DNA from: Opitutaceae bacterium | GTDB taxonomy: Bacteria > Verrucomicrobiota > Verrucomicrobiia > Opitutales > Opitutaceae | Direction of reading: 5' to 3' | Assembly (NCBI GenBank): GCA_002713695.1 | Contig: PAUB01000001.1 | Location: 397,325 to 461,324, forward strand | DNA: 64,000 nt | Shown here: positions 1 through 64,000 of the stretch, piece by piece | How positions within the stretch are numbered: the first letter of the stretch is position 1 | Layout of the letters: each line of letters starts with the position of its first letter | The notes under the pieces: model-generated | Seen by the model: the letters and a program-made list of their open reading frames with translations, nothing else | Database searches by the model: none | Told to the model about the DNA's origin: nothing | Position numbers and translations under genes: made by a program

Positions 1-93
1 ATCCTCCAGTTCCATAATCCGCACCTGCGCTAGAATCAACTGTTGGCGTAGTTGCGTGATGAGTTGTTCCGGTGGTGGTGAAGCGGAGGACAT
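1..93 (-). CDS. 5' end of an ORF running off the left edge (MSSASPPPEQLITQLRQQLILAQVRIMELED...); heptad-like N-terminus, function unknown
   Basis: Hand translation of the minus strand from ATG at 93..91 stays open to base 1. It is too short to appear in the ORF track. It is co-directional with the transaldolase-like gene and 74 nt downstream of it. Confidence 0.3.
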   Translation of the reverse strand, partial: MSSASPPPEQLITQLRQQLILAQVRIMELED

Positions 94-167
94 AACTTGC
101 TCATATCAAGCCGAGGCAAGCGGGTGAAGTGAAGCCAATTAGTCTAAACGAAGACAGGGGCATAGGC

Positions 168-887
168 CTACAAGGTGTAGCCAGCCGCCTGCGCGTCGTT
201 GGCGAACATCTTGACGGTGTCCAAAGATAATTCAGTGAGATCTTGACCTAGCATCCTGGAGGCTTTGCTGAGAATGTCATGCGGGACAGTGACTATGGCG
301 CAACCGCATGCGTCGGCTTGGAGAATATTAAGCACTTCGCGGACACTGGCCCAGAGAAGCTCCGCATTGGGTTGTTCTGCAAGGAGGGCGATGCTGGCTT
401 GCATCATCGGAACGGGATCTACACCGGTATCGGCAATCCGGCCAGCAAAGACGGAAACAACAGAGGGGACATTTGGATTGAGAACCGCAGCGACATCACG
501 CACCTGTTTCAGGGTGAGCAGAGCGGTTACGTTGAGTTTTACTCCCTCTGATGAGAGCTCCTGGATGAGAGGAACACAGGTGTCTCCCACGGAATTGGTA
601 ATTGGGATCTTGGTATAAACATTGTCGCCCCATGAGGAAATTTTGAGCGCTTGCCGTTTCATTTCATCAAGGTCGTCAGTGAAGACTTCCAGCGAGATGG
701 GTTTGGAGGTGACTGTTTCCAAAATGTCTTTGGAAAAGGCCTCGTAGTCTTTAATCCCGGCCTTGTTCATCAAGGTGGGGTTGGTTGTGAGTCCTTTGAT
801 ATAAGGCTGTGCGTAGAGGTCCAAAATGCCTGCTTTGTCGGCACCATCTGCGTAGATTTTAACGTTTAGATCAGTAAGTGAAGTCAT
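168..887 (-). CDS. Transaldolase / fructose-6-phosphate aldolase family protein
   Basis: 239-aa ORF with 'GLTTNPTLM', 'YTKIPIT' (Schiff-base Lys context), 'NVTALLT' and 'SVFAGRI' motifs typical of the short transaldolase/Fsa family. Confidence 0.8.
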   Translation of the reverse strand: MTSLTDLNVKIYADGADKAGILDLYAQPYIKGLTTNPTLMNKAGIKDYEAFSKDILETVTSKPISLEVFTDDLDEMKRQALKISSWGDNVYTKIPITNSVGDTCVPLIQELSSEGVKLNVTALLTLKQVRDVAAVLNPNVPSVVSVFAGRIADTGVDPVPMMQASIALLAEQPNAELLWASVREVLNILQADACGCAIVTVPHDILSKASRMLGQDLTELSLDTVKMFANDAQAAGYTL

Positions 888-919
888 GGGTAAGGGGTGG
901 GAAAAGGTAACAGTTGAGG

Positions 920-1480
920 TCAGCGACGAGAAAGGATAATTCGGGTCGCTCCGGATAGTGAGTCAACGGTGAAATCCGGGGTGTGATCTGGTCCACGCTC
1001 AGAGTAGCCGCGATCGATCAAGACGGTTCGACAACCTGCCGCATAGCCGGCATCGATGTCGCCCCAGCGGTCTCCGACCATCCAACTCTGAGCGAGATCG
1101 ACATCTAGGTCCTTGGCGGCATCCAGAAGCATGCCGGGCGCAGGTTTGCGGCGATGGCTGTCAGGATGGGGCTGATCGCGTCCTGGCGCATAGCACACCT
1201 CGATACGATCAAGAGAGGGAATTAAAGAGTGGAGATGATCGTTAAGCACTTCCACCGCAGCCTGACTTTGAGTTCCTCGACCGACATCGGGTTGATTGGT
1301 GACGACGACGAGGACGTAGTCGGCATCCTTGAGTTTGTCGCACGCCTCTATTACGTCATCAAATAGCCGAAACTCATCAATCGTGTTGGGCGGGTAGGGC
1401 TTACCATCACGCACGACAGGTAGATTTAGTGTGCCATCCCGATCCAGAAAAACGGCGCGTCGTTTGGTTGAACCATCCAT
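920..1480 (-). CDS. gmhB: D-glycero-D-manno-heptose 1,7-bisphosphate phosphatase (HAD-IIIA)
   Basis: 'AVFLDRDGTLN' DxDGT motif, 'VVVTNQPDVGRG' and 'MVGDRWGDIDAG' HAD motifs. The track ORF extends to 1519, but Met14 (1480) avoids a 34-nt overlap with gmhA. Confidence 0.8.
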   Translation of the reverse strand: MDGSTKRRAVFLDRDGTLNLPVVRDGKPYPPNTIDEFRLFDDVIEACDKLKDADYVLVVVTNQPDVGRGTQSQAAVEVLNDHLHSLIPSLDRIEVCYAPGRDQPHPDSHRRKPAPGMLLDAAKDLDVDLAQSWMVGDRWGDIDAGYAAGCRTVLIDRGYSERGPDHTPDFTVDSLSGATRIILSRR

Positions 1481-1485
1481 CGACG

Positions 1486-2097
1486 TCACGGTTTGCTCAC
1501 AGTAGCGACGCTCTCCCATTTGGTTTGGTTAACCTTGAGATCAGGATGGGATACAAACAGATGCCAGACGACAGCTTGAAAAGCTTCGGAGTGAGGAGTA
1601 ATGTTATTGGGGTTGACGGTGGGAATAATCACGCAGGCATCGGCCTGGGTGGCGGTGTAGCCGCCATCCTTTCCCAGAATGCCGAGCACACGGGCACCGA
1701 CCTCTTTGGCCAACTGGATGGCTGAGATGAATCCAGGGGAGACATTGTTTTCCAGATTGCCTCCTCCGACTGAGAGAATGAGTAGGCAGTCCTTTTCGTT
1801 CAGGCGTGATCCGCGCAACCATTCGGAGAAAATGGTGTGCCATCCTTCGTCGTTGGTGCGGGCGGTGAGTTCGGAAACGTTGTCCGTGGGGGCGTAACAT
1901 TCGAATCCAGCGATTTTTCTGAAGTCGTTTACGGCATGAGAAGCATTGGCCGCGCTGCCTCCGACACCCAGAATGAAGAGTCGGCCGCCTCGCTCACGCG
2001 TGGCCAAAAGTGCGGCAACGCATTTCTCACAATCGTCGGCACTGATTTCCGAAACGATCTCAGCAGTCTCTTTCAAATGTTGGGTGGTGTAGGACAT
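1486..2097 (-). CDS. gmhA: Sedoheptulose-7-phosphate isomerase (SIS domain)
   Basis: 203 aa. 'GGRLFILGVGGSAANASHAVNDFRK' SIS phosphosugar-binding motif, with size and context typical of GmhA. Confidence 0.8.
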   Translation of the reverse strand: MSYTTQHLKETAEIVSEISADDCEKCVAALLATRERGGRLFILGVGGSAANASHAVNDFRKIAGFECYAPTDNVSELTARTNDEGWHTIFSEWLRGSRLNEKDCLLILSVGGGNLENNVSPGFISAIQLAKEVGARVLGILGKDGGYTATQADACVIIPTVNPNNITPHSEAFQAVVWHLFVSHPDLKVNQTKWESVATVSKP

Positions 2098-2120
2098 GTT
2101 GGTAATAGTTGGGAGTGGGA

Positions 2121-2834
2121 TTAACGAGAGCTGAGCAGATTGTCGAGTTCCTTCAATCCGGACGGAGAACCGATTTCATAAAACCGCTCTTTGATTTCGT
2201 AGCCGAACAGTTCATGGCACTGACATAGTTCGGTTTGGATCAAAGCGAGATCGACCACTTCGTTTGGACGATAGTCACGTAGAGCAGAGGCTCGGAATAC
2301 GCCTAAGCCGTAGTCGATATGGTGCATCTGGGGTAGCTTCTCTGATTTCGAATAAAGTCGAATATCTCCATTCTCGAACCAGACATTGCTCGCATCATAG
2401 GCTTCCCTATTTTCGAACACTGTCATGCAGCCTAGTTTGTTCGAGTCATGAAAAGTCCGACCAACTGCTTGATAATCGACCGGCAGATAACTGTCCCCAT
2501 ATAGCACGTAAAACGAATCGCCGAGTTTGGGGAGCGCGCGAATAAGAGCTCCACCGGTGCCGAGTAGTTTGTCGCCGTCGAAAGAATACTCGATCTGAAC
2601 TTCCCAATCATCCCCGTTACCGTATTTCTCCACAATCATCTCACCGAGGTGGCCAACGCAGAGCACGATTTTGGTTAAGCCGTTCTTTTTCAATAGACGG
2701 AGCTGGTGGGAGAAAAATGGTTCGCCGGCTACTTCGATCAGGAGCTTGGGAATCGTCTCAGTGAGTGGACGTAAGCGAGTAGCGAGGCCCCCAGCCAAGA
2801 TTGCCACCGGGAAGTCAGCCTCTTGCATCGCCAT
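2121..2834 (-). CDS. hddC: Sugar-1-phosphate nucleotidyltransferase, probable D-glycero-alpha-D-manno-heptose-1-phosphate guanylyltransferase
   Basis: 237 aa. N-terminal 'AILAGGLATRLRPLTETIPKLL' nucleotidyltransferase signature. It sits between gmhA and the GHMP heptose kinase. Confidence 0.75.
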   Translation of the reverse strand: MAMQEADFPVAILAGGLATRLRPLTETIPKLLIEVAGEPFFSHQLRLLKKNGLTKIVLCVGHLGEMIVEKYGNGDDWEVQIEYSFDGDKLLGTGGALIRALPKLGDSFYVLYGDSYLPVDYQAVGRTFHDSNKLGCMTVFENREAYDASNVWFENGDIRLYSKSEKLPQMHHIDYGLGVFRASALRDYRPNEVVDLALIQTELCQCHELFGYEIKERFYEIGSPSGLKELDNLLSSR

Positions 2835-2842
2835 GGTGCCGA

Positions 2843-3826
2843 TCAGTTCTGAGCTACGACCTTGGTGCCTTCGAAGTCAAAACGGAAGCGCACTTCTTGA
2901 AGACCCTTTTCACGCATCGCGTGGCGCAATCGGGTATTGTCGGCTGTGTAGAACATGAGAAAGCCACCGCCACCGGCACCAATGAGCTTTCCGCCCAGGG
3001 CACCGTTGGTCATCGCGTGGTCATACCACTCATTGATCCGAACATTGCTCATCCCGGCACTTCGCGTTTTTTTGCGCTGCCAATGAACATCCATGAGACG
3101 AGCAAATTCAGCGAGATTGCCTTCCTCAAGGGCCGCTAGCGATTGATAGCCAAGATCCTTGGTGAAATGGAGGTTGTCGAGCATGGCCGATTCATTCCCT
3201 TTGGACTTGTCGTCCTGATCTTTCAGAATGGATGAAGCCGAGCGGGAGTAACCGGTAAAAAACAGCAGTAGATTATCCTCCAAATTAAAGAGAGTCTCTT
3301 CCGCAATATTGCACGGTCGATGATCAACTTTCCCGTCTTGATGAAAAGTGAAGGCGGTAATGCCGCCAACCGCAGAGATATATTGATCCTGCTTCCCAAT
3401 GGGTTCGTGCAATTTATCGATTTCGATCTGGCACGCCTGTTCCGCGAGATCTGCAGGTGCGATATGATGCTTGTTGGCGGTGTGCAGTAATTTGAGCAAT
3501 GCGGTCGTGAAGCTGCCGGAGGATCCCAGTCCGGTGCCGCCGGGAATATCTGCCATTGAGGTAAGCTCCAGTGATTTGCCATCCATGCCGAGTAACCCAA
3601 AAGCCTCACGGATGATGGGATGTTCGAGCTGATCGGCCGTGGAAACGCGTTCCAGTTTGGAATACTTCACAATCAAATCCTGCACGAAGGTGCGGTGTAA
3701 AGTAAGGTAGACGTATTTATCCAAAGCGCCCGCGAGTAGAAAACCTCCATGATTTTGGTAGTAGGAGGGGAGATCGGTGCCGCCTCCGCCAAGAGAGATA
3801 CGTAAAGGAGAACGTGTTATGATCAT
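2843..3826 (-). CDS. hddA: GHMP-family sugar kinase, probable D-glycero-alpha-D-manno-heptose-7-phosphate kinase
   Basis: 327 aa. GHMP motif 'IPGGTGLGSSGSFTTALL' and C-terminal 'GGKLIGAGGGGFLMF'. The 4-nt start/stop overlap with the upstream gene indicates an operon. Confidence 0.75.
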   Translation of the reverse strand: MIITRSPLRISLGGGGTDLPSYYQNHGGFLLAGALDKYVYLTLHRTFVQDLIVKYSKLERVSTADQLEHPIIREAFGLLGMDGKSLELTSMADIPGGTGLGSSGSFTTALLKLLHTANKHHIAPADLAEQACQIEIDKLHEPIGKQDQYISAVGGITAFTFHQDGKVDHRPCNIAEETLFNLEDNLLLFFTGYSRSASSILKDQDDKSKGNESAMLDNLHFTKDLGYQSLAALEEGNLAEFARLMDVHWQRKKTRSAGMSNVRINEWYDHAMTNGALGGKLIGAGGGGFLMFYTADNTRLRHAMREKGLQEVRFRFDFEGTKVVAQN

Positions 3827-4836
3827 AGGTTATCGCCGTCGATGGTGGGGTAGCCGCTTGACCGGTAGATGCTTTCAACAATTTCCAGTGTTCGGCAACC
3901 CTCCTTTAAACCCGGACTGGGCTCGCGGTTAGTGAGAATATCCTTTTCGAAATCGGCCAATTCCAGAGCCCATGATTGGTCTCCCGAAGGATATTCCCAT
4001 ACGGTGGTTTCGGGAGGGCCCATTTGCGGAAGCATTTTGTAGTAGGTGCATCGTTCCGGACCGTAGCTGCCGCCGAGTCCTTCAATGGCAATTTTGGCGT
4101 CGCGGCCATAGAGCTCAAGTGAAAACATGTTTTTCCATTCGGTGCAGCTGACGTGGAGCCACGCGGTTTGCCCTTCTTCTGTGCGCAAAGAGAGGAACGC
4201 ATTATCGTCAACGGGCATATCCCAGTAATACGTCGTGGCATGGCCATCAATCGTGGCGAAATCGCCAAGGAACCAACCGGCCAGATCGATCAGGTGAACA
4301 CCTTGGTCGATGAGCTCACCTCCGCCGGAGAGTTTAGGATCGGCGCGCCACTCGCGGTCATAACCTTTGCGACCTCCATGGCCGTAGCGCCCGCGGAGAA
4401 ACATCATAGGGCCCAAAGCCCCTGAATCAGCGAGTTCCCGAGCCTTTTGCAAAGAGGGGTGATAGCGGTGATTGTAACCAATCCGCACCTTCACGTTGGA
4501 TTGCTTCGCTACTGTCTCTACTCGGCGTAATTGAGTGACAGTGAGCGCACCAGGTTTTTCGAGGAGCACATGCTTTCCTGCTCGCACGGCGTCTAGAGCA
4601 ATCGGAGCCAGTGCGCCGTTGAGGGTGGAAATAATGACCGCATCGACGTCGGGATCGTTCAACGCGATCTTGAAATCCGTGATCGCTCGTGTTCCATCGT
4701 AAATCGACGCAAGTTCGCTCGCGCGCTTTTCGTCGAGATCGCAGGCATGACTCAGCTGCCCAGCCTGTAGGCTAGCGGCACGTTTACGGCCAATCAGACC
4801 ACATCCAATAATGGCGTATTTGAGAGGAGTAGGCAT
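3823..4836 (-). CDS. Gfo/Idh/MocA-family NAD(P)-dependent oxidoreductase
   Basis: Rossmann N-terminus 'KYAIIGCGLIGRKR' and 'EKP' motif ('LLEKPGAL'). I place the start at Met37 (ATG 4836..4834), which shares one base with the TGA of the upstream SDR gene. The track ORF extends to 4944. Confidence 0.75.
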   Translation of the reverse strand: MPTPLKYAIIGCGLIGRKRAASLQAGQLSHACDLDEKRASELASIYDGTRAITDFKIALNDPDVDAVIISTLNGALAPIALDAVRAGKHVLLEKPGALTVTQLRRVETVAKQSNVKVRIGYNHRYHPSLQKARELADSGALGPMMFLRGRYGHGGRKGYDREWRADPKLSGGGELIDQGVHLIDLAGWFLGDFATIDGHATTYYWDMPVDDNAFLSLRTEEGQTAWLHVSCTEWKNMFSLELYGRDAKIAIEGLGGSYGPERCTYYKMLPQMGPPETTVWEYPSGDQSWALELADFEKDILTNREPSPGLKEGCRTLEIVESIYRSSGYPTIDGDNL

Positions 4837-5696
4837 CAGGAGGACGTATTGTTTGGACGATCCTCCGGGACGATGCGTCTCAGAGTGTAAATATCGCCTT
4901 GGGTTTGCTCGCGAAATTTTTGCGGATCCTTCCATGGATCCCACTTTGCGCTGATGAGTTTACCCGTGATGCCATTGCTTTCCTTGCTGGCCAGATAGAC
5001 GCAAAGCTCGGCGGCGAGATGGGGATCATCGGCACCTTCACTATGCCACTTTTTATTTTTGGCGAACATTGCCTCACCGGCCATGGCTGGTCCGGCGGCG
5101 AGCACTTGTTCTGTCAGCCGCGTGCGGAGTGCTCCGGGAGCGACTGCGTTTATGTCGATATGGTAAGCGCGATATTCTTCCGCGAGTGTTTCCGTAAGGC
5201 GAACTACAGCTGCTTTTGTCGCAGCGTAAGCGGCGAAGCGCGGCATGGGGCTGGTCGCACCACCACCAGAGATGGTGATAATTTTCCCCTTACCAAGAGG
5301 TTTCATTGCGCGGACTGCATGTTGGCATACGACAAGGGTTCCGGTGACATTGATCGACCAGGCCTGAGTCCAATCGTCTAGAGTTAACTCTTCGGTGGGG
5401 CCGATGGGTCCATAAATACCGGCATTGTTCACGACGACATGCAGCGGACCGAGTTGAGCGGCGCGAGCAAACAGTGCGGCAACGCTGGCGGGATCGGCGA
5501 TATCGCAAGTGAGGCCAATCAGCTGCTGGCCTTCCTGCAACTTGGGCTCCAGCTCGGATGTTGTTCTGGTGATATCGGCTGTGGTCCGTGCGCAGAAAAC
5601 CACATTGGCCCCGGCGGCCAGGTAGGTTTCTACGATATGGCGACCGAGGCCCTGACTGCCGCCCGTGATAAGAGTATTAAGTCCAAGAAGCTTCAT
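4836..5696 (-). CDS. Short-chain dehydrogenase/reductase (SDR) with ~60-aa C-terminal extension
   Basis: 'ITGGSQGLGRHI' (TGxxxGxG), 'NNAGI', 'YAATKAAV' (YxxxK). Confidence 0.85.
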   Translation of the reverse strand: MKLLGLNTLITGGSQGLGRHIVETYLAAGANVVFCARTTADITRTTSELEPKLQEGQQLIGLTCDIADPASVAALFARAAQLGPLHVVVNNAGIYGPIGPTEELTLDDWTQAWSINVTGTLVVCQHAVRAMKPLGKGKIITISGGGATSPMPRFAAYAATKAAVVRLTETLAEEYRAYHIDINAVAPGALRTRLTEQVLAAGPAMAGEAMFAKNKKWHSEGADDPHLAAELCVYLASKESNGITGKLISAKWDPWKDPQKFREQTQGDIYTLRRIVPEDRPNNTSS

Positions 5697-6955
5697 TGGT
5701 GTCCAACTGTAAGGAATCTGACATCAGTGATTTCGGCGACCGTTTTTTCAAGATATCGATTCGCATCAATCACAACGGGGCTCGTCATCTTGGCGAAGAG
5801 AGTGGGCCAATCATAATCGAGAAAGTCGGGCCACTCGGTGCAGACCACAACGCAATGAGCCCCGAGCAGCGCTTCCTCGATCGATGACACGACGGGAATA
5901 TCACTGTGTTCATTATCGACCGATTTAATGAGGGGATCAAAGGCTCTCACTTCCACGCTATCGGCAAGAAGATGGCGACATAGTTCGACGGCAGAGCTTC
6001 GGCGCAGGGTATTGGTGTTGGGCGTATAGGCCAGCCCGAGCACAGCCACAATGGGGCGATCGACATTAGCGAGTGCGGTTTGAGTTTTTCGAAATGCCCA
6101 CCCACGGTGGCGATCATTGCTTTCCTTGATCGCGGGAATGAGTGAGAGGGGGATATCATTTGCTGAACCAAGTTGACTGAGGGTGACGACGTCGCGAGCG
6201 AGAGTGCCGCCTGCAAAGGGCCCGCCGGGGCCAAGGTAAGCACGGGTGCCAATACGCGGATCACTCTTTAGACCCATGGCGACTTCTTGCGCATCGGCCC
6301 CCACGGTTTCGGATAGACTGGCGATCTCGTTGATATAGGCAACCGAGAGCGCGAGGAATGAATTCAGCGCGTGTTTCACCATCTCTGCAGATTCAGTCCG
6401 CATCCATATGAGTGGAGCTTCGATTGGCGAAAGCAGGGCCTCGAGCCGAGGACGTCCATCCGGGGGCGTCCCGACAATGATGCGCGCCGGATGCTCGAAG
6501 GCGTCGATGGCTTTGCCGAGACGAAGGTTTTCGGGGGAACAGGCGAAGATTAGTTCAGGATAGTGTTGGGTCAACTGAGCGCAGGTTCCGACCGCTAGTT
6601 GAGATGATAAAAGCACAACTGTGCCGACGGACATCTCTGGGAGCACTCGGTGCAATCGAGAGAAGACCCAATCGAGATCGGATCGATCATCTGCGTCCAC
6701 TGGAGTGTCGTAGCAGATCCATAGAACCTCGGAATCCTTGGATTTTGTAATATCGCTGGAGAAAGTCAGTTTGCCACTTTCCACGCCAGCAGCGATGAGT
6801 GTATCGAGTTCTGGTTCGTGCAAAGGGGCAATCCCGGCCCGGAGCTTGGCAAGCACTGGCTCATCGAAATCCAGACCGATGACGCGATGATGTCTTGCCA
6901 TACATGCAGCGGTGACACATCCGAGATGCCAGAGGCCGAGAATCGTTATCTTCAT
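5693..6955 (-). CDS. UDP-glucose/GDP-mannose dehydrogenase family protein (atypical: catalytic Cys position is Thr)
   Basis: Family motifs 'ESAEMVKHALNSFLALSVAYINE', 'DPRIGTRAYLGPGGPFAGGTLARD' and 'VAVLGLAYTPNTNTLRRS'. Start chosen at 'MKITILGLWHLG' (6955). The track ORF extends to 7036, into the upstream gene. Confidence 0.8.
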   Translation of the reverse strand: MKITILGLWHLGCVTAACMARHHRVIGLDFDEPVLAKLRAGIAPLHEPELDTLIAAGVESGKLTFSSDITKSKDSEVLWICYDTPVDADDRSDLDWVFSRLHRVLPEMSVGTVVLLSSQLAVGTCAQLTQHYPELIFACSPENLRLGKAIDAFEHPARIIVGTPPDGRPRLEALLSPIEAPLIWMRTESAEMVKHALNSFLALSVAYINEIASLSETVGADAQEVAMGLKSDPRIGTRAYLGPGGPFAGGTLARDVVTLSQLGSANDIPLSLIPAIKESNDRHRGWAFRKTQTALANVDRPIVAVLGLAYTPNTNTLRRSSAVELCRHLLADSVEVRAFDPLIKSVDNEHSDIPVVSSIEEALLGAHCVVVCTEWPDFLDYDWPTLFAKMTSPVVIDANRYLEKTVAEITDVRFLTVGHQ

Positions 6956-6968
6956 GAAATCAATATGG

Positions 6969-8624
6969 TCACAGGGTGGGGAGATTAGGACGTTGATAGA
7001 GTGACATCTGCCGGTCGAGGAATCGAAATTCATCAATTTTCACTAGATGTTGATCGCACCAAGTCTGTAGAAAATCGCGGCTTTTGACCATCTGTCGGTC
7101 ATAGGGCCAATGCCCATGTCCGGGCATTTCATCCGTCAGCACGAATAAGTGGCAACGTTGCAAGCGATCCAGTAAATCCTCGTCCGCTATTTCGAGAATG
7201 TTAATCGGCAGCATTACACGGATCGGTATCCATACCTTGTGGCGCTCATAGCACATGAGTCGCAAAACCACGCCGTCGAACGAATCGGAGATTCGATCAA
7301 ATCCAACATAAGGTTCGGCGAGTTCCGGAGTGAGTGAGGCAGAGTGAATCTTATCGGCAAAACGCCGAATATTGTGGTTGGCGTTGAGAAACTCTTGGGA
7401 GTGAGGAGATGGAATCTGTCTGTATAGAAAATAACCGCTGCCGGATAACAATGTGAGAAGCAAGGCAACGGGAGCATACCAGCGGACCTTTGATTCATGA
7501 TGGCTAGTTGTTTCAATACAGCGGATCATCGCGGCCCAAAACCACAGCAGTAGCAAAAATAGACCAGGCACTAGAATGCCCAGCACATATGCCGATTTCT
7601 GTCGATGTAAGCAGAGGATGACAGCTGGAAGGAAGAAGAACGCCAATCCAGTGAAGAGCCAGTCGCGATCCGGCCATTTAATGGTGAACTGGCGTCCAAT
7701 AATCACAGCTTGGCCCAACATGACGGTCACTGCGGCGATTACGACTAGTAGGAAAGCCCCTACGTGTAGACTCATGAACCAGCTTAGAACATACTCGATG
7801 GAAGCTCCAATGCTTAAGCCGGATGCGCGGGCGGCACTCTCAGCTCCGATGATATGTCCTCCCCAATAATAATTAAGAATCCAAGTTCGGTTAATCCAGA
7901 ATTGGGGGCCGGCGATAATGGTGGCGACTAGACCAGCCAGAAGGAGATTCAACCACCGTTGGCGGCGTTCGCCGGTGATGGCGATCCAGATTCCAATCAC
8001 TAGAAAAATGGGGGCAAAGTATGTTCCCGTGAGAAACCGCTCCAGCACCGTAACCCCCACCGATAGACCGAAAAATAGGGACCACCCACGTGAACGAAAG
8101 CCGCGGGTTAACAGAGCCAAGAGTGACGTGACTCCCATCAGGCACATAGCCCCATGATCGAGACGAAAATCGACCGCCGATCCGGGGCCACCTGACCATG
8201 GTCCGGCCAAGGCCAGAAGAAGGCCAAAGCCCATCCAACTGAGCACACGCGAGCCGCTCATTCGATAAATAACCAACAGTAAGGCAACCTGCCATGCGAG
8301 GAAGGCCAGCATGTTTAGGCTGAGAGCGGCACTTCGTGATGGTCCGACCAACTCGAAGAGCGGAACCGCCAGAATATCGTGGAGCGAGCCTTGTGCCGCC
8401 GGGTTCGTAAAAGCGTATTCTACACCGGCCCAGAATCCATGGGCCTGCGAAGCGTCGTAGCTTTGGTAAACTTCCGAAAGATACTGGATCTGGTCACTCC
8501 ACTGGGGGAAAATACTGGCGTAGTGACGAGAGGTGGCCTGATCGAAAACGAGAAACTCCAGAACAACGACCAGTGTGATAACAAGCCACATGCGCCAGGA
8601 TGGAGACTGAGGCGTTGGTTTCAT
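6969..8624 (-). CDS. Polytopic membrane protein (~11-13 TM) with ~130-aa C-terminal soluble domain; possible GT-C-type glycosyltransferase
   Basis: 551 aa and hydrophobic through most of its length. An acidic/aromatic motif 'PQWSDQIQYLSEVY' follows the first TM. It lies inside the glycan operon. Confidence 0.5.
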   Translation of the reverse strand: MKPTPQSPSWRMWLVITLVVVLEFLVFDQATSRHYASIFPQWSDQIQYLSEVYQSYDASQAHGFWAGVEYAFTNPAAQGSLHDILAVPLFELVGPSRSAALSLNMLAFLAWQVALLLVIYRMSGSRVLSWMGFGLLLALAGPWSGGPGSAVDFRLDHGAMCLMGVTSLLALLTRGFRSRGWSLFFGLSVGVTVLERFLTGTYFAPIFLVIGIWIAITGERRQRWLNLLLAGLVATIIAGPQFWINRTWILNYYWGGHIIGAESAARASGLSIGASIEYVLSWFMSLHVGAFLLVVIAAVTVMLGQAVIIGRQFTIKWPDRDWLFTGLAFFFLPAVILCLHRQKSAYVLGILVPGLFLLLLWFWAAMIRCIETTSHHESKVRWYAPVALLLTLLSGSGYFLYRQIPSPHSQEFLNANHNIRRFADKIHSASLTPELAEPYVGFDRISDSFDGVVLRLMCYERHKVWIPIRVMLPINILEIADEDLLDRLQRCHLFVLTDEMPGHGHWPYDRQMVKSRDFLQTWCDQHLVKIDEFRFLDRQMSLYQRPNLPTL

Positions 8625-9610
8625 TGGTGGCCCTTGGAACGTGCTTCATAGACCCAATGGTTGGCTTCAAGCCAGCGCAGAGTCTGCTTAATGCCTTCTT
8701 CGATGGTGAGCTTTGGCCGCCATCCAGTAGCTTGGATTTTCTTTGTATCCAGAAAGATAAACGGATTGTCACCGATCCAACCCCGTTCACCACCCGTGTA
8801 TTCCAGGGTGGGGGTAAGTCCGAGGCTAGAGCAGATGAAGCTTATGCTGTCGTTAACCTCAACATATTCGGGGGTGCCGAGGTTATAGATTTGAGTATGA
8901 TGCTTGGCTTCGCGCGCCGTATGGTTGCGCGTGACGTGGAGCACAGCGTCCACGCAGTCTTGAATGTAAAGGTAGCTTTTGCGCTGTTTGCCATCTCCTA
9001 GGATTCTGAGTCGATCGGGGTGTTCGATAAGTTGCTGATAGAAATCGTAGACATGGCCATGAGTGTAACGCTCCCCAAGTATCGATACGAAACGGAAGAT
9101 GTAGGCTTCGTCGATTTGGTTTCCTTCCGCATAGGATGAAATGAGGGTTTCTCCCGCTACCTTGCTCGCGGCATAGAGAGAGGTTTGGATGGGAAATGGA
9201 GCGTCTTCAGGCGTAGGGATTAAGGTCGCTTCACCATAAGTGGATCCGGTCGAAGAGAAGGCGATGCGACGCACTCCATTGGCGCGCATGGCTTCGAGGA
9301 CATTTGAGGTAGCAATCGTGTTTTGCTCGAGATCACGTGCGGGGTGTTCCCATCCGTCCTTGATATCGGCATTGGCCGCGAGGTGAAAAACGAAGTCGGC
9401 ACCGGCCATAGCCTTGGTCAGCGCCACGCGATCGAGATTATCACCTCTGATCAGCTTAAAGGAGGGGCTTTTCAGAGCACCTGATAGGAAGCTTTCTTGC
9501 CCGGTCGTGAAGTTATCCCAACCGGTGACCGTGACGCCATCGGCAAGGAGGCGATCAACGAGTGAAGAACCAATGAAGCCAGCGGCGCCGGTTACGAAGA
9601 CTTTTTGCAT
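8621..9610 (-). CDS. NAD-dependent nucleotide-sugar epimerase/dehydratase (extended SDR)
   Basis: 'VFVTGAAGFIGSSLV' and 'YAASKVAGE' (YxxxK); 329 aa. Confidence 0.85.
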   Translation of the reverse strand: MQKVFVTGAAGFIGSSLVDRLLADGVTVTGWDNFTTGQESFLSGALKSPSFKLIRGDNLDRVALTKAMAGADFVFHLAANADIKDGWEHPARDLEQNTIATSNVLEAMRANGVRRIAFSSTGSTYGEATLIPTPEDAPFPIQTSLYAASKVAGETLISSYAEGNQIDEAYIFRFVSILGERYTHGHVYDFYQQLIEHPDRLRILGDGKQRKSYLYIQDCVDAVLHVTRNHTAREAKHHTQIYNLGTPEYVEVNDSISFICSSLGLTPTLEYTGGERGWIGDNPFIFLDTKKIQATGWRPKLTIEEGIKQTLRWLEANHWVYEARSKGHQ

Positions 9611-9686
9611 AAGAATACACCAAGGAGTTAAAGAGATCCCGCTCTACGTCCACCCTGAAGCTAGCAGCAAGGAATTTCGAAATCCG

Positions 9687-10481
9687 TCAAAGGCGAAAAG
9701 CCAGCAGGTTGATAAAAGCTTTTGCAGCCAGATTTTTATCCAACTCCATTAGATCCACTGCGATGTCTTGGTCAGATGAGTCCGCGAGTGTCACTTGGAG
9801 CTCGAGTTGGCGTAATGTATCAGCTAACTGCTCAATTTCAGTGCCTGCCAATCGAAGGCCATGCGGCCAAAATTCAAAATAGATTTTCAGGTCGCGATTT
9901 GCATCAAGTAAGTCGGAGACTCCTTTTAGGGCTTCACCTTCCCAGCCCTGCACATCCATCTTAATGAAGTCTAACCGTCGTCCTTTCAGAACATTCTTCA
10001 GAGCGCAGATAGGGACTGAGACTTGCTCGTTATGCAGTGCCGATCCGGTAGTTTTGCCCACTCGGTTATCACCGGAATTCATCGCATTTCGCTGCAGAAT
10101 GATTTCGCCTTCGGTCGCGCCGACGGCGCATTCAAACACTTCCACTTGCGATGCATTATTCTCGGCCAGATTTTTACGCAGGGTGGCCGCCATAAGCTGG
10201 TCCGGTTCAAAGGAATAGATCTGACCTGTCGGTCCGGCGCAGCGGGAGAGATAGAGCGAATAGAGCCCAATGTTGGCGCCCACATCGGCAACATGCATAC
10301 CAGGTCGAATCACCTTTGAGAAAAAGTCAGCCTCCTCGCGACCCATTCGACCAAGACGATGCATCCAAAGGTAGAACCAGCGGTCGAATGAAGGTGCGCG
10401 CATGGAAAACCCCCACACTTTTAGCCTTTGTCGCCATAAGGGGAGGCGATTGAAGGTGGCGATCAGCGAACTCAGTTTCAT
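9687..10481 (-). CDS. FkbM-family SAM-dependent methyltransferase
   Basis: 'VADVGANIGLYSL' and 'DFIKMDVQGWEGEALKG' are typical FkbM signatures. Confidence 0.8.
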   Translation of the reverse strand: MKLSSLIATFNRLPLWRQRLKVWGFSMRAPSFDRWFYLWMHRLGRMGREEADFFSKVIRPGMHVADVGANIGLYSLYLSRCAGPTGQIYSFEPDQLMAATLRKNLAENNASQVEVFECAVGATEGEIILQRNAMNSGDNRVGKTTGSALHNEQVSVPICALKNVLKGRRLDFIKMDVQGWEGEALKGVSDLLDANRDLKIYFEFWPHGLRLAGTEIEQLADTLRQLELQVTLADSSDQDIAVDLMELDKNLAAKAFINLLAFRL

Positions 10482-10497
10482 ACGGGCTGAACAGAGA

Positions 10498-11916
10498 TCA
10501 GGTGAACTTCAGCTTGCGGGCGGCAAAAGCGACCATGCGCAGCAACAGCCAACCGTGGCTCCAACGATGGATATTGGTGCTGCCGTAGGTGCGCTCCCTA
10601 TAGCGTATGGGCACGTCCGCTATTTTTAGGTTCAACTTGGCGGCGCCAAAGAGTAGGTCGAAATCACCGAAAGGATCGAAGTCACCGAAATAACTCCGAT
10701 TTGCGGAGATCCGATCATAGTGAGCACGACTCAGCACTTTGGTGCCGCACAGGGTGTCTTTCACAGGTTGCCCGAGTAGCCATGTGAAGATTATCCCAAA
10801 GGTCTTATTCGCGCAAAGGTTGAGAAACTGCATGGCTTTTTCATCCATGGGATAAACCAACCTCACGCCGTTGGCAAAATCTGCGTGTCCACTAGCAAGC
10901 ACTTCGTAGAACTTGGGTAATTCTTCGGGAGGCATGGTGAGATCTGCATCAAGAATCATGAGGATATCGCCAGTGGCGGCGGAGTAACCCATGCGGACGG
11001 CATCTCCTTTGCCTTTGCCGGTCTGTTGCATGATTTTAATCTTCAGATCCGGATGCTCTCGCTCGACTTTTTGGATCTGCTCCCAGGTGTCATCTTGGGA
11101 GTGCCCCTCGACAAATATCAACTCGGTGCCTGCACCCATCTCGGGAGTGCGGGCGACTGCGGCTGCAATGTTACCCGCTTCGTTACGGGCTGGGATAATG
11201 ACGGATACAGTGCGCGCTTTTGTCGGGCGAATGCGAACTGGGCGTGCCACGCAAAATACGGTCATGCAAAACCAGCTCAAGACTGGGGCCAACCAACGAT
11301 TGATAAGATACTCCAAACCTAGACATCTTACGGGAATGAGCACGCGCGGTTGGACGTGTAGAGGGTTCCAGTCTGATAATTCCAGTAAGTTGCGGACGTC
11401 ATCGTCACCCAGCCAGCTGTATTGTGGTTGGGGAGCCCGTAGGCCAAGTATCCTCGCAAGCGCAAACAGCGGTCGCCAGAGCGACGAATAATAGTTAATA
11501 ATCAATCGAGTGTCGGGGTGTGTGACCGAATGTAATCGCTCAAACAACAACTGCACATCTGCCGCTAAATTCAAAGTGTCCGATATAATGATACAGTCGA
11601 ACTTCTCCGTGAGGGAAAGATTCTCTCCGGCTTGCACATGAAAATCTGCGTCTGGCACTAGCTCTCTCGCGGTAGTCAGTTGGGCTTCTGATAAGTCCAA
11701 GCCAACCTTGCGACTGGCATTCAATTGTGAGAGCAACTCGCCAGAACCGCAGCCTATCTCGAGCACCGAGGCCCCGCGAGGAATGGTGAGGTTATAATAA
11801 CGAGCTAGCCATTTTCGGTAGTAGCGACCAGAGCTGCTATGAGTGGTAGGAGCGGCATCGAAAAACGAACGGATTTTCTTCAGGTGCTGGCTTGTGAGTT
11901 CTGAGGCTTCATTCAT
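10498..11916 (-). CDS. Bifunctional class I SAM methyltransferase (N-terminal) / family 2 glycosyltransferase (C-terminal)
   Basis: Methyltransferase motif I 'VLEIGCGSGELL'. A hydrophobic linker follows, then GT2 'VSVIIPARNEAGNI', 'ILMILDADLT' (DxD) and a C-terminal membrane-associated tail. Confidence 0.75.
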   Translation of the reverse strand: MNEASELTSQHLKKIRSFFDAAPTTHSSSGRYYRKWLARYYNLTIPRGASVLEIGCGSGELLSQLNASRKVGLDLSEAQLTTARELVPDADFHVQAGENLSLTEKFDCIIISDTLNLAADVQLLFERLHSVTHPDTRLIINYYSSLWRPLFALARILGLRAPQPQYSWLGDDDVRNLLELSDWNPLHVQPRVLIPVRCLGLEYLINRWLAPVLSWFCMTVFCVARPVRIRPTKARTVSVIIPARNEAGNIAAAVARTPEMGAGTELIFVEGHSQDDTWEQIQKVEREHPDLKIKIMQQTGKGKGDAVRMGYSAATGDILMILDADLTMPPEELPKFYEVLASGHADFANGVRLVYPMDEKAMQFLNLCANKTFGIIFTWLLGQPVKDTLCGTKVLSRAHYDRISANRSYFGDFDPFGDFDLLFGAAKLNLKIADVPIRYRERTYGSTNIHRWSHGWLLLRMVAFAARKLKFT

Positions 11917-11917
11917 G

Positions 11918-12685
11918 TCAGTTTTTTTCTTTTTCGAGCACGACTAGTAAGCGCGCAGCAAAGATCTTTGGGAACGGCTTGGTGAGGTAGTCGAGCGCGC
12001 GCATCAACCCGTGCAGGAAGCGTCCGCCTAGTTGGGGCCCGGAAAATCCTCCAGAAGCGAAGTAGTCGAAGGAAGGGATGGGGCTCACTTCGCTTAATTT
12101 CCATCCATCAAGTCTATCGTGACCTTGGCCCCACCAGAAAAGCCGAGTGGCTGATCCCTGAGCAGCGTAATAGTCGGACTGCGAGGCAGCAAAGTCGTCT
12201 GGGGCATCCCAGGTAATGGGATCACGCACGGCGACAGGTTCGTGATGGCAGTAATGATACACTAGTCTCCCTAACCAGCTGGCCGCGGGTTCGAACAGGA
12301 TTAATCGTCCGCCGGGAACCAGCACACGGTGGAATTCCCGCAGGGCTGAGCCTGGATATCGGAGATGGTGCCAGACATCAAATAGGATGAGATGGGAAAC
12401 CGATTCATCGGAGAAACTCAGCTCATAGCAGTTTTCGTTGCGATCCAGCCAAGGGTTGGAGAATAGATCGGTGGTGATGCATTGCGGGATGACGTCCTTT
12501 ATTTGCCCCATGCCGGAACCCAGCTCGACCACTGGTCCCGGGATGACGGAATCGATACGAGTCGCGATTCGGCGGTAAAAATCATGATAGATCTCCCGTA
12601 GCATGGGTTTGCGTGCCCATGCCTCGCGATTTTGTTGGATCTCGACGTTGTGTTGTTCGAGGGGAAGTTCTGCAGCGGTGCTCAT
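11918..12685 (-). CDS. Class I SAM-dependent methyltransferase
   Basis: 'VVELGSGMGQI' motif I and 'LVPGGRLILFEP' post-I/II motifs; 255 aa. Confidence 0.75.
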   Translation of the reverse strand: MSTAAELPLEQHNVEIQQNREAWARKPMLREIYHDFYRRIATRIDSVIPGPVVELGSGMGQIKDVIPQCITTDLFSNPWLDRNENCYELSFSDESVSHLILFDVWHHLRYPGSALREFHRVLVPGGRLILFEPAASWLGRLVYHYCHHEPVAVRDPITWDAPDDFAASQSDYYAAQGSATRLFWWGQGHDRLDGWKLSEVSPIPSFDYFASGGFSGPQLGGRFLHGLMRALDYLTKPFPKIFAARLLVVLEKEKN

Positions 12686-12701
12686 ATATCTGGTGCGAGC
12701 A

Positions 12702-15158
12702 TCAATGGGTGAAATTGTCAGCAGTTAACACAAGCTCATAAAGCCAAAGGGTATCTCCGGGTTCCAGATGATAGACTGTTAGGGTGAAGGCAGAAGCACC
12801 GTCAGTCGGGATTTGATTCACTTGCAGCGGGACCGGTGAGTCGGGTTGAAGATCATTTCCCCACATGGTGGACGTGGGTGAGCCGATCTCAACTACGTGG
12901 AGATACACAGGTGTGTGCCGCTGGGCGATGCCTGCGGCGGATTCCAGCCTAACACCGACGCGGAAGGATCGCTGGCCACGTGTGCTAGCTAAATTTAACT
13001 TTAGACGGATAGTTTGATCGGTTTCTGAGGCACGCAGTGCAAAGCGCCGGGGAAATTTCAGATCACCTGAATTCTGTGACCACTCGGGTTCGGCGCCTGA
13101 GATAGTCAGGGCTCCAGCGGCAGTCAGCTGCGTAGCTGATTTGGCCAATGGGAAAACTACGATCTTTTCAGTGTTGTAGGATTTACCGTCGGGGGCCAGT
13201 GGGATGAAGGCCTGCACTGCGGGATTTTCAATGTAATAGATCTGGTTGCTAACTTGAGCAGTATTTGGAAATGAACGGAGGACCCAAGCCCCCTGCCGAT
13301 TCATCCACTCTCTCTCGGGCACTTGTCTCGATATTTCCACATAAATGTTACGAGGGCTCATACTGATCGGTTGCACGTGGTCCTGCTGATAGAGTAGGAG
13401 CATGCTGCGTTTCTGTCCGGTAAGATTCCATACAAATCCGGAACTCATCGCTTTAGTGAGAAGGGGGACTCCAGTCTGGGCATTGATGGCGACTCTAAGC
13501 GGTGTGATGTCTGTCAGCCGAGTTGCACCTTGGATAACGTCGAGAGAGTGTAGAGCGTCGAGCGAAGGGTAGGTTGTAGGTCTTTTTATCGCCTGTTCGA
13601 CTAGTCTCCACGTCACGATAACAGCCCCTGTGCCGAGTAGAACGGCGAGTAGCACTAGCAGACCACGCAAACCGAGAAGAGATAATCGCGTAGCGGAGGA
13701 TGAACGCCCGAGTAATCGGTGAGTAGATTCGGATTGAACTGCACCCAAGGTGATGGAACCGAGTAGGCCAATAATGAGAAGGTCGGCGGAAAAAAAGAAT
13801 TGAAAACCAAGCCGGTAACCCAGGGCATTCAAATCCTGCACTGCACCGACTGGAGGGCCCCAAGTGCCGCCAGTCAGGTATAACGCCATTACTCCAACCC
13901 ACCAATAGACTGTCCAGAGAAACAAGCCACGTTGACCTGATAATAAGGCTGAGAGGCCGAGCCAACTGGCTCCCAATACAAACCAAGGTTGGGTCTGTGG
14001 CCAAATAGCCCATATCGCGCCGATGGAACCGACAGCGAAAGCTGCCAAGAATCGACGCTGTCGAAGCATCATGATCGTAAGGCCCAACGTCAGAGACCAT
14101 TTGAAAATTCCCCGCCAACGTTCAGTGAAGCTAGAGGACACAGCGGATCGCTTTGGTGTGAAACTAGCGAGTTCAAATGCGTTTCGCCAAAGCCGTTCCA
14201 AATGGTAACGCCAATGCATTTGGTAATTAGACCGTGTCATGTTCCAGAACTCAGCATTGAGTTGCTTGGGGGTAGGTTGTTCGGTCTGAAAATGCTTTTT
14301 CGCAGATTCTCTGACCGGGATATACATGTCTCCTCTCCAAACTTGAATTTTCGGATCACTGGCAGCGTAGAAAGCAGAAGAATCCTGACTTTCACCGGTC
14401 AGAGCGAAATTGCCAGTGGTTGCCGCCATAAATGTCATCCATGCCACCGTGGGCAGAACAAATGCAGAAAGCATAAGGCCCAGTGCCGTGGCAAGTTTCC
14501 GCCATTCTCCCCATGCAGCAACGATTACAACAAGAGCTGCTGGGGCCAAGAAAGGCGTCATTAACGGACGGGTGAGTGAGGCGCAGGAAAATAAAATACC
14601 GAATCCAAAAATCCATCGCAGTCGTAATCTATCGCTCACCCCGGCAATCAGGCAGAGGATAGCCAAGAGGTTGAGGATGAGGCCTAGAGCGTCGGAGGTG
14701 GAGATGGCCAACCATTCGGCCGTAAAGGGATTGAATACTAAAAATAGAACCGTGGCCGCCGCAGCGATTCGACTGATCAGTCCTCGCAGCGAGGCATACA
14801 TGCCACAGGAAGTGACAAGAAATACGATCAACAAGATTTGATGGAAAACTCGGTATTCGGGGCCAAGCACTGCAGCAATCAGTCCACCAAAGGTTGCGTA
14901 GCCCATTCGGTAGGTGATGTTGGGGTTTTCTTCCACGATGCCTTGAGCGAAATGCAAGGCCCCGTTCCACCAGAATTCTGCATCACCATACTGGGCGCTA
15001 CCTACATAGGCCATTTGCCCCCAGTGTGGAGCGTTGCGTAGGAAGAAAAATCCCCCAAAAATAACGAGCGAGAAGAAAGCTATCTCCAACCAATTGATAC
15101 CGGACTGTGGAGATGGTGAATCGCAGACAGGGTTGGGGGCAGGTTTAGAAGCCGGCAT
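12702..15158 (-). CDS. Large polytopic membrane protein, ArnT/PMT_2-like (GT-C fold) N-terminal half plus ~330-aa C-terminal extracytoplasmic domain
   Basis: 818 aa. The first loop 'YGDAEFWWNGALHFAQG' is followed by 'YRMGYATFGGLIAAV...LRGLISRIAAAATVLFLVFNPF', which resembles the GT-C/PMT_2 layout. The C-terminal half is non-hydrophobic and beta-rich. Confidence 0.55.
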   Translation of the reverse strand: MPASKPAPNPVCDSPSPQSGINWLEIAFFSLVIFGGFFFLRNAPHWGQMAYVGSAQYGDAEFWWNGALHFAQGIVEENPNITYRMGYATFGGLIAAVLGPEYRVFHQILLIVFLVTSCGMYASLRGLISRIAAAATVLFLVFNPFTAEWLAISTSDALGLILNLLAILCLIAGVSDRLRLRWIFGFGILFSCASLTRPLMTPFLAPAALVVIVAAWGEWRKLATALGLMLSAFVLPTVAWMTFMAATTGNFALTGESQDSSAFYAASDPKIQVWRGDMYIPVRESAKKHFQTEQPTPKQLNAEFWNMTRSNYQMHWRYHLERLWRNAFELASFTPKRSAVSSSFTERWRGIFKWSLTLGLTIMMLRQRRFLAAFAVGSIGAIWAIWPQTQPWFVLGASWLGLSALLSGQRGLFLWTVYWWVGVMALYLTGGTWGPPVGAVQDLNALGYRLGFQFFFSADLLIIGLLGSITLGAVQSESTHRLLGRSSSATRLSLLGLRGLLVLLAVLLGTGAVIVTWRLVEQAIKRPTTYPSLDALHSLDVIQGATRLTDITPLRVAINAQTGVPLLTKAMSSGFVWNLTGQKRSMLLLYQQDHVQPISMSPRNIYVEISRQVPEREWMNRQGAWVLRSFPNTAQVSNQIYYIENPAVQAFIPLAPDGKSYNTEKIVVFPLAKSATQLTAAGALTISGAEPEWSQNSGDLKFPRRFALRASETDQTIRLKLNLASTRGQRSFRVGVRLESAAGIAQRHTPVYLHVVEIGSPTSTMWGNDLQPDSPVPLQVNQIPTDGASAFTLTVYHLEPGDTLWLYELVLTADNFTH

Positions 15159-15253
15159 AAACGAAGGGTTTGGCTGGTAGGGCGCATCCTATTATGGCGA
15201 ATTGGAGTTGCGCAGTTTTTGGTGAAGTTATTATTTCAAAAGTGATCAAAGAC

Positions 15254-15640
15254 ATGCTAACAGACAGGGCAACGCAAGTGAGGTTTTTTAGGTTTATGAT
15301 TGTTGGCAGTATTGCTGCTATTGTGCAGTTCACGTCACTTTCCGTATTGGTGCATTTACTCTCACCGACGCCAGCCTTTACACTGTCGTTTGCCTGTTCA
15401 ACTTTCGTACATTATCTGATGAATAGATTTTGGGCACTGCGAAGCAGCCGTTTGGATCAGGGGAAGCAAGCCGCAGAATATTTACTGGCAGTCGCTGTTA
15501 GTTACATCGTTAACATAGCAATGTTTACAGTATGTCGTACTTTGATCGGTCTTGAAGTGCTCTGGTCGGCAATAATTGCGCTTCCTCCATCTACAATAAT
15601 CGTATTTCTATTATTAAATTTCAGAGTGTTTCGGAAATAA
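15254..15640 (+). CDS. GtrA-family membrane protein (polyprenyl-phosphate-sugar translocation family)
   Basis: 'QVRFFRFMIVGSIAAIVQF' N-terminus, four predicted TMs, ~128 aa. Start chosen at Met29 (15254) of the track ORF 15170..15640. It is the only plus-strand gene in the 28-kb glycan block. Confidence 0.7.
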   Translation: MLTDRATQVRFFRFMIVGSIAAIVQFTSLSVLVHLLSPTPAFTLSFACSTFVHYLMNRFWALRSSRLDQGKQAAEYLLAVAVSYIVNIAMFTVCRTLIGLEVLWSAIIALPPSTIIVFLLLNFRVFRK

Positions 15641-15659
15641 GGCTGTCTTGTAGTATGTC

Positions 15660-16236
15660 CTACAGCTTCCTACCTTCCGGAACGATCCGCGAAGCATCGA
15701 GATGTTGCCGGTAGCGATCTTTCGGAATTTTTTCAGGTTCTTGCCATGGGCACCGCTTGGCGCTGATTAGTTTCCCGGTTATGCCATCGCTTGCGCTGCA
15801 GGTCAGGAACACACTCAAGGGACTGGCCAGCTTTGGGCACCTGCCCTCTCGTCGGCCCACTTTTTGTTCTTGGCATAAAATGCTTCACCAGTGATCTCCG
15901 GGCCTGCCCCAACACTCAAAAGGTGAGGCGCGTACGGAGCGCACCTTGGGCAATGGCGTTCTGTATTTGGCATGGTATCCTCTGCGAGCAACTCGGTGAG
16001 ACTATCGACCGCGGCTTCGGTGGCAGCATAGCGGCGAAACGGGGTATGGGGTTTATGGGCACCTTACCCGAAATGTTGATAATCTTGCGGCATGATTAGG
16101 CTTCATTATGCTAGGGGATACAGGCAGACCAAAAGCGTGCCGGTGACATTTACCTGCCAGGCTTGTGTCCAGTCGGAGAGTGGGATTTCTTTGGTAGGAC
16201 CGATAGGACCGTAATCCCGGCATTATTGACCACGAA
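15660..16236 (-). pseudogene. Decayed copy of the 3' two-thirds of the SDR gene at 4836..5696
   Basis: Nucleotide and peptide similarity to the intact SDR: 'DGITGKLISAKRCPWQEPEKI...RIVPEG' versus 'NGITGKLISAKWDPWKDPQKF...RIVPED', and 'VVNNAGI' retained. The reading frame is broken several times, as the track fragments 15660-15860, 15733-15915 and 16053-16244 show. Confidence 0.8.
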
Positions 16237-16354
16237 GTGCACACCGCACAACGCTTCCTGTGGCGTGGCGATCAGATCAAGATCAGCATCCGGTGTCTTA
16301 ATGAGGGGATCGTAAGCTCTCACCTTGATTTCAGCGGCAACCAATTTCCGACAT
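16237..16354 (-). pseudogene. Relic of the 3' part of a UDP-glucose-dehydrogenase-family gene, fused in frame to the SDR relic
   Basis: 'VAAEIKVRAYDPLIKTPDADLDLIATPQEALCGVH' parallels 'LADSVEVRAFDPLIKSVDNEHSDIPVVSSIEEALLGAH' of the intact gene at 5693..6955. It continues directly into 'FVVNNAGI' of the SDR. Confidence 0.75.
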
Positions 16355-16363
16355 GGGGGGGGG
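16355..16363. repeat. G9 (C9 on the minus strand) homopolymer
   Basis: Read directly: acatGGGGGGGGGagg. It lies exactly at the upstream boundary of the ugd relic. Confidence 0.95.
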
Positions 16364-16374
16364 AGGATTGCAGG

Positions 16375-16847
16375 TCATTCTATAGTCAAGGCACCGAGAG
16401 AGGTCCAATCGCGGGTATCACGGCCATTATGCCCGGGGCCGATGAAGAGTTCGACCTCGGAGCCAGCGGGCATTTCAAAGGTTACATCCACGGGCAGGGT
16501 GCCGCGGTCGGCTATGTTATTGAAAGGATCAATCTCACGGGTGAAGATAACTGTGCGACCGCGGCTGGGAGTGAGAAGTGCGATCTCTACCTTGATACCA
16601 TCGGTGGCCTCGTTCTCTGCGAGATTTTCGTAGGCGCCCGGACTCACCTCTACGGTGGTTTGTAACCGACGGTGCCCAGCGGGGACTGGGAAATAGAGGA
16701 CGGTGACCGGATGGCACCGAAGGAAATACCGTCCAACCCAAAACTAAAAGTGGAATAGATGCGCGACGGCCGCGGATTCATATTTTGGAGCGGGATCAAC
16801 TGATCAGACTTTAGGTGCTTGCTCTCATACCAGCCATCCTTCAGCAA
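16375..16847 (-). pseudogene. Frameshifted remnant of a C-terminal beta-sandwich-type domain like those at the ends of the large membrane proteins
   Basis: Two adjacent ORF pieces sit in different frames (16650..16847 'LKDGWYESKHL...' and 16375..16647 '...VTFEMPAGSEVELFIGPGHNGRDTRDWTSLGALTIE'). They loosely resemble the 'YEDGWGSHH...VKIELRF...PDNRPVTVLLKAIKIT' tail of the 945-aa protein. No N-terminal membrane part is present. Confidence 0.4.
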
Positions 16848-16849
16848 CG

Positions 16850-19129
16850 CTATGGATGGCCCGGTTCCGTTGGGACATACAGTTGAAATGAGCTGACTTG
16901 GGCCGGTTGCGGCAAAGGCCCGAGAGTCAGCGTGTGCAGCCCGGGCCCAATCAGCTGAAGCGGCAGAATGGCACGCCCGTTGGTGTTGATTTTGATGTCT
17001 TGCACGGCATCACGGTCGAAAGCTGCGGGCAGGTAAACGGGCAGGTCATCTGGGGCGAACTGCAACTCGATGATGATGGGCTGGGTCGACCGACTGAAAA
17101 ACTTGATCTCAGTCCTCTGAAACAAGGTGCGGGAAAGAGGCAGACCGCGTTTCTTCATGAAGTCCTTCGGGAAGCCATTCAGCATGGGGAAAGTGTCGCT
17201 ATCGAAGAATGGTTCAAGATGGTTCTCAATCACCTCGAAGTCACCGGAGACATATAGCTTAGGCTTGGTAGGTATTGATTCCGACCGGTCAAAGATGTCG
17301 ATATAGCGCAGATTCCGCACGACCAAGTCAGATTCATAAACCACTTCCTGATTTCCGACGTCGGTGAAGAAAACGAATTTTTGATAGAATTTTGGTAACC
17401 CCAGTCTCACTGGGCTCAATAGCACCATCGCATTGGCCATGGCGGTAAAAGAGGGGGTTTCGGTGGACAGCACCATGGAGTGGGACTCGCCCAAGCGGGA
17501 AATTTCTGCCCGGTCCTTTAGACTGTCGGAGGTGTATTGCGCATCAATGGAGTGATTGTCGTAGGCGAACTGGTAATGTTTCAGGTCGTTCTGGACAAAA
17601 TGCACCAGCAAGGGAGCCAGCATGGCGAGTAGAACGAGCCGCCCGGTTGTGGCCCGCCACGTGTGGTCATGCCCGGCCACCACCCACGGCAGCACGCATA
17701 CGGCGGCCAGAGGCACGAAGGCGAAGATCGCCAGAGCCCGGAACAGTTCGTAGTCACTTTTAAAAATCCCCAGCAAGCCAAGCCCGAGGATCAGAAGGAA
17801 ACTGAGGAGATAGGGCAATAACCGGTGCCAAGGCCGTCGCAGCAAGTTCGCCCCGATAAAAAAAACGAGCAGTATGACAAAACCCCAAACGTAGGGCTTT
17901 TCCCCGGCTAGTAGTGGCTGCGGCGGGATCATATTCAGATTGAGAGCCGGCCAGACATAATCGATTTTGGACAGAAAGTGAAGTTGCGATCTGTCACTTC
18001 CCTGCAGTGCGTTGCTAGGTGCGGGGGAGAGCACGGCGAGCAGCCGCGCAAATGTGGTGGAGAACAGCACCCGGCCAAACGGTGCGACCAATATCAAAGT
18101 GGTGACCACGGTCAGAGCTCCATTACCCAGTAGCCGGAGCAACCGGCGGCGCTGCCACGCAGTCCACATAAGGAAGGGAGTTACGACAGCGAGAACGCCG
18201 ACTAGGGCGAGTTCCCCGTCCGGAAATAACAGCGTTTGAGCGGCGAGGACCAGACCCACATAGATGGCCGAACGCCACGTGGTGACTGGCCGCACCGCGA
18301 GCATGATCAGCGGATAGAACGGTAGAGCCAACACATTGGCGAAAAACGTGTGACTACTCAGCATCCAGACCGGCATCGCCAAGGTGCCCATGATGGCAAA
18401 TCCCGTACTGGCCCAGAGCGGCAGCCGCAGCAGCGACCGACCGAAGACGACCAGCGCCAGATAGAACAGGGCTAGCCCCGTGATCAGCAAGGGGGAGAAA
18501 ACCTCGTGAGTGGAGAGACCGAGGAGCCCGGCCAGTCCGGCCAGTGATGACATCGTGCCGGGTTTTTCGGTAAACGAGCGCTCGTGGAAATGGCGCAGAT
18601 CCTCGGTGAGAAAGCCCGACACTCCATCATAGGGCCCCACAGTAGGCACGATGCCTGTACCGTGACTGGCGATGTTTTCGGCCATGCGCATATACATGTA
18701 GCCGTCGCTCCCAGCGTAATGCCAGAACACAAGATCGGGATTTTGGACGAAGGGGCGGAAGTTGATCTCTAACACCACTACGAGACCGACGGCCACGAGT
18801 CCGCTCGAGAGGGTGCAACGCCAGCCGGGACGGAAGGGGAAACGCCGGGGCGCGGAGCGCCACCAAAGCAGGAGCACGGTGAGCCAGAGGGCCCCGAGCA
18901 ACAACCAGAACCAGGGAATGGATGTGACTATTGGTCGCGAGGTGGCGTAGAAGAAACCGGTGAAGACAGTGAAGACGGCCAGGCCGGTCACCGGTGCGAG
19001 CAGGAGCCGCGCGGAAACCCGCCACCGCCCGGGCGGGCGATCAATGCGCGTCAGCAGCAGCAGATTCACGGGCAGACCCAGTATCCCGAACAGAGCGAGG
19101 ATTTCCAACGTTCGAAGGATGACAGTCAT
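16850..19129 (-). CDS. Large polytopic membrane protein (putative GT-C-type glycosyltransferase or polymerase) with ~230-aa C-terminal soluble domain
   Basis: 759 aa with more than 12 hydrophobic segments. The loop motif 'HYAGSDGYMYMRMAENIASHG' follows the third or fourth TM. It has the same architecture as the 945-aa protein. Confidence 0.5.
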   Translation of the reverse strand: MTVILRTLEILALFGILGLPVNLLLLTRIDRPPGRWRVSARLLLAPVTGLAVFTVFTGFFYATSRPIVTSIPWFWLLLGALWLTVLLLWWRSAPRRFPFRPGWRCTLSSGLVAVGLVVVLEINFRPFVQNPDLVFWHYAGSDGYMYMRMAENIASHGTGIVPTVGPYDGVSGFLTEDLRHFHERSFTEKPGTMSSLAGLAGLLGLSTHEVFSPLLITGLALFYLALVVFGRSLLRLPLWASTGFAIMGTLAMPVWMLSSHTFFANVLALPFYPLIMLAVRPVTTWRSAIYVGLVLAAQTLLFPDGELALVGVLAVVTPFLMWTAWQRRRLLRLLGNGALTVVTTLILVAPFGRVLFSTTFARLLAVLSPAPSNALQGSDRSQLHFLSKIDYVWPALNLNMIPPQPLLAGEKPYVWGFVILLVFFIGANLLRRPWHRLLPYLLSFLLILGLGLLGIFKSDYELFRALAIFAFVPLAAVCVLPWVVAGHDHTWRATTGRLVLLAMLAPLLVHFVQNDLKHYQFAYDNHSIDAQYTSDSLKDRAEISRLGESHSMVLSTETPSFTAMANAMVLLSPVRLGLPKFYQKFVFFTDVGNQEVVYESDLVVRNLRYIDIFDRSESIPTKPKLYVSGDFEVIENHLEPFFDSDTFPMLNGFPKDFMKKRGLPLSRTLFQRTEIKFFSRSTQPIIIELQFAPDDLPVYLPAAFDRDAVQDIKINTNGRAILPLQLIGPGLHTLTLGPLPQPAQVSSFQLYVPTEPGHP

Positions 19130-19160
19130 ATGCGGGTCTCTTCAAACGAGGCTGGCGGTG

Positions 19161-20108
19161 TCAGGCGGGACGGTCAAAACCGGCGCTGTGCTCCACAATG
19201 AACTTGGGGCGGGAGCGCACTTCTTCATAAATCCGGCCGATATATTCGCCGAGGATACCTACGCTAATCAACTGGATGCCACCGAGGAATGAGATGATGA
19301 TTACCAAGGTTGGGTTGCCCCATAGAATTGTCCAACCCATGAACTTGTATAAAAGATATATGGCCATGAGGAGAAAGGAAAGGGTGGCGATAATGAAGCC
19401 CATGATCGTGCTAAGCTGGAGTGCGTAGGTGGAGAAACAGAATATACCGTTGAAGCCGATGCGTAGCGAACCGAAGAAGCGGTTGTAATTGGTTTCTCCC
19501 GTGTGCCGTGTTGGCCGATCGAAGGGGATGATGATTTGCTTGAACCCCACTACTGCGACCATGCCACGCAAAAAGCCGTGAGATTCCTTGAGTTTAACCA
19601 GTTCGTTTACCACCCGGCGCGACATTAATCGGAAATCGCCGATGTTAGGGGGGATTTGCACGTCAGCAATCTTGTTGATGACCTTGTAGCCGACTGCGGA
19701 TACAACCTTTTTGATCCAAGGCTCACCCGTTCTTTGGCGGCGCTGAGGCAGCACCACATCGTAACCCGCGCGCCACTGGGCTACCATATCCGTCACGAGT
19801 TCAGGTGGATCCTGCATATCCACGTCCATCACGATAGCCGCTTCACCAGTTGAATACTGCATGCCGGCCATTGTGGCCATCGGTTGGCCGAACCGTCGTG
19901 AAAATTTCAGTAGCTTGATTCGCTCGTCGCTAGCGCGGGCCTCAAGGATGACGTCTTCTGTCCGGTCTGGTGAAGGGTCGAGAGCGAAAATAATTTCGTA
20001 GTTCTCAGTACTGGCGCTTAGCACCGGCCGGATCTGGCGTAGAAACTCTGGGATATTCTTTTCTTCCCGAAAAACTGGGACGATAACAGATAAGAGGACA
20101 GGATTCAT
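19161..20108 (-). CDS. GT2 polyprenyl-phosphate glycosyltransferase (GtrB/ArnC/DPM1-like) with two C-terminal TM helices
   Basis: 'LSVIVPVFREEKNIPEF', 'IVMDVDMQDPPE' (DxD) and a C-terminal hydrophobic pair; 315 aa. Confidence 0.8.
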   Translation of the reverse strand: MNPVLLSVIVPVFREEKNIPEFLRQIRPVLSASTENYEIIFALDPSPDRTEDVILEARASDERIKLLKFSRRFGQPMATMAGMQYSTGEAAIVMDVDMQDPPELVTDMVAQWRAGYDVVLPQRRQRTGEPWIKKVVSAVGYKVINKIADVQIPPNIGDFRLMSRRVVNELVKLKESHGFLRGMVAVVGFKQIIIPFDRPTRHTGETNYNRFFGSLRIGFNGIFCFSTYALQLSTIMGFIIATLSFLLMAIYLLYKFMGWTILWGNPTLVIIISFLGGIQLISVGILGEYIGRIYEEVRSRPKFIVEHSAGFDRPA

Positions 20109-22942
20109 GAAGCGGGAGTGATCTTGATGGCTTTCAGCAGCACGGTTACTGGCCGATTATCCGGAGCTGGTAAAGACTGGGTGCAGTCAAATCGCAGTTC
20201 AATCTTAACTTGCTGTGCGGCTGTCGGGAGTAGTGCTTCCAAGTTTACTGTGCCGGCTGTAAGGTCCTTAGTTAATAGGCTGTGTCCATTCGCAAGCAAC
20301 TCGACCCTGTTAGTGGCAGGAGACTGGCCAGGTATTTGAGGCAGTAGCGCCTGAACAGTGATCTTATCTCCAGGATTGACTGGCCCAAGCACGACGAAAG
20401 TGTGGTGCGACCCCCATCCATCCTCATAGATGCCAGAATATTCGAGGTTATTTAGCGTGAGCAGATCGTTTGGAAAGCGTGAAATCTCCTGCGGGAGTTT
20501 GCGCGACTGATAGGCATCCTCGTCGATGGCAGATATGTCTCGGCAATACCCCAATGCAAGTCGTGTATCCAGAGATAGATTCTGATTGTAGATTCCTTGT
20601 AGATTACGTGCAGGCAGGCCTAAGGGGATAGGAGGCCGACCGAGATCGATTGCAATGTAGGCGGCTCCGTTGATCCATGTTGGTTCCACCGGAGGGGAAT
20701 ACACATTGGCGCTGCCGGATCCGACGAAACCGAGTCTGGCAGCATCATCTACTCCGAAACGAACCAGGGCATCTTCTGGTAGCTGAGTCCGGCCTTGTCC
20801 GAGAACCGTGGTCGACATGGATAGGCGCAGCCGGATTTTTTTCGTGGGATTGAGGACACGCATGAGCAGATGTCGTCCGATAGCGAAAAATTGCTCTTCT
20901 GGTTTAAATACGTCCGCTTGCGACCTATAGACAGCAATATGTCCGGCGGCTCCCAAGTAGTAGTGTTGGCCTTCTTGGGATTGGACGAATACTAGATGGT
21001 TTCTCAGATCGAGTAGCTGCGCGTAAGTGAATAATCCGTTGGAGGCGAGGAATGGTCTGTCCCCAAGCTTGTTGAAGGCCCGAAGCTCGGCTTGCGAAGT
21101 GATGAGAAGATCTTCCGCATGAGGTGAGCGATCTGCTGTGCGAGGGGCCCAAAAATGCAGTCCTAGCACTTGGTTCTTACTGTAGACTTCGGTTAGGATA
21201 TACTGTCCCACAGCCGTGACTGTGTCGGCCGTCGCGTCTCCAGGAGTCATGCGCCAAACCCAAGATGGATACGGCTTTGAGGTACGTCCCATAATGTTCG
21301 CGATAACTAATTGGCTCAGAAATACTGGCTGTGCATCTTGTCCCTCAAGCATCAATAGCTTGTTGATTGGTGCGCTCGCGGTATCTGACCAAGCTGGCCT
21401 GTCGGGTAGGACACCGCGTGACTGGGAAGCATTCAGTAGTTCACCTTCGACACTCCTTTCAAGATGGGTGAACGAGTAAGTGTAACGCCAAGTCCCCGTA
21501 ATCCACACTGCCAGCAAGAGGACGTATAACACGAGAAGGGTTCGTCGGTGTCGACAAGCTACGGCCTTTCGCGTGAGTTCCAATATGAGAAAAGGCAGGG
21601 CGAACATGGCTAGCTTGAACAATCCGAAGCCATTGCTGGTATAAAAAAGCAATGCCCCGATTGGTGCCATGGATACTAGCAAGGCAGCTGGCACGGTGAA
21701 GTTACGGCGCCAGGACAGCATAAGTGCGAGTGTGCTTACTGCAGCGGCTAATCCGCCAACCAGCGCGAATGATGTCCAAGGTTCCGCGTAGCGGGTGACA
21801 AAAACATCGAAACCAAAGAAAAACGCCGGACCTGACGGCATCAGGAAATAAGGAAAAAGAGAGATGCGAGCTATCGTGGACGCCGAGGATTGAGCGTTCA
21901 ATCCATCGGCCGCCTGACCTAGCAGTGTCAGGCTGGTGCTGAGGGCATTATGCCGAAGTAGCAGGAAAACAATGACTAGTGCGGCAGCAGCTGTGGGTAA
22001 CATGCCGGGGAAGCCTCGTCGCCGCGACCTCATCTGCACGATCATGTATAGTATCCAACCTAGAACCAAAAATGGAAGGACCTCGGGATAATAGATGCAC
22101 AATGCGGCAATCAAGATAGCACTCGCTCCAGCGAGTCGCACCCGTCCTCCACGCGAAGAAGGAAAGCGGGTGCGCGCGATCAGAACTAAAATGGCGGCTA
22201 GCAAGCCCAAGCCGGCAACTTGGGCAATGAGCTGATACATAATTCCTACATGCCACAGCGGTGCGACTCCGAGGGTGACGGCCGTAATCAAACCAATGAG
22301 ACGCCCGGCAATCGTTGCGCTAGCCAGTGCAATGATGGCGGTCAACTGGGTTAAGCAAAATGCCAAGAGGGTAGGCATGAAGATGGCGATGGGCTTCAGA
22401 TCAAAGATACCTGCCACGTAGGCCAACATATGCTCGCTGCCGAAACGCATCAGTCCTGCGACATAAAACATCCAATAAAGTTGAGGATAATCCTTACCAT
22501 CCAGATCGACCGGCTGGGGGACATCATAGAATCCGTGGTGGAGAAACCGTTCAGCCCCCAGACAGTAATTGGTCATGTCGTCGTTGCCATAGCCTACCCA
22601 AGTCCAGCCGTAGATCAGCAGGGGCCAGCCACTTAGGAGTAAGACTGCGAGAAGAATAGTGACTGTCTTGCCTAGACCTATTGGGGCGCAGATTCTCTTC
22701 CATATGAGTATTCCGATTCCTATCACACTTGTGGCGGCGAATAACCAGTGCGCAAAGGAGTCAAAGGGCAGACCAGCCTGATTCAGGAGCATGCCTAAAA
22801 GACTCAGTGCCGCCATGCCGAATGTAGGTGCGAGTAACCAGCTGCGTGTGCGGCCACACCTCAGACCAAGTAGAATCTGAAGTACCTGTCCAGTGAGCGT
22901 AAAATGCCCGAACAGCACCAAGGTTAGTAGTAATGGCAGCAT
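20105..22942 (-). CDS. Large polytopic membrane protein (putative GT-C-type glycosyltransferase or polymerase) with ~440-aa C-terminal soluble domain
   Basis: 945 aa. The loop motif 'GYGNDDMTNYCLGAERFLHHGF' follows early TMs, and the N-terminal ~500 aa are hydrophobic. The C-terminal half is soluble and ends in a beta-sandwich-like segment. The stop overlaps the downstream GT2 start. Confidence 0.5.
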   Translation of the reverse strand: MLPLLLTLVLFGHFTLTGQVLQILLGLRCGRTRSWLLAPTFGMAALSLLGMLLNQAGLPFDSFAHWLFAATSVIGIGILIWKRICAPIGLGKTVTILLAVLLLSGWPLLIYGWTWVGYGNDDMTNYCLGAERFLHHGFYDVPQPVDLDGKDYPQLYWMFYVAGLMRFGSEHMLAYVAGIFDLKPIAIFMPTLLAFCLTQLTAIIALASATIAGRLIGLITAVTLGVAPLWHVGIMYQLIAQVAGLGLLAAILVLIARTRFPSSRGGRVRLAGASAILIAALCIYYPEVLPFLVLGWILYMIVQMRSRRRGFPGMLPTAAAALVIVFLLLRHNALSTSLTLLGQAADGLNAQSSASTIARISLFPYFLMPSGPAFFFGFDVFVTRYAEPWTSFALVGGLAAAVSTLALMLSWRRNFTVPAALLVSMAPIGALLFYTSNGFGLFKLAMFALPFLILELTRKAVACRHRRTLLVLYVLLLAVWITGTWRYTYSFTHLERSVEGELLNASQSRGVLPDRPAWSDTASAPINKLLMLEGQDAQPVFLSQLVIANIMGRTSKPYPSWVWRMTPGDATADTVTAVGQYILTEVYSKNQVLGLHFWAPRTADRSPHAEDLLITSQAELRAFNKLGDRPFLASNGLFTYAQLLDLRNHLVFVQSQEGQHYYLGAAGHIAVYRSQADVFKPEEQFFAIGRHLLMRVLNPTKKIRLRLSMSTTVLGQGRTQLPEDALVRFGVDDAARLGFVGSGSANVYSPPVEPTWINGAAYIAIDLGRPPIPLGLPARNLQGIYNQNLSLDTRLALGYCRDISAIDEDAYQSRKLPQEISRFPNDLLTLNNLEYSGIYEDGWGSHHTFVVLGPVNPGDKITVQALLPQIPGQSPATNRVELLANGHSLLTKDLTAGTVNLEALLPTAAQQVKIELRFDCTQSLPAPDNRPVTVLLKAIKITPAS

Positions 22943-22945
22943 GGT

Positions 22946-25900
22946 TTAGTAACGCATCCCATGTCGATGCAGCCACTCAATCATGGCACTGCGGTTGATT
23001 TCGTCGTTAAGGTGTTTGAGTATCTCCTTCGGAGGAACTTGGCGCTCATGTGTGCGGCGGCGCAGCTGTGTCATTTCATTTTCGCCTACCGATTGGATTT
23101 TAGCGCTGGTTTTTTGTTCACCGTGTGACCGGAAACATCCGAGGAAGTAGGGTAGACGGCGGATGTTGCAACCGGCTTCCTCGAAACGGAGGAGGAGATC
23201 CCAATCGAGTGCGAACTGAAACGAATCGTCGAGCCCACCGATTTCCTGATAATGACGCGCCCGCCAGAACATCGTTTCCTGTGGCACGAGGTCGAACCAT
23301 TTGAGCGTGTCCGAATGGTATCTGGGGAGAAACCAGCGCCCGATTTCGCGATCCTGTTCATCGATGATTACGCGATGGCCGTAGATTACATCTACTTCTG
23401 GATGGCGGGCAAAATAGTTGCCGACGAAATGGAGAGTGCCCGGCATCAGTATGTCGTCGGAGTTTAACCATCCCATGATGTCATCGGAGGTCGGGTGAAG
23501 TTGGGCGAAGCCGCGACGTATCGCGTCCGACTGACCTTTGTCAGGCGCGCTTTCGGCATGTGATAACCGTGAAATATGGCGGTTGATTATCGTAGTGCTT
23601 TCGTCAGTGGACCCACCATCCTGCACTCCATAGGCTAGATTGGGATAATTCTGGTCGAGCACGCTCAGCATGGTCCGCTCAAGGAATTGCCCTTGTTGAT
23701 AAGAAGGAGTCGCAAGGCAGATTCGAGGCCATGTCGAAGGGCTTGCTTTTCGGGGAAATTTCTCCAGCTGTTGCGTTCGGGGATGATATTGCTGGAGTTT
23801 ACCCAAAGGGAATGGTGTGACATCGGCTAAACGGCCTTGCCAATTATTTAGCATCCGTTGCGCGAAAGAAGTGGCGGCCTTGCGTGACCTGAGCTTCTCC
23901 GCGTGTTCCAATTTGCTCAGACGGTTGTGCTTATGCTGCAACTGACGGCGGGTTACATCCAATTGACATCGCAGGTCGATAACCTCATCGGCGAGAGCGG
24001 GGAGGTCAGGGCTGCCCTTTATAGGGTCCTGAGTGAACTCGGTCAGGGAGCGTTTCGTTTGCCTCAAGGCGGTGTCGAGTTTCTGAATCAAGGTCAACCG
24101 CTCGGCGGCGGTGGCGTGAAGCTGGGTTATTTCCCTTTTCAGTTCTGTTCGGTGTGTGGTGGCATCTTCTATCAGTTCGAGGATTTTTTGCTCTTTGCTG
24201 ATTAATTCATCCGATTGATCTGCAGGGGCGGCCTCGGAGGTGTCATTGAGGCCAAGAACGATATTTTGGATGGTTTCATCCGATAATATTTGTGGGGGCA
24301 GTGGATCCAATTCGGCCGACAATCTCTGGAGCCACGGGATGGTTTCGTAAACTCGTGTGAATGGAGTCACGACAGTGCTAATCATCGCACATTCCACGAT
24401 CTCGGCGATCTTGGTCCAGAACCAAGCACATCGGCTGGCTTCCTCCGGTGCCATTGATTCCCATAAGGTTTCAGCGGCCCAATTGGCGGCAGGGGCCGGC
24501 AGGTCGACCGAAATGTCCCGGAGCTGCAGTTGGTGGGATGCCCAGGGCCAGTGCGTTGCGAGTGAAGGATGAGAGATATGTGTCTGCAGCATGCGCAACT
24601 GACGATAGGCGAGTACAGGTGTAGGTAGACAAGAGTCCGCGGCGACGTACTCAACGTCGAACAGACGGACTTTCGTGCCATCGGGAGAAGGAATTAGATT
24701 TTCCATGATCCAATCCGGTGACCACAGGCACCACGGCTTCGTTTGAATCTTGTTTAGCGAAGCCATGGCAAATGACTCCTGCTTCTCGACAAAGCTTAAA
24801 ACTCCGGCGGCATATGTAAGTAAACCGTTGAGCGAAAATTGGCTCTTCAGCTTTTCCACAAAACGCTCCCAGCTTCCTTGGCTGGCAAATGGGAGACAGT
24901 CCTGATACAGGCCGTAGTTATGACGCAGAGTCTGGCCAAGGAGTTTTTCGTATTCAGCAGCTGAGTTGGTGGCGGCACCAATGGAATGACGCAATGATTC
25001 CCAGAGGGTGGGGCATGATGAAATTTCCTGGGTCGTTGATTCGCAGTCGGCTGTGATGATCGGCGCGATGAATTCAGCTTTCGGGTTTCCGGGGGCGTGG
25101 GCAGGGAGCAGCGTTTCAGGCTCAAATTTCTTCCCCGAAAGAAACTTGCGCTGCACCAATCCTTGCTCAGGAAAAAATACGGCACCGATTGTCTGTGAAG
25201 GTTTCCGTCTCAGAGGGAAATAGTGAATTTGATCGGTTGCCATTTTGGCGTCACGGGCACCCGGTTTGGGGGAAACGATCAGGAAAGAATTTGCGAAATC
25301 TCCCGCGGTGCCCTCATCAGCAAGTGAGCGGAATACCGAAGGTTCGTCGAAATGATGGTCGCGTGGGCTGCGCCATGCGGGGGAGTTGTCGATGAGCCTA
25401 TCCGCTGCAAACCGCCAGTTGGGACGATCATCAGGAACGATGACCTTTGTGAATTTGTAATCTGGGAATGGATATTGAAAATGCGTATCCGGGTAACCCG
25501 CTTCATTGAACAGCCGGGTGATTTGCGGTCGAGAAAAGGTGCGAATTGCCGGACGCTTTTTATCAAGGGTTCGGTATCCTTCAAGTCCCACAGATGTTTG
25601 CCCGAAATGATCCTCGGGAGCGCCAGCAAAATATTTTAGACCTAGCCTGTTTTCAATGGTCACAACGCAGCGGCCGCCGGGTTTCAGTAACCGGAAGGCT
25701 TTTTTAAGCATCGTCACATAGGGCGAGGCCTCCTGGGAACCAGCGTAAATCGCAGCATATTCCAGCACTCCATTGAAAATCACCCAATCAAAATTGGGGC
25801 TCCCATCCAGCAAATAAAAATCAGTGCTGAGCAATGCGGAATGATATGGATTAACATGCTTTCGCAACAGCGAGGCGGCAGCTTGAGCTCGTGAGACCGA

Positions 25901-26284
25901 AGCTTCGATGGAAAGGGTTTGCGCACGGCTCCACAGATACTGACTGACAGGACCGCACCCGCTACCCACTTCAAGTACACGATCCGTGGAAACCAAGGGG
26001 AGGGATCGCAAGACGTTGGCCCGATCCGGGGACGTGTTGTATTCGAGAATGAATCGTTGTTCTTTGGTGAGAGGGTGCCTTTGCGCCCACGCGGCAAGCT
26101 GGTTTGGTTCTTGTTGGTTGTAATCAGTGATCAGGTCTTCCAGGCCGTCTGCATAATCTGCTGATGTTGCGAACGGGGTCACCAGCCAAAATGGCCCCGG
26201 AGGGCTTGATGGCAGTGGAGTCGCCGAAGTATCTGCGGGTTTTAGCAGGTCAAATTGAACGAAAGGATCAGGAGAGATAGTCAT
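22946..26284 (-). CDS. Multidomain protein: class I SAM methyltransferase, kinase-like region, ~125-aa coiled coil, GT2 glycosyltransferase (WbdD-like terminator fused to a GT)
   Basis: Methyltransferase motif I 'VLEVGSGCGPVSQYL' (aa ~103-117) and 'LKPGGRCVV'. Kinase-like catalytic-loop pattern 'SPDWIMENLI' (D-x4-N, aa 524-529) and 'RLFDVEY' (aa 540-546). Heptad-rich 'DELISKEQKILELIEDATTHRTELKREITQLHATAAERLTLIQKLDTALRQTKRSL...VIDLRCQLDVTRRQLQHKHNRLSKLEHAEKLRS' (aa ~690-815). GT2 'ICLATPSYQQGQFLERTMLSVLDQNYPN...VQDGGSTD...NSDD' (aa ~855-1060). Confidence 0.7.
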   Translation of the reverse strand: MTISPDPFVQFDLLKPADTSATPLPSSPPGPFWLVTPFATSADYADGLEDLITDYNQQEPNQLAAWAQRHPLTKEQRFILEYNTSPDRANVLRSLPLVSTDRVLEVGSGCGPVSQYLWSRAQTLSIEASVSRAQAAASLLRKHVNPYHSALLSTDFYLLDGSPNFDWVIFNGVLEYAAIYAGSQEASPYVTMLKKAFRLLKPGGRCVVTIENRLGLKYFAGAPEDHFGQTSVGLEGYRTLDKKRPAIRTFSRPQITRLFNEAGYPDTHFQYPFPDYKFTKVIVPDDRPNWRFAADRLIDNSPAWRSPRDHHFDEPSVFRSLADEGTAGDFANSFLIVSPKPGARDAKMATDQIHYFPLRRKPSQTIGAVFFPEQGLVQRKFLSGKKFEPETLLPAHAPGNPKAEFIAPIITADCESTTQEISSCPTLWESLRHSIGAATNSAAEYEKLLGQTLRHNYGLYQDCLPFASQGSWERFVEKLKSQFSLNGLLTYAAGVLSFVEKQESFAMASLNKIQTKPWCLWSPDWIMENLIPSPDGTKVRLFDVEYVAADSCLPTPVLAYRQLRMLQTHISHPSLATHWPWASHQLQLRDISVDLPAPAANWAAETLWESMAPEEASRCAWFWTKIAEIVECAMISTVVTPFTRVYETIPWLQRLSAELDPLPPQILSDETIQNIVLGLNDTSEAAPADQSDELISKEQKILELIEDATTHRTELKREITQLHATAAERLTLIQKLDTALRQTKRSLTEFTQDPIKGSPDLPALADEVIDLRCQLDVTRRQLQHKHNRLSKLEHAEKLRSRKAATSFAQRMLNNWQGRLADVTPFPLGKLQQYHPRTQQLEKFPRKASPSTWPRICLATPSYQQGQFLERTMLSVLDQNYPNLAYGVQDGGSTDESTTIINRHISRLSHAESAPDKGQSDAIRRGFAQLHPTSDDIMGWLNSDDILMPGTLHFVGNYFARHPEVDVIYGHRVIIDEQDREIGRWFLPRYHSDTLKWFDLVPQETMFWRARHYQEIGGLDDSFQFALDWDLLLRFEEAGCNIRRLPYFLGCFRSHGEQKTSAKIQSVGENEMTQLRRRTHERQVPPKEILKHLNDEINRSAMIEWLHRHGMRY

Positions 26285-27645
26285 TGGATTTCCTCCACAT
26301 TAATTTCTGCAGGGAGATGAAACATACCCAGAAATGGTGCGGTTTCCGTATTGTAATCCCAGTTAATCGTAATGGGCCCGAGCCATGGCGTGCTTGCGAA
26401 ACGGCCTCCTAGATTGGGTTGGTCATGCGGTCGGCCCAGCCCCAGTTGAAAAGAATATAATCCCGCTTCGAGTTTGAGGTGTATGCGAGTTTCGAAACAC
26501 CAGAGTTGCCCGTCCTGAATCGCTACCGGGGATAAACCTTGAATCCGACTGCTGAGACTGGAAACGAGTTGATCGTGCCGATTTTTTAATTCCAACGCCA
26601 CATGGATGCTCGCTTCGTTTTTTGCCCGGAAGTATCCACGGATAATGCAAGTGGATCCCATCCGGTGCTTCAGGGCGGGGTTTTCATCCAGATCGAGCAC
26701 TTCCACCGCGACCAGCTCAGCGGGGGAGCCTTCGGAAGTATCTGCAGGATCGTTTCGCCACATCGGCTGTGAGGGACCTCCGGCATGACGAGTGGGTTTA
26801 AGCGCCGCCTTCGTGGGAGGAGCCACGAAATCCTTGTCTTGTTTAACGGAGTCGACCTCCCTGAAATATCTGGAAATGGCCTGTTGCGAATCACCAAAAA
26901 ACACGGACTGACCTTTTCTCAGATATAATGCCCGGCTGCACAGATCACGCACGCTGGCCATGTCATGAGATACAAATAATATGGTTGTGCCCCGGGCTCT
27001 TAATTCAGCGATGCGTCGGAAACATTTTTGCTGGAAAAAGAAATCACCGACACTCAAAGCTTCGTCGATGATGAGAATGTCAGGTTTAATCGCGGTTTGG
27101 ACAGCGAAAGCCAGTCGGACCAGCATGCCGCTGGAGTAAGTTTTGGTGGGTTGCTCGATGAACTCACCTATGTCGGCGAAGGCAGCAATGTCAGCGAATC
27201 GCTTTTGCATCTCTTCTTTTGGCATGCCGATGATCGCGCCGGTCAAGAAGATGTTTTCGCGTCCCGTAAACTCAGGATTAAAGCCCGCGCCGAGTTCGAG
27301 GAGTGCGGCGACTCGGCCTTTGATGGAAATGCTGCCCGACGATGCCTGCAAGGTTCCGGCAATGATTTGGAGTAGTGTGCTTTTACCTGCCCCGTTTCGG
27401 CCAATAATACCCACGGCCTCGCCGCGCTTCACGTCAAAAGTTATATCAGATAGTGCGAAGAAATCATGATACCCAGCGGTTGATTTGAGTTGGAATGCTG
27501 AAGCGAGTGAGCCAGGCATTCCTTTAGCAAGGCTTGCCCATATCGGACTCATAATCCGATCCGATGGGTCCCGCCAGATACGGTAGGATTTGGTCAAGTT
27601 CCGCGCCGAAATGGCGATGGAATCTGCGATGGGTTTAGAGCACAT
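26281..27645 (-). CDS. wzt: Polysaccharide ABC exporter ATP-binding protein with C-terminal carbohydrate-binding-type extension
   Basis: Walker A 'GRNGAGKST', signature 'YSSGMLVRLAFA' and Walker B 'ILIIDEALSVGD' (TagH/Wzt type). An extra ~170-aa beta-rich C-terminal domain follows a Pro/Ala linker. Confidence 0.85.
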   Translation of the reverse strand: MCSKPIADSIAISARNLTKSYRIWRDPSDRIMSPIWASLAKGMPGSLASAFQLKSTAGYHDFFALSDITFDVKRGEAVGIIGRNGAGKSTLLQIIAGTLQASSGSISIKGRVAALLELGAGFNPEFTGRENIFLTGAIIGMPKEEMQKRFADIAAFADIGEFIEQPTKTYSSGMLVRLAFAVQTAIKPDILIIDEALSVGDFFFQQKCFRRIAELRARGTTILFVSHDMASVRDLCSRALYLRKGQSVFFGDSQQAISRYFREVDSVKQDKDFVAPPTKAALKPTRHAGGPSQPMWRNDPADTSEGSPAELVAVEVLDLDENPALKHRMGSTCIIRGYFRAKNEASIHVALELKNRHDQLVSSLSSRIQGLSPVAIQDGQLWCFETRIHLKLEAGLYSFQLGLGRPHDQPNLGGRFASTPWLGPITINWDYNTETAPFLGMFHLPAEINVEEIQ

Positions 27646-28447
27646 CGGAAAAGGCAGGTTTCATTTTGCGAAACATCACGTAACCCACATGGCAGGTGAC
27701 GATTGAAAAAAGATAGAGGTAGCCCAGATGGTGGTAATTCATCGGTTGGGCCCACAAGGCCGTATTTCGAGCCAACTCAATCGCCAACAAGAGAGGATTG
27801 AATTTCAAGAAAACCCACATCGAGGCAGGGATCTTTGTCGCCGAAAAGAAAACCGCACTCGAATACATCAGCGACAGGGTCAGAAATTGCATAAGTTGTC
27901 CGATATCACGGAAAAAGACGCCTAAGGCGGCGAAGATCCACGTCACTCCTAATGCGAGCAGGATGAGGGGAAAAATAATGACCGGTAGCCAGATCAACTC
28001 GGGATGAATGGTCCGTCCAAAAACGACCAAAAAAATCAGAGCCAACCCCAAGCTGATCAGCAGATGAAACCCTGCGGCCGCAACATGGGCCGCCGGTAGA
28101 ATTTCCATTGGGAAAACCACCTTTTTCACAAAATTGGGATTCGCGATGATGATGGTGGGGGCGACGGCCATGACCTCACCGATGAAGCCGAAGAGAGTCA
28201 GTCCGAAAAATATGCCGATCGCATAGTCGACTCCGGTCTCGTTCTCAATGATCCCGAATCTACCCCCAAAGATAAAGCCAAACACAAATACGTAGAGGCC
28301 CAGCATTAGCAGGGGGTTAAAGAATGACCAAAGCAGGCCTAAATGACTGCCCTTGTGGCGAATCTGCACAGTGCGCACTGCGAACTGGCGGAGCAGGTCG
28401 CGATGACTCCAAAGATCATGGCAATATGGAAGTAATCTTCTGAGCAT
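27635..28447 (-). CDS. wzm: ABC-2 type polysaccharide exporter permease
   Basis: 270 aa with six hydrophobic segments. The N-terminus 'RDLLRQFAVRTVQIRHKGSHLGLLWSFFNPLL' is typical of Wzm/TagG. It overlaps the wzt start by 11 nt. Confidence 0.85.
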   Translation of the reverse strand: MLRRLLPYCHDLWSHRDLLRQFAVRTVQIRHKGSHLGLLWSFFNPLLMLGLYVFVFGFIFGGRFGIIENETGVDYAIGIFFGLTLFGFIGEVMAVAPTIIIANPNFVKKVVFPMEILPAAHVAAAGFHLLISLGLALIFLVVFGRTIHPELIWLPVIIFPLILLALGVTWIFAALGVFFRDIGQLMQFLTLSLMYSSAVFFSATKIPASMWVFLKFNPLLLAIELARNTALWAQPMNYHHLGYLYLFSIVTCHVGYVMFRKMKPAFSDVL

Positions 28448-28594
28448 GGTGGGAACGCGGTTAAGGCGGGCGACTTAATTCAAGTAAAGGTTATTTCCAA
28501 AAACGAAAGTGGATGGAATTACCAACCATGGAAGGCATCTTAATTAACTGTTGCAATAACCGAGCCAATGGAAGGGTCTCTAGCTAACAATTTT

Positions 28595-29953
28595 ATGAAA
28601 ACAATTTTTAGTAAATATGTTCTGTCGTTGGCAGTGGTGCTGGGGTTATTGCCTGTGATCAGCTTTGCGCAGCAAGGTCCGCAATTACCGGAAGACGTGT
28701 TTCCCGCTTTGCGTCCAATTTTGGAGCAAGCGGTCCAACAATCACCTCAGATGGTTTCTCGCAATCTAGAGTTGTTAGCGGCCGACGGTGATTTGACGCA
28801 GGCCAAGGCAGGTATGTATCCTTCTTTAAGCGGCTTTTACCGGTATTCCCAGACCAGCGATCAAAGAGAAGATATTGCTGAACGTCTTAAAAGCGACAGA
28901 ACTAACTACAGCATTACCCTCACTCAGCCCCTGTTTCATTGGGGGGAACACGTTAACAATGCCAAGATTGGTGAGATCCGAAGAGAGATAGCGGACGAGA
29001 ATTACAGTGAAGCATACCGTCTCTTGGCTAATCAGATCAGAGCGAGCTACCTGTCGTTGATCATGAATAAAATTGGGGTTACTAATGCGGCCTATAGCTT
29101 AAAACTGGCTGATGAAGCTCTCGCCTCTGCTGAAGATCGCTTAGAGAAAAAAGTAATCTCTGAGGGAGCAATTTTTCAGACTCGGATTGCCGCTGATCAA
29201 GCTCGTTTAGCCAACGAGACGGCTGTTTGGACCTATGCACTAGCTAAGCAAAGTTTTTCGAAACTGACTGGGCAACCCGCTTCGTCTGATTATGCAATTC
29301 CTAGTGAAATTCCAGCGCTGATCGAATCCAAAGATAAAGTTGATGCATTGCTTGCGGGCTTTCTTTCTCAGGAAAAGCCGGAGACGGCGGCCTTGAGGAT
29401 CGCCCTCAAGAACGTTATGATTAGCGACCTGACTTATAAAAATCAGCGCACCCAACAGCGCCCCAAGCTCAGTTTTGTGGCAGGAATTTCTCAAGATGAG
29501 CAGAGCTACACATCTAATATCGCTCAGAAATATGGAGTGGAATCTCAATATGTAGGCTTGCAGGTGAGCTGGAATATATTTGACGGGTTCGCAACTCGTG
29601 GTGCCGTAGCCAGTGCACTTGCTCGCAAAAGAATGGCGGAGCACTCCTACAAACAGCTTACAGAGACATTGGCTCAGGATGCGCGAAAAGCCGCTAAAGC
29701 GGTTGATCTGGCTCAACGTCAACTGGCGATTAGCGAGCGGCTATTGAACAATGCCGAAAATTTTCTAAATTACACCAGAGACGAATTGAAACGTGGGCAG
29801 TCCTCGGAAGCTGAAATCAATGCGGCTCAGGCTGGTTATAATGGCACGAAAAGCTCTACGAATTCTTCGCGATACATTTACTTAATGCGTGTGTCTGAGT
29901 TCGTATCTCTGATTGCGGCAGATCCGCTGGTAAGACAAATAGATCAGAATTAA
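28595..29953 (+). CDS. TolC-family outer-membrane efflux protein
   Basis: Signal peptide 'MKTIFSKYVLSLAVVLGLLPVISFA' (start chosen at Met10 of the track ORF). It has two repeated coiled-coil/beta halves typical of the OEP family. Confidence 0.75.
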   Translation: MKTIFSKYVLSLAVVLGLLPVISFAQQGPQLPEDVFPALRPILEQAVQQSPQMVSRNLELLAADGDLTQAKAGMYPSLSGFYRYSQTSDQREDIAERLKSDRTNYSITLTQPLFHWGEHVNNAKIGEIRREIADENYSEAYRLLANQIRASYLSLIMNKIGVTNAAYSLKLADEALASAEDRLEKKVISEGAIFQTRIAADQARLANETAVWTYALAKQSFSKLTGQPASSDYAIPSEIPALIESKDKVDALLAGFLSQEKPETAALRIALKNVMISDLTYKNQRTQQRPKLSFVAGISQDEQSYTSNIAQKYGVESQYVGLQVSWNIFDGFATRGAVASALARKRMAEHSYKQLTETLAQDARKAAKAVDLAQRQLAISERLLNNAENFLNYTRDELKRGQSSEAEINAAQAGYNGTKSSTNSSRYIYLMRVSEFVSLIAADPLVRQIDQN

Positions 29954-29962
29954 GTATTACCT

Positions 29963-31084
29963 ATGAGTTTAGGGAAAAAAATTGGCGTCGTCGTGACGGT
30001 GGTCGTATTGGCTGCGGTGGGATTTTTCTATCTCTCACGTCCGACAGCATTAGTGGTTGAAGTCTCAAGTGGGCGAGCGGTCAAGGCCGTGCCGGGCAGT
30101 GTGACGGTGCATGCCGAATTTCAGATGGAGCTGAAAAGCGAAGTAGGAGGTCGCGTGGTCAAAAGCGAGTTGGATCCGGGCAATGCGGTCATGGCGGGTG
30201 AGATTCTTTGCCAACTCGATACCGGCGATCTGGAATTAGAGATTGAGAAGATCACCAGCGAATATGAGACGGCTAAGAAGCGTATTGCGGTGGGGTCTTC
30301 GATCGCGCTCGAGCTCGCCAATGCACGCGATGATATCGTTAATTTCGAGCAACTCTACAGATCAGGCAATATGCCTGAATCAGAGTTGATCAAGAAGCGG
30401 CGTGGAGTGCAGCAGATTGAGCAGAGCTACGAACTTGAAAAAGTGAATAACGCGCAGTTGCTTGAGGGGTTTGAGAACACGCTACGTGTGAAGAATCGGC
30501 AGCTGGAGAAAATGACTATCGTCGCCCCTTTTGATGGGGTCGTCTCCATGGTTTATGCCCGACCTGGTGACTTGATCGGGAGTAATTCATCAATTGCCAC
30601 GCTCATATCCACAAGCCGCACGGTCGAGGCTAAGATCAGCGAGGAAAATTTTGCCGATCTCAAAGTGGGGCAATCGGCTTCCGTGCGATTTCTCCCTTAT
30701 GGTGCATGGCTCTACGATGCCACTTTGGTAAAGATTCTACCTACTGCGGATCCCACGACACAGCGCTACATCGTGCATTTGGAGGTGGATATTGAACCCG
30801 AGAAACTCGTGCCGGGAATCACCGGTGAACTTACGGTAGTAGTTGGTCAACGTGAGTCAGATACGAACATACCGCGTCGCGCGCTTTTTGGTAACTACGT
30901 TTATGTAGTCACAGATGGTCAGGTGTATTTGCGAGAGGTGCAAACAGGTTACGTGACGATGACCGCAGTTGAGGTGCTGAAAGGATTGTCCGCGGGTGAG
31001 CAAGTGATCGTGGATCAATTGGATCGATTCCGCGACGGCGACAGCGTGCGTGTGGTGATGGCTGACCAAGGGGAATCTAAATAA
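29963..31084 (+). CDS. HlyD/MacA-family periplasmic adaptor (membrane fusion protein)
   Basis: N-terminal TM, a lipoyl-like 'AGEILCQLDTGDLELE', a coiled-coil hairpin and a beta-barrel 'TIVAPFDGVVS'; 373 aa. Confidence 0.8.
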   Translation: MSLGKKIGVVVTVVVLAAVGFFYLSRPTALVVEVSSGRAVKAVPGSVTVHAEFQMELKSEVGGRVVKSELDPGNAVMAGEILCQLDTGDLELEIEKITSEYETAKKRIAVGSSIALELANARDDIVNFEQLYRSGNMPESELIKKRRGVQQIEQSYELEKVNNAQLLEGFENTLRVKNRQLEKMTIVAPFDGVVSMVYARPGDLIGSNSSIATLISTSRTVEAKISEENFADLKVGQSASVRFLPYGAWLYDATLVKILPTADPTTQRYIVHLEVDIEPEKLVPGITGELTVVVGQRESDTNIPRRALFGNYVYVVTDGQVYLREVQTGYVTMTAVEVLKGLSAGEQVIVDQLDRFRDGDSVRVVMADQGESK

Positions 31085-31123
31085 GGAAGTGCCGTTGATA
31101 CTGCTGCTGCAAAAGCTGTTCTG

Positions 31124-32368
31124 ATGTCGCCTAATTTACGTATTGCCTACCGCTTTCTGACCGCGAAAAAGCGGGCCATGTTGATGAGCCTATCCTGTAT
31201 CGTTCTCGGCGTAGGTTTGTTTATCGTGACACAGGCCACCACCAGTGGTTTTGAAAAGTTTTTTATCCGCACGATTCTCGGCACGAATGGTGCGGTGCGG
31301 ATCGAGGATAAGATGCAGGATACGATGCGTAGCATGGAGGTTGGCGGCTACGGATCGGGCTTTGAGATCAAGCAATCCGAAGGCTATAAATATATCGAAG
31401 GCATCGAAGAGCCGAAGCTGGTCATCGACGCGCTGAAGCAATTTCCCAACGTGATGGCAGTTTCGGAAGTGGTCTACGGTTCGGTGGTAATCAAAAGCTC
31501 CTTCAAAAACGAGTCAGTGAAGGTTTACGGGGTCAATATCGAAGACCACATGCGGGTATCTGAACTCGGCAATCAGATTGTTCGTGGTGATCTCAGCACC
31601 TTTAGCAGCACACCTTCCGGCGCGTTGCTCGGGATGGAAATGTCCCGAAGGATGCAGCTCGATGTGGGAGATTCCTTTATCTTGGAAGCGAGTGGTGAGC
31701 AGCGCAGGTATCGAGTTTCTGCTATCTATGAGACAGGCGTGAGCGACATTGATAAGGTGAGGCTGTATTTGAATATGGGTGAGGCGCGTTCTTTGCTAAA
31801 GAAAACTACCGGCGCTTCGTTTTTACAGGTCAATTTAATCGATAAGGATCGAGCTCAGGAGGATGCCTATCGCATGAGCGAGGTGACGCAACATAGTGCG
31901 AAGGCTTGGCAAGATCGTGAGAAATCGTGGTTGCAGGCTTTTGCTGCACTGGGGCTTTCTTCTGCGATTACGGTATCGGTGTTCACTCTGATCGCGGGTT
32001 TGGCGATGTTCAATACGCTGGCGATGATGGTGATGGAAAAAACTAAGGAGATCGCGATTCTGAGGTCGATGGGTTACACGCGTGAGGATATCACGCAGAT
32101 CTTCCTTTGGCAGGCGGTAATCGTGCTCTTCATCGGTAGTGCGCTTGGGATGCTCTTTGGCGCTACGGTGACTTACATCGTGGATAATATACCGCTGACC
32201 ATCACGGGTATTTTCAAAACCGAGACCTTTGTGGTCTCGTGGAATATTTGGCATTATGCCGCGGCGACTTCGACTGCGGTGGTGATGGTCATGCTGGCTA
32301 GTTTGGTGCCGGCGCGACGTGCGGCGCGGCTTGAGCCGGGCGATGTAATTCGAGGCACGGCTCAATAA
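31124..32368 (+). CDS. FtsX/MacB/LolC-family ABC transporter permease
   Basis: 414 aa. One TM, a large periplasmic domain, then three C-terminal TMs with 'EKTKEIAILRSMGYT', typical of the FtsX-like family. Confidence 0.8.
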   Translation: MSPNLRIAYRFLTAKKRAMLMSLSCIVLGVGLFIVTQATTSGFEKFFIRTILGTNGAVRIEDKMQDTMRSMEVGGYGSGFEIKQSEGYKYIEGIEEPKLVIDALKQFPNVMAVSEVVYGSVVIKSSFKNESVKVYGVNIEDHMRVSELGNQIVRGDLSTFSSTPSGALLGMEMSRRMQLDVGDSFILEASGEQRRYRVSAIYETGVSDIDKVRLYLNMGEARSLLKKTTGASFLQVNLIDKDRAQEDAYRMSEVTQHSAKAWQDREKSWLQAFAALGLSSAITVSVFTLIAGLAMFNTLAMMVMEKTKEIAILRSMGYTREDITQIFLWQAVIVLFIGSALGMLFGATVTYIVDNIPLTITGIFKTETFVVSWNIWHYAAATSTAVVMVMLASLVPARRAARLEPGDVIRGTAQ

Positions 32369-32373
32369 GATTT

Positions 32374-33063
32374 TTGATGAGTAAATCCGATTCCATCGCA
32401 CTGAGTTGTTCCAATATTCACCGTTATCTCGGTGAAGGGGAAGGGCGTGTGCATGTGCTCAAGGGCGTGACGTTCGAGGCAGAGCGTGGGCAGGTTTACG
32501 CGATCGTTGGACCATCGGGTTGTGGTAAGAGCACGCTGCTCTATCTGCTCGGACTACTCGATCGTCAGGACGACGGAGACATCACAATTGATGGAGTGGC
32601 TATGTCGCAAAGTAGTGATGCAGATCGCACTTCGGCCCGAGGTGAGCACATCGGATTCGTTTTCCAGTTCCATTTCCTGATGCAGGAGTTTTCCGCGTTG
32701 GAAAATGTGATGATGCCCATGCGCAAATTGGGAAAGCTGACGCAACCGGAGATGGAGGCGCGAGCTTTGGAATTACTGAACGAAGTGGGATTAGGTGAAA
32801 AAGCGCACCGTCTTGGCACGCAACTTTCGGGTGGTGAGCAGCAACGCGTGGCCGTCGCTCGAGCTTTGGCTAATCAGCCGAGTATCATTCTCGCGGATGA
32901 ACCGACCGGTAATCTCGACGTGAAGAATTCGAACATGGTTTTCGATCTGCTCACTCGTCTGGCCAAGGATAATAATCAGGCGGTGATTTTGGTGACGCAT
33001 AATCCTGATATCGCTGAGCGTTGCGATCAGGTTAAACCAATGAGTGACGGTCAATTTGTCTGA
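32374..33063 (+). CDS. ABC transporter ATP-binding protein (MacB/LolD type)
   Basis: Walker A 'GPSGCGKST', 'LSGGEQQRVAVARAL' and Walker B 'IILADEPTGNLD'. Confidence 0.9.
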   Translation: MMSKSDSIALSCSNIHRYLGEGEGRVHVLKGVTFEAERGQVYAIVGPSGCGKSTLLYLLGLLDRQDDGDITIDGVAMSQSSDADRTSARGEHIGFVFQFHFLMQEFSALENVMMPMRKLGKLTQPEMEARALELLNEVGLGEKAHRLGTQLSGGEQQRVAVARALANQPSIILADEPTGNLDVKNSNMVFDLLTRLAKDNNQAVILVTHNPDIAERCDQVKPMSDGQFV

Positions 33064-33578
33064 ACTTGCCATCTGAGTGGGTTGAGTATCGCGAAGAATA
33101 CTTCTTAGTGGCGGATAAATTGGGAAACTCCATGCCTTGCATCGAGGTCTTCGGAACTTCTACGACAAATAATCCGTATTGGATCTGGTTTGGAGTCCCA
33201 AAAATCTGGGCATAAAAGACCTTAGTTAGAGTCAAATTGGGGATAAGCTGAGACTGATCTAAGGCGCGCTCTCACTAATGATTTCAATATTTCAAATCTA
33301 GTAGCGAATTTTTGGTTTACTTTGGAATTAGCGACGGGTTCGCTGACGAGCTGATTTTGCCGAACACCAACGATCTGTGAGCCACGACCCATTGCGAAAA
33401 TATATTCACACCCACTCCAACGGCCTTTTTGCCGTTGCTGGACTCACGTCCGCTTTGGTCGAGAATCGCTCCTTTCAAGGCGTTTTATTGTGCGCAACTC
33501 CAACTCTTCAATCTGAATTACGTGCGGACCACCGTCACGAGCTGTCGGCTTAACCGGGCTTTCGAAGAACTCTGATCC

Positions 33579-34235
33579 ATGTCGAATATTTTTCCCAAGT
33601 CAGCGAATAAGCTTCCGCTGCAAATAGTGATTTTCCTATTTGTGGTCGGTGGTATCGCCACCGCGGCCGTCACGTATTACATGACGCCAAAATACACCCG
33701 CGTAGGATATGCTCCCGTGCAACCCGTGCCGTTTAGTCATGCGATTCACGCTGGGCAGCTGGGTCTGGATTGCCGTTATTGCCACGTGGGAGTGGACAAG
33801 GGGCCGGTTTCAACGGTTCCCGCCGCGCAGACCTGTATGAACTGTCACAACCAGATCAAGGTGGACAGCCCTCTGCTGGCCGTCGTGCGCGAGAGTTACG
33901 AAACAGGGAAACCGGTGCCTTGGGTGAAGATTCACCAAGTGCCAGATTACGCTTACTTTAATCACGCAGCCCACGTAACCCGTGGAGTTAGCTGTGTTGA
34001 GTGCCATGGTCGCGTCGATGAGATGGATACCGTGGTGCACACCAAATCACTTAGCATGGGATTCTGTCTCGATTGTCATCGTAATCCAGAGAAGGCGGTT
34101 CGTCCGCTCGATAAGGTGACCGATCTTTCGTGGGAGCACCCTCAAGGCGAACAAGGCCAGTTGGAAGACGGTGCCAAGTTTGTTCACGACTGGAATATCA
34201 AGCCACCGCAAAGCTGCTCAGGCTGTCACCGATGA
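33579..34235 (+). CDS. actA: Alternative complex III subunit ActA, membrane-anchored pentahaem cytochrome c
   Basis: N-terminal TM plus five CxxCH sites (CRYCH, CMNCH, CVECH, CLDCH, CSGCH). First gene of the act cluster. Confidence 0.85.
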   Translation: MSNIFPKSANKLPLQIVIFLFVVGGIATAAVTYYMTPKYTRVGYAPVQPVPFSHAIHAGQLGLDCRYCHVGVDKGPVSTVPAAQTCMNCHNQIKVDSPLLAVVRESYETGKPVPWVKIHQVPDYAYFNHAAHVTRGVSCVECHGRVDEMDTVVHTKSLSMGFCLDCHRNPEKAVRPLDKVTDLSWEHPQGEQGQLEDGAKFVHDWNIKPPQSCSGCHR

Positions 34236-34456
34236 AACGCAAATTTCACCATCCCGCACCGTCTGAAACCGAGATCAAGAACGGCCCCAAGTATTGGCGC
34301 AGTCTTGACGAGCTGGCTGCTACGCCCGGCTTTAAGGCGCAGCTAGAACGCGAATTCCCTGAAGGGGCAGACAACATGAACGGTGTCGATCGCCGGCAGT
34401 TCATGAAGATCATGGCTGCTTCTTTCGCCCTCGGTGGCGTTGGATTGGCCGGTTGC
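34232..34456 (+). other. Long Tat-type signal region of ActB ending in a lipobox-like LAGC
   Basis: Twin-arginine 'VDRRQFMKI' at aa 52-60 follows a ~50-aa N-terminal extension. An h-region '[11 protein letters not shown]' and then 'LAGC' (Cys75, 34454-34456) follow. Confidence 0.55.
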
Positions 34457-37400
34457 CGTCGACCGGAAATCAATATTTTGCCCTTCGGAAAATCAGTCGA
34501 AGGAGTGATTCCCGGTCTTCCTCTCTATTTTGCCACGGCCATGCCAGTGCGCAAAACCGCGATTCCTCTCTTAGCTGAGACTCATCAGGGACGTCCGACC
34601 AAGATGGAGGGCAATCCTAAGTATGCTCCTCACGGCGGCGCGAGCTCGCTTCATGCGCAGGCATCCGTATTGGATCTTTATGATCCCGATCGCTCAGAAA
34701 TTCACACTTTTGATGGTTCTCAACTGAGTAGCGAAGCCTTGAACGATCTTCTTGAGAAGATCGGCTCGGATCACGCGGCGAAAAACGGCGCTGGATTGGC
34801 ATTTTTGGCTGATGAATCAAGCTCGCCGACTCGGGCACGATTGGTCGCCAAGCTTCATAGACAATTCCCGTCTGCGATTTGGGCTGAATATGAGCCGATC
34901 CAAGACGAGGCTCCTGTTTCTGCCGCTGCTGCCGTCTATGGCCGCAACGTAAAACCTCTTTATCACTTCTCTAAGGCAAAGCGCATCGTTTCGATCGATG
35001 CTGATTTCCTGAGAGCAGAAAGCGGTAGTCTCGCTTACGCACGTTCTTTTGCCAAGGGGCGTAAAGTTGTCGAGCGTGACGATGCGATGAACCGCCTCTA
35101 CTCGGTGGAGAGTGCATTTACACTTACTGGTTCGATGGCGGATCACCGTTTACGCCTCGCGAGCAGCCATATGCATGCCTTTGCGGCAGCGTTAGCCAGC
35201 AAGGTCACGGGTAATACCGATTTGGGTAATCTCGCTGCGGGCCTCGAATTTCCTCATCAGGAAGAATGGCTCCAAGCCTGTGCTGATGATCTGCGGCATC
35301 ATCAAGGTGAGTGTGTGGTCGTTGCTGGTGCTCATCTACCTGCCGCCGTGCACGCGATTGTTTACGCGATCAACGAATTCCTCGGGAACGTTGGCTCGAC
35401 CATCGATTTCGTGGAGATTGCTGCATCAACTGCCAGCAGCATCAAAGACTTGGCCGCATCGATTGAAGGTGGGGCAGTCGATACACTCGTCATTTTGGGT
35501 GGTAATCCTGTTTACAACGCACCGGCTGATCTCGAGTGGGAGACTTTGCAGAAGTCTGTTGATAGTGTCGTTCATTATAGCTACTACGTGAATGAAACCA
35601 CAGTTGCCTCCAATGTTCACATTGCCGCGACTCACTACCTCGAGTCTTGGGGCGATGCTCGCACCGGTGATGGCACTGTAGTGCCTGTGCAGCCGATGAT
35701 TCTTCCGCTTTTCGACGGACTAACTGAATTAGAAGTCTTGGCTCGTATCCTAGGTGAGAACGATACGGATCCTTACACGCTTGTTCTCGCGACTCTCGCG
35801 AAGTTGACCGACGGCGATACGGCCAAAGCGATGCGCCAATTTTTGCATGATGGATTGCTGGCAGATTCCGCTTATCCAGTAGCTAAAGTGAAATTTAACG
35901 CCGCCAATGCATCAGTATTGACCGAAGTTTCTGGCGAGTTTCCTCATCTTTCAGGTGAGAGCCTCGAGGTCCGTTTCGCCACTGACAACAAGATGGATGA
36001 CGGCCGTTTCAATAATAACGGTTGGTTACAAGAATGCCCGGATCCAATTTCCAAAATCACTTGGGAAAACGCGATTTTGGTAAGCCCACGTTATGCAAAA
36101 GAGCTCGGGATCACCCCTCAGGGTTCTAAACTACAAGTGGCTCGCGTAGAATTGGCCGATTACAAGCAGGGCAAAGAGATGGCTCCCGTCGCTGAAGTAA
36201 CTGTCAACGGACGCATGATTACTGGTCCAGTTCACATTCAGCCTGGACTCGCGAATTACACCATTGTGCTCCCAGTGGGCTATGGTCGCACAGTTACGGG
36301 CCGAGTTGGCGAAGGTTCAGGATTCAATGCTTACAGTCTCCGCACCACAGACACTTTAGGTTACGCCGCAGGTGCCAGTCTCAAATTGACCGGTGAACGT
36401 GTCGCTCTTGCCAGCACTCAGGAGCATTGGTCGATGGAAGGTCGCGCGTTGGTTCGCGAAGCCAATCTCGACGAAGTCCAAGCTCCCGGCAGTGATGGAC
36501 TCGCTTTCGTCGATGCGATCAGCTTGGAAGCGCATAGCCCTCCAATTTACGGCGAAGATGGGGAGAAGATGTCGTTGGCGGAAAAAGCCAGCACGACTCC
36601 TCGTGGTAATTCACTCTACGAAAGCCCTGATTATAAGGGCGTTCACCAGTGGGGTATGACCATTGATCTTAACACGTGCATCGGCTGCAACGCCTGTATT
36701 GTTGCCTGTCAGTCGGAAAATAATATTCCAATCGTTGGCAAAGAACAGGTCATGCTTGGCCGTGAGATGCAGTGGATTCGCTTGGATCGCTACTATTCTG
36801 ATGGCAAAGCTGATGCTGGTGCGTTTGGCGGCCCAGGGAATCGTGAGATTCCCGAGGATCCACAGGTTTCCATGCAGCCCGTCGGTTGCATGCAGTGTGA
36901 GCTCGCGCCTTGCGAAACCGTTTGTCCGGTCAACGCGACTATCCACGACGAAGAAGGCCTCAATGTGATGGCTTATAATCGCTGTATTGGCACTCGGTAT
37001 TGTGCGAATAATTGCCCTTACAAAGTGCGTCGTTTCAATTACTTCGATTGGAATCAACGTGACCGCGATAGCTTTTATCTCGGCCCGCTCGGTCCGAAAG
37101 GTATGCCCGATCTCATCTCCATGGTGCAGAATCCCGAAGTCACCGTTCGTATGCGTGGGGTGATGGAGAAGTGCACGTATTGCGTGCAACGCATCGAAAA
37201 CGGTAAGATTCAACACAAGGTTGCGATGTCCAAAGCAGGACGTCCCGGCGATGTGGTCGTGCCTGATGGCCAGATCAAAACCGCCTGTCAGCAAGCGTGT
37301 CCTGTCAGCTCAATCGACTTCGGCAATATTCTCGATCCCGAGAGCGAAGTTTCGAAGGCCAAGGCCCGCGAACAAGATTACGCTCTGCTTGGTTATCTGA

Positions 37401-37606
37401 ATATCCGTCCTCGGACGACTTATCTCGGTAAACTGCGCAACCCGAACCCAAGCATGCCTGATTACGAGCAAATGCCATTCAGCCGCACCGAAAACGCGAA
37501 TAAGAATCATCCTCCATCCATGCATGGTGATGATCATGGGGGAGGGAATAGCTCCGACGCCCATGGCGAATCTAAAGAAGCCTCGCATCAAGGAGGGCAT
37601 AACTAA
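34232..37606 (+). CDS. actB: Alternative complex III subunit ActB (molybdopterin-oxidoreductase-like domain fused to 4Fe-4S ferredoxin-like domain)
   Basis: Tat motif 'DRRQFMK'. Cys clusters '[15 protein letters not shown]', '[14 protein letters not shown]', '[12 protein letters not shown]' and 'CTYCVQR...CQQACP'. Start set at ATG 34232, overlapping the actA TGA (ATGA). The track ORF begins at 34130, inside actA. Confidence 0.85.
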
Positions 37607-39030
37607 TGTCACAGAGTTCTGATACAACCACCCCGGCGATTCTCTCTGAAGTAAACCCCGCCGTTTTGCCCCGTGCAAAACTGGTGGAAAACAACCGCGA
37701 CTTCTCGTGGATCACCGAAAAAATCTGCGGAATCATCGAGGGGAAAACTCCCGCATGGTGGTGGTGGTGCTTCAGCTTAGCCTGCTTTATCGCTTCGTTC
37801 ACCGTAGTCGGCATTGTTTACTTGGTCGCAACGGGTGTTGGCGTCTGGGGGCACCGTAATCCGGTAGCTTGGGGCTGGCCGATCGTGAACTTCGTGTTCT
37901 GGATTGGTATTGGTCACGCCGGAACTCTGATCTCTGCGATCTTGTGTCTACTCAGACAAAAATGGCGCACATCGATTAATCGCGCGGCAGAGGCCATGAC
38001 GATTTTTGCGGTGGTTTGTGCGGGTATTTTCCCCGTCTTTCACGTGGGTCGTGTCTGGTATGCGTGGTTTCTCTTTCCGATCCCGAACTCTAACCAGATG
38101 TGGCAGAACTTTCGTTCACCCCTGGAATGGGATGTGTTTGCTGTTTCCACTTACGGCACCGTTTCTGTCTTGTTCTGGTATGTCGGCATGATCCCTGATT
38201 TGGCGGTTCTTCGTGATCGCTTCTTTAACGCTGGGAATCGGCTGCGTTCGAGCCTCTATGGTTTCTTTGCGATGGGCTGGCGCGGTTCTAATCGCCACTG
38301 GAGTAACTACGAAATGGCCTACTTGATTCTGGCCGGTGTCGCCACGCCTCTGGTGTTGTCGGTGCACACGATCGTGTCTTTTGACTTCGCGGTATCTCTG
38401 ATCCCCGGATGGCACACGACGATTTTCCCTCCATACTTCGTGGCTGGTGCTATTTTCTCCGGATTCGGTATGGTGCTCACCCTGATGTTGCCGCTACGTG
38501 CGATCTTCAAATTGGAAGATCTGATCACGCAGTATCACATCGACTGCATGTGTAAGATCACTTTGGCGACCGGCACGATGGTTGGTTACGCCTACGGCAT
38601 GGAGTTCTTCATCGCCTGGTATGGAGCCAATCCGTATGAAGGCTTCGCGTTCATCAATCGTGCCTTTGGTCCTTATGCCTGGGCCTACTGGATCATGATT
38701 TCCTGTAACGTGATCACACCGCAGTTCTTCTGGTTCAAGAAGGTCCGCCAAAACACCTCGATGGTGTGGATCCTTTCGATCTTCGTGAACGTGGGCATGT
38801 GGTTCGAACGTTTCGTGATCATCTGCACCTCGTTGACTCGCGACTTTCTGCCATCGAGCTGGGCTTATTTCAGCCCTTCGATTGTCGATATCTTCACATT
38901 CTTCGGAACGTTTGGCGTCTTCTCGGTGCTGTTCCTTCTCTTTATTCGGTTCCTCCCGATGATGCCTATCGCGGAGATCAAATCGGTCACACCTGGTGCC
39001 GATCCTCACGCCGGACCTTCTCACCACTAA
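37606..39030 (+). CDS. actC: Alternative complex III subunit ActC (NrfD/PsrC-like quinol-interacting membrane subunit)
   Basis: 474 aa with ~10 TMs and NrfD-like sequence. The start ATG overlaps the actB stop (TAATG). Confidence 0.85.
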
Positions 39031-39042
39031 CCTATCACGCAA

Positions 39043-39576
39043 ATGTCTGATCAACCTTACGGCTTAATCGCCACGTTTGATAACGCTGTGGATCTCTACC
39101 ATGCGGCGGAGCAGGTGCGCGATGCCGGCTACAAGAACTGGGATTGTATCACTCCTTGTCCGGTTCACGGTCTTGATGGAGCGATGGGTCTTAAACGTTC
39201 CATCGTCCCACGTATTTCCCTCGTCGGTGGTATCATCGGATTTTGCACGGGCATGTCTCTCATCTTCTGGACCGGTGCGATCGATTATCCGCTGTTAGTC
39301 GGTGGTAAACCCTACTTCAGTCCGATGTTCGCGTTTCCTGTCTCATACGAACTGACGATCCTTTTCACGGCTTTCGCCACTATTATCGGCATGTTCGTAG
39401 TCAATGGACTGCCCAGCCACTACCATCCTATGCTCAAATACGAACATATCGCACGAGGAATGGATGATAAGTTTTTCGTGGTGATCGAAACACGCGATCC
39501 GCGATATAATTCCGAAAATACCAAGGCTTTTCTGGAAAAGACCGGCGGTCAAAATATCAAGGAACTGGAAGCCTGA
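39043..39576 (+). CDS. actD: Alternative complex III subunit ActD (DUF3341-like)
   Basis: 177 aa. A soluble N-terminal domain 'YGLIATFDNAVDLYHAAEQVRDAGY' precedes two TMs. It occupies the conserved position after actC. Confidence 0.75.
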   Translation: MSDQPYGLIATFDNAVDLYHAAEQVRDAGYKNWDCITPCPVHGLDGAMGLKRSIVPRISLVGGIIGFCTGMSLIFWTGAIDYPLLVGGKPYFSPMFAFPVSYELTILFTAFATIIGMFVVNGLPSHYHPMLKYEHIARGMDDKFFVVIETRDPRYNSENTKAFLEKTGGQNIKELEA

Positions 39577-39578
39577 TC

Positions 39579-40232
39579 ATGCGTAACGTTTACATCGTCA
39601 CCGCGCTGCTTGTGGTTCTCACCTTATCGTTGTTGGGACTTCGCGGCACTAAGTTCACCAGCCCTCCGATGGATGTATTTCCAGAGTGGGCATTTCCTGG
39701 GATGAAATATCAGCCCAAATACAAGCATCAGGGCAGCAGCGAATTCTTTGCTGATGGTCGTGCCGACCGTCCGCTGCCTCCTGGGGTGGTGCCGGCTAAT
39801 TTCGGACCACTCGGACATGCCTTGATCACAGATGATCACATGGCGGATGGTCGTGCTTCTGACGGTTCATTCGCTCAAGGCTTTCCAGCCGGGGTGGAAA
39901 TGAACCACGAGTTTCTGCGGCAGGGTCGCGACAGCTACGTAATTTACTGCGCGCCTTGTCACGGTGCTTTGGGAGATGGCAATGGCATCACCAAGCAATA
40001 TGGCATGGGAGCGACGCCTACTTACCACGACGGTCGTCTTCGTGATATCGCCGAGGGTGACCTTTATAACACGATCGCAAACGGTAAGGGCAATATGTTG
40101 TCCTACGCCGACAAGTTGACGGTGAATGAACGCTGGGCAGTCGTTGCCTACGTTCGTGCTCTGCAGCGCGCGCAACAGGGTTCGGCAGCAGATGTGCCTG
40201 CCGCCCACAAATCGGAGCTTGGAATTAAATGA
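39579..40232 (+). CDS. actE: Alternative complex III subunit ActE, monohaem cytochrome c
   Basis: N-terminal anchor, a single 'CAPCHG' site and a distal 'GKGNMLSY' Met. Confidence 0.8.
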   Translation: MRNVYIVTALLVVLTLSLLGLRGTKFTSPPMDVFPEWAFPGMKYQPKYKHQGSSEFFADGRADRPLPPGVVPANFGPLGHALITDDHMADGRASDGSFAQGFPAGVEMNHEFLRQGRDSYVIYCAPCHGALGDGNGITKQYGMGATPTYHDGRLRDIAEGDLYNTIANGKGNMLSYADKLTVNERWAVVAYVRALQRAQQGSAADVPAAHKSELGIK

Positions 40233-41458
40233 GCACTCCTGCTGACAATAATACTGCCGCACTGGCATCAAAGGCACTTTTCGTCGGCCTGGGTGGAATC
40301 ATTGTGACGGCGCTTGGACTTTTGTTCACTGATGCGCAGGTCATTGCCATGTCCTGGTTGGTCGGTGTGACCTTCTGGACCGCGATTGCCATTGGCATGT
40401 TGCTGCTGGTTTTGATCCATCACATCTTTGATGCATCTTGGTCGGTGGTTTTCCGCCGACAATTCGAGCATGGTTTGGCTTCATTCAAATGGCTCGTGCT
40501 TCTATTTGTGCCCTTGTTACTGGCGTCCTGGTTTGGTCCTCGTGATTTGATTTGGTCCTGGATGAACCCCGAACATGTAAACCATGGCGGATATACGGTG
40601 GGAACTGACGTGCTCTATCTGAAAAAGTCTAGTTTCTTGAATCTAAACATGTTCACGGGAATGACCGCGGCATTTTTTGGAATTTGGATCTGGCTTTCCG
40701 CTCGTCTCCGCAAGGCCTCATTCACACAGGACGTCGATGGTGATGTCGCTTGGACTACCATGAATCGCTGCACGGCTGCGTTCGGTATTCCTCTCGTGGC
40801 ATTTTCTCTTTCCGCTGCAGCCATTTATTGGATCAAGAGTCTAGAATATCACTGGTTCTCTACCATGTATGGTGTCTGGTTTTTCACCAACTGCGTGCGC
40901 GGTGCGCTCGGGGTAGGGGTGATTATCGCAATCTGGCTCTACAATCGTGGAGACTTTAAGGGCATCCTTAGCAAGAACCACATGCACAGTATCGGCATGC
41001 TGATGCTCGCTTTCACGGTCTTCTGGGCCTACATCAGCTTTTCCCAATATTTCCTGATCTGGAATGCCAATATCCCTGAAGAGACCTTCTGGTATAACAT
41101 CCGCGAATACGGCGATTGGCTCTGGGTAGGTATGCTCCTGCTGTTCGGCCATTTCTTCCTGCCGTTCTTCTTGCTGCTCTCCTATCGCTTTAAGGTAACG
41201 CATCACATTGTGCGTCGTATAGCCTACTGGATACTCGCGATCATCTTGGTCGATATCTGCTATAATGTGCTTCCGGTTATGCAGGATTCACATGGTCATC
41301 CAGAACCATTTTTCTCGATGAAACTCCTCTGGATCGTGACAGCGGTAATCGGTGTCGGCGGTATCTGCGCTTGGTCCTACCTCAAGAGCCTTCCGACCAC
41401 TAAACTCATCCCTATCCGTGATCCTCGTATCTCGGAATGTCTGACCCATCATGAGTAA
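40229..41458 (+). CDS. actF: Alternative complex III subunit ActF (second NrfD-like membrane subunit)
   Basis: 409 aa and polytopic. It follows actE with an ATGA overlap. Confidence 0.75.
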   Translation: MSTPADNNTAALASKALFVGLGGIIVTALGLLFTDAQVIAMSWLVGVTFWTAIAIGMLLLVLIHHIFDASWSVVFRRQFEHGLASFKWLVLLFVPLLLASWFGPRDLIWSWMNPEHVNHGGYTVGTDVLYLKKSSFLNLNMFTGMTAAFFGIWIWLSARLRKASFTQDVDGDVAWTTMNRCTAAFGIPLVAFSLSAAAIYWIKSLEYHWFSTMYGVWFFTNCVRGALGVGVIIAIWLYNRGDFKGILSKNHMHSIGMLMLAFTVFWAYISFSQYFLIWNANIPEETFWYNIREYGDWLWVGMLLLFGHFFLPFFLLLSYRFKVTHHIVRRIAYWILAIILVDICYNVLPVMQDSHGHPEPFFSMKLLWIVTAVIGVGGICAWSYLKSLPTTKLIPIRDPRISECLTHHE

Positions 41459-41750
41459 TTCATCAACGGCGCGACCTATCTCGGTGTTCTCCATCTTGGC
41501 GATCATCGTATGCCTATCTCTCTTCTTCTTCCTCGTTTATTGGGCGTATTTGCCTAAGCAGACGGGGGCATTCATCGGCGATGGCATACGCACAGCCGAG
41601 GAGCGTAAATCAAATCTCTCTGAGCTTCGTATCGAAGAGGCTAAAAAGGCCAACAGCTACGCATGGATCGATCAGTCCGCTGGACAAGTTCAGTTGCCAA
41701 TCGAGCGTGCGATGGAACTCACCGTGCAGCGTTATCGCTCACAGAATTAA
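41451..41750 (+). CDS. Small single-pass membrane protein, unknown function (ACIII/oxidase accessory?)
   Basis: 99 aa. One TM 'ISVFSILAIIVCLSLFFFLVYWAY' precedes a charged helix and the tail 'YAWIDQSAGQVQLPIERAMELTV'. It overlaps the actF stop by 8 nt. Confidence 0.6.
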   Translation: MSNSSTARPISVFSILAIIVCLSLFFFLVYWAYLPKQTGAFIGDGIRTAEERKSNLSELRIEEAKKANSYAWIDQSAGQVQLPIERAMELTVQRYRSQN

Positions 41751-41771
41751 CCTCGGCCTCCTTTTACCTAA

Positions 41772-43190
41772 ATGACCCAAACTACGTCATCCACCGCGTC
41801 ACCCGGAGTATCGGAAATCGATACTTCTTCACGCTGTGCCTTATCTTTTCTTATCGTCGCCTCACTTCTTTGGTTGGTGACGGGTGGGGTGCTTGCCTTG
41901 CTTAACTTGCTGCAGACGCATACCCCGGGCTTTCTGGCTGATTGCTTCCTGTTTACTCATGGTCGCCTCGATGCGATGCAGGAAACTGCATTGGTCTACG
42001 GTTGGGCGGGCAATGCTGGCATCGCCGTAGCTCTCTGGTTGTTGTCCCGCTTAGGTGGTTCGGCATTGCGGGGCACGAACTACTTGGTTGCGGGTGCACT
42101 CTTTTGGAACATCGGGGTAAAGCTCGGCGTTTATGGAATCGCATTTGGCGACATGACTTCGTTCTCCCTGATGCAAATGCCGGATTATGTGCAGCCTCTC
42201 ATGTTAGTGGCTTATGCTTTGATGGCTGCTCCCGGTGTGCTCGCATGGACGGGACGCCGGAATGACAGCACCTTCGCGACTCAATGGTATGCGATAGCTG
42301 CACTTTTTCTCTTCCCGTGGTTCTTTTCTGCGGCTCAAGTCATGCTGCTCTTCGCTCCGGTTCGAGGCACCCTGCAGTCTGTCGTCAGCACCTGGTATGC
42401 CCAGAACTTGTTTAGCTTGTGGATGGCACCACTGGCCATCGCTGCGCTCTACTATCTGGTTCCTAAAATCCGCGGTAAGGTAATGCCAAATTACGATTTC
42501 GCGATCTACGGATTCTGGTCTCTGATTATTTTTGGCACATGGACGGGTGGTCGTCACTTGATCGGTGGACCAGTGCCAGCATGGATTCCTTCGGTGGCGC
42601 TTGGCGCTGGGGTATTAGTGCTTTTCCACCACATGATTGTTTATCTGAACATGAGCGGCATTGGAGGCTCCGGTGGTGTTGTCATGAAGTTGGCCAAGTA
42701 TGGCTTCTATGCTTATCTGCTGAGCGGTGTTATTGATGCTCTATTCTCCTTACGTAGCTTTGCGGTGATTACGCAATTTACGCTCTTTCAAGAGGCGCAG
42801 TGGCAACTCGCTCTAGCTTCATTCTCACTGATCATGTTTGGCGCAATTTACTACTTGGTGCCTCGGATATCAGGAGCCGTTTGGCCTTCATCCGGTTTGG
42901 TCCGCGGTCATTATCTCGCGACCATCTTGGGCTACGCCGTCCTCATTATCTCTCTCGGAATCGCCGGATGGCAGCAGGGCACGGCGCTCAATGATGCTTC
43001 GATGTCATTCGAAGCGATCGCTGCTCAATACCGCCCCTGGTTGCTCGTTGCTAGTTCGGCTCAGGCCTTGTTGCTGGTGGGTAACTTAGCACTGCTGGTT
43101 AATTTTGTTCGCATCCTCTTTGTGAAAACGAGTGAGGCTGCGACCGGTCAGTTCCGTCAGCCTACTAACCTGGAGGCCTCCTCATCATGA
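41772..43190 (+). CDS. CcoN/FixN (cbb3 oxidase subunit I)-like 12-TM protein lacking most canonical haem/CuB histidine ligands
   Basis: 472 aa. The family context motifs are retained with His replaced: 'GRLDAMQETALVYGWAGN', 'TWYAQNLFS', 'GGRHLIGGPVPAW' and 'EAQWQLA', plus 'LYYLVPK' and 'IYYLVPR'. It is coupled by ATGA to ccoO. Confidence 0.75.
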   Translation: MTQTTSSTASPGVSEIDTSSRCALSFLIVASLLWLVTGGVLALLNLLQTHTPGFLADCFLFTHGRLDAMQETALVYGWAGNAGIAVALWLLSRLGGSALRGTNYLVAGALFWNIGVKLGVYGIAFGDMTSFSLMQMPDYVQPLMLVAYALMAAPGVLAWTGRRNDSTFATQWYAIAALFLFPWFFSAAQVMLLFAPVRGTLQSVVSTWYAQNLFSLWMAPLAIAALYYLVPKIRGKVMPNYDFAIYGFWSLIIFGTWTGGRHLIGGPVPAWIPSVALGAGVLVLFHHMIVYLNMSGIGGSGGVVMKLAKYGFYAYLLSGVIDALFSLRSFAVITQFTLFQEAQWQLALASFSLIMFGAIYYLVPRISGAVWPSSGLVRGHYLATILGYAVLIISLGIAGWQQGTALNDASMSFEAIAAQYRPWLLVASSAQALLLVGNLALLVNFVRILFVKTSEAATGQFRQPTNLEASSS

Positions 43191-43819
43191 AAAACGGACC
43201 GTTATTCTTCTTAGGTCTATTCTTTGCTCTGACGTTGTCCTGGGCCGTATTGGCTCTTGGCACCCACGCACAGTTGGGTGATCTCCAACCTCACTACGAT
43301 GATCTCGAAGGGAAGGCTTTCCCTCAACGCGCGCCGGGCATCGCCTCGCGTGGGCAACTGGTTTATCAGGATCTGGGATGTATGAGCTGCCATACTCAAC
43401 AGGTTCGTCGCCCCAGCTATGGAGCTGATGAAGCTCGTGGATGGGGGAGTCGCCAGAGCGTCACCCGTGACTATGTGCACCAGAAGCGTCCGCTTATTGG
43501 GCAGAGCCGTCTCGGGCCTGATTTAGCTAATTTCGGAATACGGGCCGAAGCTGCTGGGACGACCAAGACCGATCTACTGGTAAATCTTTACAACGGAATG
43601 AACGGAATGCCTGCTTATCGCTTCTTGTTCGAAGAGCGCGAGATCGTTGGCCAACCTTCAAGCAATGCGCTTCAGGGAGTAGCCGCTGCTGGTTCCGAGC
43701 TCGTTCCAACTGAACGTGCTAAGACTTTGGCCGCCTATTTACTGAGCTTGAAACAGACTTATGAATATCCAGAAGCACGGCCCTATGCTCCGGATGAAAC
43801 CCAGGAGGGAGCCCACTAA
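43187..43819 (+). CDS. ccoO: cbb3-type oxidase subunit II-like monohaem cytochrome c (CcoO/FixO)
   Basis: N-terminal TM, then 'GQLVYQDLGCMSCHTQQVRRP', 'SRLGPDLANFG', 'NGMPAYRFLF' and 'LAAYLLSLK' match the CcoO pattern. Confidence 0.8.
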   Translation: MKNGPLFFLGLFFALTLSWAVLALGTHAQLGDLQPHYDDLEGKAFPQRAPGIASRGQLVYQDLGCMSCHTQQVRRPSYGADEARGWGSRQSVTRDYVHQKRPLIGQSRLGPDLANFGIRAEAAGTTKTDLLVNLYNGMNGMPAYRFLFEEREIVGQPSSNALQGVAAAGSELVPTERAKTLAAYLLSLKQTYEYPEARPYAPDETQEGAH

Positions 43820-44481
43820 TGAGCTCACAAGACTCTAACGACCCTCGTCTCGAGCAGGCAGCTGCAACGGATGATAGTATTATTTCCGCCCACGAAAAGG
43901 CATCTGAAGGCCGTCCCGATGTGGATGGTAACTATCGGTTAATACCGCTTGTGCTGTTGTTTGTTTTCAGTGGATTTATCTTTTTCGGCGGCACCTATCT
44001 TCATCGCTACACAGGCTACTTTAGCCCAGAGATATTCGACGAACGCCAGCATGCTGGAGGCGCAGTTACAGAAGCACCGCAAATCGATCCTGTCGTATTG
44101 GGTAAGAAACAATACGATCTCGCCTGTATGACCTGTCACATGCCAAACGGACAAGGACTACCGACTGTCTACCCCCCATTGGTTGAATCTGAATGGGTCA
44201 CCGGTTCTGAAAAGCGTTTGATCGCTATTGTGCTGCATGGTCTGAAGGGCCCTATTACTGTTAAGGGTAATGTCTACAGTGTCGCAGCGATGCCTGCATT
44301 CGGCCAAGTAGCTGGTGGTGGTTACAACTGGAGCGATCAAAAAATCGCTGCTGTGCTGACTTACATTCGCCAAGAGTGGGGAAATACTGCTGGTGCGATC
44401 GAAACCGCCACCGTCACCGCATTCCGTGAACGTGGTGATCGGAAGGAATGGATCGAAGCTGAGCTTCTGGAACTTCCTTAA
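43819..44481 (+). CDS. Membrane-anchored monohaem class I cytochrome c (occupies the CcoP position but has one haem site, not two)
   Basis: A TM 'LIPLVLLFVFSGFIFFGGTY', a single 'CMTCHMPNGQG' site and 'AAMPAFG'. The start overlaps the ccoO stop (TAATG). Confidence 0.75.
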   Translation: MSSQDSNDPRLEQAAATDDSIISAHEKASEGRPDVDGNYRLIPLVLLFVFSGFIFFGGTYLHRYTGYFSPEIFDERQHAGGAVTEAPQIDPVVLGKKQYDLACMTCHMPNGQGLPTVYPPLVESEWVTGSEKRLIAIVLHGLKGPITVKGNVYSVAAMPAFGQVAGGGYNWSDQKIAAVLTYIRQEWGNTAGAIETATVTAFRERGDRKEWIEAELLELP

Positions 44482-44510
44482 TCGTTCGCCGAATCATTTT
44501 TAAAAAGCAA

Positions 44511-44541
44511 AGAGCCGCCCTGTTTAAGGGGCGGCTCTTTT
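44511..44541. terminator. Bidirectional rho-independent terminator between the convergent cytochrome c gene and hldD
   Basis: The 10-bp GC-rich stem AGAGCCGCCC/GGGCGGCTCT has an 8-nt loop. A run of A lies upstream and a run of T downstream. Confidence 0.8.
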
Positions 44542-44565
44542 GTTGGTAGGGCAGGGCGAACCGGT

Positions 44566-45564
44566 TTAGTCGCCGAGACGCTTGTCCGGGACCAAGGCGG
44601 TTTGCACATAATCGCGCACAGATTCCGCGAGGGGCGTCATCGGTCGGTCGTATCCAGTTGCGCGCAGTTTAGAGATGTCGGCCTTGGTGTAGTATTGATA
44701 CTTCCCGCGTAGGGCTTCGGGCATATCAATGAATTCAATCTGCGGGTCTTTCTCCAACGCAGAGAAAATAGCTCGGGTGAGAGTGAGCCAAGTATTGGCG
44801 TCGCCGGAACCCAGATTGTAGAGCCCGTTGGCTTGGATGCCTTTCTCGACGAAGTGTAAGGTCATTTCAACGGCGTCTTTCACGTAGAGGAAATCGCGCA
44901 TCTGCTCACCATCTTTGAAATCGGGATGATAGCTCTTAAAGAGCCCGACTTTGCCGGTCTCCGTGATTTGCTGGTAGGCCTTGTGCACAAGCGAACGCAT
45001 GTCGGCCTTGTGATCTTCATTGGGACCAAAAACATTGAAATACTTCACTCCTACGATGCGATCGAGCCAACCGTGTTGTTGGGCGTGTAAGTCGAAGAGA
45101 TGCTTGGAATAGCCATACATGTTCAACGGGCGGAGTCGGGCGATATCGTCGCTCTGGTCATCCATCCCTTGTTCGCCATCGCCGTAAGTCGCGGCCGAGG
45201 AGGCGTAGACGAATCGGCAATCTTGCTCCATCGCCCAGGTGGCCAGTTCCTTCGTGAACTCGAAGTTGTTATTGATCAGGTAAGAAGCATCACGCTCGGT
45301 GGTCGCGGAGCAGGCGCCGAGATGAAACGCGGCCGAGAATTTACCGAATGCTGAACCTTGTTTGTTGAGGCGATCACGGAAAACATCGGCTTCCACGTAA
45401 TCGCTGAACTTTAAGGGCACGAGATTACGCCACTTTTCATCAGTGCCGAGAATGTCAGTCACGACGATGTCGGTGATACCGCGTTGATTTAACGCCCAGA
45501 TTAAGGCGCTGCCGATAAATCCGGCGCCGCCGGTTACGAGGATACGTCCGGATAATGCACTCAT
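44566..45564 (-). CDS. hldD: ADP-L-glycero-D-manno-heptose 6-epimerase
   Basis: 'ILVTGGAGFIGSALIWALNQRGITDIVVTD', 'YGYSKHLFD' and a C-terminal pattern typical of HldD/RfaD; 332 aa. Confidence 0.85.
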   Translation of the reverse strand: MSALSGRILVTGGAGFIGSALIWALNQRGITDIVVTDILGTDEKWRNLVPLKFSDYVEADVFRDRLNKQGSAFGKFSAAFHLGACSATTERDASYLINNNFEFTKELATWAMEQDCRFVYASSAATYGDGEQGMDDQSDDIARLRPLNMYGYSKHLFDLHAQQHGWLDRIVGVKYFNVFGPNEDHKADMRSLVHKAYQQITETGKVGLFKSYHPDFKDGEQMRDFLYVKDAVEMTLHFVEKGIQANGLYNLGSGDANTWLTLTRAIFSALEKDPQIEFIDMPEALRGKYQYYTKADISKLRATGYDRPMTPLAESVRDYVQTALVPDKRLGD

Positions 45565-46367
45565 GTTTCTTGGGATACTTCGATGGCCCGCAGTCGCGCG
45601 GCTTCGATGGTGTCGCGAATGAGACCACGTAGATCACCGTCAGCCATTCGATTGAGACCGGCTTCGGTTGTGCCGTTAGGAGATGCTACTTTATTGCGGA
45701 GTTTCTCTGGGCTATCCGGACTTCGGGCGAGTAGTCGTGCCGACCCCAGCAATGTCTCGATCGACAAGGTGCGGGCCGTTTCGGCATCAAAACCTGCGTT
45801 TTCAGCCGCAGCGCACAAAGCACCAGCAAATTCGAAAACAAATCCAGCACCACTCCCACTGACAGCTGTGGCGGAATCCATCATGGATTCCTCGATTTCA
45901 AGTTGTCGGCCCATCGCCGTGAGTAGCGATTCGATAGTGTTGCGATCCTCGCTGCTCAAGGACTGCGCAGCGCACCATGGCGTGATCCCTGCGCCTATCT
46001 GTGACGGCGTATTTGGCATCGTGCGAATGACATTGCGGGCCTGCGGAAACACTTTGCTTAAAGTTTCTATTCGTTTCCCCGCGAGCACGGATATCACCAA
46101 CTTGCCGGAGGTGAGGGTGGTCAATGCGGCATCGGCTGTGGACAGATGATGAGGCTTGAAAGCGATGATTAGCGTATCCGCTTGAGCCGTGAGTTTTTCC
46201 AAGCTCGTGGCTTGTTGAATGCCGGTTCGAGCTACTAGCGCTTGGGCTGATCGCCCGCTTGCCGAATAGCAGATGATATCGATCGGTGTTGCCGCTTTGC
46301 TGTTGATGAGACCATCAACCATGGCGGCAGCCATATTTCCCGCACCTAGAAAAGCGATCTTACTCAT
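45561..46367 (-). CDS. proC: Pyrroline-5-carboxylate reductase
   Basis: 'MSKIAFLGAGNMAAAMVDGL' Rossmann start (Met39 of the track ORF), 'RTMPNTPSQIGAG' and 'ASPNGTTEAGL'. Confidence 0.85.
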   Translation of the reverse strand: MSKIAFLGAGNMAAAMVDGLINSKAATPIDIICYSASGRSAQALVARTGIQQATSLEKLTAQADTLIIAFKPHHLSTADAALTTLTSGKLVISVLAGKRIETLSKVFPQARNVIRTMPNTPSQIGAGITPWCAAQSLSSEDRNTIESLLTAMGRQLEIEESMMDSATAVSGSGAGFVFEFAGALCAAAENAGFDAETARTLSIETLLGSARLLARSPDSPEKLRNKVASPNGTTEAGLNRMADGDLRGLIRDTIEAARLRAIEVSQET

Positions 46368-47496
46368 CTTCTTGAATGGCTTTGCTCGCTCTCTTTTCGA
46401 ACGGGTGGACGAGGGTGTATTTGGCGCCGCCACTCTCGCGGTTATCCATCGTCGCTTCGCCTCCCATGGCGCGCAGAGCATGACGCGCGACGGTTAGGCC
46501 CATGCCAACACTCACGGTGTTTTTGGAGCTAATAAAGGGTTCGAAAATATGATCCTGGATTTCTGGATCCAAACCGCGTCCCTGATCCTTGATCGTAATC
46601 TGGACCATTTTCCCATCCACGGGATTGTCGACCAGAGTTGTTTTGATCCAGATAGGACGTGGATCGGTGGGCTGATTCTCGTAGCTTTCCCAAGCGTTGA
46701 TGAGCGTTTTGGAGAGAACTTCTTCAAATGTTTCGATGTTACTTTCGATTGCGAGATCACCCAGTTCGTTGGTGATAGTGACGTCGGCTTCCAATTTGAA
46801 TTCGTTTTGAAAACGTTGGATACCTCCCTCTATCAAGGTCTGTAAACCAGCCGTGCTGTGAGGGGGGCGAGTCTTAACGACTAGCGAGCTGAGTTGCTTC
46901 ACAATTGAGATAATGCGCTGAACCGCCTCTTCCACATGCGCGGAATTTTTATTAACCTGCTCTGGCTTGTCGTAGTAAGCTTTGACCAGATCCAGATAGC
47001 CGATTACTACGCCCAGTAGATGGTTGAGATTGTGAGCGATGCCTTGGGTGACTGCAACGATGGTTGCGGCGCGACGTGACTCCACGAGGCGACGTTGTAA
47101 CCCGAGTATTTCACGATTGATGCTCACGAAACGGAGCTGCGTCTGCACCCGAGCCAAAGTTTCATCCAGATCGATTGGCTTGGTGAAGTAATTGCCCGCG
47201 CCCACGCCCAGACCCTCGAGTTTTCTCTCCTTGGAAGTGCGGGTCGTGATGAAGATGACGGGGATTGAGCGAGTGTCTTCCTGAGTCTGCAGACGTTGGC
47301 AGACTTCGATTCCATCCATATCAGTCATCATCACATCTAGGAGGATAAGATCAGGCTTTCCCTTCTCAACGTGATCAAGTGCTTCGATCCCATTGTAGGC
47401 GGCAGTGACACTAAGACCTTCTTTCTCAAGCTTGCGCTTGAGTAACTGCACGTTGATGGGTTGGTCATCAACAACCAGTATATTTTGGGCGGGCAT
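46360..47496 (-). CDS. Soluble hybrid sensor kinase: N-terminal receiver domain, HisKA, HATPase_c
   Basis: REC 'ILVVDDQPINVQLL...DLILLDVMMTDMDGIEV...IFITT'. His box 'GIAHNLNHLLGVV'. ATPase 'DQGRGLDPE' and 'GMGLTVARH'. No TM segments. Confidence 0.8.
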   Translation of the reverse strand: MPAQNILVVDDQPINVQLLKRKLEKEGLSVTAAYNGIEALDHVEKGKPDLILLDVMMTDMDGIEVCQRLQTQEDTRSIPVIFITTRTSKERKLEGLGVGAGNYFTKPIDLDETLARVQTQLRFVSINREILGLQRRLVESRRAATIVAVTQGIAHNLNHLLGVVIGYLDLVKAYYDKPEQVNKNSAHVEEAVQRIISIVKQLSSLVVKTRPPHSTAGLQTLIEGGIQRFQNEFKLEADVTITNELGDLAIESNIETFEEVLSKTLINAWESYENQPTDPRPIWIKTTLVDNPVDGKMVQITIKDQGRGLDPEIQDHIFEPFISSKNTVSVGMGLTVARHALRAMGGEATMDNRESGGAKYTLVHPFEKRASKAIQEDE

Positions 47497-47555
47497 CTTT
47501 CACAGATTGAGGAAAGTAAGGGTGTAAGCAACTGCGACTTAATGAGGTGTTAGCC

Positions 47556-48431
47556 TTATGAAGCGTTGCGCTGATGATAGGCTTTAACGGTGTTTTTCAT
47601 CAGCATCGCGACGGTCATGGGGCCAACACCTCCAGGCACTGGCGTGATTTGGCTGGCGATCTCAGACACTGCGGAGAAGTCAACATCCCCAGCCAGCCGG
47701 TAACCGCGCTTCTTGGTATCGTCATCTACCCGATTGATCCCGACATCGATAATGACGGCGCCTGGCTTCACCATATCTTTGGTGACGAATTCAGGCCGCC
47801 CAATTGCAGCAATCAGCACATCGGCATGGCGCGCGATTTCCGGTAGATTAGAGGTGCCAGAATGGCAGACGGTTACGGTGCCATTGGCTCCGGCTTTCTT
47901 TTGCAATGCGAGTAATGCGACAGGCTTTCCAACTAACAGGCTGCGTCCGATTACGACGACATGCTTGCCCTTAAGATCTACATCACTGCGCGCGAGTAGG
48001 GCCATGATTCCGGCGGGAGTGCAGGAAATGAAACCAGTCTCATCATCCTGAGCGATCTTGCCGATATTCATCGTGCCGAGCCCATCGACATCTTTATCCG
48101 GTGAGATGCCGCGAAAGATCAGCAGTTCATTGATCTGCTTAGGCATGGGAGATTGAATCAAAATGCCATCGACCGTATCGTCGTTATTTTGCTCCTCGAT
48201 CAAGGCGGCCAGCTCTTCGTGGCTGATCGTGATGGGAGGTAAGATGATCTGACTTTTGATCCCGATCTCTGCCGCCGTTTTTTCTTTTTTACGGACGTAG
48301 GACACGGAGGCCGGATCCTCTCCAACGCGGATGAGCGCGATACAAGGCTTACGACCACTGATCGTAGAGACTTCGGCCTTTAGTTCGGCGATGATATCTG
48401 TGGCGATTTGATTTCCGTCGATGAGTTTCAT
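47556..48431 (-). CDS. folD: Bifunctional methylenetetrahydrofolate dehydrogenase/cyclohydrolase
   Basis: '[10 protein letters not shown]', '[14 protein letters not shown]', '[12 protein letters not shown]' and '[16 protein letters not shown]'. Confidence 0.9.
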
Positions 48432-48468
48432 GAGAAAATGATGCTCGGCAGAGCTTGGGAAGTGGTGC

Positions 48469-49274
48469 TTACTTCAGGCGCAGGCTCTCGATTCGGATGA
48501 CGAGGTGCTTGCCGTTCACAGTGGCTCTTGGCGTGCCGAATACGACGACGGTGCGACCATCGTAGCTTTCTAGACGTTCAGCAAGGAGTAGTTTCGTGAC
48601 ATCGAGGTAAGCGTAACGAACACCAGAGGTATCGTTGAGCTGCCAATCGTAAGGGCGTCGAGGAGCGAAGGGGCGACGGGTGGTCACGAATCGACCTTCA
48701 AAAAGTCTGGGTAAGCCTGAACTGTCTGTCGCAGAGGCTCGAAAAGTGGCGGCAGGTTCTGTTTTAGCAGTGCCATAGTCGGGCGTAGGTTTTGAGGCGG
48801 CGTTGCTGGATTGTTGACGAGGGACATCTTGCAGCACTGGGGCGCTAATCGTCGCGCTCGAAGTGGAGCGTTGGCGCTGAATGTAACCAGTCACGGATTT
48901 GTCTAAACTGATTTGCGTCCACTTACCGTGCAGACCGGTGATAGAAGCTTTATCCTCGTTTCCCATGTTTGTGAGCACGCCTGAATTCGACTTAGGCTGC
49001 ATGTGAATGGGGGCACCGAGTTTTACGCGCAGGCCTTTATCGATATCCTTGTTAAGCACGTAACCTTCGAAGGGACCTTCGTTAATAATCGGCGTCCATC
49101 CATTGGGAGCGGCCGCAGTGGAATCTTCCACGAAACTGCCTCCGGGAGATAGCATCATGATCACGCTAGAGTTCGTGTCGGGTTGCGTGTGCACCGCAGT
49201 GGGCGAGGTTACCGGCGTCGCTGCGGCGAGCAGGACCAGAAAGAATGATAGTGTGAAGGCGACAGTGGATTTGA

Positions 49275-49278
<4 letters not shown>
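48469..49278 (-). CDS. Secreted hypothetical protein with two SH3-like segments
   Basis: Signal peptide '[23 protein letters not shown]'. Repeated 'GW/KWT.I....GYI/V' patterns, a Ser/Ala-rich linker, and no enzymatic motif. Confidence 0.5.
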
Positions 49279-50081
<803 letters not shown>

Positions 50082-50165
50082 TTCGTCGTTGGGGGCAAGC
50101 TCTGGAATGTCTGTTGAAACAAAGGCTTGCGCGGTGGTTTCCCCGCGCCCTTCATTTGCGCCATC

Positions 50166-51335
50166 ATGTCAGCTGATTCTGCCGCCGCACAATTTACGAA
50201 AGACAATCCGTTCCCTTCGCAGATTACGGAAAACCGGGTGCTCAATAATCCCGGCTCCGCGAAGGAGACCCGTCACTTCGTGGTGAGTTGGACCGGAAGT
50301 GATTTAGCTTACAAAGCCGGGGATTCCTTGGGCGTCTTCGCCACGAATCGCACTTCTGAGGTGGAGGAGCTACTGGAATTAGTGGGAGCAACTGGCGAGG
50401 AAATGGTTTCTCCGACCATGTTGCGTTTGGAGGAGGCAATTTTATTGAGCGATGCATTGGGCTCGCGCCTGTCTTTAGCAAAGCCCACCGCCAAGATCGT
50501 GAAGACGCTGGCGGAAAAGGCCACGGATCCTGCGGAACAAGCCAAACTGAACGGACTGCTCGATCCCGAGGCGAAGGAAGTGCTCACGACGTTTCTCGCA
50601 GATCATGAATATGCTGATTTGTTGGCAGAGTTTCCCAGTGCGAAACTCACCGCGCAGGAATTGGTCGATCACATGCGCAAGTTAATGCCGCGGCTTTATT
50701 CGATCGCTTCCTCTCCACGGATGTTTCCTCAGGAAATCCACCTGACTGTCGCGATTGTTCGCTATGAGACTAACAAGCGCGAGCGGGTGGGAGTGTGCTC
50801 TACGTTCATGTCTGATCGGGTGACGGTCGGTCAGACGCCGGTCCCTGTTTTTGTTTCTAACTCACACTTTGGTCCGCCGGAAGACGGTGATCGCGACTGC
50901 ATTATGATCGGCCCAGGCACTGGCATCGCGCCATTCCGTGCGTTTATTCAAGATCGGATCGCCAGTGAAGCGAAGGGCCGCAACTGGATTTTCTTCGGCG
51001 ATCAGAAGAAGGCAACTGACTACCTCTACGAAGAGGAGTGGGAAGACTACAAAGCGAAAGGGCAGGTTGATCGTCTCGATCTCGCGTGGTCACGCGATCA
51101 GGCGGAGAAAATTTACGTGCAGGACAAGATGCGTGATAACGCGGCCGAGCTGTGGTCTTGGCTCGATGGCGGCGCCAATTTTTATGTTTGTGGCGATGCC
51201 AAGCGCATGGCCAAAGATGTTGATGCAGCGCTTCACGAGATCGTCGCCAAACACGGCAAGATGGACAGCGCCGATGCGACTACCTACGTAAAACAACTCA
51301 AGAAAGACAAACGTTACCAACGTGACGTTTACTGA
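50166..51335 (+). CDS. CysJ/diflavin-reductase-like FAD/NADPH module (no flavodoxin domain)
   Basis: 'RLYSIASSP' FAD motif, 'IMIGPGTGIAPFRAF' and the C-terminal 'RYQRDVY'. Start chosen at Met14 (50166) of the track ORF. Confidence 0.75.
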   Translation: MSADSAAAQFTKDNPFPSQITENRVLNNPGSAKETRHFVVSWTGSDLAYKAGDSLGVFATNRTSEVEELLELVGATGEEMVSPTMLRLEEAILLSDALGSRLSLAKPTAKIVKTLAEKATDPAEQAKLNGLLDPEAKEVLTTFLADHEYADLLAEFPSAKLTAQELVDHMRKLMPRLYSIASSPRMFPQEIHLTVAIVRYETNKRERVGVCSTFMSDRVTVGQTPVPVFVSNSHFGPPEDGDRDCIMIGPGTGIAPFRAFIQDRIASEAKGRNWIFFGDQKKATDYLYEEEWEDYKAKGQVDRLDLAWSRDQAEKIYVQDKMRDNAAELWSWLDGGANFYVCGDAKRMAKDVDAALHEIVAKHGKMDSADATTYVKQLKKDKRYQRDVY

Positions 51336-51350
51336 GACCCTACAAAATTT

Positions 51351-52103
51351 ATGAAACTAACATTTGAAAATCGCACCGCTCTGGTGACTGGAGCCGGCCG
51401 TGGTATTGGCCGCGCCATTGCCGAGACTTTGGCGGCTGCCGGAGTCACCGTAATCTGTGTTTCTAAGTCGGCCGAATCGTGTGGCGGTGTCGCTGATGCG
51501 ATCAACGCTTCCGGCGGGAAAGCTAAGGCCATGGCGGTCGATGTTTCCAACGGTGAAGAAATCGCCAAAGCCTCTGAGGTGTTGCTCGAAGAATTTCCGA
51601 ACATCGATATCCTCGTGAACAACGCCGGTATCACGCGTGATGGCTTGCTGTTTCGCATGAGCCCGGACGATTGGGAGGACGTGATTTCTACGAATCTCTC
51701 CAGCTGTTTCCACTGGTGTAAATATCTGGCTCGTCCCATGACACGCGCTCGCTGGGGGCGGATCATCAATATCGCTTCAGTAAGCGGTATTATGGGCAAT
51801 GCAGGGCAGGCGAATTACTCTGCGGCCAAGGCCGGCATGATTGGCATGACCAAGTCCTTGGCTCGCGAGTTTGCCGCGCGAGGTGTCACCGTAAATGCGG
51901 TTGCCCCCGGTTTCATCAAGACCGACATGACTTCAGAATTCGTTAATAACGAAGAAGTTTCCGCACAAATCCTCGGTCAGGTGCCTTTGAAACGATTTGG
52001 CGAATCTTCTGATATTGCCAACATGACCGCTTATCTTTCCTCTCAGGAATCCAACTATATCACAGGCCAAGTTTTTACCGTTGACGGCGGGATGGCGATG
52101 TGA
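51351..52103 (+). CDS. fabG: 3-oxoacyl-ACP reductase
   Basis: 'VTGAGRGIGRAIA', 'NNAGITRD', 'YSAAKAG' and its position before acpP-fabF. Confidence 0.9.
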   Translation: MKLTFENRTALVTGAGRGIGRAIAETLAAAGVTVICVSKSAESCGGVADAINASGGKAKAMAVDVSNGEEIAKASEVLLEEFPNIDILVNNAGITRDGLLFRMSPDDWEDVISTNLSSCFHWCKYLARPMTRARWGRIINIASVSGIMGNAGQANYSAAKAGMIGMTKSLAREFAARGVTVNAVAPGFIKTDMTSEFVNNEEVSAQILGQVPLKRFGESSDIANMTAYLSSQESNYITGQVFTVDGGMAM

Positions 52104-52131
52104 AGCCTGCTAACCAAGTATTATTTACCAC

Positions 52132-52395
52132 ATGGCCGACCAAAAAACCATAGACCAACGCGTCAAAGAAATCATTGTTAACCAGCTTAACGTAAACGAG
52201 GAACAGATTACCCCTGCCGCCTCCTTCCTGGATGATCTAGGAGCCGATTCGCTCGACACTGTCGAGTTGATCATGGCCTTCGAAGAAGAGTTCAAGGACG
52301 AGATTAAAGGCGAAATCCCTGAATCTGACGCAGAACAGCTACAGACCGTCGGGCAAGTTACCGACTACATTAAAGTTAAAGCTGCTGCCGAGTAA
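52132..52395 (+). CDS. acpP: Acyl carrier protein
   Basis: '[19 protein letters not shown]' phosphopantetheine-Ser motif; 87 aa. Confidence 0.95.
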
Positions 52396-52427
52396 CGCGC
52401 TCGACACTTTCCGGCGTTCTACCGCTT

Positions 52428-52463
52428 TCCCGCCGTGGAAAATGCTGGTGGGACGCTTTTTTT
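52428..52463 (+). terminator. Possible partial terminator/attenuator after acpP
   Basis: The 7-bp stem TCCCGCC/GGTGGGA contains one G-U pair and has a 12-nt loop. CGC and then T7 follow. The stem is weak, so this is tentative. Confidence 0.4.
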
Positions 52464-52496
52464 GTGCCGGACCATTGCGACCAATAATCATACTAT

Positions 52497-53744
52497 ATGG
52501 ATACTCAACAGAACCGACGGGTCGTGATCACCGGATTGGGTGCAGTCACCTCGATTGGCCATGACGTAGATACTTTCTGGTCCTCACTGCAGGCTGGCAA
52601 ATGTGGAGTAGATCGAATCAGTCATTTTGATCCTGCGGACTACGCGAGCCAGATCGGAGCTGAAGTCCGCGATTGGGATGTGAAAGAGCACATGGACCCT
52701 AAGGACGCGCGACGTAACGATCGCTACACGCAATTTGGATTCGTGGCATCACGTCAGGCTGTGAAAGATTCCGGACTGGAGATGAACGACGAAAATGGTG
52801 ATCGCGTGGGTGTGATGATCGGTTCGGGCATCGGTGGAATGCACACGTATGAAACCCAACTCAAAGTTTTAGAGGAACGCGGTCCCCGCAAAGTTTCCCC
52901 TTTTACGATCCCAGCGCTGATCGGCAACATGTGCTCTGCTTTGGTCGCGATTGAATACGGTGCCCGTGGTCCTAATTTCGGTTTGGTTTCCGCCTGTGCT
53001 ACTGGTTCGCACGCGATTGGTGAAGCCGCGCACGCTATTCGACGAGGCGATGTCGATGTGATGATCGCGGGTGGTAGCGAAGCAGCCATCACCCCTTTTG
53101 CCTACGCCAGTTTCTGCGCGATGAAAGCGATGAGCACGCGAAATGATACGCCGCAAACGGCGAGTCGTCCCTTTGAGCTCAATCGAAACGGATTCGTGAT
53201 GGGCGAGGGCGCCGGAATCTTGGTGCTTGAATCCTTGGAGCATGCGCAGGCTCGTGGAGCTCGGATTTATTGCGAAGTTCCGGGCTATGCTGCGACCTGT
53301 GATGCGTTTCATATCACACAACCCGATCCGGAAGGAAAAGGGCTCTCGCTTGCGATGACCCGCGCATTGGCCAGTGCTGGAATCGAGCCGAGCAAGATCG
53401 ATTATATCAATGCCCATGGCACTTCGACTCCCTACAACGACAGGTTTGAGACGTTGGCGATCAAGAAGGTGCTCGGCGATCGTGCGAAAGAGCTTCCCAT
53501 CAGTTCGACTAAATCGATGACAGGCCATCTGCTTGGTGCGGCTGGTGGTATCGAATCGGTGATTTGTGCCAAGACGATCGAAACTGGGCGGATTGCGCCA
53601 ACCATCAATCTGGTCGAACCGGATCCAGAATGCGACTTGGACTATGTGCCGAACGAATCTCGTGAGGTGAAAGTGCGCACCGTGTTGAGTAACAACCTCG
53701 GGTTTGGTGGGCAGAACGCTTCGCTGGTATTCCGAGCTTTGTAG
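52497..53744 (+). CDS. fabF: 3-oxoacyl-ACP synthase II
   Basis: 'SACATGSHAIGEA' active-site Cys, 'NAHGTSTP' and 'KSMTGHLLGAAG'; 415 aa. Confidence 0.95.
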   Translation: MDTQQNRRVVITGLGAVTSIGHDVDTFWSSLQAGKCGVDRISHFDPADYASQIGAEVRDWDVKEHMDPKDARRNDRYTQFGFVASRQAVKDSGLEMNDENGDRVGVMIGSGIGGMHTYETQLKVLEERGPRKVSPFTIPALIGNMCSALVAIEYGARGPNFGLVSACATGSHAIGEAAHAIRRGDVDVMIAGGSEAAITPFAYASFCAMKAMSTRNDTPQTASRPFELNRNGFVMGEGAGILVLESLEHAQARGARIYCEVPGYAATCDAFHITQPDPEGKGLSLAMTRALASAGIEPSKIDYINAHGTSTPYNDRFETLAIKKVLGDRAKELPISSTKSMTGHLLGAAGGIESVICAKTIETGRIAPTINLVEPDPECDLDYVPNESREVKVRTVLSNNLGFGGQNASLVFRAL

Positions 53745-53894
53745 AGTCCGGTTAGGATTGCTCTGTTTGAGCAGTAATCGGCGCCTCGGGGGGTTCGGGA
53801 TTAAGCCACTGCGATAAGTAATCATGCAGCGCTTTCTGTCGAACGGGCTTCGTGAGGAAATCCTTCCAGAGGAAGGGTTTAATTGGCACAAAAA

Positions 53895-53920
53895 AACCCG
53901 CAACCATAAGATTGCGGGTT
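53895..53920. terminator. Bidirectional rho-independent terminator between convergent fabF and rpmB
   Basis: The stem AACCCGCAA/TTGCGGGTT has an 8-nt loop. An A7 run lies upstream and T-rich sequence downstream. Confidence 0.75.
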
Positions 53921-53937
53921 TAGAAATGAGTTGTTGA

Positions 53938-54168
53938 TCAGGCTTTCTCGATCAAACCGGCCTTGATAGCTTTGACTGAGACCAGCATGCGTTTGACACC
54001 GCCATTGGGCAGTCTCACGCGGATGCGCTGGAGGTTGGGACGGAATTTGCGCTTGGTAATGCTCGTCACGTGAGTGCCGATACCTCCGCTTTTTTTGCTC
54101 TGTCCCTTACGATGTATGATGCTGCCCGTTGTCGGACGCTTACCTGTGATTGCACAAATTCTTGCCAT
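53938..54168 (-). CDS. rpmB: 50S ribosomal protein L28
   Basis: 'MARICAITGKRPTTGSIIHRKGQSKKSGGIG...RKFRPNLQ'. Start at Met22 of the track ORF. Confidence 0.9.
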   Translation of the reverse strand: MARICAITGKRPTTGSIIHRKGQSKKSGGIGTHVTSITKRKFRPNLQRIRVRLPNGGVKRMLVSVKAIKAGLIEKA

Positions 54169-54245
54169 GGTCTTAGTAGTTAAAAGGTAGGAGTAAAGGT
54201 CTGGGGATCGGCGAAGCAAGGGGAATATCAACTATCTTTGCAGGT

Positions 54246-55244
54246 TCATTTTCGACTGGCATGGAGCACCTGAAATTTTTGCCCAAGATGCGCTGGATGT
54301 AGGAGTTGCATGAGTGCCAATTTACGCTGGCTGAGGTTGGCGGCTTCTTGGGTGGATATTTCGGCAATCTTGGGGCCTGCATGATGAATAAGAAATGATT
54401 CCTGTGATTGGAGACTAGGCGATGCGAAGTCGTGTTTTTGCAGCGTGCCGCTGAGCCAGTCCCAACAAACGTGACAGGTGAGATCCTGATCTCCAGGTCG
54501 CGCTAGCAGATCATTACTTTGAGTGTGCCGGTAGTAAGCGCGTGTCGTGCCTCCGGGAGTAGCTTCCGTCAGCTCTCTCCATGATTTGCCGTAATCGCAG
54601 GCAATAAAGAGACCCTCCCAAGATTGACTGGCGATTTGCTCTAAGAGACTCACGGCAGCTCGTGGCGCGTCCAATCGGTAGCCCTCTGGTGCGTTCTTCG
54701 GTAAATACGTTTCCGCAGCGGGTTCTTCAATGACTGCCTCTATGAGCTGACCCTCGGAATATGTGACGCCTGATTTGTGCCATTGTCCGGCGCGACCGAT
54801 GAATCGGCGACAGGGTTGAGCATCAAAGAGTTCATTGGAGAAAACGACGCAACGACCCTTAATAGCCAAAGGAGCGCCGAGCGGAAGCGTGGCCACAGCA
54901 TGGAAACGATGGGGCACATCCTTCATAATGCCGCCATCGCTCTCAGCGCCGATTTCCACGAAAGTGTAATCCTCAGGTGAAACGTCATCGAGAAGTTGTT
55001 CGGCGGCTGTTGCGATCAACTCGCCGAAAATACCACCAGACGTGGAAGCAGTATAAAAATCTGTGTCGTCACCATAACCCACCCGTGGACGCGATTGCCG
55101 ATAGTAGCCCACTTCAGGGTCATAGAGTGCAATTTCCATGAACCGTTCAAAGGACATTACACCGCCGTCGGGGCATTCGTTTTGGAAGCGTGCCAGAAAT
55201 GCGTCGGAGGGCGCGGTGTCGTTGAGGTTGTGTGATGATCCCAT
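54246..55244 (-). CDS. MidA/NDUFAF7-like (DUF185) SAM-dependent methyltransferase
   Basis: 'MSFERFMEIALYDPEVGYYRQ...GDDTDFYTASTSGGIFGELIA' is typical of the family; 332 aa. Confidence 0.7.
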   Translation of the reverse strand: MGSSHNLNDTAPSDAFLARFQNECPDGGVMSFERFMEIALYDPEVGYYRQSRPRVGYGDDTDFYTASTSGGIFGELIATAAEQLLDDVSPEDYTFVEIGAESDGGIMKDVPHRFHAVATLPLGAPLAIKGRCVVFSNELFDAQPCRRFIGRAGQWHKSGVTYSEGQLIEAVIEEPAAETYLPKNAPEGYRLDAPRAAVSLLEQIASQSWEGLFIACDYGKSWRELTEATPGGTTRAYYRHTQSNDLLARPGDQDLTCHVCWDWLSGTLQKHDFASPSLQSQESFLIHHAGPKIAEISTQEAANLSQRKLALMQLLHPAHLGQKFQVLHASRK

Positions 55245-55260
55245 TTACAAACTGAAGCAG

Positions 55261-56565
55261 ATGCACACAGTCGGCTTCATGCTCAAACGCATTCTCACAT
55301 TATCGGTTGGCGGCCTGCTGGGATTGTTGCTCGCGACGGTGGTGTTGCGGACGGCTTCTGCGTGGGGATTTTTGCCAAATAGAGATCTGAATCGTGCGTC
55401 AGATTACGTGAAGGATGTCATTGATACGGTGAACAAGAATTACGTCGGCGATGGCGAGGCTAGCTATGAGCAGCTCGCGCGGGAGGCGATTCACGGCGTG
55501 GTCGGATCCCTCGATCCTCATTCCGAGTTTTTGGAAGCGGAAGATTTTCGACGGTTGGAAGATGATCTTGATGGCGAATTCGGAGGCATTGGCGTGCAGG
55601 TCGTGATGCGTGATGGCCAGATGATTGTGATCGCGCCGATCGCGGGGACTCCTGGAGAGCGCGCGGGGATCTTGCGTGGCGATGTGATAGAAAGCGTGGA
55701 TGGGTATTCGCTGAAAAATGGGGCGCCGATGGATGAGGCGATTGAGCGACTGCGAGGTAAACCCAACACTACGGTGCAGGTGGGTATTTTTCGTCCGAGA
55801 CTCAATAAGCATGTCGATCTGACGCTGGTGCGTGAAATCATCACGGTGGAAAGTGTGCCGGAGGTGAAGGTGCTCGCAGGAAATCTGGGTTACATTCAAC
55901 TCGTTCATTTCTCTTCAGAAACAGGGAAGGAATTTAAAGCCGCGCTGCGAAAGCTGATGGAGGCAGGTGTGAAAGGAATCATCTTGGATATGCGGAATAA
56001 TCCAGGCGGTTTACTCGATGCGGCAGTCGATGTGGCGGAGCCGTTTTTCGATGGCGGAGAACTCGTGGTTTACACGCAAGGAAAGGATCCTGAGCAACGG
56101 GAAGATTTTCGTGCGGGCCGAATGGGTCTGCACTTGAAATTGCCCATCGCCGTGCTGATCAATGCGGGGAGTGCCAGTGCTGCAGAAGTGGTCACCGGCG
56201 CACTGAAAGATACCCACCGAGCGGTCGTGGTGGGGGAACGCTCATTTGGTAAAGGTTCCGTGCAAACGATCTTTCAAATTCGCAATGGCGAGGGCATGCG
56301 TTTGACGACGGCGCTCTATTATACGCCGAGCGGAGTAAGTATTCATAAATGCGGTATCAAACCTCACCTCGAAGTGATCATGACGCCGGAGGAAGATAAT
56401 AAACTGCGTCTGCAACGGGCGCGAAATGATGTGGATGACCCTGAGATGTTTGCGGAGCGTTTTGGATTTGCTCCGATTGAGGACCGCCAATTGCAGACTG
56501 CGATCGATGTGCTCACTGGGGCGGACCTACTGTCTAATCGATCGACAGGGCTTGAACCTAAATAA
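55261..56565 (+). CDS. ctp: Carboxy-terminal processing (S41) peptidase with PDZ domain
   Basis: PDZ 'FGGIGVQV...VIAPIAGTPGERAGILRGDVI'. Catalytic 'LINAGSASAAEV' and 'ERSFGKGSVQ'. The start is Met42 or Met48 of the track ORF, and a TM anchor follows. Confidence 0.85.
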   Translation: MHTVGFMLKRILTLSVGGLLGLLLATVVLRTASAWGFLPNRDLNRASDYVKDVIDTVNKNYVGDGEASYEQLAREAIHGVVGSLDPHSEFLEAEDFRRLEDDLDGEFGGIGVQVVMRDGQMIVIAPIAGTPGERAGILRGDVIESVDGYSLKNGAPMDEAIERLRGKPNTTVQVGIFRPRLNKHVDLTLVREIITVESVPEVKVLAGNLGYIQLVHFSSETGKEFKAALRKLMEAGVKGIILDMRNNPGGLLDAAVDVAEPFFDGGELVVYTQGKDPEQREDFRAGRMGLHLKLPIAVLINAGSASAAEVVTGALKDTHRAVVVGERSFGKGSVQTIFQIRNGEGMRLTTALYYTPSGVSIHKCGIKPHLEVIMTPEEDNKLRLQRARNDVDDPEMFAERFGFAPIEDRQLQTAIDVLTGADLLSNRSTGLEPK

Positions 56566-56577
56566 GCTGCGCGACTC

Positions 56578-57612
56578 ATGATTTTGGCACTCGAAAGTTC
56601 TTGCGATGAGACGGCGGTCGCGATGTTTGATCCGAAGAAAGGATTGCTGGGCGAATGGATTCATACGCAGATCGCTCTCCATGGAAAACATGGCGGCGTG
56701 GTGCCGGATCTAGCGACGCGAGAGCACTTGCGCAATTTTTCGTCGATGCTGGAAAGGGCAAAAGAGGAAGTGGGGTTTAGTGGTGTTTCGGAAGTGGCAG
56801 TGACTGCCGGCGCCGGTCTCGCGGCGTGCTTGGCCGTGGGTGTCTCTGCTGCGAAGGCGATGGCGGTAGGATTGGAAGTGCCGATCGTGGGAGTGAATCA
56901 TTTACGGGCTCATGCCTATTCACCTTTCATCGAGACTCATGCCGAAGATCCGGTTCGCTTCGAAGAGACCTTCGAGGGGCTCTTGCCCCATCTCGGTCTA
57001 ATCGTATCGGGAGGTAATACGATCCTGTGTGAAATCGATCAGGATCAAAAAATTCGTCTCATCTCAACCACTCGTGATGACGCGGCGGGCGAGGCTTTGG
57101 ACAAGGGAGCTAAGTTGCTCGGTCTCGGTTATCCGGGAGGTCCATTGGTGGAGAAATTTGCGCGTGATGGTAATCCTACAGCCTATGATTTCCCTCGCGG
57201 ATTAGGGCGGCGCGATAATCTGGATTTCAGTTTCTCTGGCTTGAAGACGAGTCTGCGTTACCGAATCGAAAAGATGAGTGAAGATGAGGTGAAGATTGAG
57301 ATGCCGAATATTTGTGCGAGCTACCAACAGGCGGTCATCGATGCGCTGACGCGGAAGATGCGACAGGCTTGCGAGGTCGGTGATTATAAGAGCCTCGGTC
57401 TATCCGGCGGTGTGGCGAATAACATGGCGTTGCGCGATGCGGTGGGCGTGTTGGGTAAACGGCAAAAACTGCCGCTCTATCTAGCGCAACCGCGACATAC
57501 GGGAGACAATGCTGGGATGATAGCTTTTGCCGCTTGGGTGGATCGCACCGGAGCTGATCGTGACAGTGGCCTTGCGCTGGAGATCAATCCCAACGCTCCG
57601 GTGTATAACTGA
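56578..57612 (+). CDS. tsaD: tRNA N6-adenosine threonylcarbamoyltransferase
   Basis: 'ILALESSCDETAVA', 'GVNHLRAH' and 'LSGGVANN'. Confidence 0.9.
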   Translation: MILALESSCDETAVAMFDPKKGLLGEWIHTQIALHGKHGGVVPDLATREHLRNFSSMLERAKEEVGFSGVSEVAVTAGAGLAACLAVGVSAAKAMAVGLEVPIVGVNHLRAHAYSPFIETHAEDPVRFEETFEGLLPHLGLIVSGGNTILCEIDQDQKIRLISTTRDDAAGEALDKGAKLLGLGYPGGPLVEKFARDGNPTAYDFPRGLGRRDNLDFSFSGLKTSLRYRIEKMSEDEVKIEMPNICASYQQAVIDALTRKMRQACEVGDYKSLGLSGGVANNMALRDAVGVLGKRQKLPLYLAQPRHTGDNAGMIAFAAWVDRTGADRDSGLALEINPNAPVYN

Positions 57613-57641
57613 TCGGAGAGAGCCGATCTTGCTGCGATAAT

Positions 57642-59108
57642 CTAGGAATAGTCGCGTCGCATATTGCTGGGTAAAATTCCGAGCTCTTCACGATATTTGG
57701 CGACGGTTCGCCGCGCCAGTTTTAGCCCTTTGTCCTGAAGCTTTTTAACGATGGTCTGATCGCTAAAGGGCGTGGACCGATCTTCTAATGCGATGAGATC
57801 GGCAATGATTTCCTTCACGCTGGTGTTGGAGACAGAATCACCTTCGGCGGACTGATAACCCGTGGTGAAGAAATAGCGGAATTCAAAAATACCTTGCGGC
57901 GTGTTGAGATATTTATTGGCGATGGCGCGGCTGACCGTGGTCTCGTGGACGCCGACGATATCGGCGATTTGCGTCATCGTGAGCGGCTTGAGCTGGGAGA
58001 TGCCATGATCAAAAAACTCACTCTGCGCTTTGAGGATTTCCCGCGTGATTTTTTCGATCGTGCGCTGTCTTTGCTCAATCGAATCGATCAGAAATTTACC
58101 CGATTTCATTCGTTCTTTGAGGTATTCTTTCTCCTCTTTGGAAAGCGTGCCTTTGGCGATCAATTCCCGGTAGGTGCTGGAGATGCGCAGTCGGGGAATG
58201 TAGTCGCTGTTGAGATCGATTTTCCATTCACCGTCCACTTTCGTGATGGTCACATCAGGTTCGACGACACGGTTGGTGTCTTCGGCAAAACGCCGACCGG
58301 GTGCGGGATCGAGTTTCCCGATTTCTTCGATGGCCGTTTGGATATCATCCTGCGATGCGCCGAGTTTACGGGAGAGCTCCGGAATGCGGCGTCGGGAGAG
58401 CAGATCGAAATGATTTCGAATAATGCGCGCGGATAGAGAGCTTTCGCGTTCGCGGGCAGCGAGTTGGGCGAGCAGGCAGGTTTGGATATCAGGACTGCCG
58501 ATTCCAGTGGGATCGAAAGTGGTGAGTACTACGGCGGCTTCCTGCAGTTCCGCGAGAGTGTGGTCAGTCTGAAAAGTGGCGTCGGGAAGATTGAGGGTGA
58601 GGAAGCCTCGGTCATCGATACTCCCGATTAGATACTTGAGCGCCTCGGCGACATTCTCGTCTGTATCGGCCAGTTCAGCTTGTCGCATGAGATGCTCCTG
58701 AAGCGAGGCATCGCTCACGAGCGAATCCATGAAGTGCTGCCGCTTTTCGCTGTCTTCCTGGGTGTAGGGCTGTGCTCCACCAGCTTGGCTCATGTAGTCG
58801 CGCCAATCCTCATCGAGCTTCCCTAAGATTTCGAACTCCTTGGAAAAATCGATTTCCTCGTGAGGATTTTCCTCGTCCTCAGTGGGAGTGTTTTCTTCAG
58901 GAGTAGTCTCTGGCTCCTTGCTCGAATGTTCGGGTGGCAATTCCTCGAGAGTGGGATTGCTTTGGAGCTCTTCTTGGATCTCTGAACGCAGATCCAGCGC
59001 GGCCACCTGAAGGATCTTCAGCGATTGACGCAGCTGCGGGGCCAGAACCAATGATTGGTTCTGCCGCTGCCGAAGATCGTGACTAAGTCCGGGCCCGCTC
59101 ATGAGCAA
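57642..59108 (-). CDS. rpoN: RNA polymerase sigma-54 factor
   Basis: N-terminal Gln/Leu-rich 'LAPQLRQSLKILQ', an acidic region, an HTH, and the RpoN box 'ARRTVAKYREELGI'. Confidence 0.95.
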   Translation of the reverse strand: MLMSGPGLSHDLRQRQNQSLVLAPQLRQSLKILQVAALDLRSEIQEELQSNPTLEELPPEHSSKEPETTPEENTPTEDEENPHEEIDFSKEFEILGKLDEDWRDYMSQAGGAQPYTQEDSEKRQHFMDSLVSDASLQEHLMRQAELADTDENVAEALKYLIGSIDDRGFLTLNLPDATFQTDHTLAELQEAAVVLTTFDPTGIGSPDIQTCLLAQLAARERESSLSARIIRNHFDLLSRRRIPELSRKLGASQDDIQTAIEEIGKLDPAPGRRFAEDTNRVVEPDVTITKVDGEWKIDLNSDYIPRLRISSTYRELIAKGTLSKEEKEYLKERMKSGKFLIDSIEQRQRTIEKITREILKAQSEFFDHGISQLKPLTMTQIADIVGVHETTVSRAIANKYLNTPQGIFEFRYFFTTGYQSAEGDSVSNTSVKEIIADLIALEDRSTPFSDQTIVKKLQDKGLKLARRTVAKYREELGILPSNMRRDYS

Positions 59109-59132
59109 TTATCTTAATGGGACAATGCATGC

Positions 59133-60116
59133 TCAGGGGCGGGAGCCGGTGTAAATTGGAGGGCGGGAACCAGGGTCGTCGATCGAGTAGAGCTCTTTGA
59201 TGTATGTGCCTAGTTTCTCGATCGTGGGGCCATAGGTATCGCCGTAGAGGTAGAGCTCGAGATCAGTCATCATCTCGAACGCGCTTTGGTAGCGTTTGTC
59301 GCGATCCCGCTGAAGCGCTTTGTGGATAATCGTTTCCAGGCGCTCGTCGATTTCGGGACGGAGGTCGCCGAATTTGGGGATCGGCATGGTCTGAATGTTG
59401 CGCCGCGACTGCGCGCGATCCACAGCACGGAATATGTTCCGGCCCAGCAAAAGTTCGGTGAGCACGATTCCGAGAGGGAAGAGGTCGGCGCGAGCATCGG
59501 TCACCGCACGGCTCGCTTGTTCGGGCGAAAGATATTCGTCCTTTCCGGCGATCACTTTGCCTTCTTCGTTATACATCAGGTCGAAGGCCTTCGCGATTCC
59601 GAAGTCGGTCAACTTCACGTCGCCCTCGTAGGCGATCATGATGTTTTTCGGTCCGATATCGCGATGCACGATGTCGAGTGGGCGTCCTTCGCGATCGCAC
59701 TTTTGATGCGCGTAAGTGAGCCCACGTGCGATACGCGAGACGATGAAAGCAGCCAGATCCACCGGGATAGGGCGATCAAGCTCACGATGTTTTTCCAGGA
59801 ACTGCTCGAGATTCACGCCACGAACGAACTCCATCACCATGAAGTATTGGCCTCCGAGACTTCCGAGATGATAGGTCTGAACGATACTAGTGTGAATTAA
59901 GTCGGCGACGAGTCGTGCTTCGCCGATGAAGTTTTTCTGAAACTCCTCAATCGCCGAGTATTCCTCACGGATGAGTTTCACCGCGACGGTTTTACGGAAA
60001 TTACCCGCACCAAGCTGCTCAGCCTCGTAAACGAGACCCATGCCGCCTTCCGCTATTTTACGGACCATTTCGTAATTTATCTCGTTAAAGAGAGTTCTTA
60101 AAGGAGCCACAGTCAT
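59133..60116 (-). CDS. Hanks-type Ser/Thr protein kinase (kinase domain only)
   Basis: 'EGGMGLVY', 'VAVKLI', '[10 protein letters not shown]', 'DFGIAK' and 'YLSPEQ'. 327 aa with no TM or sensor domain. Confidence 0.85.
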
Positions 60117-60228
60117 AAAAATACAACGCTCTTACCCATTGGCAAGTAATGAGTATTCATTTCGGCTCGATTCCTGCTGTGTCAAATCAGGCATTTGACA
60201 GCGAGGAAGTGAGTTCTACCTTCTGCTC

Positions 60229-60546
60229 ATGATTACACTGACCAGCCGTGCGGCAGATCGCGTGAGACAGATGCAGGAAGAAACACCCAAAGCAGGTGGG
60301 TTTTTGCGTGTGCTCGTCGAATCGGGTGGCTGTTCAGGCTTTAAATACGGTATGTCGTTCGACGAATCAAAGGACGATGACACGCAATTGGAGAGCGAAG
60401 GTGTTAAAATCGTGATGGATCCCTCTAGTCTAGCCTACATGAATGGCAGCTCGATTGACTTCGACGATGGTTTGCAGGGGAAGGGCTTTGAGATTAATAA
60501 CCCCAATGCGCAGAGCACCTGCGGCTGCGGTAAGTCTTTCAGCTGA
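60229..60546 (+). CDS. HesB/IscA/ErpA-family iron-sulfur cluster insertion protein
   Basis: 'GGCSGFKY' and the C-terminal 'CGCGKSF'; 105 aa. Confidence 0.9.
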   Translation: MITLTSRAADRVRQMQEETPKAGGFLRVLVESGGCSGFKYGMSFDESKDDDTQLESEGVKIVMDPSSLAYMNGSSIDFDDGLQGKGFEINNPNAQSTCGCGKSFS

Positions 60547-61248
60547 TTACACTTGAGCTTCGTGGAGTGCCACGATGCCAAACGTGAGCCCACTCGCTTT
60601 CACGCTGGAAAATCCGGCCGCCTTGATCTCTTCGGTCAACCCCTCGCGTCCAGGAAACTCTTCGATCGTTTCATTCAGATAGACATATGCGGCCTTATCT
60701 TTGGTCACAATTCCGGCGATTACCGGCAGAATAGTGCGTAAATAGAAGAGGTAGATGGGCTTAAACCAGCGATCAGGCTGAGAAAATTCGAGCACATACA
60801 TCCGGCCTCCGGGTCGAAGCACGCGGCGCATTTCGGTTAGTGAAAGGTGCCGATCAGCCATATTGCGGAGTCCGAAGGAGATCGTTACTGCATCAAAACT
60901 GTTGTCCTCCAAGGGAAGATCGAGCCCGTCTCCTTGCTTGAAGGTGATGCGAGTGTCGGCAGTTTCCAGAGAGTTTTCCTGTTTGTTGACCGCTTCATCG
61001 AGCATCGGTTGGCAGAAATCTATGCCGACTATATTATTGGCAGATAACACTTTGCGACTGATCGCAAACGCGACATCGCCACTGCCAGTCGCCAAATCGA
61101 GCACATCGGCTGGGGAGCCACGATTCACAGCCGAGACCAATTTGCGCCGCCACCAACGGTCTATGCCGCCGCTCAGCAGAATGTTCGCAAAGTCATAGCG
61201 ACGCGCGATACGGGCAAACATGGAATTGACGGCGACGGGATCTGGCAT
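60547..61248 (-). CDS. ubiE: Demethylmenaquinone/ubiquinone C-methyltransferase
   Basis: 'MFARIARRYDFANILLSGGIDRWWRR', 'VLDLATGSGDVA' and 'FGLRNM'. Confidence 0.85.
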   Translation of the reverse strand: MPDPVAVNSMFARIARRYDFANILLSGGIDRWWRRKLVSAVNRGSPADVLDLATGSGDVAFAISRKVLSANNIVGIDFCQPMLDEAVNKQENSLETADTRITFKQGDGLDLPLEDNSFDAVTISFGLRNMADRHLSLTEMRRVLRPGGRMYVLEFSQPDRWFKPIYLFYLRTILPVIAGIVTKDKAAYVYLNETIEEFPGREGLTEEIKAAGFSSVKASGLTFGIVALHEAQV

Positions 61249-61369
61249 GGTAGGAGCAGCTTATTTTGTGGGAGTTAGGGGGCGAGTCATATTCGTTGAC
61301 GCAATCATAGAACTGTAAGTAGTTTAGCACTGTTATTCCTATACCGGATGTAGCAGCGAAAGGAAAAAT

Positions 61370-61711
61370 ATGTCCAATAATCTGACGAAACGAGAGATCG
61401 TCCTCGAAATCTATAAGAAGACCGGCTTTCCCCAGAAGCAAGTGGTCGATACGGTTCAGTTGACTCTCGACATCATTCAAAAGGCCTTGGCCGAAGGACG
61501 AAATGTCGAACTGCGCAACTTTGGTGTGCTCGAAGTGCAGGTGAGAAAATCACGCATCGGTCGAAACCCGAACAAACCTGAAGCCGAAGTGGTGATCCCA
61601 CAACGCGCAGTGGTGAAGTTCAAATCAGGCAAGATACTTAAGCAGCAGTTGAAGAAAATCGATTTAGCAACCTTGGATCCCTCGGCCACGGTCGAGCCAG
61701 TTGACGAATAG
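61370..61711 (+). CDS. HU/IHF-family DNA-binding protein with C-terminal extension
   Basis: 'LTKREIVLEIYKKTG...VELRNFGVLEVQVRKSRIGRNPNKPEAEVVIPQRAVVKFKSGK'. Confidence 0.85.
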   Translation: MSNNLTKREIVLEIYKKTGFPQKQVVDTVQLTLDIIQKALAEGRNVELRNFGVLEVQVRKSRIGRNPNKPEAEVVIPQRAVVKFKSGKILKQQLKKIDLATLDPSATVEPVDE

Positions 61712-61733
61712 AAACTGCGAGTTCTTTACGAAT

Positions 61734-61762
61734 GGCCGGGAGTTTATCCCGGCCTTCTTTTT
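61734..61762 (+). terminator. Rho-independent terminator after the HU/IHF gene
   Basis: The stem GGCCGGGA/TCCCGGCC has a 5-nt loop and is followed by TTCTTTTT. Confidence 0.8.
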
Positions 61763-61819
61763 GCCCGGATGAAATTTAGAGTGGCGCGAGTCCGCTCTGC
61801 TCCACAATTTCGCACGTTC

Positions 61820-63130
61820 ATGGCCACATTTCAGTCACTCCCCGGATTCCGCGAATTTTATCCCGACGCTCTTGCGTGCCGGAACTTCATATTTCGCGTC
61901 TGGCGGCAGACCGCGAACATCTACGGATTTTCCGAGTATGATGCGCCGGTGCTGGAACCGCTCGATCTCTACAAGGCGAAATCTGGCGATGAGATCGAAG
62001 CACAGCTGTTCAGCTTTACCGACAAGGGTGGGCGCGAGGTCGCGTTGCGTCCCGAGATGACTCCTACCGTTGGCCGTATGGTCGGCGCTAAGGCCAATGC
62101 GCTCAAACGACCCATTAAGTGGTTTAGCATCGCAGAGTTTTATCGCTATGAGCGGATGCAGAAAGGGCGGGGGCGCTGCTTTAATCAATTCAATGCCGAT
62201 ATCTTTGGTGAAGCCGGCACCGAAGCGGAAATCGAGCTCATCGCTCTCCTCGCACAATGCCTCAACGCCTTTGGGCTGACCGAGGAGGATTTCTATGTGC
62301 GCCTGAGCGATCGTAATCTTTGGTTCTATTACCTTGGCGCGCTGGGGCTGGATGAGACGCGTATTCGGGCGGTGCTCGTCGCCGTGGATCGCTACGAAAA
62401 ATATGGCGACGATGCTTTCAAAGCTTACACCGAGGAGTTTGGTGCGTTGGACGAATCGATTAAAGCCAAGGTGCTCGCGTTTCTTCAGATCAAATCGCTT
62501 TCCGCCCTTGAAGAAACTCTCGGCGGGCTCGGCGATGATCAGCTCACGGAGCGACTTGCCGATTGGCGTAAGCTACTTGGCGGGATCGAAGCGATGGGCC
62601 TCACGAAATACGTGGAAGTCGATCTCGGTGTCGTGCGCGGATTGGCTTACTACACGGGATTTGTTTTCGAAGCCTTTGATCGCAAGGGCGAGCTGCGCGC
62701 GATTGCGGGTGGTGGTCGCTACGATCATCTTGTTGAGAAGCTCGGCAGCCCGGCATTGCCGGCGGTCGGCTTCGCGATTGGCGACATGACTTTTGCGCTC
62801 CTGCTTGAGCAACGCGGCCTCATGCCCGACATGGTGCAGGCGAGCGATGTCTATTGCGTGATCGGTGGCGCCGAAGAACGCCCTGCGGCCTTCGCCGGAA
62901 TTCAATCTCTGCGCGCCGCTGGTTACCGGGTCGACTATCCGATGAAGGAGGTCGCCTTCGGTAAGCAATTCAAAGCTGCGAATGAATCCGGTGCGAAACT
63001 AGCCCTCATTTACGGTGGCGATGAACTCGCCAAAGGCGTCGTGAAGATCCGCGATCTCGCTGATCGTTCCGAACGCGAAGTGCCGCTCGACGAAATCGTC
63101 CCGGCGGTGCGCGACACCCTACAAGCGTAG
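61820..63130 (+). CDS. hisS: Histidine-tRNA ligase
   Basis: 'RPEMTPTVGRMV', 'KWFSIAEFYRYERMQKGRGRCFNQFNADIFG' and 'GGGRYDHLV', plus a C-terminal anticodon-binding domain. Start at Met18 of the track ORF. Confidence 0.9.
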   Translation: MATFQSLPGFREFYPDALACRNFIFRVWRQTANIYGFSEYDAPVLEPLDLYKAKSGDEIEAQLFSFTDKGGREVALRPEMTPTVGRMVGAKANALKRPIKWFSIAEFYRYERMQKGRGRCFNQFNADIFGEAGTEAEIELIALLAQCLNAFGLTEEDFYVRLSDRNLWFYYLGALGLDETRIRAVLVAVDRYEKYGDDAFKAYTEEFGALDESIKAKVLAFLQIKSLSALEETLGGLGDDQLTERLADWRKLLGGIEAMGLTKYVEVDLGVVRGLAYYTGFVFEAFDRKGELRAIAGGGRYDHLVEKLGSPALPAVGFAIGDMTFALLLEQRGLMPDMVQASDVYCVIGGAEERPAAFAGIQSLRAAGYRVDYPMKEVAFGKQFKAANESGAKLALIYGGDELAKGVVKIRDLADRSEREVPLDEIVPAVRDTLQA

Positions 63131-63138
63131 ACGATTCC

Positions 63139-63922
63139 GTGATGAGAATAGCGGCACTAGTCGGAGTAGCTTTCTTGTGCAGCTACGGTCTGCTGGCCGC
63201 TTACGCGTATTTCTTTTCAGACCGTGAACTCTTCTTTCCCGAATACGGCTCGCTGGATAAACCGGTAGGATTTCTGGAGATTTCCTATGGGAATGGAGGT
63301 CGGCTCGCAGCGCTCTATTTGTCGAACCCTGATGCGAAATATACCCTGTGATATTTTCACGGCAATAGCGGAGACGTTGGGCGATCTGGAAACTCGCATG
63401 CTTGATTTCCAGCGTAACGGATATGCCGTTTTCGCGGTCGAATATCCCGGTTACGGTTTGAATAAAGGCACTCCAACTGAAACGGGTATTTATGCGACCA
63501 CCAAGATTGCGCTGAAGTATAAGCAAGAGACGCTGGTAGTGAGTCCTAAATCGATCATTGCCTATGGTCGATCGCTGGGAGGAGGTTCTGCGGTTGCACT
63601 GGCTGCGCAAGAATCGATTGGTGGGCTTATCTTGGAGTCGGCCTTTACCAGTGCGTTTCGGGTCGTAACTAGAGTGAGGTTATTGCCATTCGATAAGTTT
63701 GATAACCTCGGCAAGATATCTACCGTTAAGTGTCCTGTCCTCGTGATTCATGGGGAAGACGGACGGATCGTTCCGCTGGCGCACGGAAAATCACTTTACG
63801 AAGCGATTCCCAATCGAAAGCAAGAGTTGTGGGTCAAGTTTACCGGTCACAATGACTTGCTCGATTGGGCTGGGCCGAGCTATTGGGAATCTCTGAGCGA
63901 GTTCACTCAGGGCTTAGACTAG
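63139..63922 (+). pseudogene. Alpha/beta-hydrolase gene interrupted by an in-frame TGA and a 1-nt frameshift (pseudogene, or sequence errors)
   Basis: The first frame reads '...NPDAKYTL*YFHGNSGD' (TGA at 63349-63351). The remainder, 'AETLGDLE...EYPGYG...GRSLGGGSA...HGEDGRIVP...GHNDL', is in the +1 frame. The oxyanion 'HGN' motif is only readable in the first frame. Confidence 0.55.
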
Positions 63923-64000
63923 ATCTACTGGACCGAATGCTTTTGGTAGCAATTCAGTGATGGTGTGATCCTGACGATCCTTTGAGCGGCACGTGAAAAC

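Follow-up and report, generated by a model that had tools for sequence, protein, structure and literature searches.

Gene arrangement at the exporter locus

The gene studied here, P0001, occupies positions 22946..26284 on the reverse strand of the window (the whole 64,000-nucleotide stretch of Opitutaceae DNA that was analysed). It starts with ATG and encodes a protein of 1112 amino acids according to the ORF list and its translation, exactly as given in an earlier reading made from the DNA letters and their ORFs (the sequence-only reading). Upstream of it in the direction of transcription lie wzm (27635..28447, reverse strand), the first gene of the unit, which encodes an ABC-2 permease (PF01061 ABC2_membrane, 77 bits), and wzt (26281..27645, reverse strand), which encodes the ATPase of an ABC exporter. 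In addition to ABC_tran, Wzt has a Wzt_C domain at its C-terminus (aa ~296-454, 26284-26760) that scores 31.6 bits, the cut-off being 30.4. The stop codon of wzt overlaps the start codon of P0001 in the sequence ATGA, an arrangement by which the two genes are predicted to be translationally coupled. P0001 had been described as lying directly upstream of wzt/wzm; this overlap places it immediately downstream of wzm-wzt instead. Beyond P0001 and on the same strand, Pfam and NCBIfam searches identified genes for a polytopic membrane protein of 945 aa (20105-22942) and for a polyprenyl-phosphate glycosyltransferase resembling GtrB/PgfS (19161-20108). The locus also encodes three further methyltransferases (FkbM, a class I methyltransferase and a methyltransferase-GT2 fusion of 472 aa), and a second Leloir-type GT2 is encoded near P0001.

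P0001 is present as a single copy in the 3.5-Mb genome, and sixteen full-length orthologues were identified, with identities of 46-65%. The gene order wzm, wzt, P0001-type gene is kept in the orthologue contigs, and Wzt carries Wzt_C in all four of those examined, as it does here. Genes for the 945-aa protein and the GtrB-like protein adjoin the gene carrying the coiled coil and GT2 module in most loci with enough flanking sequence, the GtrB-like protein being 72-84% identical in Opitutaceae-type loci.

Domain organisation of P0001

P0001 is predicted to be a soluble multidomain protein in which a methyltransferase is followed by a kinase-like domain, a coiled coil and a GT2 glycosyltransferase. 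No transmembrane segment was detected in it, the highest 19-residue Kyte-Doolittle mean being 1.17. This domain order had been proposed in the sequence-only reading and was borne out by Pfam, fold comparison, the helices of the AlphaFold model (moderate confidence at full length, pLDDT 67) and a test of heptad periodicity. The motifs quoted there were all found in place. VLEVGSGCGPVSQYL starts at aa 103 and LKPGGRCVV at aa 200; SPDWIMENLI, with D524 and N529, begins at aa 522 and is followed by LFDVEY at aa 541 and DPIKGSPDLP at aa 753.

The N-terminal domain (aa ~40-340; 25265..26167, reverse strand) is a putative extended class I SAM methyltransferase, assigned from weak Pfam matches, its relatives, a match to ORF6-N of Klebsiella pneumoniae O7 (see below) and its fold. 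It possesses a glycine loop (LEVGSGCG) and the blocks ENRLGLKYFAGAPEDH and FPFPDYKF. Several weak matches to class I methyltransferases were found by Pfam at aa 90-264, and the fold matches returned by Foldseek are SAM methyltransferases; both agree with the methyltransferase claimed earlier at aa ~85-215, with its extent widened. Using aa 1-690 as query, 3699 library relatives were identified at E<=1e-3, of which 807 also reached E<=1e-30. With few exceptions, the matches lie within aa ~40-400, and most stop near aa 340; among the 150 matches listed, two relatives reach past aa ~470.

The kinase-like middle domain

The middle domain (aa ~345-672; 24269..25252, reverse strand) is modelled as being of the aminoglycoside phosphotransferase (APH)/choline-ethanolamine kinase type, on the basis of its predicted structure and Foldseek analysis, and it belongs to no Pfam family. 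The model of aa 331-690 (pLDDT 84.9, pTM 0.85) resembles the bilobal protein-kinase-like fold of that superfamily, and its best 50 Foldseek matches in the PDB are all kinases with protein-kinase-like folds. The best of these is an ethanolamine kinase (2qg7, E 1.5e-4), with 4feu (APH(3')-Ia), 3dxp, 3csv and 2ckq among the other top matches. The similarity is distant: TM-scores are modest (0.3-0.46; 0.42-0.46 for 3csv), rmsd values are high and identity is 8-15%. Searches of Pfam, NCBIfam and the PDB sequences matched P0001 to no kinase family; at E<=10, neither aa 331-690 nor the middle domains of five relatives matched PF01636, PF01633 or any other Pfam entry.

Within this domain, a predicted catalytic loop and metal-binding motif, D524-x4-N529 ... 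D543-V-E545-Y546 (24647..24715, reverse strand), was identified from conservation, topology and hhalign analysis. D524, N529, D543, E545 and Y546 are invariant in the sixteen orthologues, although the domain as a whole is merely 38-54% identical among them. In the models, D524, N529 and D543 lie within the succession strand, loop, strand, strand, Asp that is characteristic of kinases, and the catalytic D-x4-N followed by a metal-binding Asp ~14 residues on is retained. The kinase-like catalytic region claimed in the sequence-only reading thus holds as regards fold and acidic residues. Of the conserved Lys/Asp set, the Asp/Asn/Asp part stands and the lysine does not: no invariant N-lobe Lys exists across the sixteen orthologues, with R360 and R379 invariant in its place. 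A conserved Lys is likewise missing at the aligned position in the N-lobe of many relatives, which keep an Arg equivalent to R360. P0001 also differs from APH/choline kinases in having no His before the catalytic Asp, in addition to having no invariant beta3 Lys and no Pfam match. The region around D524 could be aligned by hhalign to a family motif, hDxxPxN...hIDxEW (probability 83.6%, E 8e-6), in a local match of 63 columns to a family alignment chosen with the motif pattern. Of 145 relatives, 138 carry this motif; its proline is replaced in P0001 (D-W-I-M-E-N). The kinase-like domain of P0001 is ~100 aa larger than that of the relatives and much more divergent.

The coiled coil and the C-terminal glycosyltransferase

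Two long helices (aa 688-751 and 761-802), interrupted at a Pro/Gly hinge, follow the kinase-like domain in the AlphaFold model. Coiled-coil segment 1 (aa 692-751; 24032..24211, reverse strand) keeps a single unbroken heptad register, with a heptad score of 0.53 (shuffles average 0.18; p=0.0006), and segment 2 (aa 761-802; 23879..24004, reverse strand) also shows heptad periodicity above that of shuffles (p=0.005). Two control helices elsewhere in P0001 did not show significant heptad periodicity against shuffles. The hinge (QDPIKGSPD, aa 752-760; 24005..24031, reverse strand) breaks the helix, has a pLDDT below 50 at aa 753-758 and is occupied by prolines in most of the sixteen orthologues. 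These results support both the coiled-coil propensity and the hinge that had been proposed for a heptad-rich stretch at aa ~690-815. Segment 1 is the sole indel-rich, poorly conserved part of the orthologue alignment, the remainder being 60-80% conserved. It measures 43, 50, 57, 64 or 71 residues among orthologues, differing in whole-heptad steps, while the second part of the region has a near-constant length (74-82 residues in 14 of 16). As in known molecular rulers, helical residues (~60 + 42) lie between the head, i.e. the N-terminal enzymes, and the glycosyltransferase, and their length varies with the register kept. The two helices could, on the other hand, fold back at the hinge, which would shorten or abolish the spacing between head and GT2.

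The C-terminal GT2 module (GT-A; aa 827-1112; 22946..23806, reverse strand), with QDGGSTD and NSDD motifs, was identified by Pfam, PDB matches and conservation. Pfam places GT2 at aa 858-984 (PF00535, 46 bits) and aa 853-1047, in accordance with the aa ~855-1060 estimated earlier. D889, D894, D943 and D944 are invariant in the sixteen orthologues and the DxD-type metal site is intact. Matches in the PDB include the A2 domain of the chondroitin polymerase K4CP, 6p61, the fucosyltransferase WrtF and heparosan synthase. The module also occurs, with 50-78% identity, as the C-terminus of proteins with other N-terminal domains, and a copy at >=47% identity was found in ~38 of 81 genomes of the family. 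Elsewhere, the coiled coil and GT2 bear GT9, carbamoyltransferase, APH, FkbM or GT4 heads. This cassette is conserved across the Opitutaceae with differing heads, a pattern expected of alternative terminators.

The C-terminal domain of Wzt varies alongside these heads. In all four loci sharing the head of P0001 it is 50-56% identical, whereas in loci with other heads it is 36-43% identical or undetectable. In one locus with another head (L005) it has diverged despite a wzm that is 96% identical. Across the four loci on which the comparison is based, the Wzt C-terminal domain therefore appears to co-vary with the methyltransferase-kinase head and not with phylogeny, as would be expected of an exporter that recognises, at the end of the chain, what the head has made.

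Relationship to known chain terminators

ORF6 of K. pneumoniae O7 is a characterised terminator-polymerase consisting of a methyltransferase, a cryptic kinase, a coiled coil and two GT2 modules (Kelly et al. 2024, PMC11231755). It was found in vitro to modify the terminal rhamnose with methylphosphate, its action is confined to the terminal residue, and export depends on it; a D441A mutant has no kinase activity, D441 being the catalytic Asp (PMC11231755). BLASTP analysis showed 32% identity over 306 aa (E 4e-33) between P0001 and ORF6-N, in an alignment spanning the methyltransferase and the first strands of the kinase-like domain; the ORF6-N sequence used for the comparison was read by machine from the PDF (SI Fig. 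9, K. pneumoniae O7 row), and its glycine loop was corrected from the published primer. P0001 shares with the ORF6-N methyltransferase its glycine loop as well as the ENxLGxKYFAG/PEDH and PxPDYK blocks. By this homology, P0001 is a distant Verrucomicrobial relative of the O7 enzyme, by which O-antigen chains are capped and limited.

The likeness extends to module order, to an unannotated kinase domain of APH type that follows the methyltransferase, in which D524 corresponds to D441 of ORF6 (the proline of the motif not being kept), and to a coiled coil placed right after the head and before a C-terminal GT2, an element that is optional in ORF6-type proteins. Both proteins are encoded with wzm/wzt, and with a Wzt possessing a C-terminal binding domain. 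P0001 differs from ORF6 in having one GT2 module where ORF6 has two, a kinase-like domain of ~330 aa (223 aa in ORF6), PDWxxEN and FDVEY where ORF6 has IDAVPxN and IDxEW, and a coiled coil split by a Pro/Gly hinge. Unlike ORF6, it shows only short elements (aa 660-690) and no apparent Ig-like CBM in the stretch that separates the kinase-like domain from the coiled coil. Its host belongs to the Verrucomicrobiota (Opitutaceae), and its locus adds GtrB, large membrane proteins and a heptose pathway.

The sequence-only reading had described P0001 as WbdD-like and as combining the ideas of WbdD and WbbB in one polypeptide. The comparison with WbdD holds for the architecture. The fusion itself is not new, however, since ORF6 unites a methyltransferase and kinase with a coiled coil and GT2 in one protein, and the ancestry points to ORF6 at the N-terminus and not to WbdD. 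WbdD of Escherichia coli O9a and K. pneumoniae O3 has the same order of methyltransferase, kinase and coiled coil; it terminates an ABC-transporter-dependent glycan, its coiled coil is an established molecular ruler and its Wzt carries a cap-binding module (PMC11231755). Unlike P0001, it has no glycosyltransferase module and recruits a separate polymerase, WbdA. Neither phmmer nor a profile of sixteen sequences returned a WbdD chain at E<=10 from all PDB sequences, and WbdD was absent from the best 50 Foldseek matches of both the full-length and the middle-domain model. The structure search that had been suggested for kinship with the WbdD kinase led to folds of the APH/choline-kinase type. 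Membership of the WbdD family was rejected given the lack of a sequence, profile or fold match and a C-terminus that is a GT2 catalytic module. The kinase of ORF6-type proteins is itself unlike that of WbdD in sequence and structure (PMC11231755). WbbB of K. pneumoniae O12 resembles P0001 in joining a distal terminator, a coiled coil and glycosyltransferase at the other end in one polypeptide, but its terminator is a GT99 Kdo transferase and it possesses two polymerase modules (GT102 and GT103).

Proposed role in glycan termination

P0001 probably unites a cytoplasmic chain terminator with a glycosyltransferase and serves a polyprenol-linked glycan exported by Wzm/Wzt. The domain order, the kinase-like fold, the coiled coil and the exporter bearing Wzt_C are consistent with a glycan that is capped and controlled in length; from them we infer the enzyme activities, the chemistry of the cap, a ruler function of the coiled coil and the part played by the GT2. 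The glycan would be assembled on polyprenol at the inner membrane, with Wzm/Wzt as the ABC transporter that exports it. The GT2 would act on the growing chain at the membrane, most likely forming the backbone polymerase wholly or in part; with a single GT2 in P0001, this polymerase role is a guess. The two-segment coiled coil would oligomerise P0001 and keep the N-terminal enzymes distant from the GT2. When a chain has grown far enough to meet the distal head, the kinase-like domain would phosphorylate its non-reducing terminal sugar, with D524 as the presumed catalytic base and N529 and D543 binding Mg-ATP. The SAM methyltransferase would then methylate the terminal phosphate, and the resulting methylphosphate cap would halt extension. 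Recognition of the cap by the C-terminal carbohydrate-binding domain of Wzt may ensure that only finished chains are exported; the GtrB-like enzyme and the large membrane proteins would subsequently decorate them in the periplasm.

Two other explanations of the head are considered improbable, to a similar degree. The cap may be methyl only, or the middle domain may be an inactive, degenerate pseudokinase that binds the acceptor or serves as a scaffold, with the methyltransferase alone terminating the chain as in E. coli O8-type systems, which have methyl caps. The failure to match any kinase in Pfam or by PDB sequence, TM-scores that do not exceed 0.46, the N-lobe without an invariant Lys and the enlarged, much diverged domain, past aa ~470 of which two of the 150 matches listed extend, would suit a pseudokinase. 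Against this, D524, N529 and D543, which are needed for phosphotransfer, and E545 have stayed invariant in a domain that is otherwise 38-54% identical; the motif is common to the active O7 enzyme, where D441 is essential; and the many relatives that keep an Arg equivalent to R360 also have no conserved N-lobe Lys. Alternatively, the N-terminal enzymes may decorate repeat units along the glycan by O-methylation or phosphorylation, or use another substrate, the coiled coil being for oligomerisation or scaffolding and not a ruler. With three further methyltransferases at the locus, that of P0001 need not be the capping enzyme, and FkbM, the class I enzyme and the methyltransferase-GT2 fusion together suggest a heavily methylated glycan; the interruption of the coiled coil by the hinge also fits a scaffold. 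Decoration is harder to reconcile with a Wzt C-terminal domain that follows the head and not phylogeny, with a homologous O7 enzyme that modifies only the terminal residue and is needed for export, and with whole-heptad length variation that is limited to the coiled coil.

A role for the GT2 other than polymerisation is doubtful, though less so than either of these. It may attach a conserved sugar that serves as adaptor or primer, or the final sugar, which the head would then modify, while others (the 472-aa methyltransferase-GT2 protein or GT-C-type membrane proteins) polymerise the chain. P0001 has one GT2, in contrast to the two GT modules of characterised coiled-coil polymerases (PMC11231755), another Leloir-type GT2 is encoded nearby, and the unusually high conservation of the module (50-78%) among loci with otherwise differing genes would fit a shared, invariant step. 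The polymerase role is favoured in that the membrane-proximal GT modules of coiled-coil proteins are polymerase parts in all characterised systems and that single GT modules forming more than one linkage are documented (PMC11231755). The best PDB matches of the P0001 module also include polymerase domains, those of K4CP and heparosan synthase.

Gene order at the P0001 locus

P0001, a protein of 1112 aa comprising a methyltransferase, a kinase-like domain, a coiled coil and a GT2 module, is encoded by an ATG-initiated ORF on the minus strand of the window (22946..26284); the ORF and every motif quoted from it in the sequence-only reading were recovered in the translation at the residues claimed. 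The gene is present as a single copy in the 3.5-Mb genome (99% complete), with no paralogues detected there at E<=0.001, and no transmembrane segment was found in the protein. On the minus strand, the gene order is wzm (27635-28447), wzt (26281-27645, encoding ABC_tran and Wzt_C domains), the P0001 gene, the gene of a 945-aa polytopic membrane protein without Pfam family (20105-22942), that of a GtrB/PgfS-like GT2 (19161-20108) and those of more large membrane proteins, PMT_2 type included. The stop codon of wzt overlaps with the start codon of the P0001 gene (ATGA), with a GGAGGA motif before it, which puts P0001 downstream of wzm and wzt and not, as had been claimed, upstream of them.

Genes for a membrane protein of the 945-aa type and a GtrB-like GT2 adjoin the coiled coil and GT2 gene in most loci with enough flank among L001-L080, which suggests that the three form a conserved functional trio. 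The GtrB-like GT2 is 72-84% identical in Opitutaceae-type loci. Three further methyltransferase genes at 9687-12685 (one of FkbM type, one class I fused to a GT2 and one stand-alone class I) are 70-83% conserved in related loci. Sugar-nucleotide genes at 920-3826 and 3823-9610 comprise a GmhA (SIS), GHMP kinase, nucleotidyltransferase and GmhB (HAD) set, as well as an epimerase, a UDP-sugar dehydrogenase, an SDR and a GFO oxidoreductase. The former set is typical of GDP-heptose synthesis, and the exported glycan may thus contain a modified heptose.

Methyltransferase and kinase-like middle domain

In Pfam, P0001 has several weak matches to class I methyltransferases, all at aa 90-264. Neither the Pfam and NCBIfam libraries nor the PDB sequence set gave a match for aa 340-690, and searches of the two libraries with P0001 and five relatives at E<=0.1 to 10 returned nothing for this middle domain. 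Alignment of sixteen full-length orthologues (46-65% identity) shows D524, N529, D543, E545 and Y546 to be invariant. In its N-terminal half the domain has R360, R379 and E429 likewise fixed, but no Lys that is invariant across the sixteen. The predicted secondary structure consists of a strand, a loop with D524-x4-N529, two short strands and D543, which is how catalytic loop and metal-binding Asp are arranged in the protein-kinase-like superfamily.

The AlphaFold model of full-length P0001 is of moderate confidence (pLDDT 67), and in the Foldseek search with it GT2 and methyltransferase matches filled the list, masking the middle domain. Foldseek analysis of the latter was performed with a separate model of aa 331-690, which is confident (pLDDT 84.9, pTM 0.85). 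Its best fifty matches in the PDB are protein-kinase-like structures only (best hit the ethanolamine kinase of P. vivax, 2qg7, E 1.5e-4), others being APH(3')-Ia, the LxmK kinase, the putative APHs 3dxp and 3csv (the latter with TM 0.42-0.46), Rv3168 and human choline kinases. Because of these fold matches and the placement of D524, N529 and D543 in the catalytic-loop layout, the kinase-like region proposed from the sequence is borne out at fold level, and the domain is predicted to be of the APH/choline kinase type.

Relationship to ORF6 of K. pneumoniae O7

Using aa 1-690, phmmer identified 3699 relatives in the full library at E<=1e-3 (807 at E<=1e-30), nearly all of which align to aa ~40-340/400 only. 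Sampled relatives are of two classes: proteins of 600-750 aa with a methyltransferase and an unannotated region, some of which also show coiled-coil-like matches; and proteins of ~1100-1300 aa to which GT modules are added (two GT2 in two of four scanned). Of the 145 relatives that are 450 aa or longer, 138 carry a motif hDxxPxNhh ... hIDxEW in the unannotated region, at ~residue 420-460. This very large family (P0128-P0274 type, 3699 library representatives) combines an extended methyltransferase with an unannotated ~220-aa domain bearing hDxxPxN...hIDxEW, for which no Pfam model was found.

For one member of the family, ORF6 of K. pneumoniae O7, kinase function has been demonstrated (PMC11231755). 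It possesses an N-terminal methyltransferase, an Ig-like CBM, a coiled coil and two C-terminal GT2, the latter polymerising rhamnose, and it puts methylphosphate on the terminal rhamnose; alpha- and gammaproteobacteria as well as cyanobacteria have orthologues of it (Kelly et al. 2024, PMC11231755). The supplementary alignment of that work shows ..FIDAVPQNIIL.. around D441 in the K. pneumoniae sequence (PMC11231755). The first ~443 residues of ORF6 were rebuilt from this figure (machine-read, with small errors), and P0001 shares 32% identity with them over 306 aa (E 4e-33) at aa 82-377, a span that takes in the methyltransferase and reaches the first strands of the domain after it. For the middle domain, an HMM of the orthologues run against 154 relatives gave only weak matches (E 0.05-10), consistently on the catalytic loop. 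Profile-profile comparison of the middle domains of orthologues and relatives brought D524, N529 and D543 into register with the motif of the family (probability 83.6%, E 8e-6, 63 columns), with a family set picked by motif pattern, the loose form of which 95% of relatives pass.

We conclude from these sequence comparisons that the N-terminal half of P0001 belongs to the ORF6(O7)-N family, of which it is a divergent and enlarged member, rather than to that of WbdD. Direct kinship to WbdD, the E. coli O9a terminator to which P0001 had been likened, was sought in the PDB with P0001 itself and a sixteen-sequence profile as queries; these gave GT2, weak methyltransferase and generic coiled-coil matches only, and WbdD was absent from the top fifty Foldseek matches of both the full and the middle-domain models. 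The family assignment fails. Nor is the joining of methyltransferase-kinase, coiled coil and GT in one polypeptide a new combination, having already been described and characterised in ORF6. P0001 is a new, divergent member of the ORF6 kind, and with it the terminator-polymerase design defined by experiment in Klebsiella O7 extends to a new phylum, Verrucomicrobiota. It differs from ORF6 in possessing one GT2 in place of two, in the apparent lack of an Ig-like CBM, in its enlarged kinase-like domain and in the hinge of its coiled coil.

Coiled coil

In the AlphaFold model, the coiled coil is made up of two helices, aa 688-751 and aa 761-802, with a break between them at QDPIKGSPD. Residues 692-751 fit one heptad register (score 0.53 versus a shuffle mean of 0.18, p=0.0006) and residues 761-802 another (p=0.005), upholding the heptad-rich coiled coil with a Pro/Gly split that had been proposed; no heptad periodicity was found in two other long helices of P0001. 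A strict heptad scan marked the second helix only, and both were recovered by the register test against shuffles and by a relaxed window scan of the whole protein, which marked aa 696-754 and 760-798 and nothing else. The coiled coil is the sole poorly conserved, indel-rich region of the orthologue alignment. Its first segment measures 43, 50, 57, 64 or 71 residues, that is, whole-heptad steps, in ten of the sixteen orthologues and 61, 70, 75, 77, 84 and 86 residues in the other six, while the second part is 74-82 residues long in fourteen. If extended, the ~100 helical residues would span ~15 nm (1.5 Å per residue); the two helices could also fold back at the hinge as an intramolecular hairpin.

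The best-supported reading of P0001 is that its head (methyltransferase and kinase-like domain) would install a methyl- or methylphosphate-type cap, that the coiled coil would act as a spacer and that ABC export would depend on the cap. Overall, the sequence-only observation stands and its interpretation is upheld in part.

Wzt C-terminal domain and exchange of heads

Pfam identifies GT2 at aa 858-984 and 853-1047 of P0001. The function we assign to this GT2 is inferred; its best structural matches are the A2 domain of the K4CP chondroitin polymerase, a Leptospira GT and the fucosyltransferase WrtF. The module (aa 827-1112) is 50-78% identical in many Opitutaceae proteins and is also found in other Verrucomicrobiota, Planctomycetota, Chloroflexota and some Proteobacteria. 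It was C-terminal in all six examples scanned, whose heads are GT9, carbamoyltransferase, APH plus GT2, FkbM methyltransferase, GT4 and unknown, with heptad segments between head and GT2 in four by a crude scan. Heads seen so far on this chassis of coiled coil and GT2 are methyltransferase-kinase, FkbM, APH, carbamoyltransferase, GT9 and GT4.

A wzt gene with Wzt_C is directly upstream of the orthologue gene in all four contigs examined, with an adjacent wzm-like gene in three; downstream, where the contig continues, are a GT2 and a ~940-aa homologue of the 945-aa membrane protein, again without Pfam match. Wzt was compared as two parts, the ATPase domain and the C-terminal domain. The latter is 50-56% identical to that of the window in the four loci sharing the methyltransferase-kinase head, versus 36-43% at best, or undetectable, in loci with other heads. 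The clearest case is L005, a Cephaloticoccus MAG locus (L005:6366-14068 versus window 20105-28447), where the flanks are 93-97% identical (79-97% for the MacAB-TolC genes) and wzm 96%. Identity nevertheless drops to 39% in the Wzt C-terminal domain and to 31% in the 946-aa membrane protein that follows, and the coiled coil and GT2 protein has an unrelated 220-aa head, which looks like an exchange of serotype-type cassettes inside a single lineage. In this small sample, the Wzt C-terminal domain thus seems to track the head and not phylogeny, as would be expected if it reads the cap installed by the head.

A wider reading, held tentatively and rather unlikely to be right in full, is that Opitutaceae and other Verrucomicrobiota share one conserved chassis, always beside the ~945-aa membrane protein and GtrB-like enzyme, on which terminating heads are swapped as cassettes with a matching Wzt C-terminal domain and the ruler is tuned in whole heptads, the Lys-less enlarged kinase-like domain being a new branch of sugar-phosphorylating kinase-like enzymes. 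If true, cap chemistry and chain length would both be set by a natural plug-and-play system. To our knowledge, Verrucomicrobiota surface glycans are almost unstudied, and no literature was found on such terminator systems in this phylum. P0001 reveals no new principle; its main value is as test material, since the orthologues are a natural series of coiled coils differing by whole heptads and the head swaps form another such series, in which a single conserved GT2 module bears different heads and the Wzt binding domain co-varies in each case. Both series provide ready test cases for molecular-ruler and cap-recognition models, and as parts they may also serve glycoengineering of chain length and end groups.

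Among species-level genomes of the same family, ~38 of 81 carry a GT2 module copy at >=47% identity, and a full orthologue of the P0001 head was found in none of the other 80. In four other genomes of this taxonomic family, a single open frame contains both the conserved GT2 module and, ~4 kb upstream of it, a methyltransferase belonging to the family of the P0001 methyltransferase (28-32% identity; G015:C10:29459-34130, G075:C94:2710-7940, G046:C26:97465-102193 and G060:C24:257141-261985). These frames of ~1340-1380 aa are nearer in size to the 1414-aa ORF6, and a similar distance separates the methyltransferase and GT2 matches in loci L038 and L061.

Follow-up and report, generated by a model that had tools for sequence, protein, structure and literature searches.

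The six histidines that ligate the metals in subunit I are regarded as an invariant signature of the haem-copper oxidase (HCO) superfamily. In the ACIII-caa3/aa3 supercomplexes of Flavobacterium johnsoniae and Rhodothermus marinus, the ACIII genes are followed by the terminal-oxidase genes, and the ACIII haems pass electrons directly to a membrane-bound cytochrome c domain that is fused to an oxidase subunit. ACIII itself contains relic modules, namely the molybdopterin-less domain ActB1 and ActF, which is a paralogue of ActC. An altered active site is described for gNOR (Murali et al. 2024, PMC11214002), in which one CuB His is replaced by Asp, both haems are kept and the catalytic Tyr is absent. 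That paper (PMC11214002) calls gNOR the first HCO family member that replaces an active-site His.

The closest ligand-complete relatives of the CcoN-like protein studied here are the CcoN proteins of the Planctomycete ACIII-linked cbb3 oxidases (Telmatocola sphagniphila, Gemmata and Tuwongella), which exhibit 29% identity and a match of 219 bits versus approximately 43 bits for Pseudomonas CcoN. The same superoperon of ActA–F, a small transmembrane protein, CcoN, CcoO and a cytochrome c is found in both groups, however the Planctomycete proteins retain six His and the Tyr whereas the CcoN-like protein retains one His of six and no Tyr. It is considered probable, with moderate confidence and without biochemical or expression evidence, that this protein is a redox-inert CcoN relic that anchors the cytochrome c output module of ACIII.

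The ACIII operon and its partner cytochromes

The operon lies within a 64-kb window, the whole stretch of DNA that was analysed, and its features are listed in Table 1. A preliminary description of this DNA had proposed an overlapped 10-gene operon, an ATGA coupling of the CcoN-like gene to the CcoO-like gene, and the motifs CMSCH, GPDL and GMPAY in the CcoO-like protein; the operon was confirmed, the overlap is present at 43187–43190 and all three motifs were seen. With actA–F present and in order, the locus qualifies as an ACIII operon. ActA is identified by Pfam and NCBIfam matches and is conserved at the operon start in related loci. The TIGR04519 match in ActB is a TAT-variant molybdopterin signal, and the GTG listed as the start of actB gives a 106-nt overlap with actA, which makes a start further downstream probable. 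Conservation within the operon is highest for the gene of ActC, with 83–96% identity in all but two Opitutales loci. ActE contains one CxxCH motif in 69/69 loci, and ActF was matched by phmmer to ActF of Rhodothermus marinus (6f0k_F, E 1.7e-55), its paralogy to ActC being weak. The 99-aa protein that follows is found in 79/80 loci and is homologous to a small ORF at the equivalent place in the Telmatocola operon; it has no Pfam match, and its sole PDB match, ActG (8k9e_G), was not significant (E 0.44). The hairpin beyond the operon is likely a bidirectional terminator, and the genes downstream of the operon are encoded on the minus strand and are unrelated to respiration.

Table 1. Coordinates of operon features and ligand-column codons within the window
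Feature	Coordinates	Strand	Evidence or remarks
ActA, multihaem cytochrome c of ACIII, first operon gene	33579..34235	+	Cytochrome_C7/CIII and QrcA-like matches
ActB, molybdopterin-like and 4Fe-4S subunit of ACIII	34130..37606	+	Fer4, TIGR04519, QrcB/QrcC-like
ActC, NrfD-type quinol-binding membrane subunit	37606..39030	+	Pfam NrfD, 97 bits
ActD	39043..39576	+	Pfam PF11821 ActD, 213 bits
ActE, monohaem cytochrome c of ACIII	39579..40232	+	Pfam Cytochrome_CBB3, 43.9 bits
ActF, second NrfD-like membrane subunit	40229..41458	+	ATGA overlap with actE
99-aa single-pass membrane protein, probably ActG-like	41451..41750	+	Overlaps actF by 8 nt
CcoN-like protein, 12-TM HCO subunit I fold without haem b, b3 and CuB ligands	41772..43190	+	
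Q70 codon CAG	41979..41981	+	Low-spin haem b ligand column, helix II
Q211 codon CAG	42402..42404	+	First CuB His column, helix VI; Q in 120/121 homologues
G255 through R261-H262	42534..42557	+	Tyr column and helix VII HH pair; codons GGC (G255), CGT (R261, 42552–42554), CAC (H262)
Q343-W-Q345	42798..42806	+	Helix X haem b3 and haem b His columns (canonical H-x-H); codons CAG (Q343, 42798–42800), CAA (Q345, 42804–42806)
CcoO-like monohaem cytochrome c, N-terminal TM anchor	43187..43819	+	Translationally coupled to the CcoN-like gene
Membrane-anchored monohaem class I cytochrome c, CcoP position, c552-like	43819..44481	+	Pfam Cytochrom_C, 40.3 bits
GC-rich 12-bp hairpin with an A run on one side and a T run on the other	44509..44540	.	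Between the convergent operon end and epimerase gene

The CcoN-like ORF starts with ATG, encodes 472 amino acids and has no internal stops. The Pfam COX1 domain (PF00115) was identified over residues 27–429 with 86.9 bits against a cutoff of 34.8, while the ccoN equivalog TIGR00780 scored 59.1 bits against a curated cutoff of 583 and its threshold is not met. The AF2 model (pLDDT 90.3) contains 12 transmembrane helices, and together with the COX1 score this fold places the protein among the subunits I of the HCO superfamily. The top Foldseek matches of the model are CcoN chains throughout (TM 0.87–0.88), including CcoN of P. stutzeri (3mk7_A; TM 0.87/0.88, rmsd 2.3 A, 18% identity), and the NorB chain 3o0r_B falls below them at a TM of 0.80. 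The signature of NorB from cNOR and qNOR (haem b/b3 His and the three His plus Glu of FeB) is not found either, as its ligand columns are empty in the CcoN-like protein.

The CcoO-like protein scored 32.5 bits against the Pfam FixO domain (cutoff 29.6), and among PDB chains its family profile matched CcoO alone (3mk7_B, E 7.8e-10). The haem motif C65xxC68H69 is found in 80/80 sequences, and the distal ligand column contains Met in 51 and His in 24. These three lines of evidence meet the expectation that a cbb3 oxidase has a co-encoded CcoO with haem c. The AF2 model of this protein is poor (pLDDT 67.5, with the haem loop 65–111 below 50), which makes its Foldseek result uninformative, and the profile-to-PDB matches were used instead. 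In principle, the transmembrane helix of a CcoO could suffice to anchor it without CcoN, a point that speaks against a scaffold role for the CcoN-like protein.

The final gene of the operon encodes a c552-like cytochrome with a transmembrane helix and a CMTCH motif. Among solved structures it is closest to a Cu nitrite reductase in its cytochrome c domain (3ziy, E 7.6e-17) and to Thermus c552 (E 2.9e-11), its match to CcoP is weak, and it resembles known donors to Cu centres. The CxxCH motif is present in 74/75 loci. Both partner cytochromes keep their haem c motifs and, by motif, are predicted to remain redox-competent.

Ligand columns of the CcoN-like protein and its relatives

The ligand columns were mapped by a phmmer alignment to 3mk7_A, by a MAFFT alignment with canonical relatives of the same clade and by the family alignment, and all three agree. 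In P. stutzeri numbering, H60 and H347 correspond to Q70 and Q345, leaving no bis-His pair for the low-spin haem b, and H345, the proximal His of haem b3, corresponds to Q343. The CuB ligands H207, H257 and H258 correspond to Q211, R261 and H262, with one His of three kept, and the cross-linked Tyr Y251 of helix VII corresponds to G255. The pairwise phmmer alignment shifts the H345/H347 pair of helix X by two residues, and there is still no His there. The preliminary description had reported a CcoN homologue that has lost five of its six ligands, which is borne out by profile, pairwise and structural comparison, and the codons that it quoted for Q70, Q211, R261, Q343 and Q345 are exact. Misalignment hiding the protein's own His was ruled out by phmmer, by MAFFT with clade-internal canonical sequences and by a canonical CcoN that is co-resident with a CcoN-like gene at one locus (L090). 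The remaining His residues all lie outside the ligand columns: H50, H63 and H287 vary within the family, and H380, at the cytoplasmic end of TM11, is conserved in canonical CcoN too.

The replacement residues are widely conserved among 121 homologues, with Gln at 70 in 105, Gly at 255 in 115, Arg at 261 in all 121, and Gln at 343 and 345 in 111 and 106 respectively, while H262 is found in 94. No His occurs across the five substituted positions in 109/121 close homologues. E71, which adjoins Q70, is 97% conserved, and H286 is 99% conserved in the Opitutales homologues. Within Opitutales, the polar set of Q70, E71, Q211, R261, H286, Q343 and Q345 lies at conservation percentiles of 64–90, above the family median. 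A passive scaffold would not seem to require so well conserved a buried set, which is an observation against a scaffold role.

The residues of the KC channel, which are T215, S240, H243, Y251, Y223 and the channel Asn, are mostly replaced. In the phmmer alignment to 3mk7_A, T215, S240, H243 and Y251 correspond to A219, A244, G247 and G255, and E122, the Ca2+ ligand, stands opposite a gap. The only KC columns kept are Y223 (Y227 in the phmmer alignment) and the channel Asn (N293 in the MAFFT alignment), the latter being invariant among homologues.

The wider family was represented by 132 sequences, consisting of 131 full-length representative relatives and the query. His is absent from all six ligand columns in 77 of these and present in all six in only two, and the replacement residues differ from clade to clade. 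Only the Opitutales clade has the Gln set, with other clades carrying Ala, Phe, Asn, Gly, Ser, Leu or a two-residue deletion, and the H286 column is Pro in 97/132. The CcoN-like protein thus belongs to a very large and graded radiation of ligand-degenerate CcoN proteins in Verrucomicrobiota, which extends over hundreds of 50%-identity clusters and includes at least 155 Opitutales species as well as abundant soil and freshwater Verrucomicrobiota. The gradation among its members hints that CuB was lost first, haem b3 second and haem b last. Among the Gemmatales relatives of the canonical Telmatocola homologue, six His and the Tyr are present in 120/120. The Telmatocola homologue itself has all ligands, lies in an ACIII operon and is flanked by CcoS and the Cu-ATPase CcoI, whereas neither CcoS nor CcoI was found within 10 kb in any Opitutales locus or anywhere in the 64-kb window.

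The conserved cluster of H262, H286, E71, Q70, Q211, Q343, Q345 and R261 could instead bind a small molecule, a non-haem metal or a haem with altered ligation, with a catalytic or sensing role at the end of the ACIII chain, but this is regarded as unlikely. The conservation of the substituted positions, E71 and H286 above the family median is confined to Opitutales, and since the same columns are unconserved in the wider family any new site would be an invention of that clade only. H286 lies two helical turns periplasmic of the conserved helix VIII Asn in the MAFFT alignment, from which it is inferred to lie roughly level with the former binuclear centre, and the haem c of the CcoO-like protein, the normal feeder of the CcoN haem b, is retained; however, no conserved His pair is positioned for a bis-His haem and no genes for Cu or haem insertion are nearby. 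H262, though retained in most close homologues, is replaced in 22% of them, and the buried Gln, Glu and Arg residues are equally readable as a structural plug for the lost cofactors. It is doubtful that the polar set forms a new site in the old haem/CuB cavity, whether for a non-haem metal or as an ACIII-coupled ion- or proton-conducting site; if it did, it would constitute a new haem-free functional class within the HCO superfamily.

It is improbable that the protein is a module that conducts ions or protons without cofactors, in conformational coupling with ACIII or a neighbouring oxidase, and that it was retained for energy conservation and not for electron transfer. The HCO fold is well established as a scaffold for proton pumping, but HCO pumping is powered by the redox chemistry of the binuclear centre, and that centre is absent here. 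Several conserved polar residues are buried in TM2, 5, 6, 8, 10 and 11 and N293 is invariant, yet the core columns are hydrophobic in other clades and the C-family channel is largely dismantled. The residual proton pathway raised in the preliminary description is weakened by Ala or Gly at four KC columns. In favour of a conducting module, proton translocation by ACIII itself is unsettled (PMC5928083, PMC8498564).

Retention in Opitutales and gene context in related Verrucomicrobiota

The CcoN-like gene is carried by at least 155 Opitutales species genomes. Its dN/dS is 0.05–0.15 (8 pairs), which is the same as that of the act genes. The order ActABCDEF, small transmembrane protein, CcoN-like protein, CcoO-like protein and monohaem cytochrome c is observed in 80/80 Opitutales loci examined, and the translational coupling of the CcoN-like gene is conserved across loci. 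The match to the CcoN-like protein spans at least 455 of its 472 residues in 70/80 loci and is full-length nearly everywhere the contig permits. Apart from the closest of the 80 loci, the protein is 48–66% identical, diverging faster than ActC, and 42 columns are invariant across the 121 homologues. A survey of homologues for act co-occurrence, Gln conservation and dN/dS had been proposed in advance, and its outcome (co-occurrence in all 80 loci, a Gln set conserved above the family median and the low dN/dS) agrees with the earlier judgement that the gene is maintained and is not a pseudogene. A pseudogene is ruled out by dN/dS, synteny and breadth. Although ligand loss alone is the expected outcome of decay, a His-to-Gln change needs a single base and the divergence outpaces that of ActC, the notion of a decaying, functionless cbb3 remnant carried along in the operon is effectively refuted already by the dN/dS, the full-length matches with conserved coupling, the invariant columns and the persistence of the family over hundreds of 50%-identity clusters.

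The linkage to ACIII extends beyond Opitutales, as it was found in 9/9 distant representatives looked up and in every metagenome locus having an upstream flank. One locus (L086) and 9/28 informative metagenome loci run directly into the genes COX1-COX3-COX4-COX2-CtaA-CtaB-Sco1. The COX2 of L086, the only one read residue by residue, has the CuA site and lacks a haem c domain. L090 runs on into a canonical CcoNO-Q-P-CcoG-CcoI cluster. Terminal oxidase genes were found neither within 10 kb in the Opitutales loci nor in the 64-kb window, and for this reason the acceptor in the Opitutales clade is unknown.

A possible scaffold role and comparison with known systems

The ligands are nearly all lost and the protein is nevertheless strictly conserved beside ACIII, so it is most likely a redox-dead scaffold and not an oxidase. 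Its ancestor would have been a cbb3 catalytic subunit that was fused at the operon level to ACIII. The present protein is inferred to no longer reduce O2 or NO, in the absence of activity or cofactor data, and may act as a membrane scaffold that holds the CcoO-like protein and the second cytochrome c beside ACIII. The CcoO fold depends on a large interface with CcoN. Electrons would pass from menaquinol through the ACIII FeS clusters and the ActA and ActE haems to the haem c of the CcoO-like protein and the c552-like cytochrome, and then to a separate terminal enzyme, possibly the aa3 oxidase or real cbb3 oxidase that is encoded directly downstream in related Verrucomicrobiota. In the Cephaloticoccus-like genome from which this DNA derives, the acceptor is presumed to be encoded elsewhere and its identity is unknown.

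Of the roles suggested in the preliminary description, the one in best accord with the comparative data is a platform on which CcoO and the monohaem cytochrome c dock against ACIII, the evidence being that related operons run straight into a real aa3 or cbb3 oxidase, and there is no biochemical proof. The scaffold reading is also backed by the missing Cu and haem assembly genes, unlike the neighbourhood of the canonical relative. A partnership between ACIII and the CcoN-like, CcoO-like and cytochrome c proteins is suggested by gene linkage only, with no physical complex shown, and the putative adapter role is extrapolated from other clades and not from the Opitutales loci. The data suggest a supercomplex hypothesis in which ACIII, an adapter of dead CcoN, CcoO and c552, and an aa3 or cbb3 oxidase act together. 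The unresolved electron hand-off from ACIII to its acceptor becomes testable, with cultivable strains including Cephaloticoccus primus and C. capnophilus.

The CcoN-like genes are uniformly annotated as 'cbb3-type cytochrome c oxidase subunit I' and the literature treats them as functional cbb3. Such annotations in Verrucomicrobiota serve to infer high-affinity O2 respiration or O2 removal, an example being Opitutaceae TAV5 (PMC4358385), and Opitutaceae are generally said to couple ACIII to a C-type oxidase (PMC8498564). For the Opitutales clade, the inference of high-affinity O2 use from a 'cbb3' annotation is unsafe. A similar inference has been made for Methylacidiphilum (PMC6688271), where the ligand state of the ACIII-linked ccoN is undetermined. 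A full-text search of the literature found no description of ligand loss in ACIII-linked ccoN, though an earlier mention is not excluded.

The locus resembles the cbb3 oxidase CcoNOP of P. stutzeri (3MK7/5DJQ) in its 12-TM subunit I fold (TM 0.87), in the gene order N-O-(P-like) and in a CcoO partner that is anchored at its N-terminus and has CxxCH and a Met ligand. Canonical CcoN and the CcoN-like protein have many fold-determining residues in common, namely G64, R93, W208, Y228-x-x-P231-K232, W249, N293 and H380. It differs from cbb3 in that CcoQ is absent from the locus and the CcoGHIS assembly genes are not nearby, and in that the third subunit is monohaem and c552-like whereas CcoP of cbb3 is dihaem. 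The likeness to the ACIII-caa3/aa3 systems lies in the oxidase genes found downstream of the ACIII genes in related Verrucomicrobiota, but here a separate module of CcoN-like protein, CcoO and cytochrome c follows ACIII, and in those relatives it precedes the oxidase genes. The relics within ACIII provide a parallel in which the catalytic scaffold of another respiratory enzyme is kept structurally after cofactor loss; those relics derive from the CISM/PsrC families whereas the CcoN-like protein derives from the HCO superfamily, and its relic status is inferred and has not been shown structurally. With gNOR, the CcoN-like family shares altered ligands and the lack of a catalytic Tyr, but it replaces five or all six of the six His. 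A large, selected radiation in which most or all of these His are lost, and the fold and cytochrome c partners are kept, revises the generalisation that they are invariant.

Operon and fold of the CcoN-like protein

The CcoN-like gene, a homologue of cbb3 oxidase subunit I, is intact and occupies the eighth position, after the genes for alternative complex III (ACIII), in a compact unit of ten genes whose junctions are ATGA or short overlaps. The unit follows a MacAB/TolC-like efflux cluster on its 5' side and is closed by a strong hairpin, with convergent housekeeping genes beyond. The top genome match to the protein is a Cephaloticoccus MAG (87% amino acid identity), which assigns the window to an Opitutaceae bacterium (Verrucomicrobiota). 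The ActB ORF as called mechanically begins with a GTG 106 nt within actA; its true start is probably further downstream because a TAT-type signal (TIGR04519) matches residues 53–93. The small ORF that separates actF from the CcoN-like gene is kept in 79 of 80 Opitutales loci and in the canonical operon of Telmatocola sphagniphila. The sole PDB match of its product, ActG (8k9e_G), is not significant (E 0.44), and it may be an ActG equivalent or a CcoN-associated helix. Elsewhere, a long glycan/O-antigen-type cluster encodes a UDP-glucose dehydrogenase, GT2 glycosyltransferases, a PMT_2-like protein and a Wzt-type ABC ATPase; three of its large ORFs have no Pfam match at E <= 1e-5.

Features of the window, in window positions
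Feature	Position	Strand	Match or remark
Glycan cluster	5693-28447	-	
Large ORF in glycan cluster	6969-8624		
Large ORF in glycan cluster	16850-19129		
Large ORF in glycan cluster	20105-22942		
ActA	start 33579		Pfam/NCBIfam matches, multihaem c
ActB	start 34130		Pfam/NCBIfam matches, Fer4
ActB ORF within actA	34130-34235		
ActC	start 37606		NrfD
ActD	start 39043		213 bits
ActE	start 39579		Pfam/NCBIfam
ActF	start 40229		Rhodothermus ActF 6f0k_F, E 1.7e-55
Single-pass protein	41451-41750		99 aa
CcoN-like	41772-43190	+	472 aa
CcoO-like	start 43187		
Membrane-anchored monohaem cytochrome c	start 43819		
Hairpin	44509-44540		

The CcoN-like protein passes the Pfam COX1 cutoff (86.9 bits against 34.8) and fails the ccoN equivalog widely (59 against 583). 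An AlphaFold2 model built from 121 homologues predicts 12 transmembrane helices (pLDDT 90.3, pTM 0.91). The top structural matches of this model are CcoN chains only (3mk7_A, TM 0.87/0.88, rmsd 2.3 Å, 18% identity), with NorB (0.80) and ba3 subunit I ranked below. Ligand columns were read from a phmmer alignment to P. stutzeri CcoN and from MAFFT alignments including ligand-complete relatives. These confirm the preliminary description, whose codons are all exact in the window sequence, that five of the six haem and CuB histidines are replaced. The haem b ligands H60 and H347 of P. stutzeri CcoN correspond to Q70 and Q345, the haem b3 ligand H345 to Q343, and the CuB ligands H207 and H257 to Q211 and R261; the CuB ligand H258 is kept as H262. 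The cross-linked Y251 is G255, the phmmer alignment has a gap at the Ca2+ ligand E122, and none of the remaining histidines lies in any ligand column. The reading we lean towards, in the absence of biochemistry or expression data, is that a redox-inert CcoN-like subunit serves as a membrane platform for CcoO and the second cytochrome beside ACIII.

Conservation and graded ligand loss

A word-indexed protein search returned 788 relatives of the CcoN-like protein, and the best 120, which were examined further, are all ~470 aa with at least 53% identity. The replacement residues are themselves conserved in the homologue alignment (Q70 87%, Q211 99%, R261 100%, Q343 92%, Q345 88%), as are E71 (97%) and H286 (99%), and in 109 of 121 homologues all five substituted positions lack His. 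It is conceivable, if unlikely, that this conserved polar cluster forms a new cofactor or metal site. That the fold persists as a cofactor-free ion path seems improbable; T215, S240 and H243, which we take from the cbb3 literature to be KC-channel residues, are Ala, Ala and Gly in the phmmer alignment.

Relatives were present in at least 155 genomes when one genome was scanned per species. The top 80 of these are Opitutales throughout, the cultured Cephaloticoccus primus and C. capnophilus among them, and the order and strand of all ten genes are the same in the 80 loci as far as the contigs reach. A locus labelled Tepidisphaerales (L008, JBIOJL010000187.1, from a Planctomycete bin) carries an operon 61–87% identical to the Opitutaceae one, Gln-type CcoN-like gene included, for which a binning error is more likely than lateral transfer. 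The dN/dS (Nei-Gojobori) of the CcoN-like gene is 0.05–0.15 in eight pairs and indistinguishable from that of the act genes (0.00–0.16). Given the low dN/dS, the conserved replacement residues and the kept gene order, the earlier judgement that this is probably not a pseudogene stands; on such sequence comparisons the gene is maintained rather than decaying, and functionless decay is barely credible.

Searched exhaustively with HMMER, 1.84 billion representatives yielded 1235 matches to the CcoN-like protein at E < 1e-3, 709 at E < 1e-10 and 277 at E < 1e-30. Pseudomonas-type CcoN reaches only ~43 bits against it, and the matches therefore represent a distinct clade. In a set of 132 sequences (the query plus 131 full-length representatives), the six ligand columns hold no His in 77, one in 40, two in 11, three in 1, four in 1 and all six in 2; because a degenerate sequence served as the query for the list of representatives, the figure of 2/132 describes this clade and not C-family oxidases generally. 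The haem b column differs by clade (Ala, Phe, Ser or Gln), as does the first CuB column (Asn, Gly, Ser, Gln or His), and the HH pair carries a 2-residue deletion in many sequences. Judged from these columns, ligand loss is family-wide and graded. The ligand-complete CcoN of Telmatocola sphagniphila (Planctomycetes) served as a control: its 120 closest relatives all read HH-Y-HH-HH. This organism (CP074694.1, L084) encodes two ligand-complete CcoN paralogues (P0207 and P0441, 69% identical) on one chromosome.

The protein P0128 from an Opitutales MAG (L082:5791-7251) is an intermediate in which all three haem ligands remain together with a single CuB His, with HH changed to QY and Tyr to Ala. 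A large, mostly soil-derived clade (loci including L102, L111, L118, L120, L122, L132-L138 and L145-L156) has the pattern H-N-S-Q-R-Y-H, and two His are found in 57 of 80 metagenome loci. Both haem b His are kept in this clade while the haem b3 and CuB ligands and the Tyr are lost, possibly leaving a single low-spin haem b and a functional state unlike that of the window protein. P0128 and the soil clade suggest that CuB was lost first, then haem b3, then haem b.

Partner cytochromes, genomic context and proposed role

In the PDB, the CcoO-like family profile has no matches other than CcoO chains (E 2e-10 to 2e-8), and CxxCH is present in 80 of 80 sequences. The canonical Met-ligand column holds Met in 51 and His in 24 of the Opitutales loci L001-L080 (M141 in the window, 43607-43609). 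Both residues are competent axial haem ligands, and exchanging His/Met for bis-His ligation would make the haem potential substantially lower; the distal-ligand variation suggests an output module tuned differently among Opitutales. The product of the last gene has an N-terminal cytoplasmic tail, one transmembrane helix and a class I cytochrome c domain, whose top solved relatives are a Cu nitrite reductase-fused cytochrome c domain (E 7.6e-17) and Thermus c552 (E 2.9e-11), and CcoP gives no more than a weak match. This c552 is the electron donor to CuA of ba3/caa3 oxidases.

ActD-ActE-ActF and the small ORF lie directly 5' of the CcoN-like gene in 9 of 9 distant representatives and in every metagenome locus with upstream flank. 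What the sequences show is a CcoN fold that lacks redox ligands, is under selection and always occurs alongside genes for ACIII and for two haem c proteins. The canonical CcoN P0207 of Telmatocola lies in the same operon flanked by the Cu/haem assembly factors CcoS (FixS) and CcoI (a P-type ATPase), whereas in the Opitutales loci neither was found within 10 kb, and the whole window lacks both. At the distant locus L086, the genes for degenerate CcoN, CcoO and cytochrome c lie ahead of COX1, COX3, COX4, COX2, CtaA, CtaB and Sco1, all on the same strand; the COX2 has a CuA motif and lacks a haem c domain. At a second distant locus, L090 (10001-21096), ACIII and the degenerate module precede a complete canonical cbb3 cluster on the same strand (CcoNO fusion with all ligands, CcoQ-like, CcoP, CcoG, DsbD-like, CcoI). 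From these layouts, dead copy and live oxidase therefore coexist, with the dead copy always on the ACIII side. Of the metagenome loci, 28 extend at least 2.5 kb beyond the cytochrome c gene; the A-type oxidase cluster seen at L086 is immediately downstream in 9, further downstream in 6 and absent from the flank in 13. At L089:13099-14061, in a Verrucomicrobiota MAG, a sulfite-oxidase-type molybdoenzyme (Pfam Oxidored_molyb) follows the module on the same strand, a hint that this module may also serve enzymes other than oxidases by collecting or delivering electrons.

If the CcoN-like subunit is redox-inert, as we infer, and owes its retention to the need of CcoO and the second cytochrome for a membrane platform beside ACIII, electrons would exit ACIII via the c haems of the two cytochromes to a separate terminal enzyme, unknown in this genome. 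No terminal oxidase is encoded in the 64-kb window, and the adapter role in Opitutales is extrapolated from operons of other Verrucomicrobiota. ACIII already holds relic modules, namely ActB1, which lacks molybdopterin, and ActF, a paralogue of ActC (PMC5928083), and a relic oxidase subunit therefore would fit how the complex was built.

Comparison with described systems

Relatives of the CcoN-like protein are named 'cbb3-type cytochrome c oxidase subunit I' in databases, and the ACIII-adjacent genes of Opitutaceae and other Verrucomicrobia have been taken as a functional C-type oxidase (PMC8498564, PMC4358385, PMC6688271). No prior report of the ligand loss was found in the openly searchable literature; earlier mention in subscription papers is possible. 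Opitutaceae are listed as oxidase-negative in a taxonomic table, with the type obligately anaerobic (PMC10288369), an entry at least compatible with a non-oxidase role. A 2024 survey of the superfamily reported the active-site His as completely conserved in every family but gNOR (PMC11214002). Set beside these accounts, and with its role inferred without biochemical data, what would be new is a cofactor-less, selected CcoN derivative acting with ACIII.
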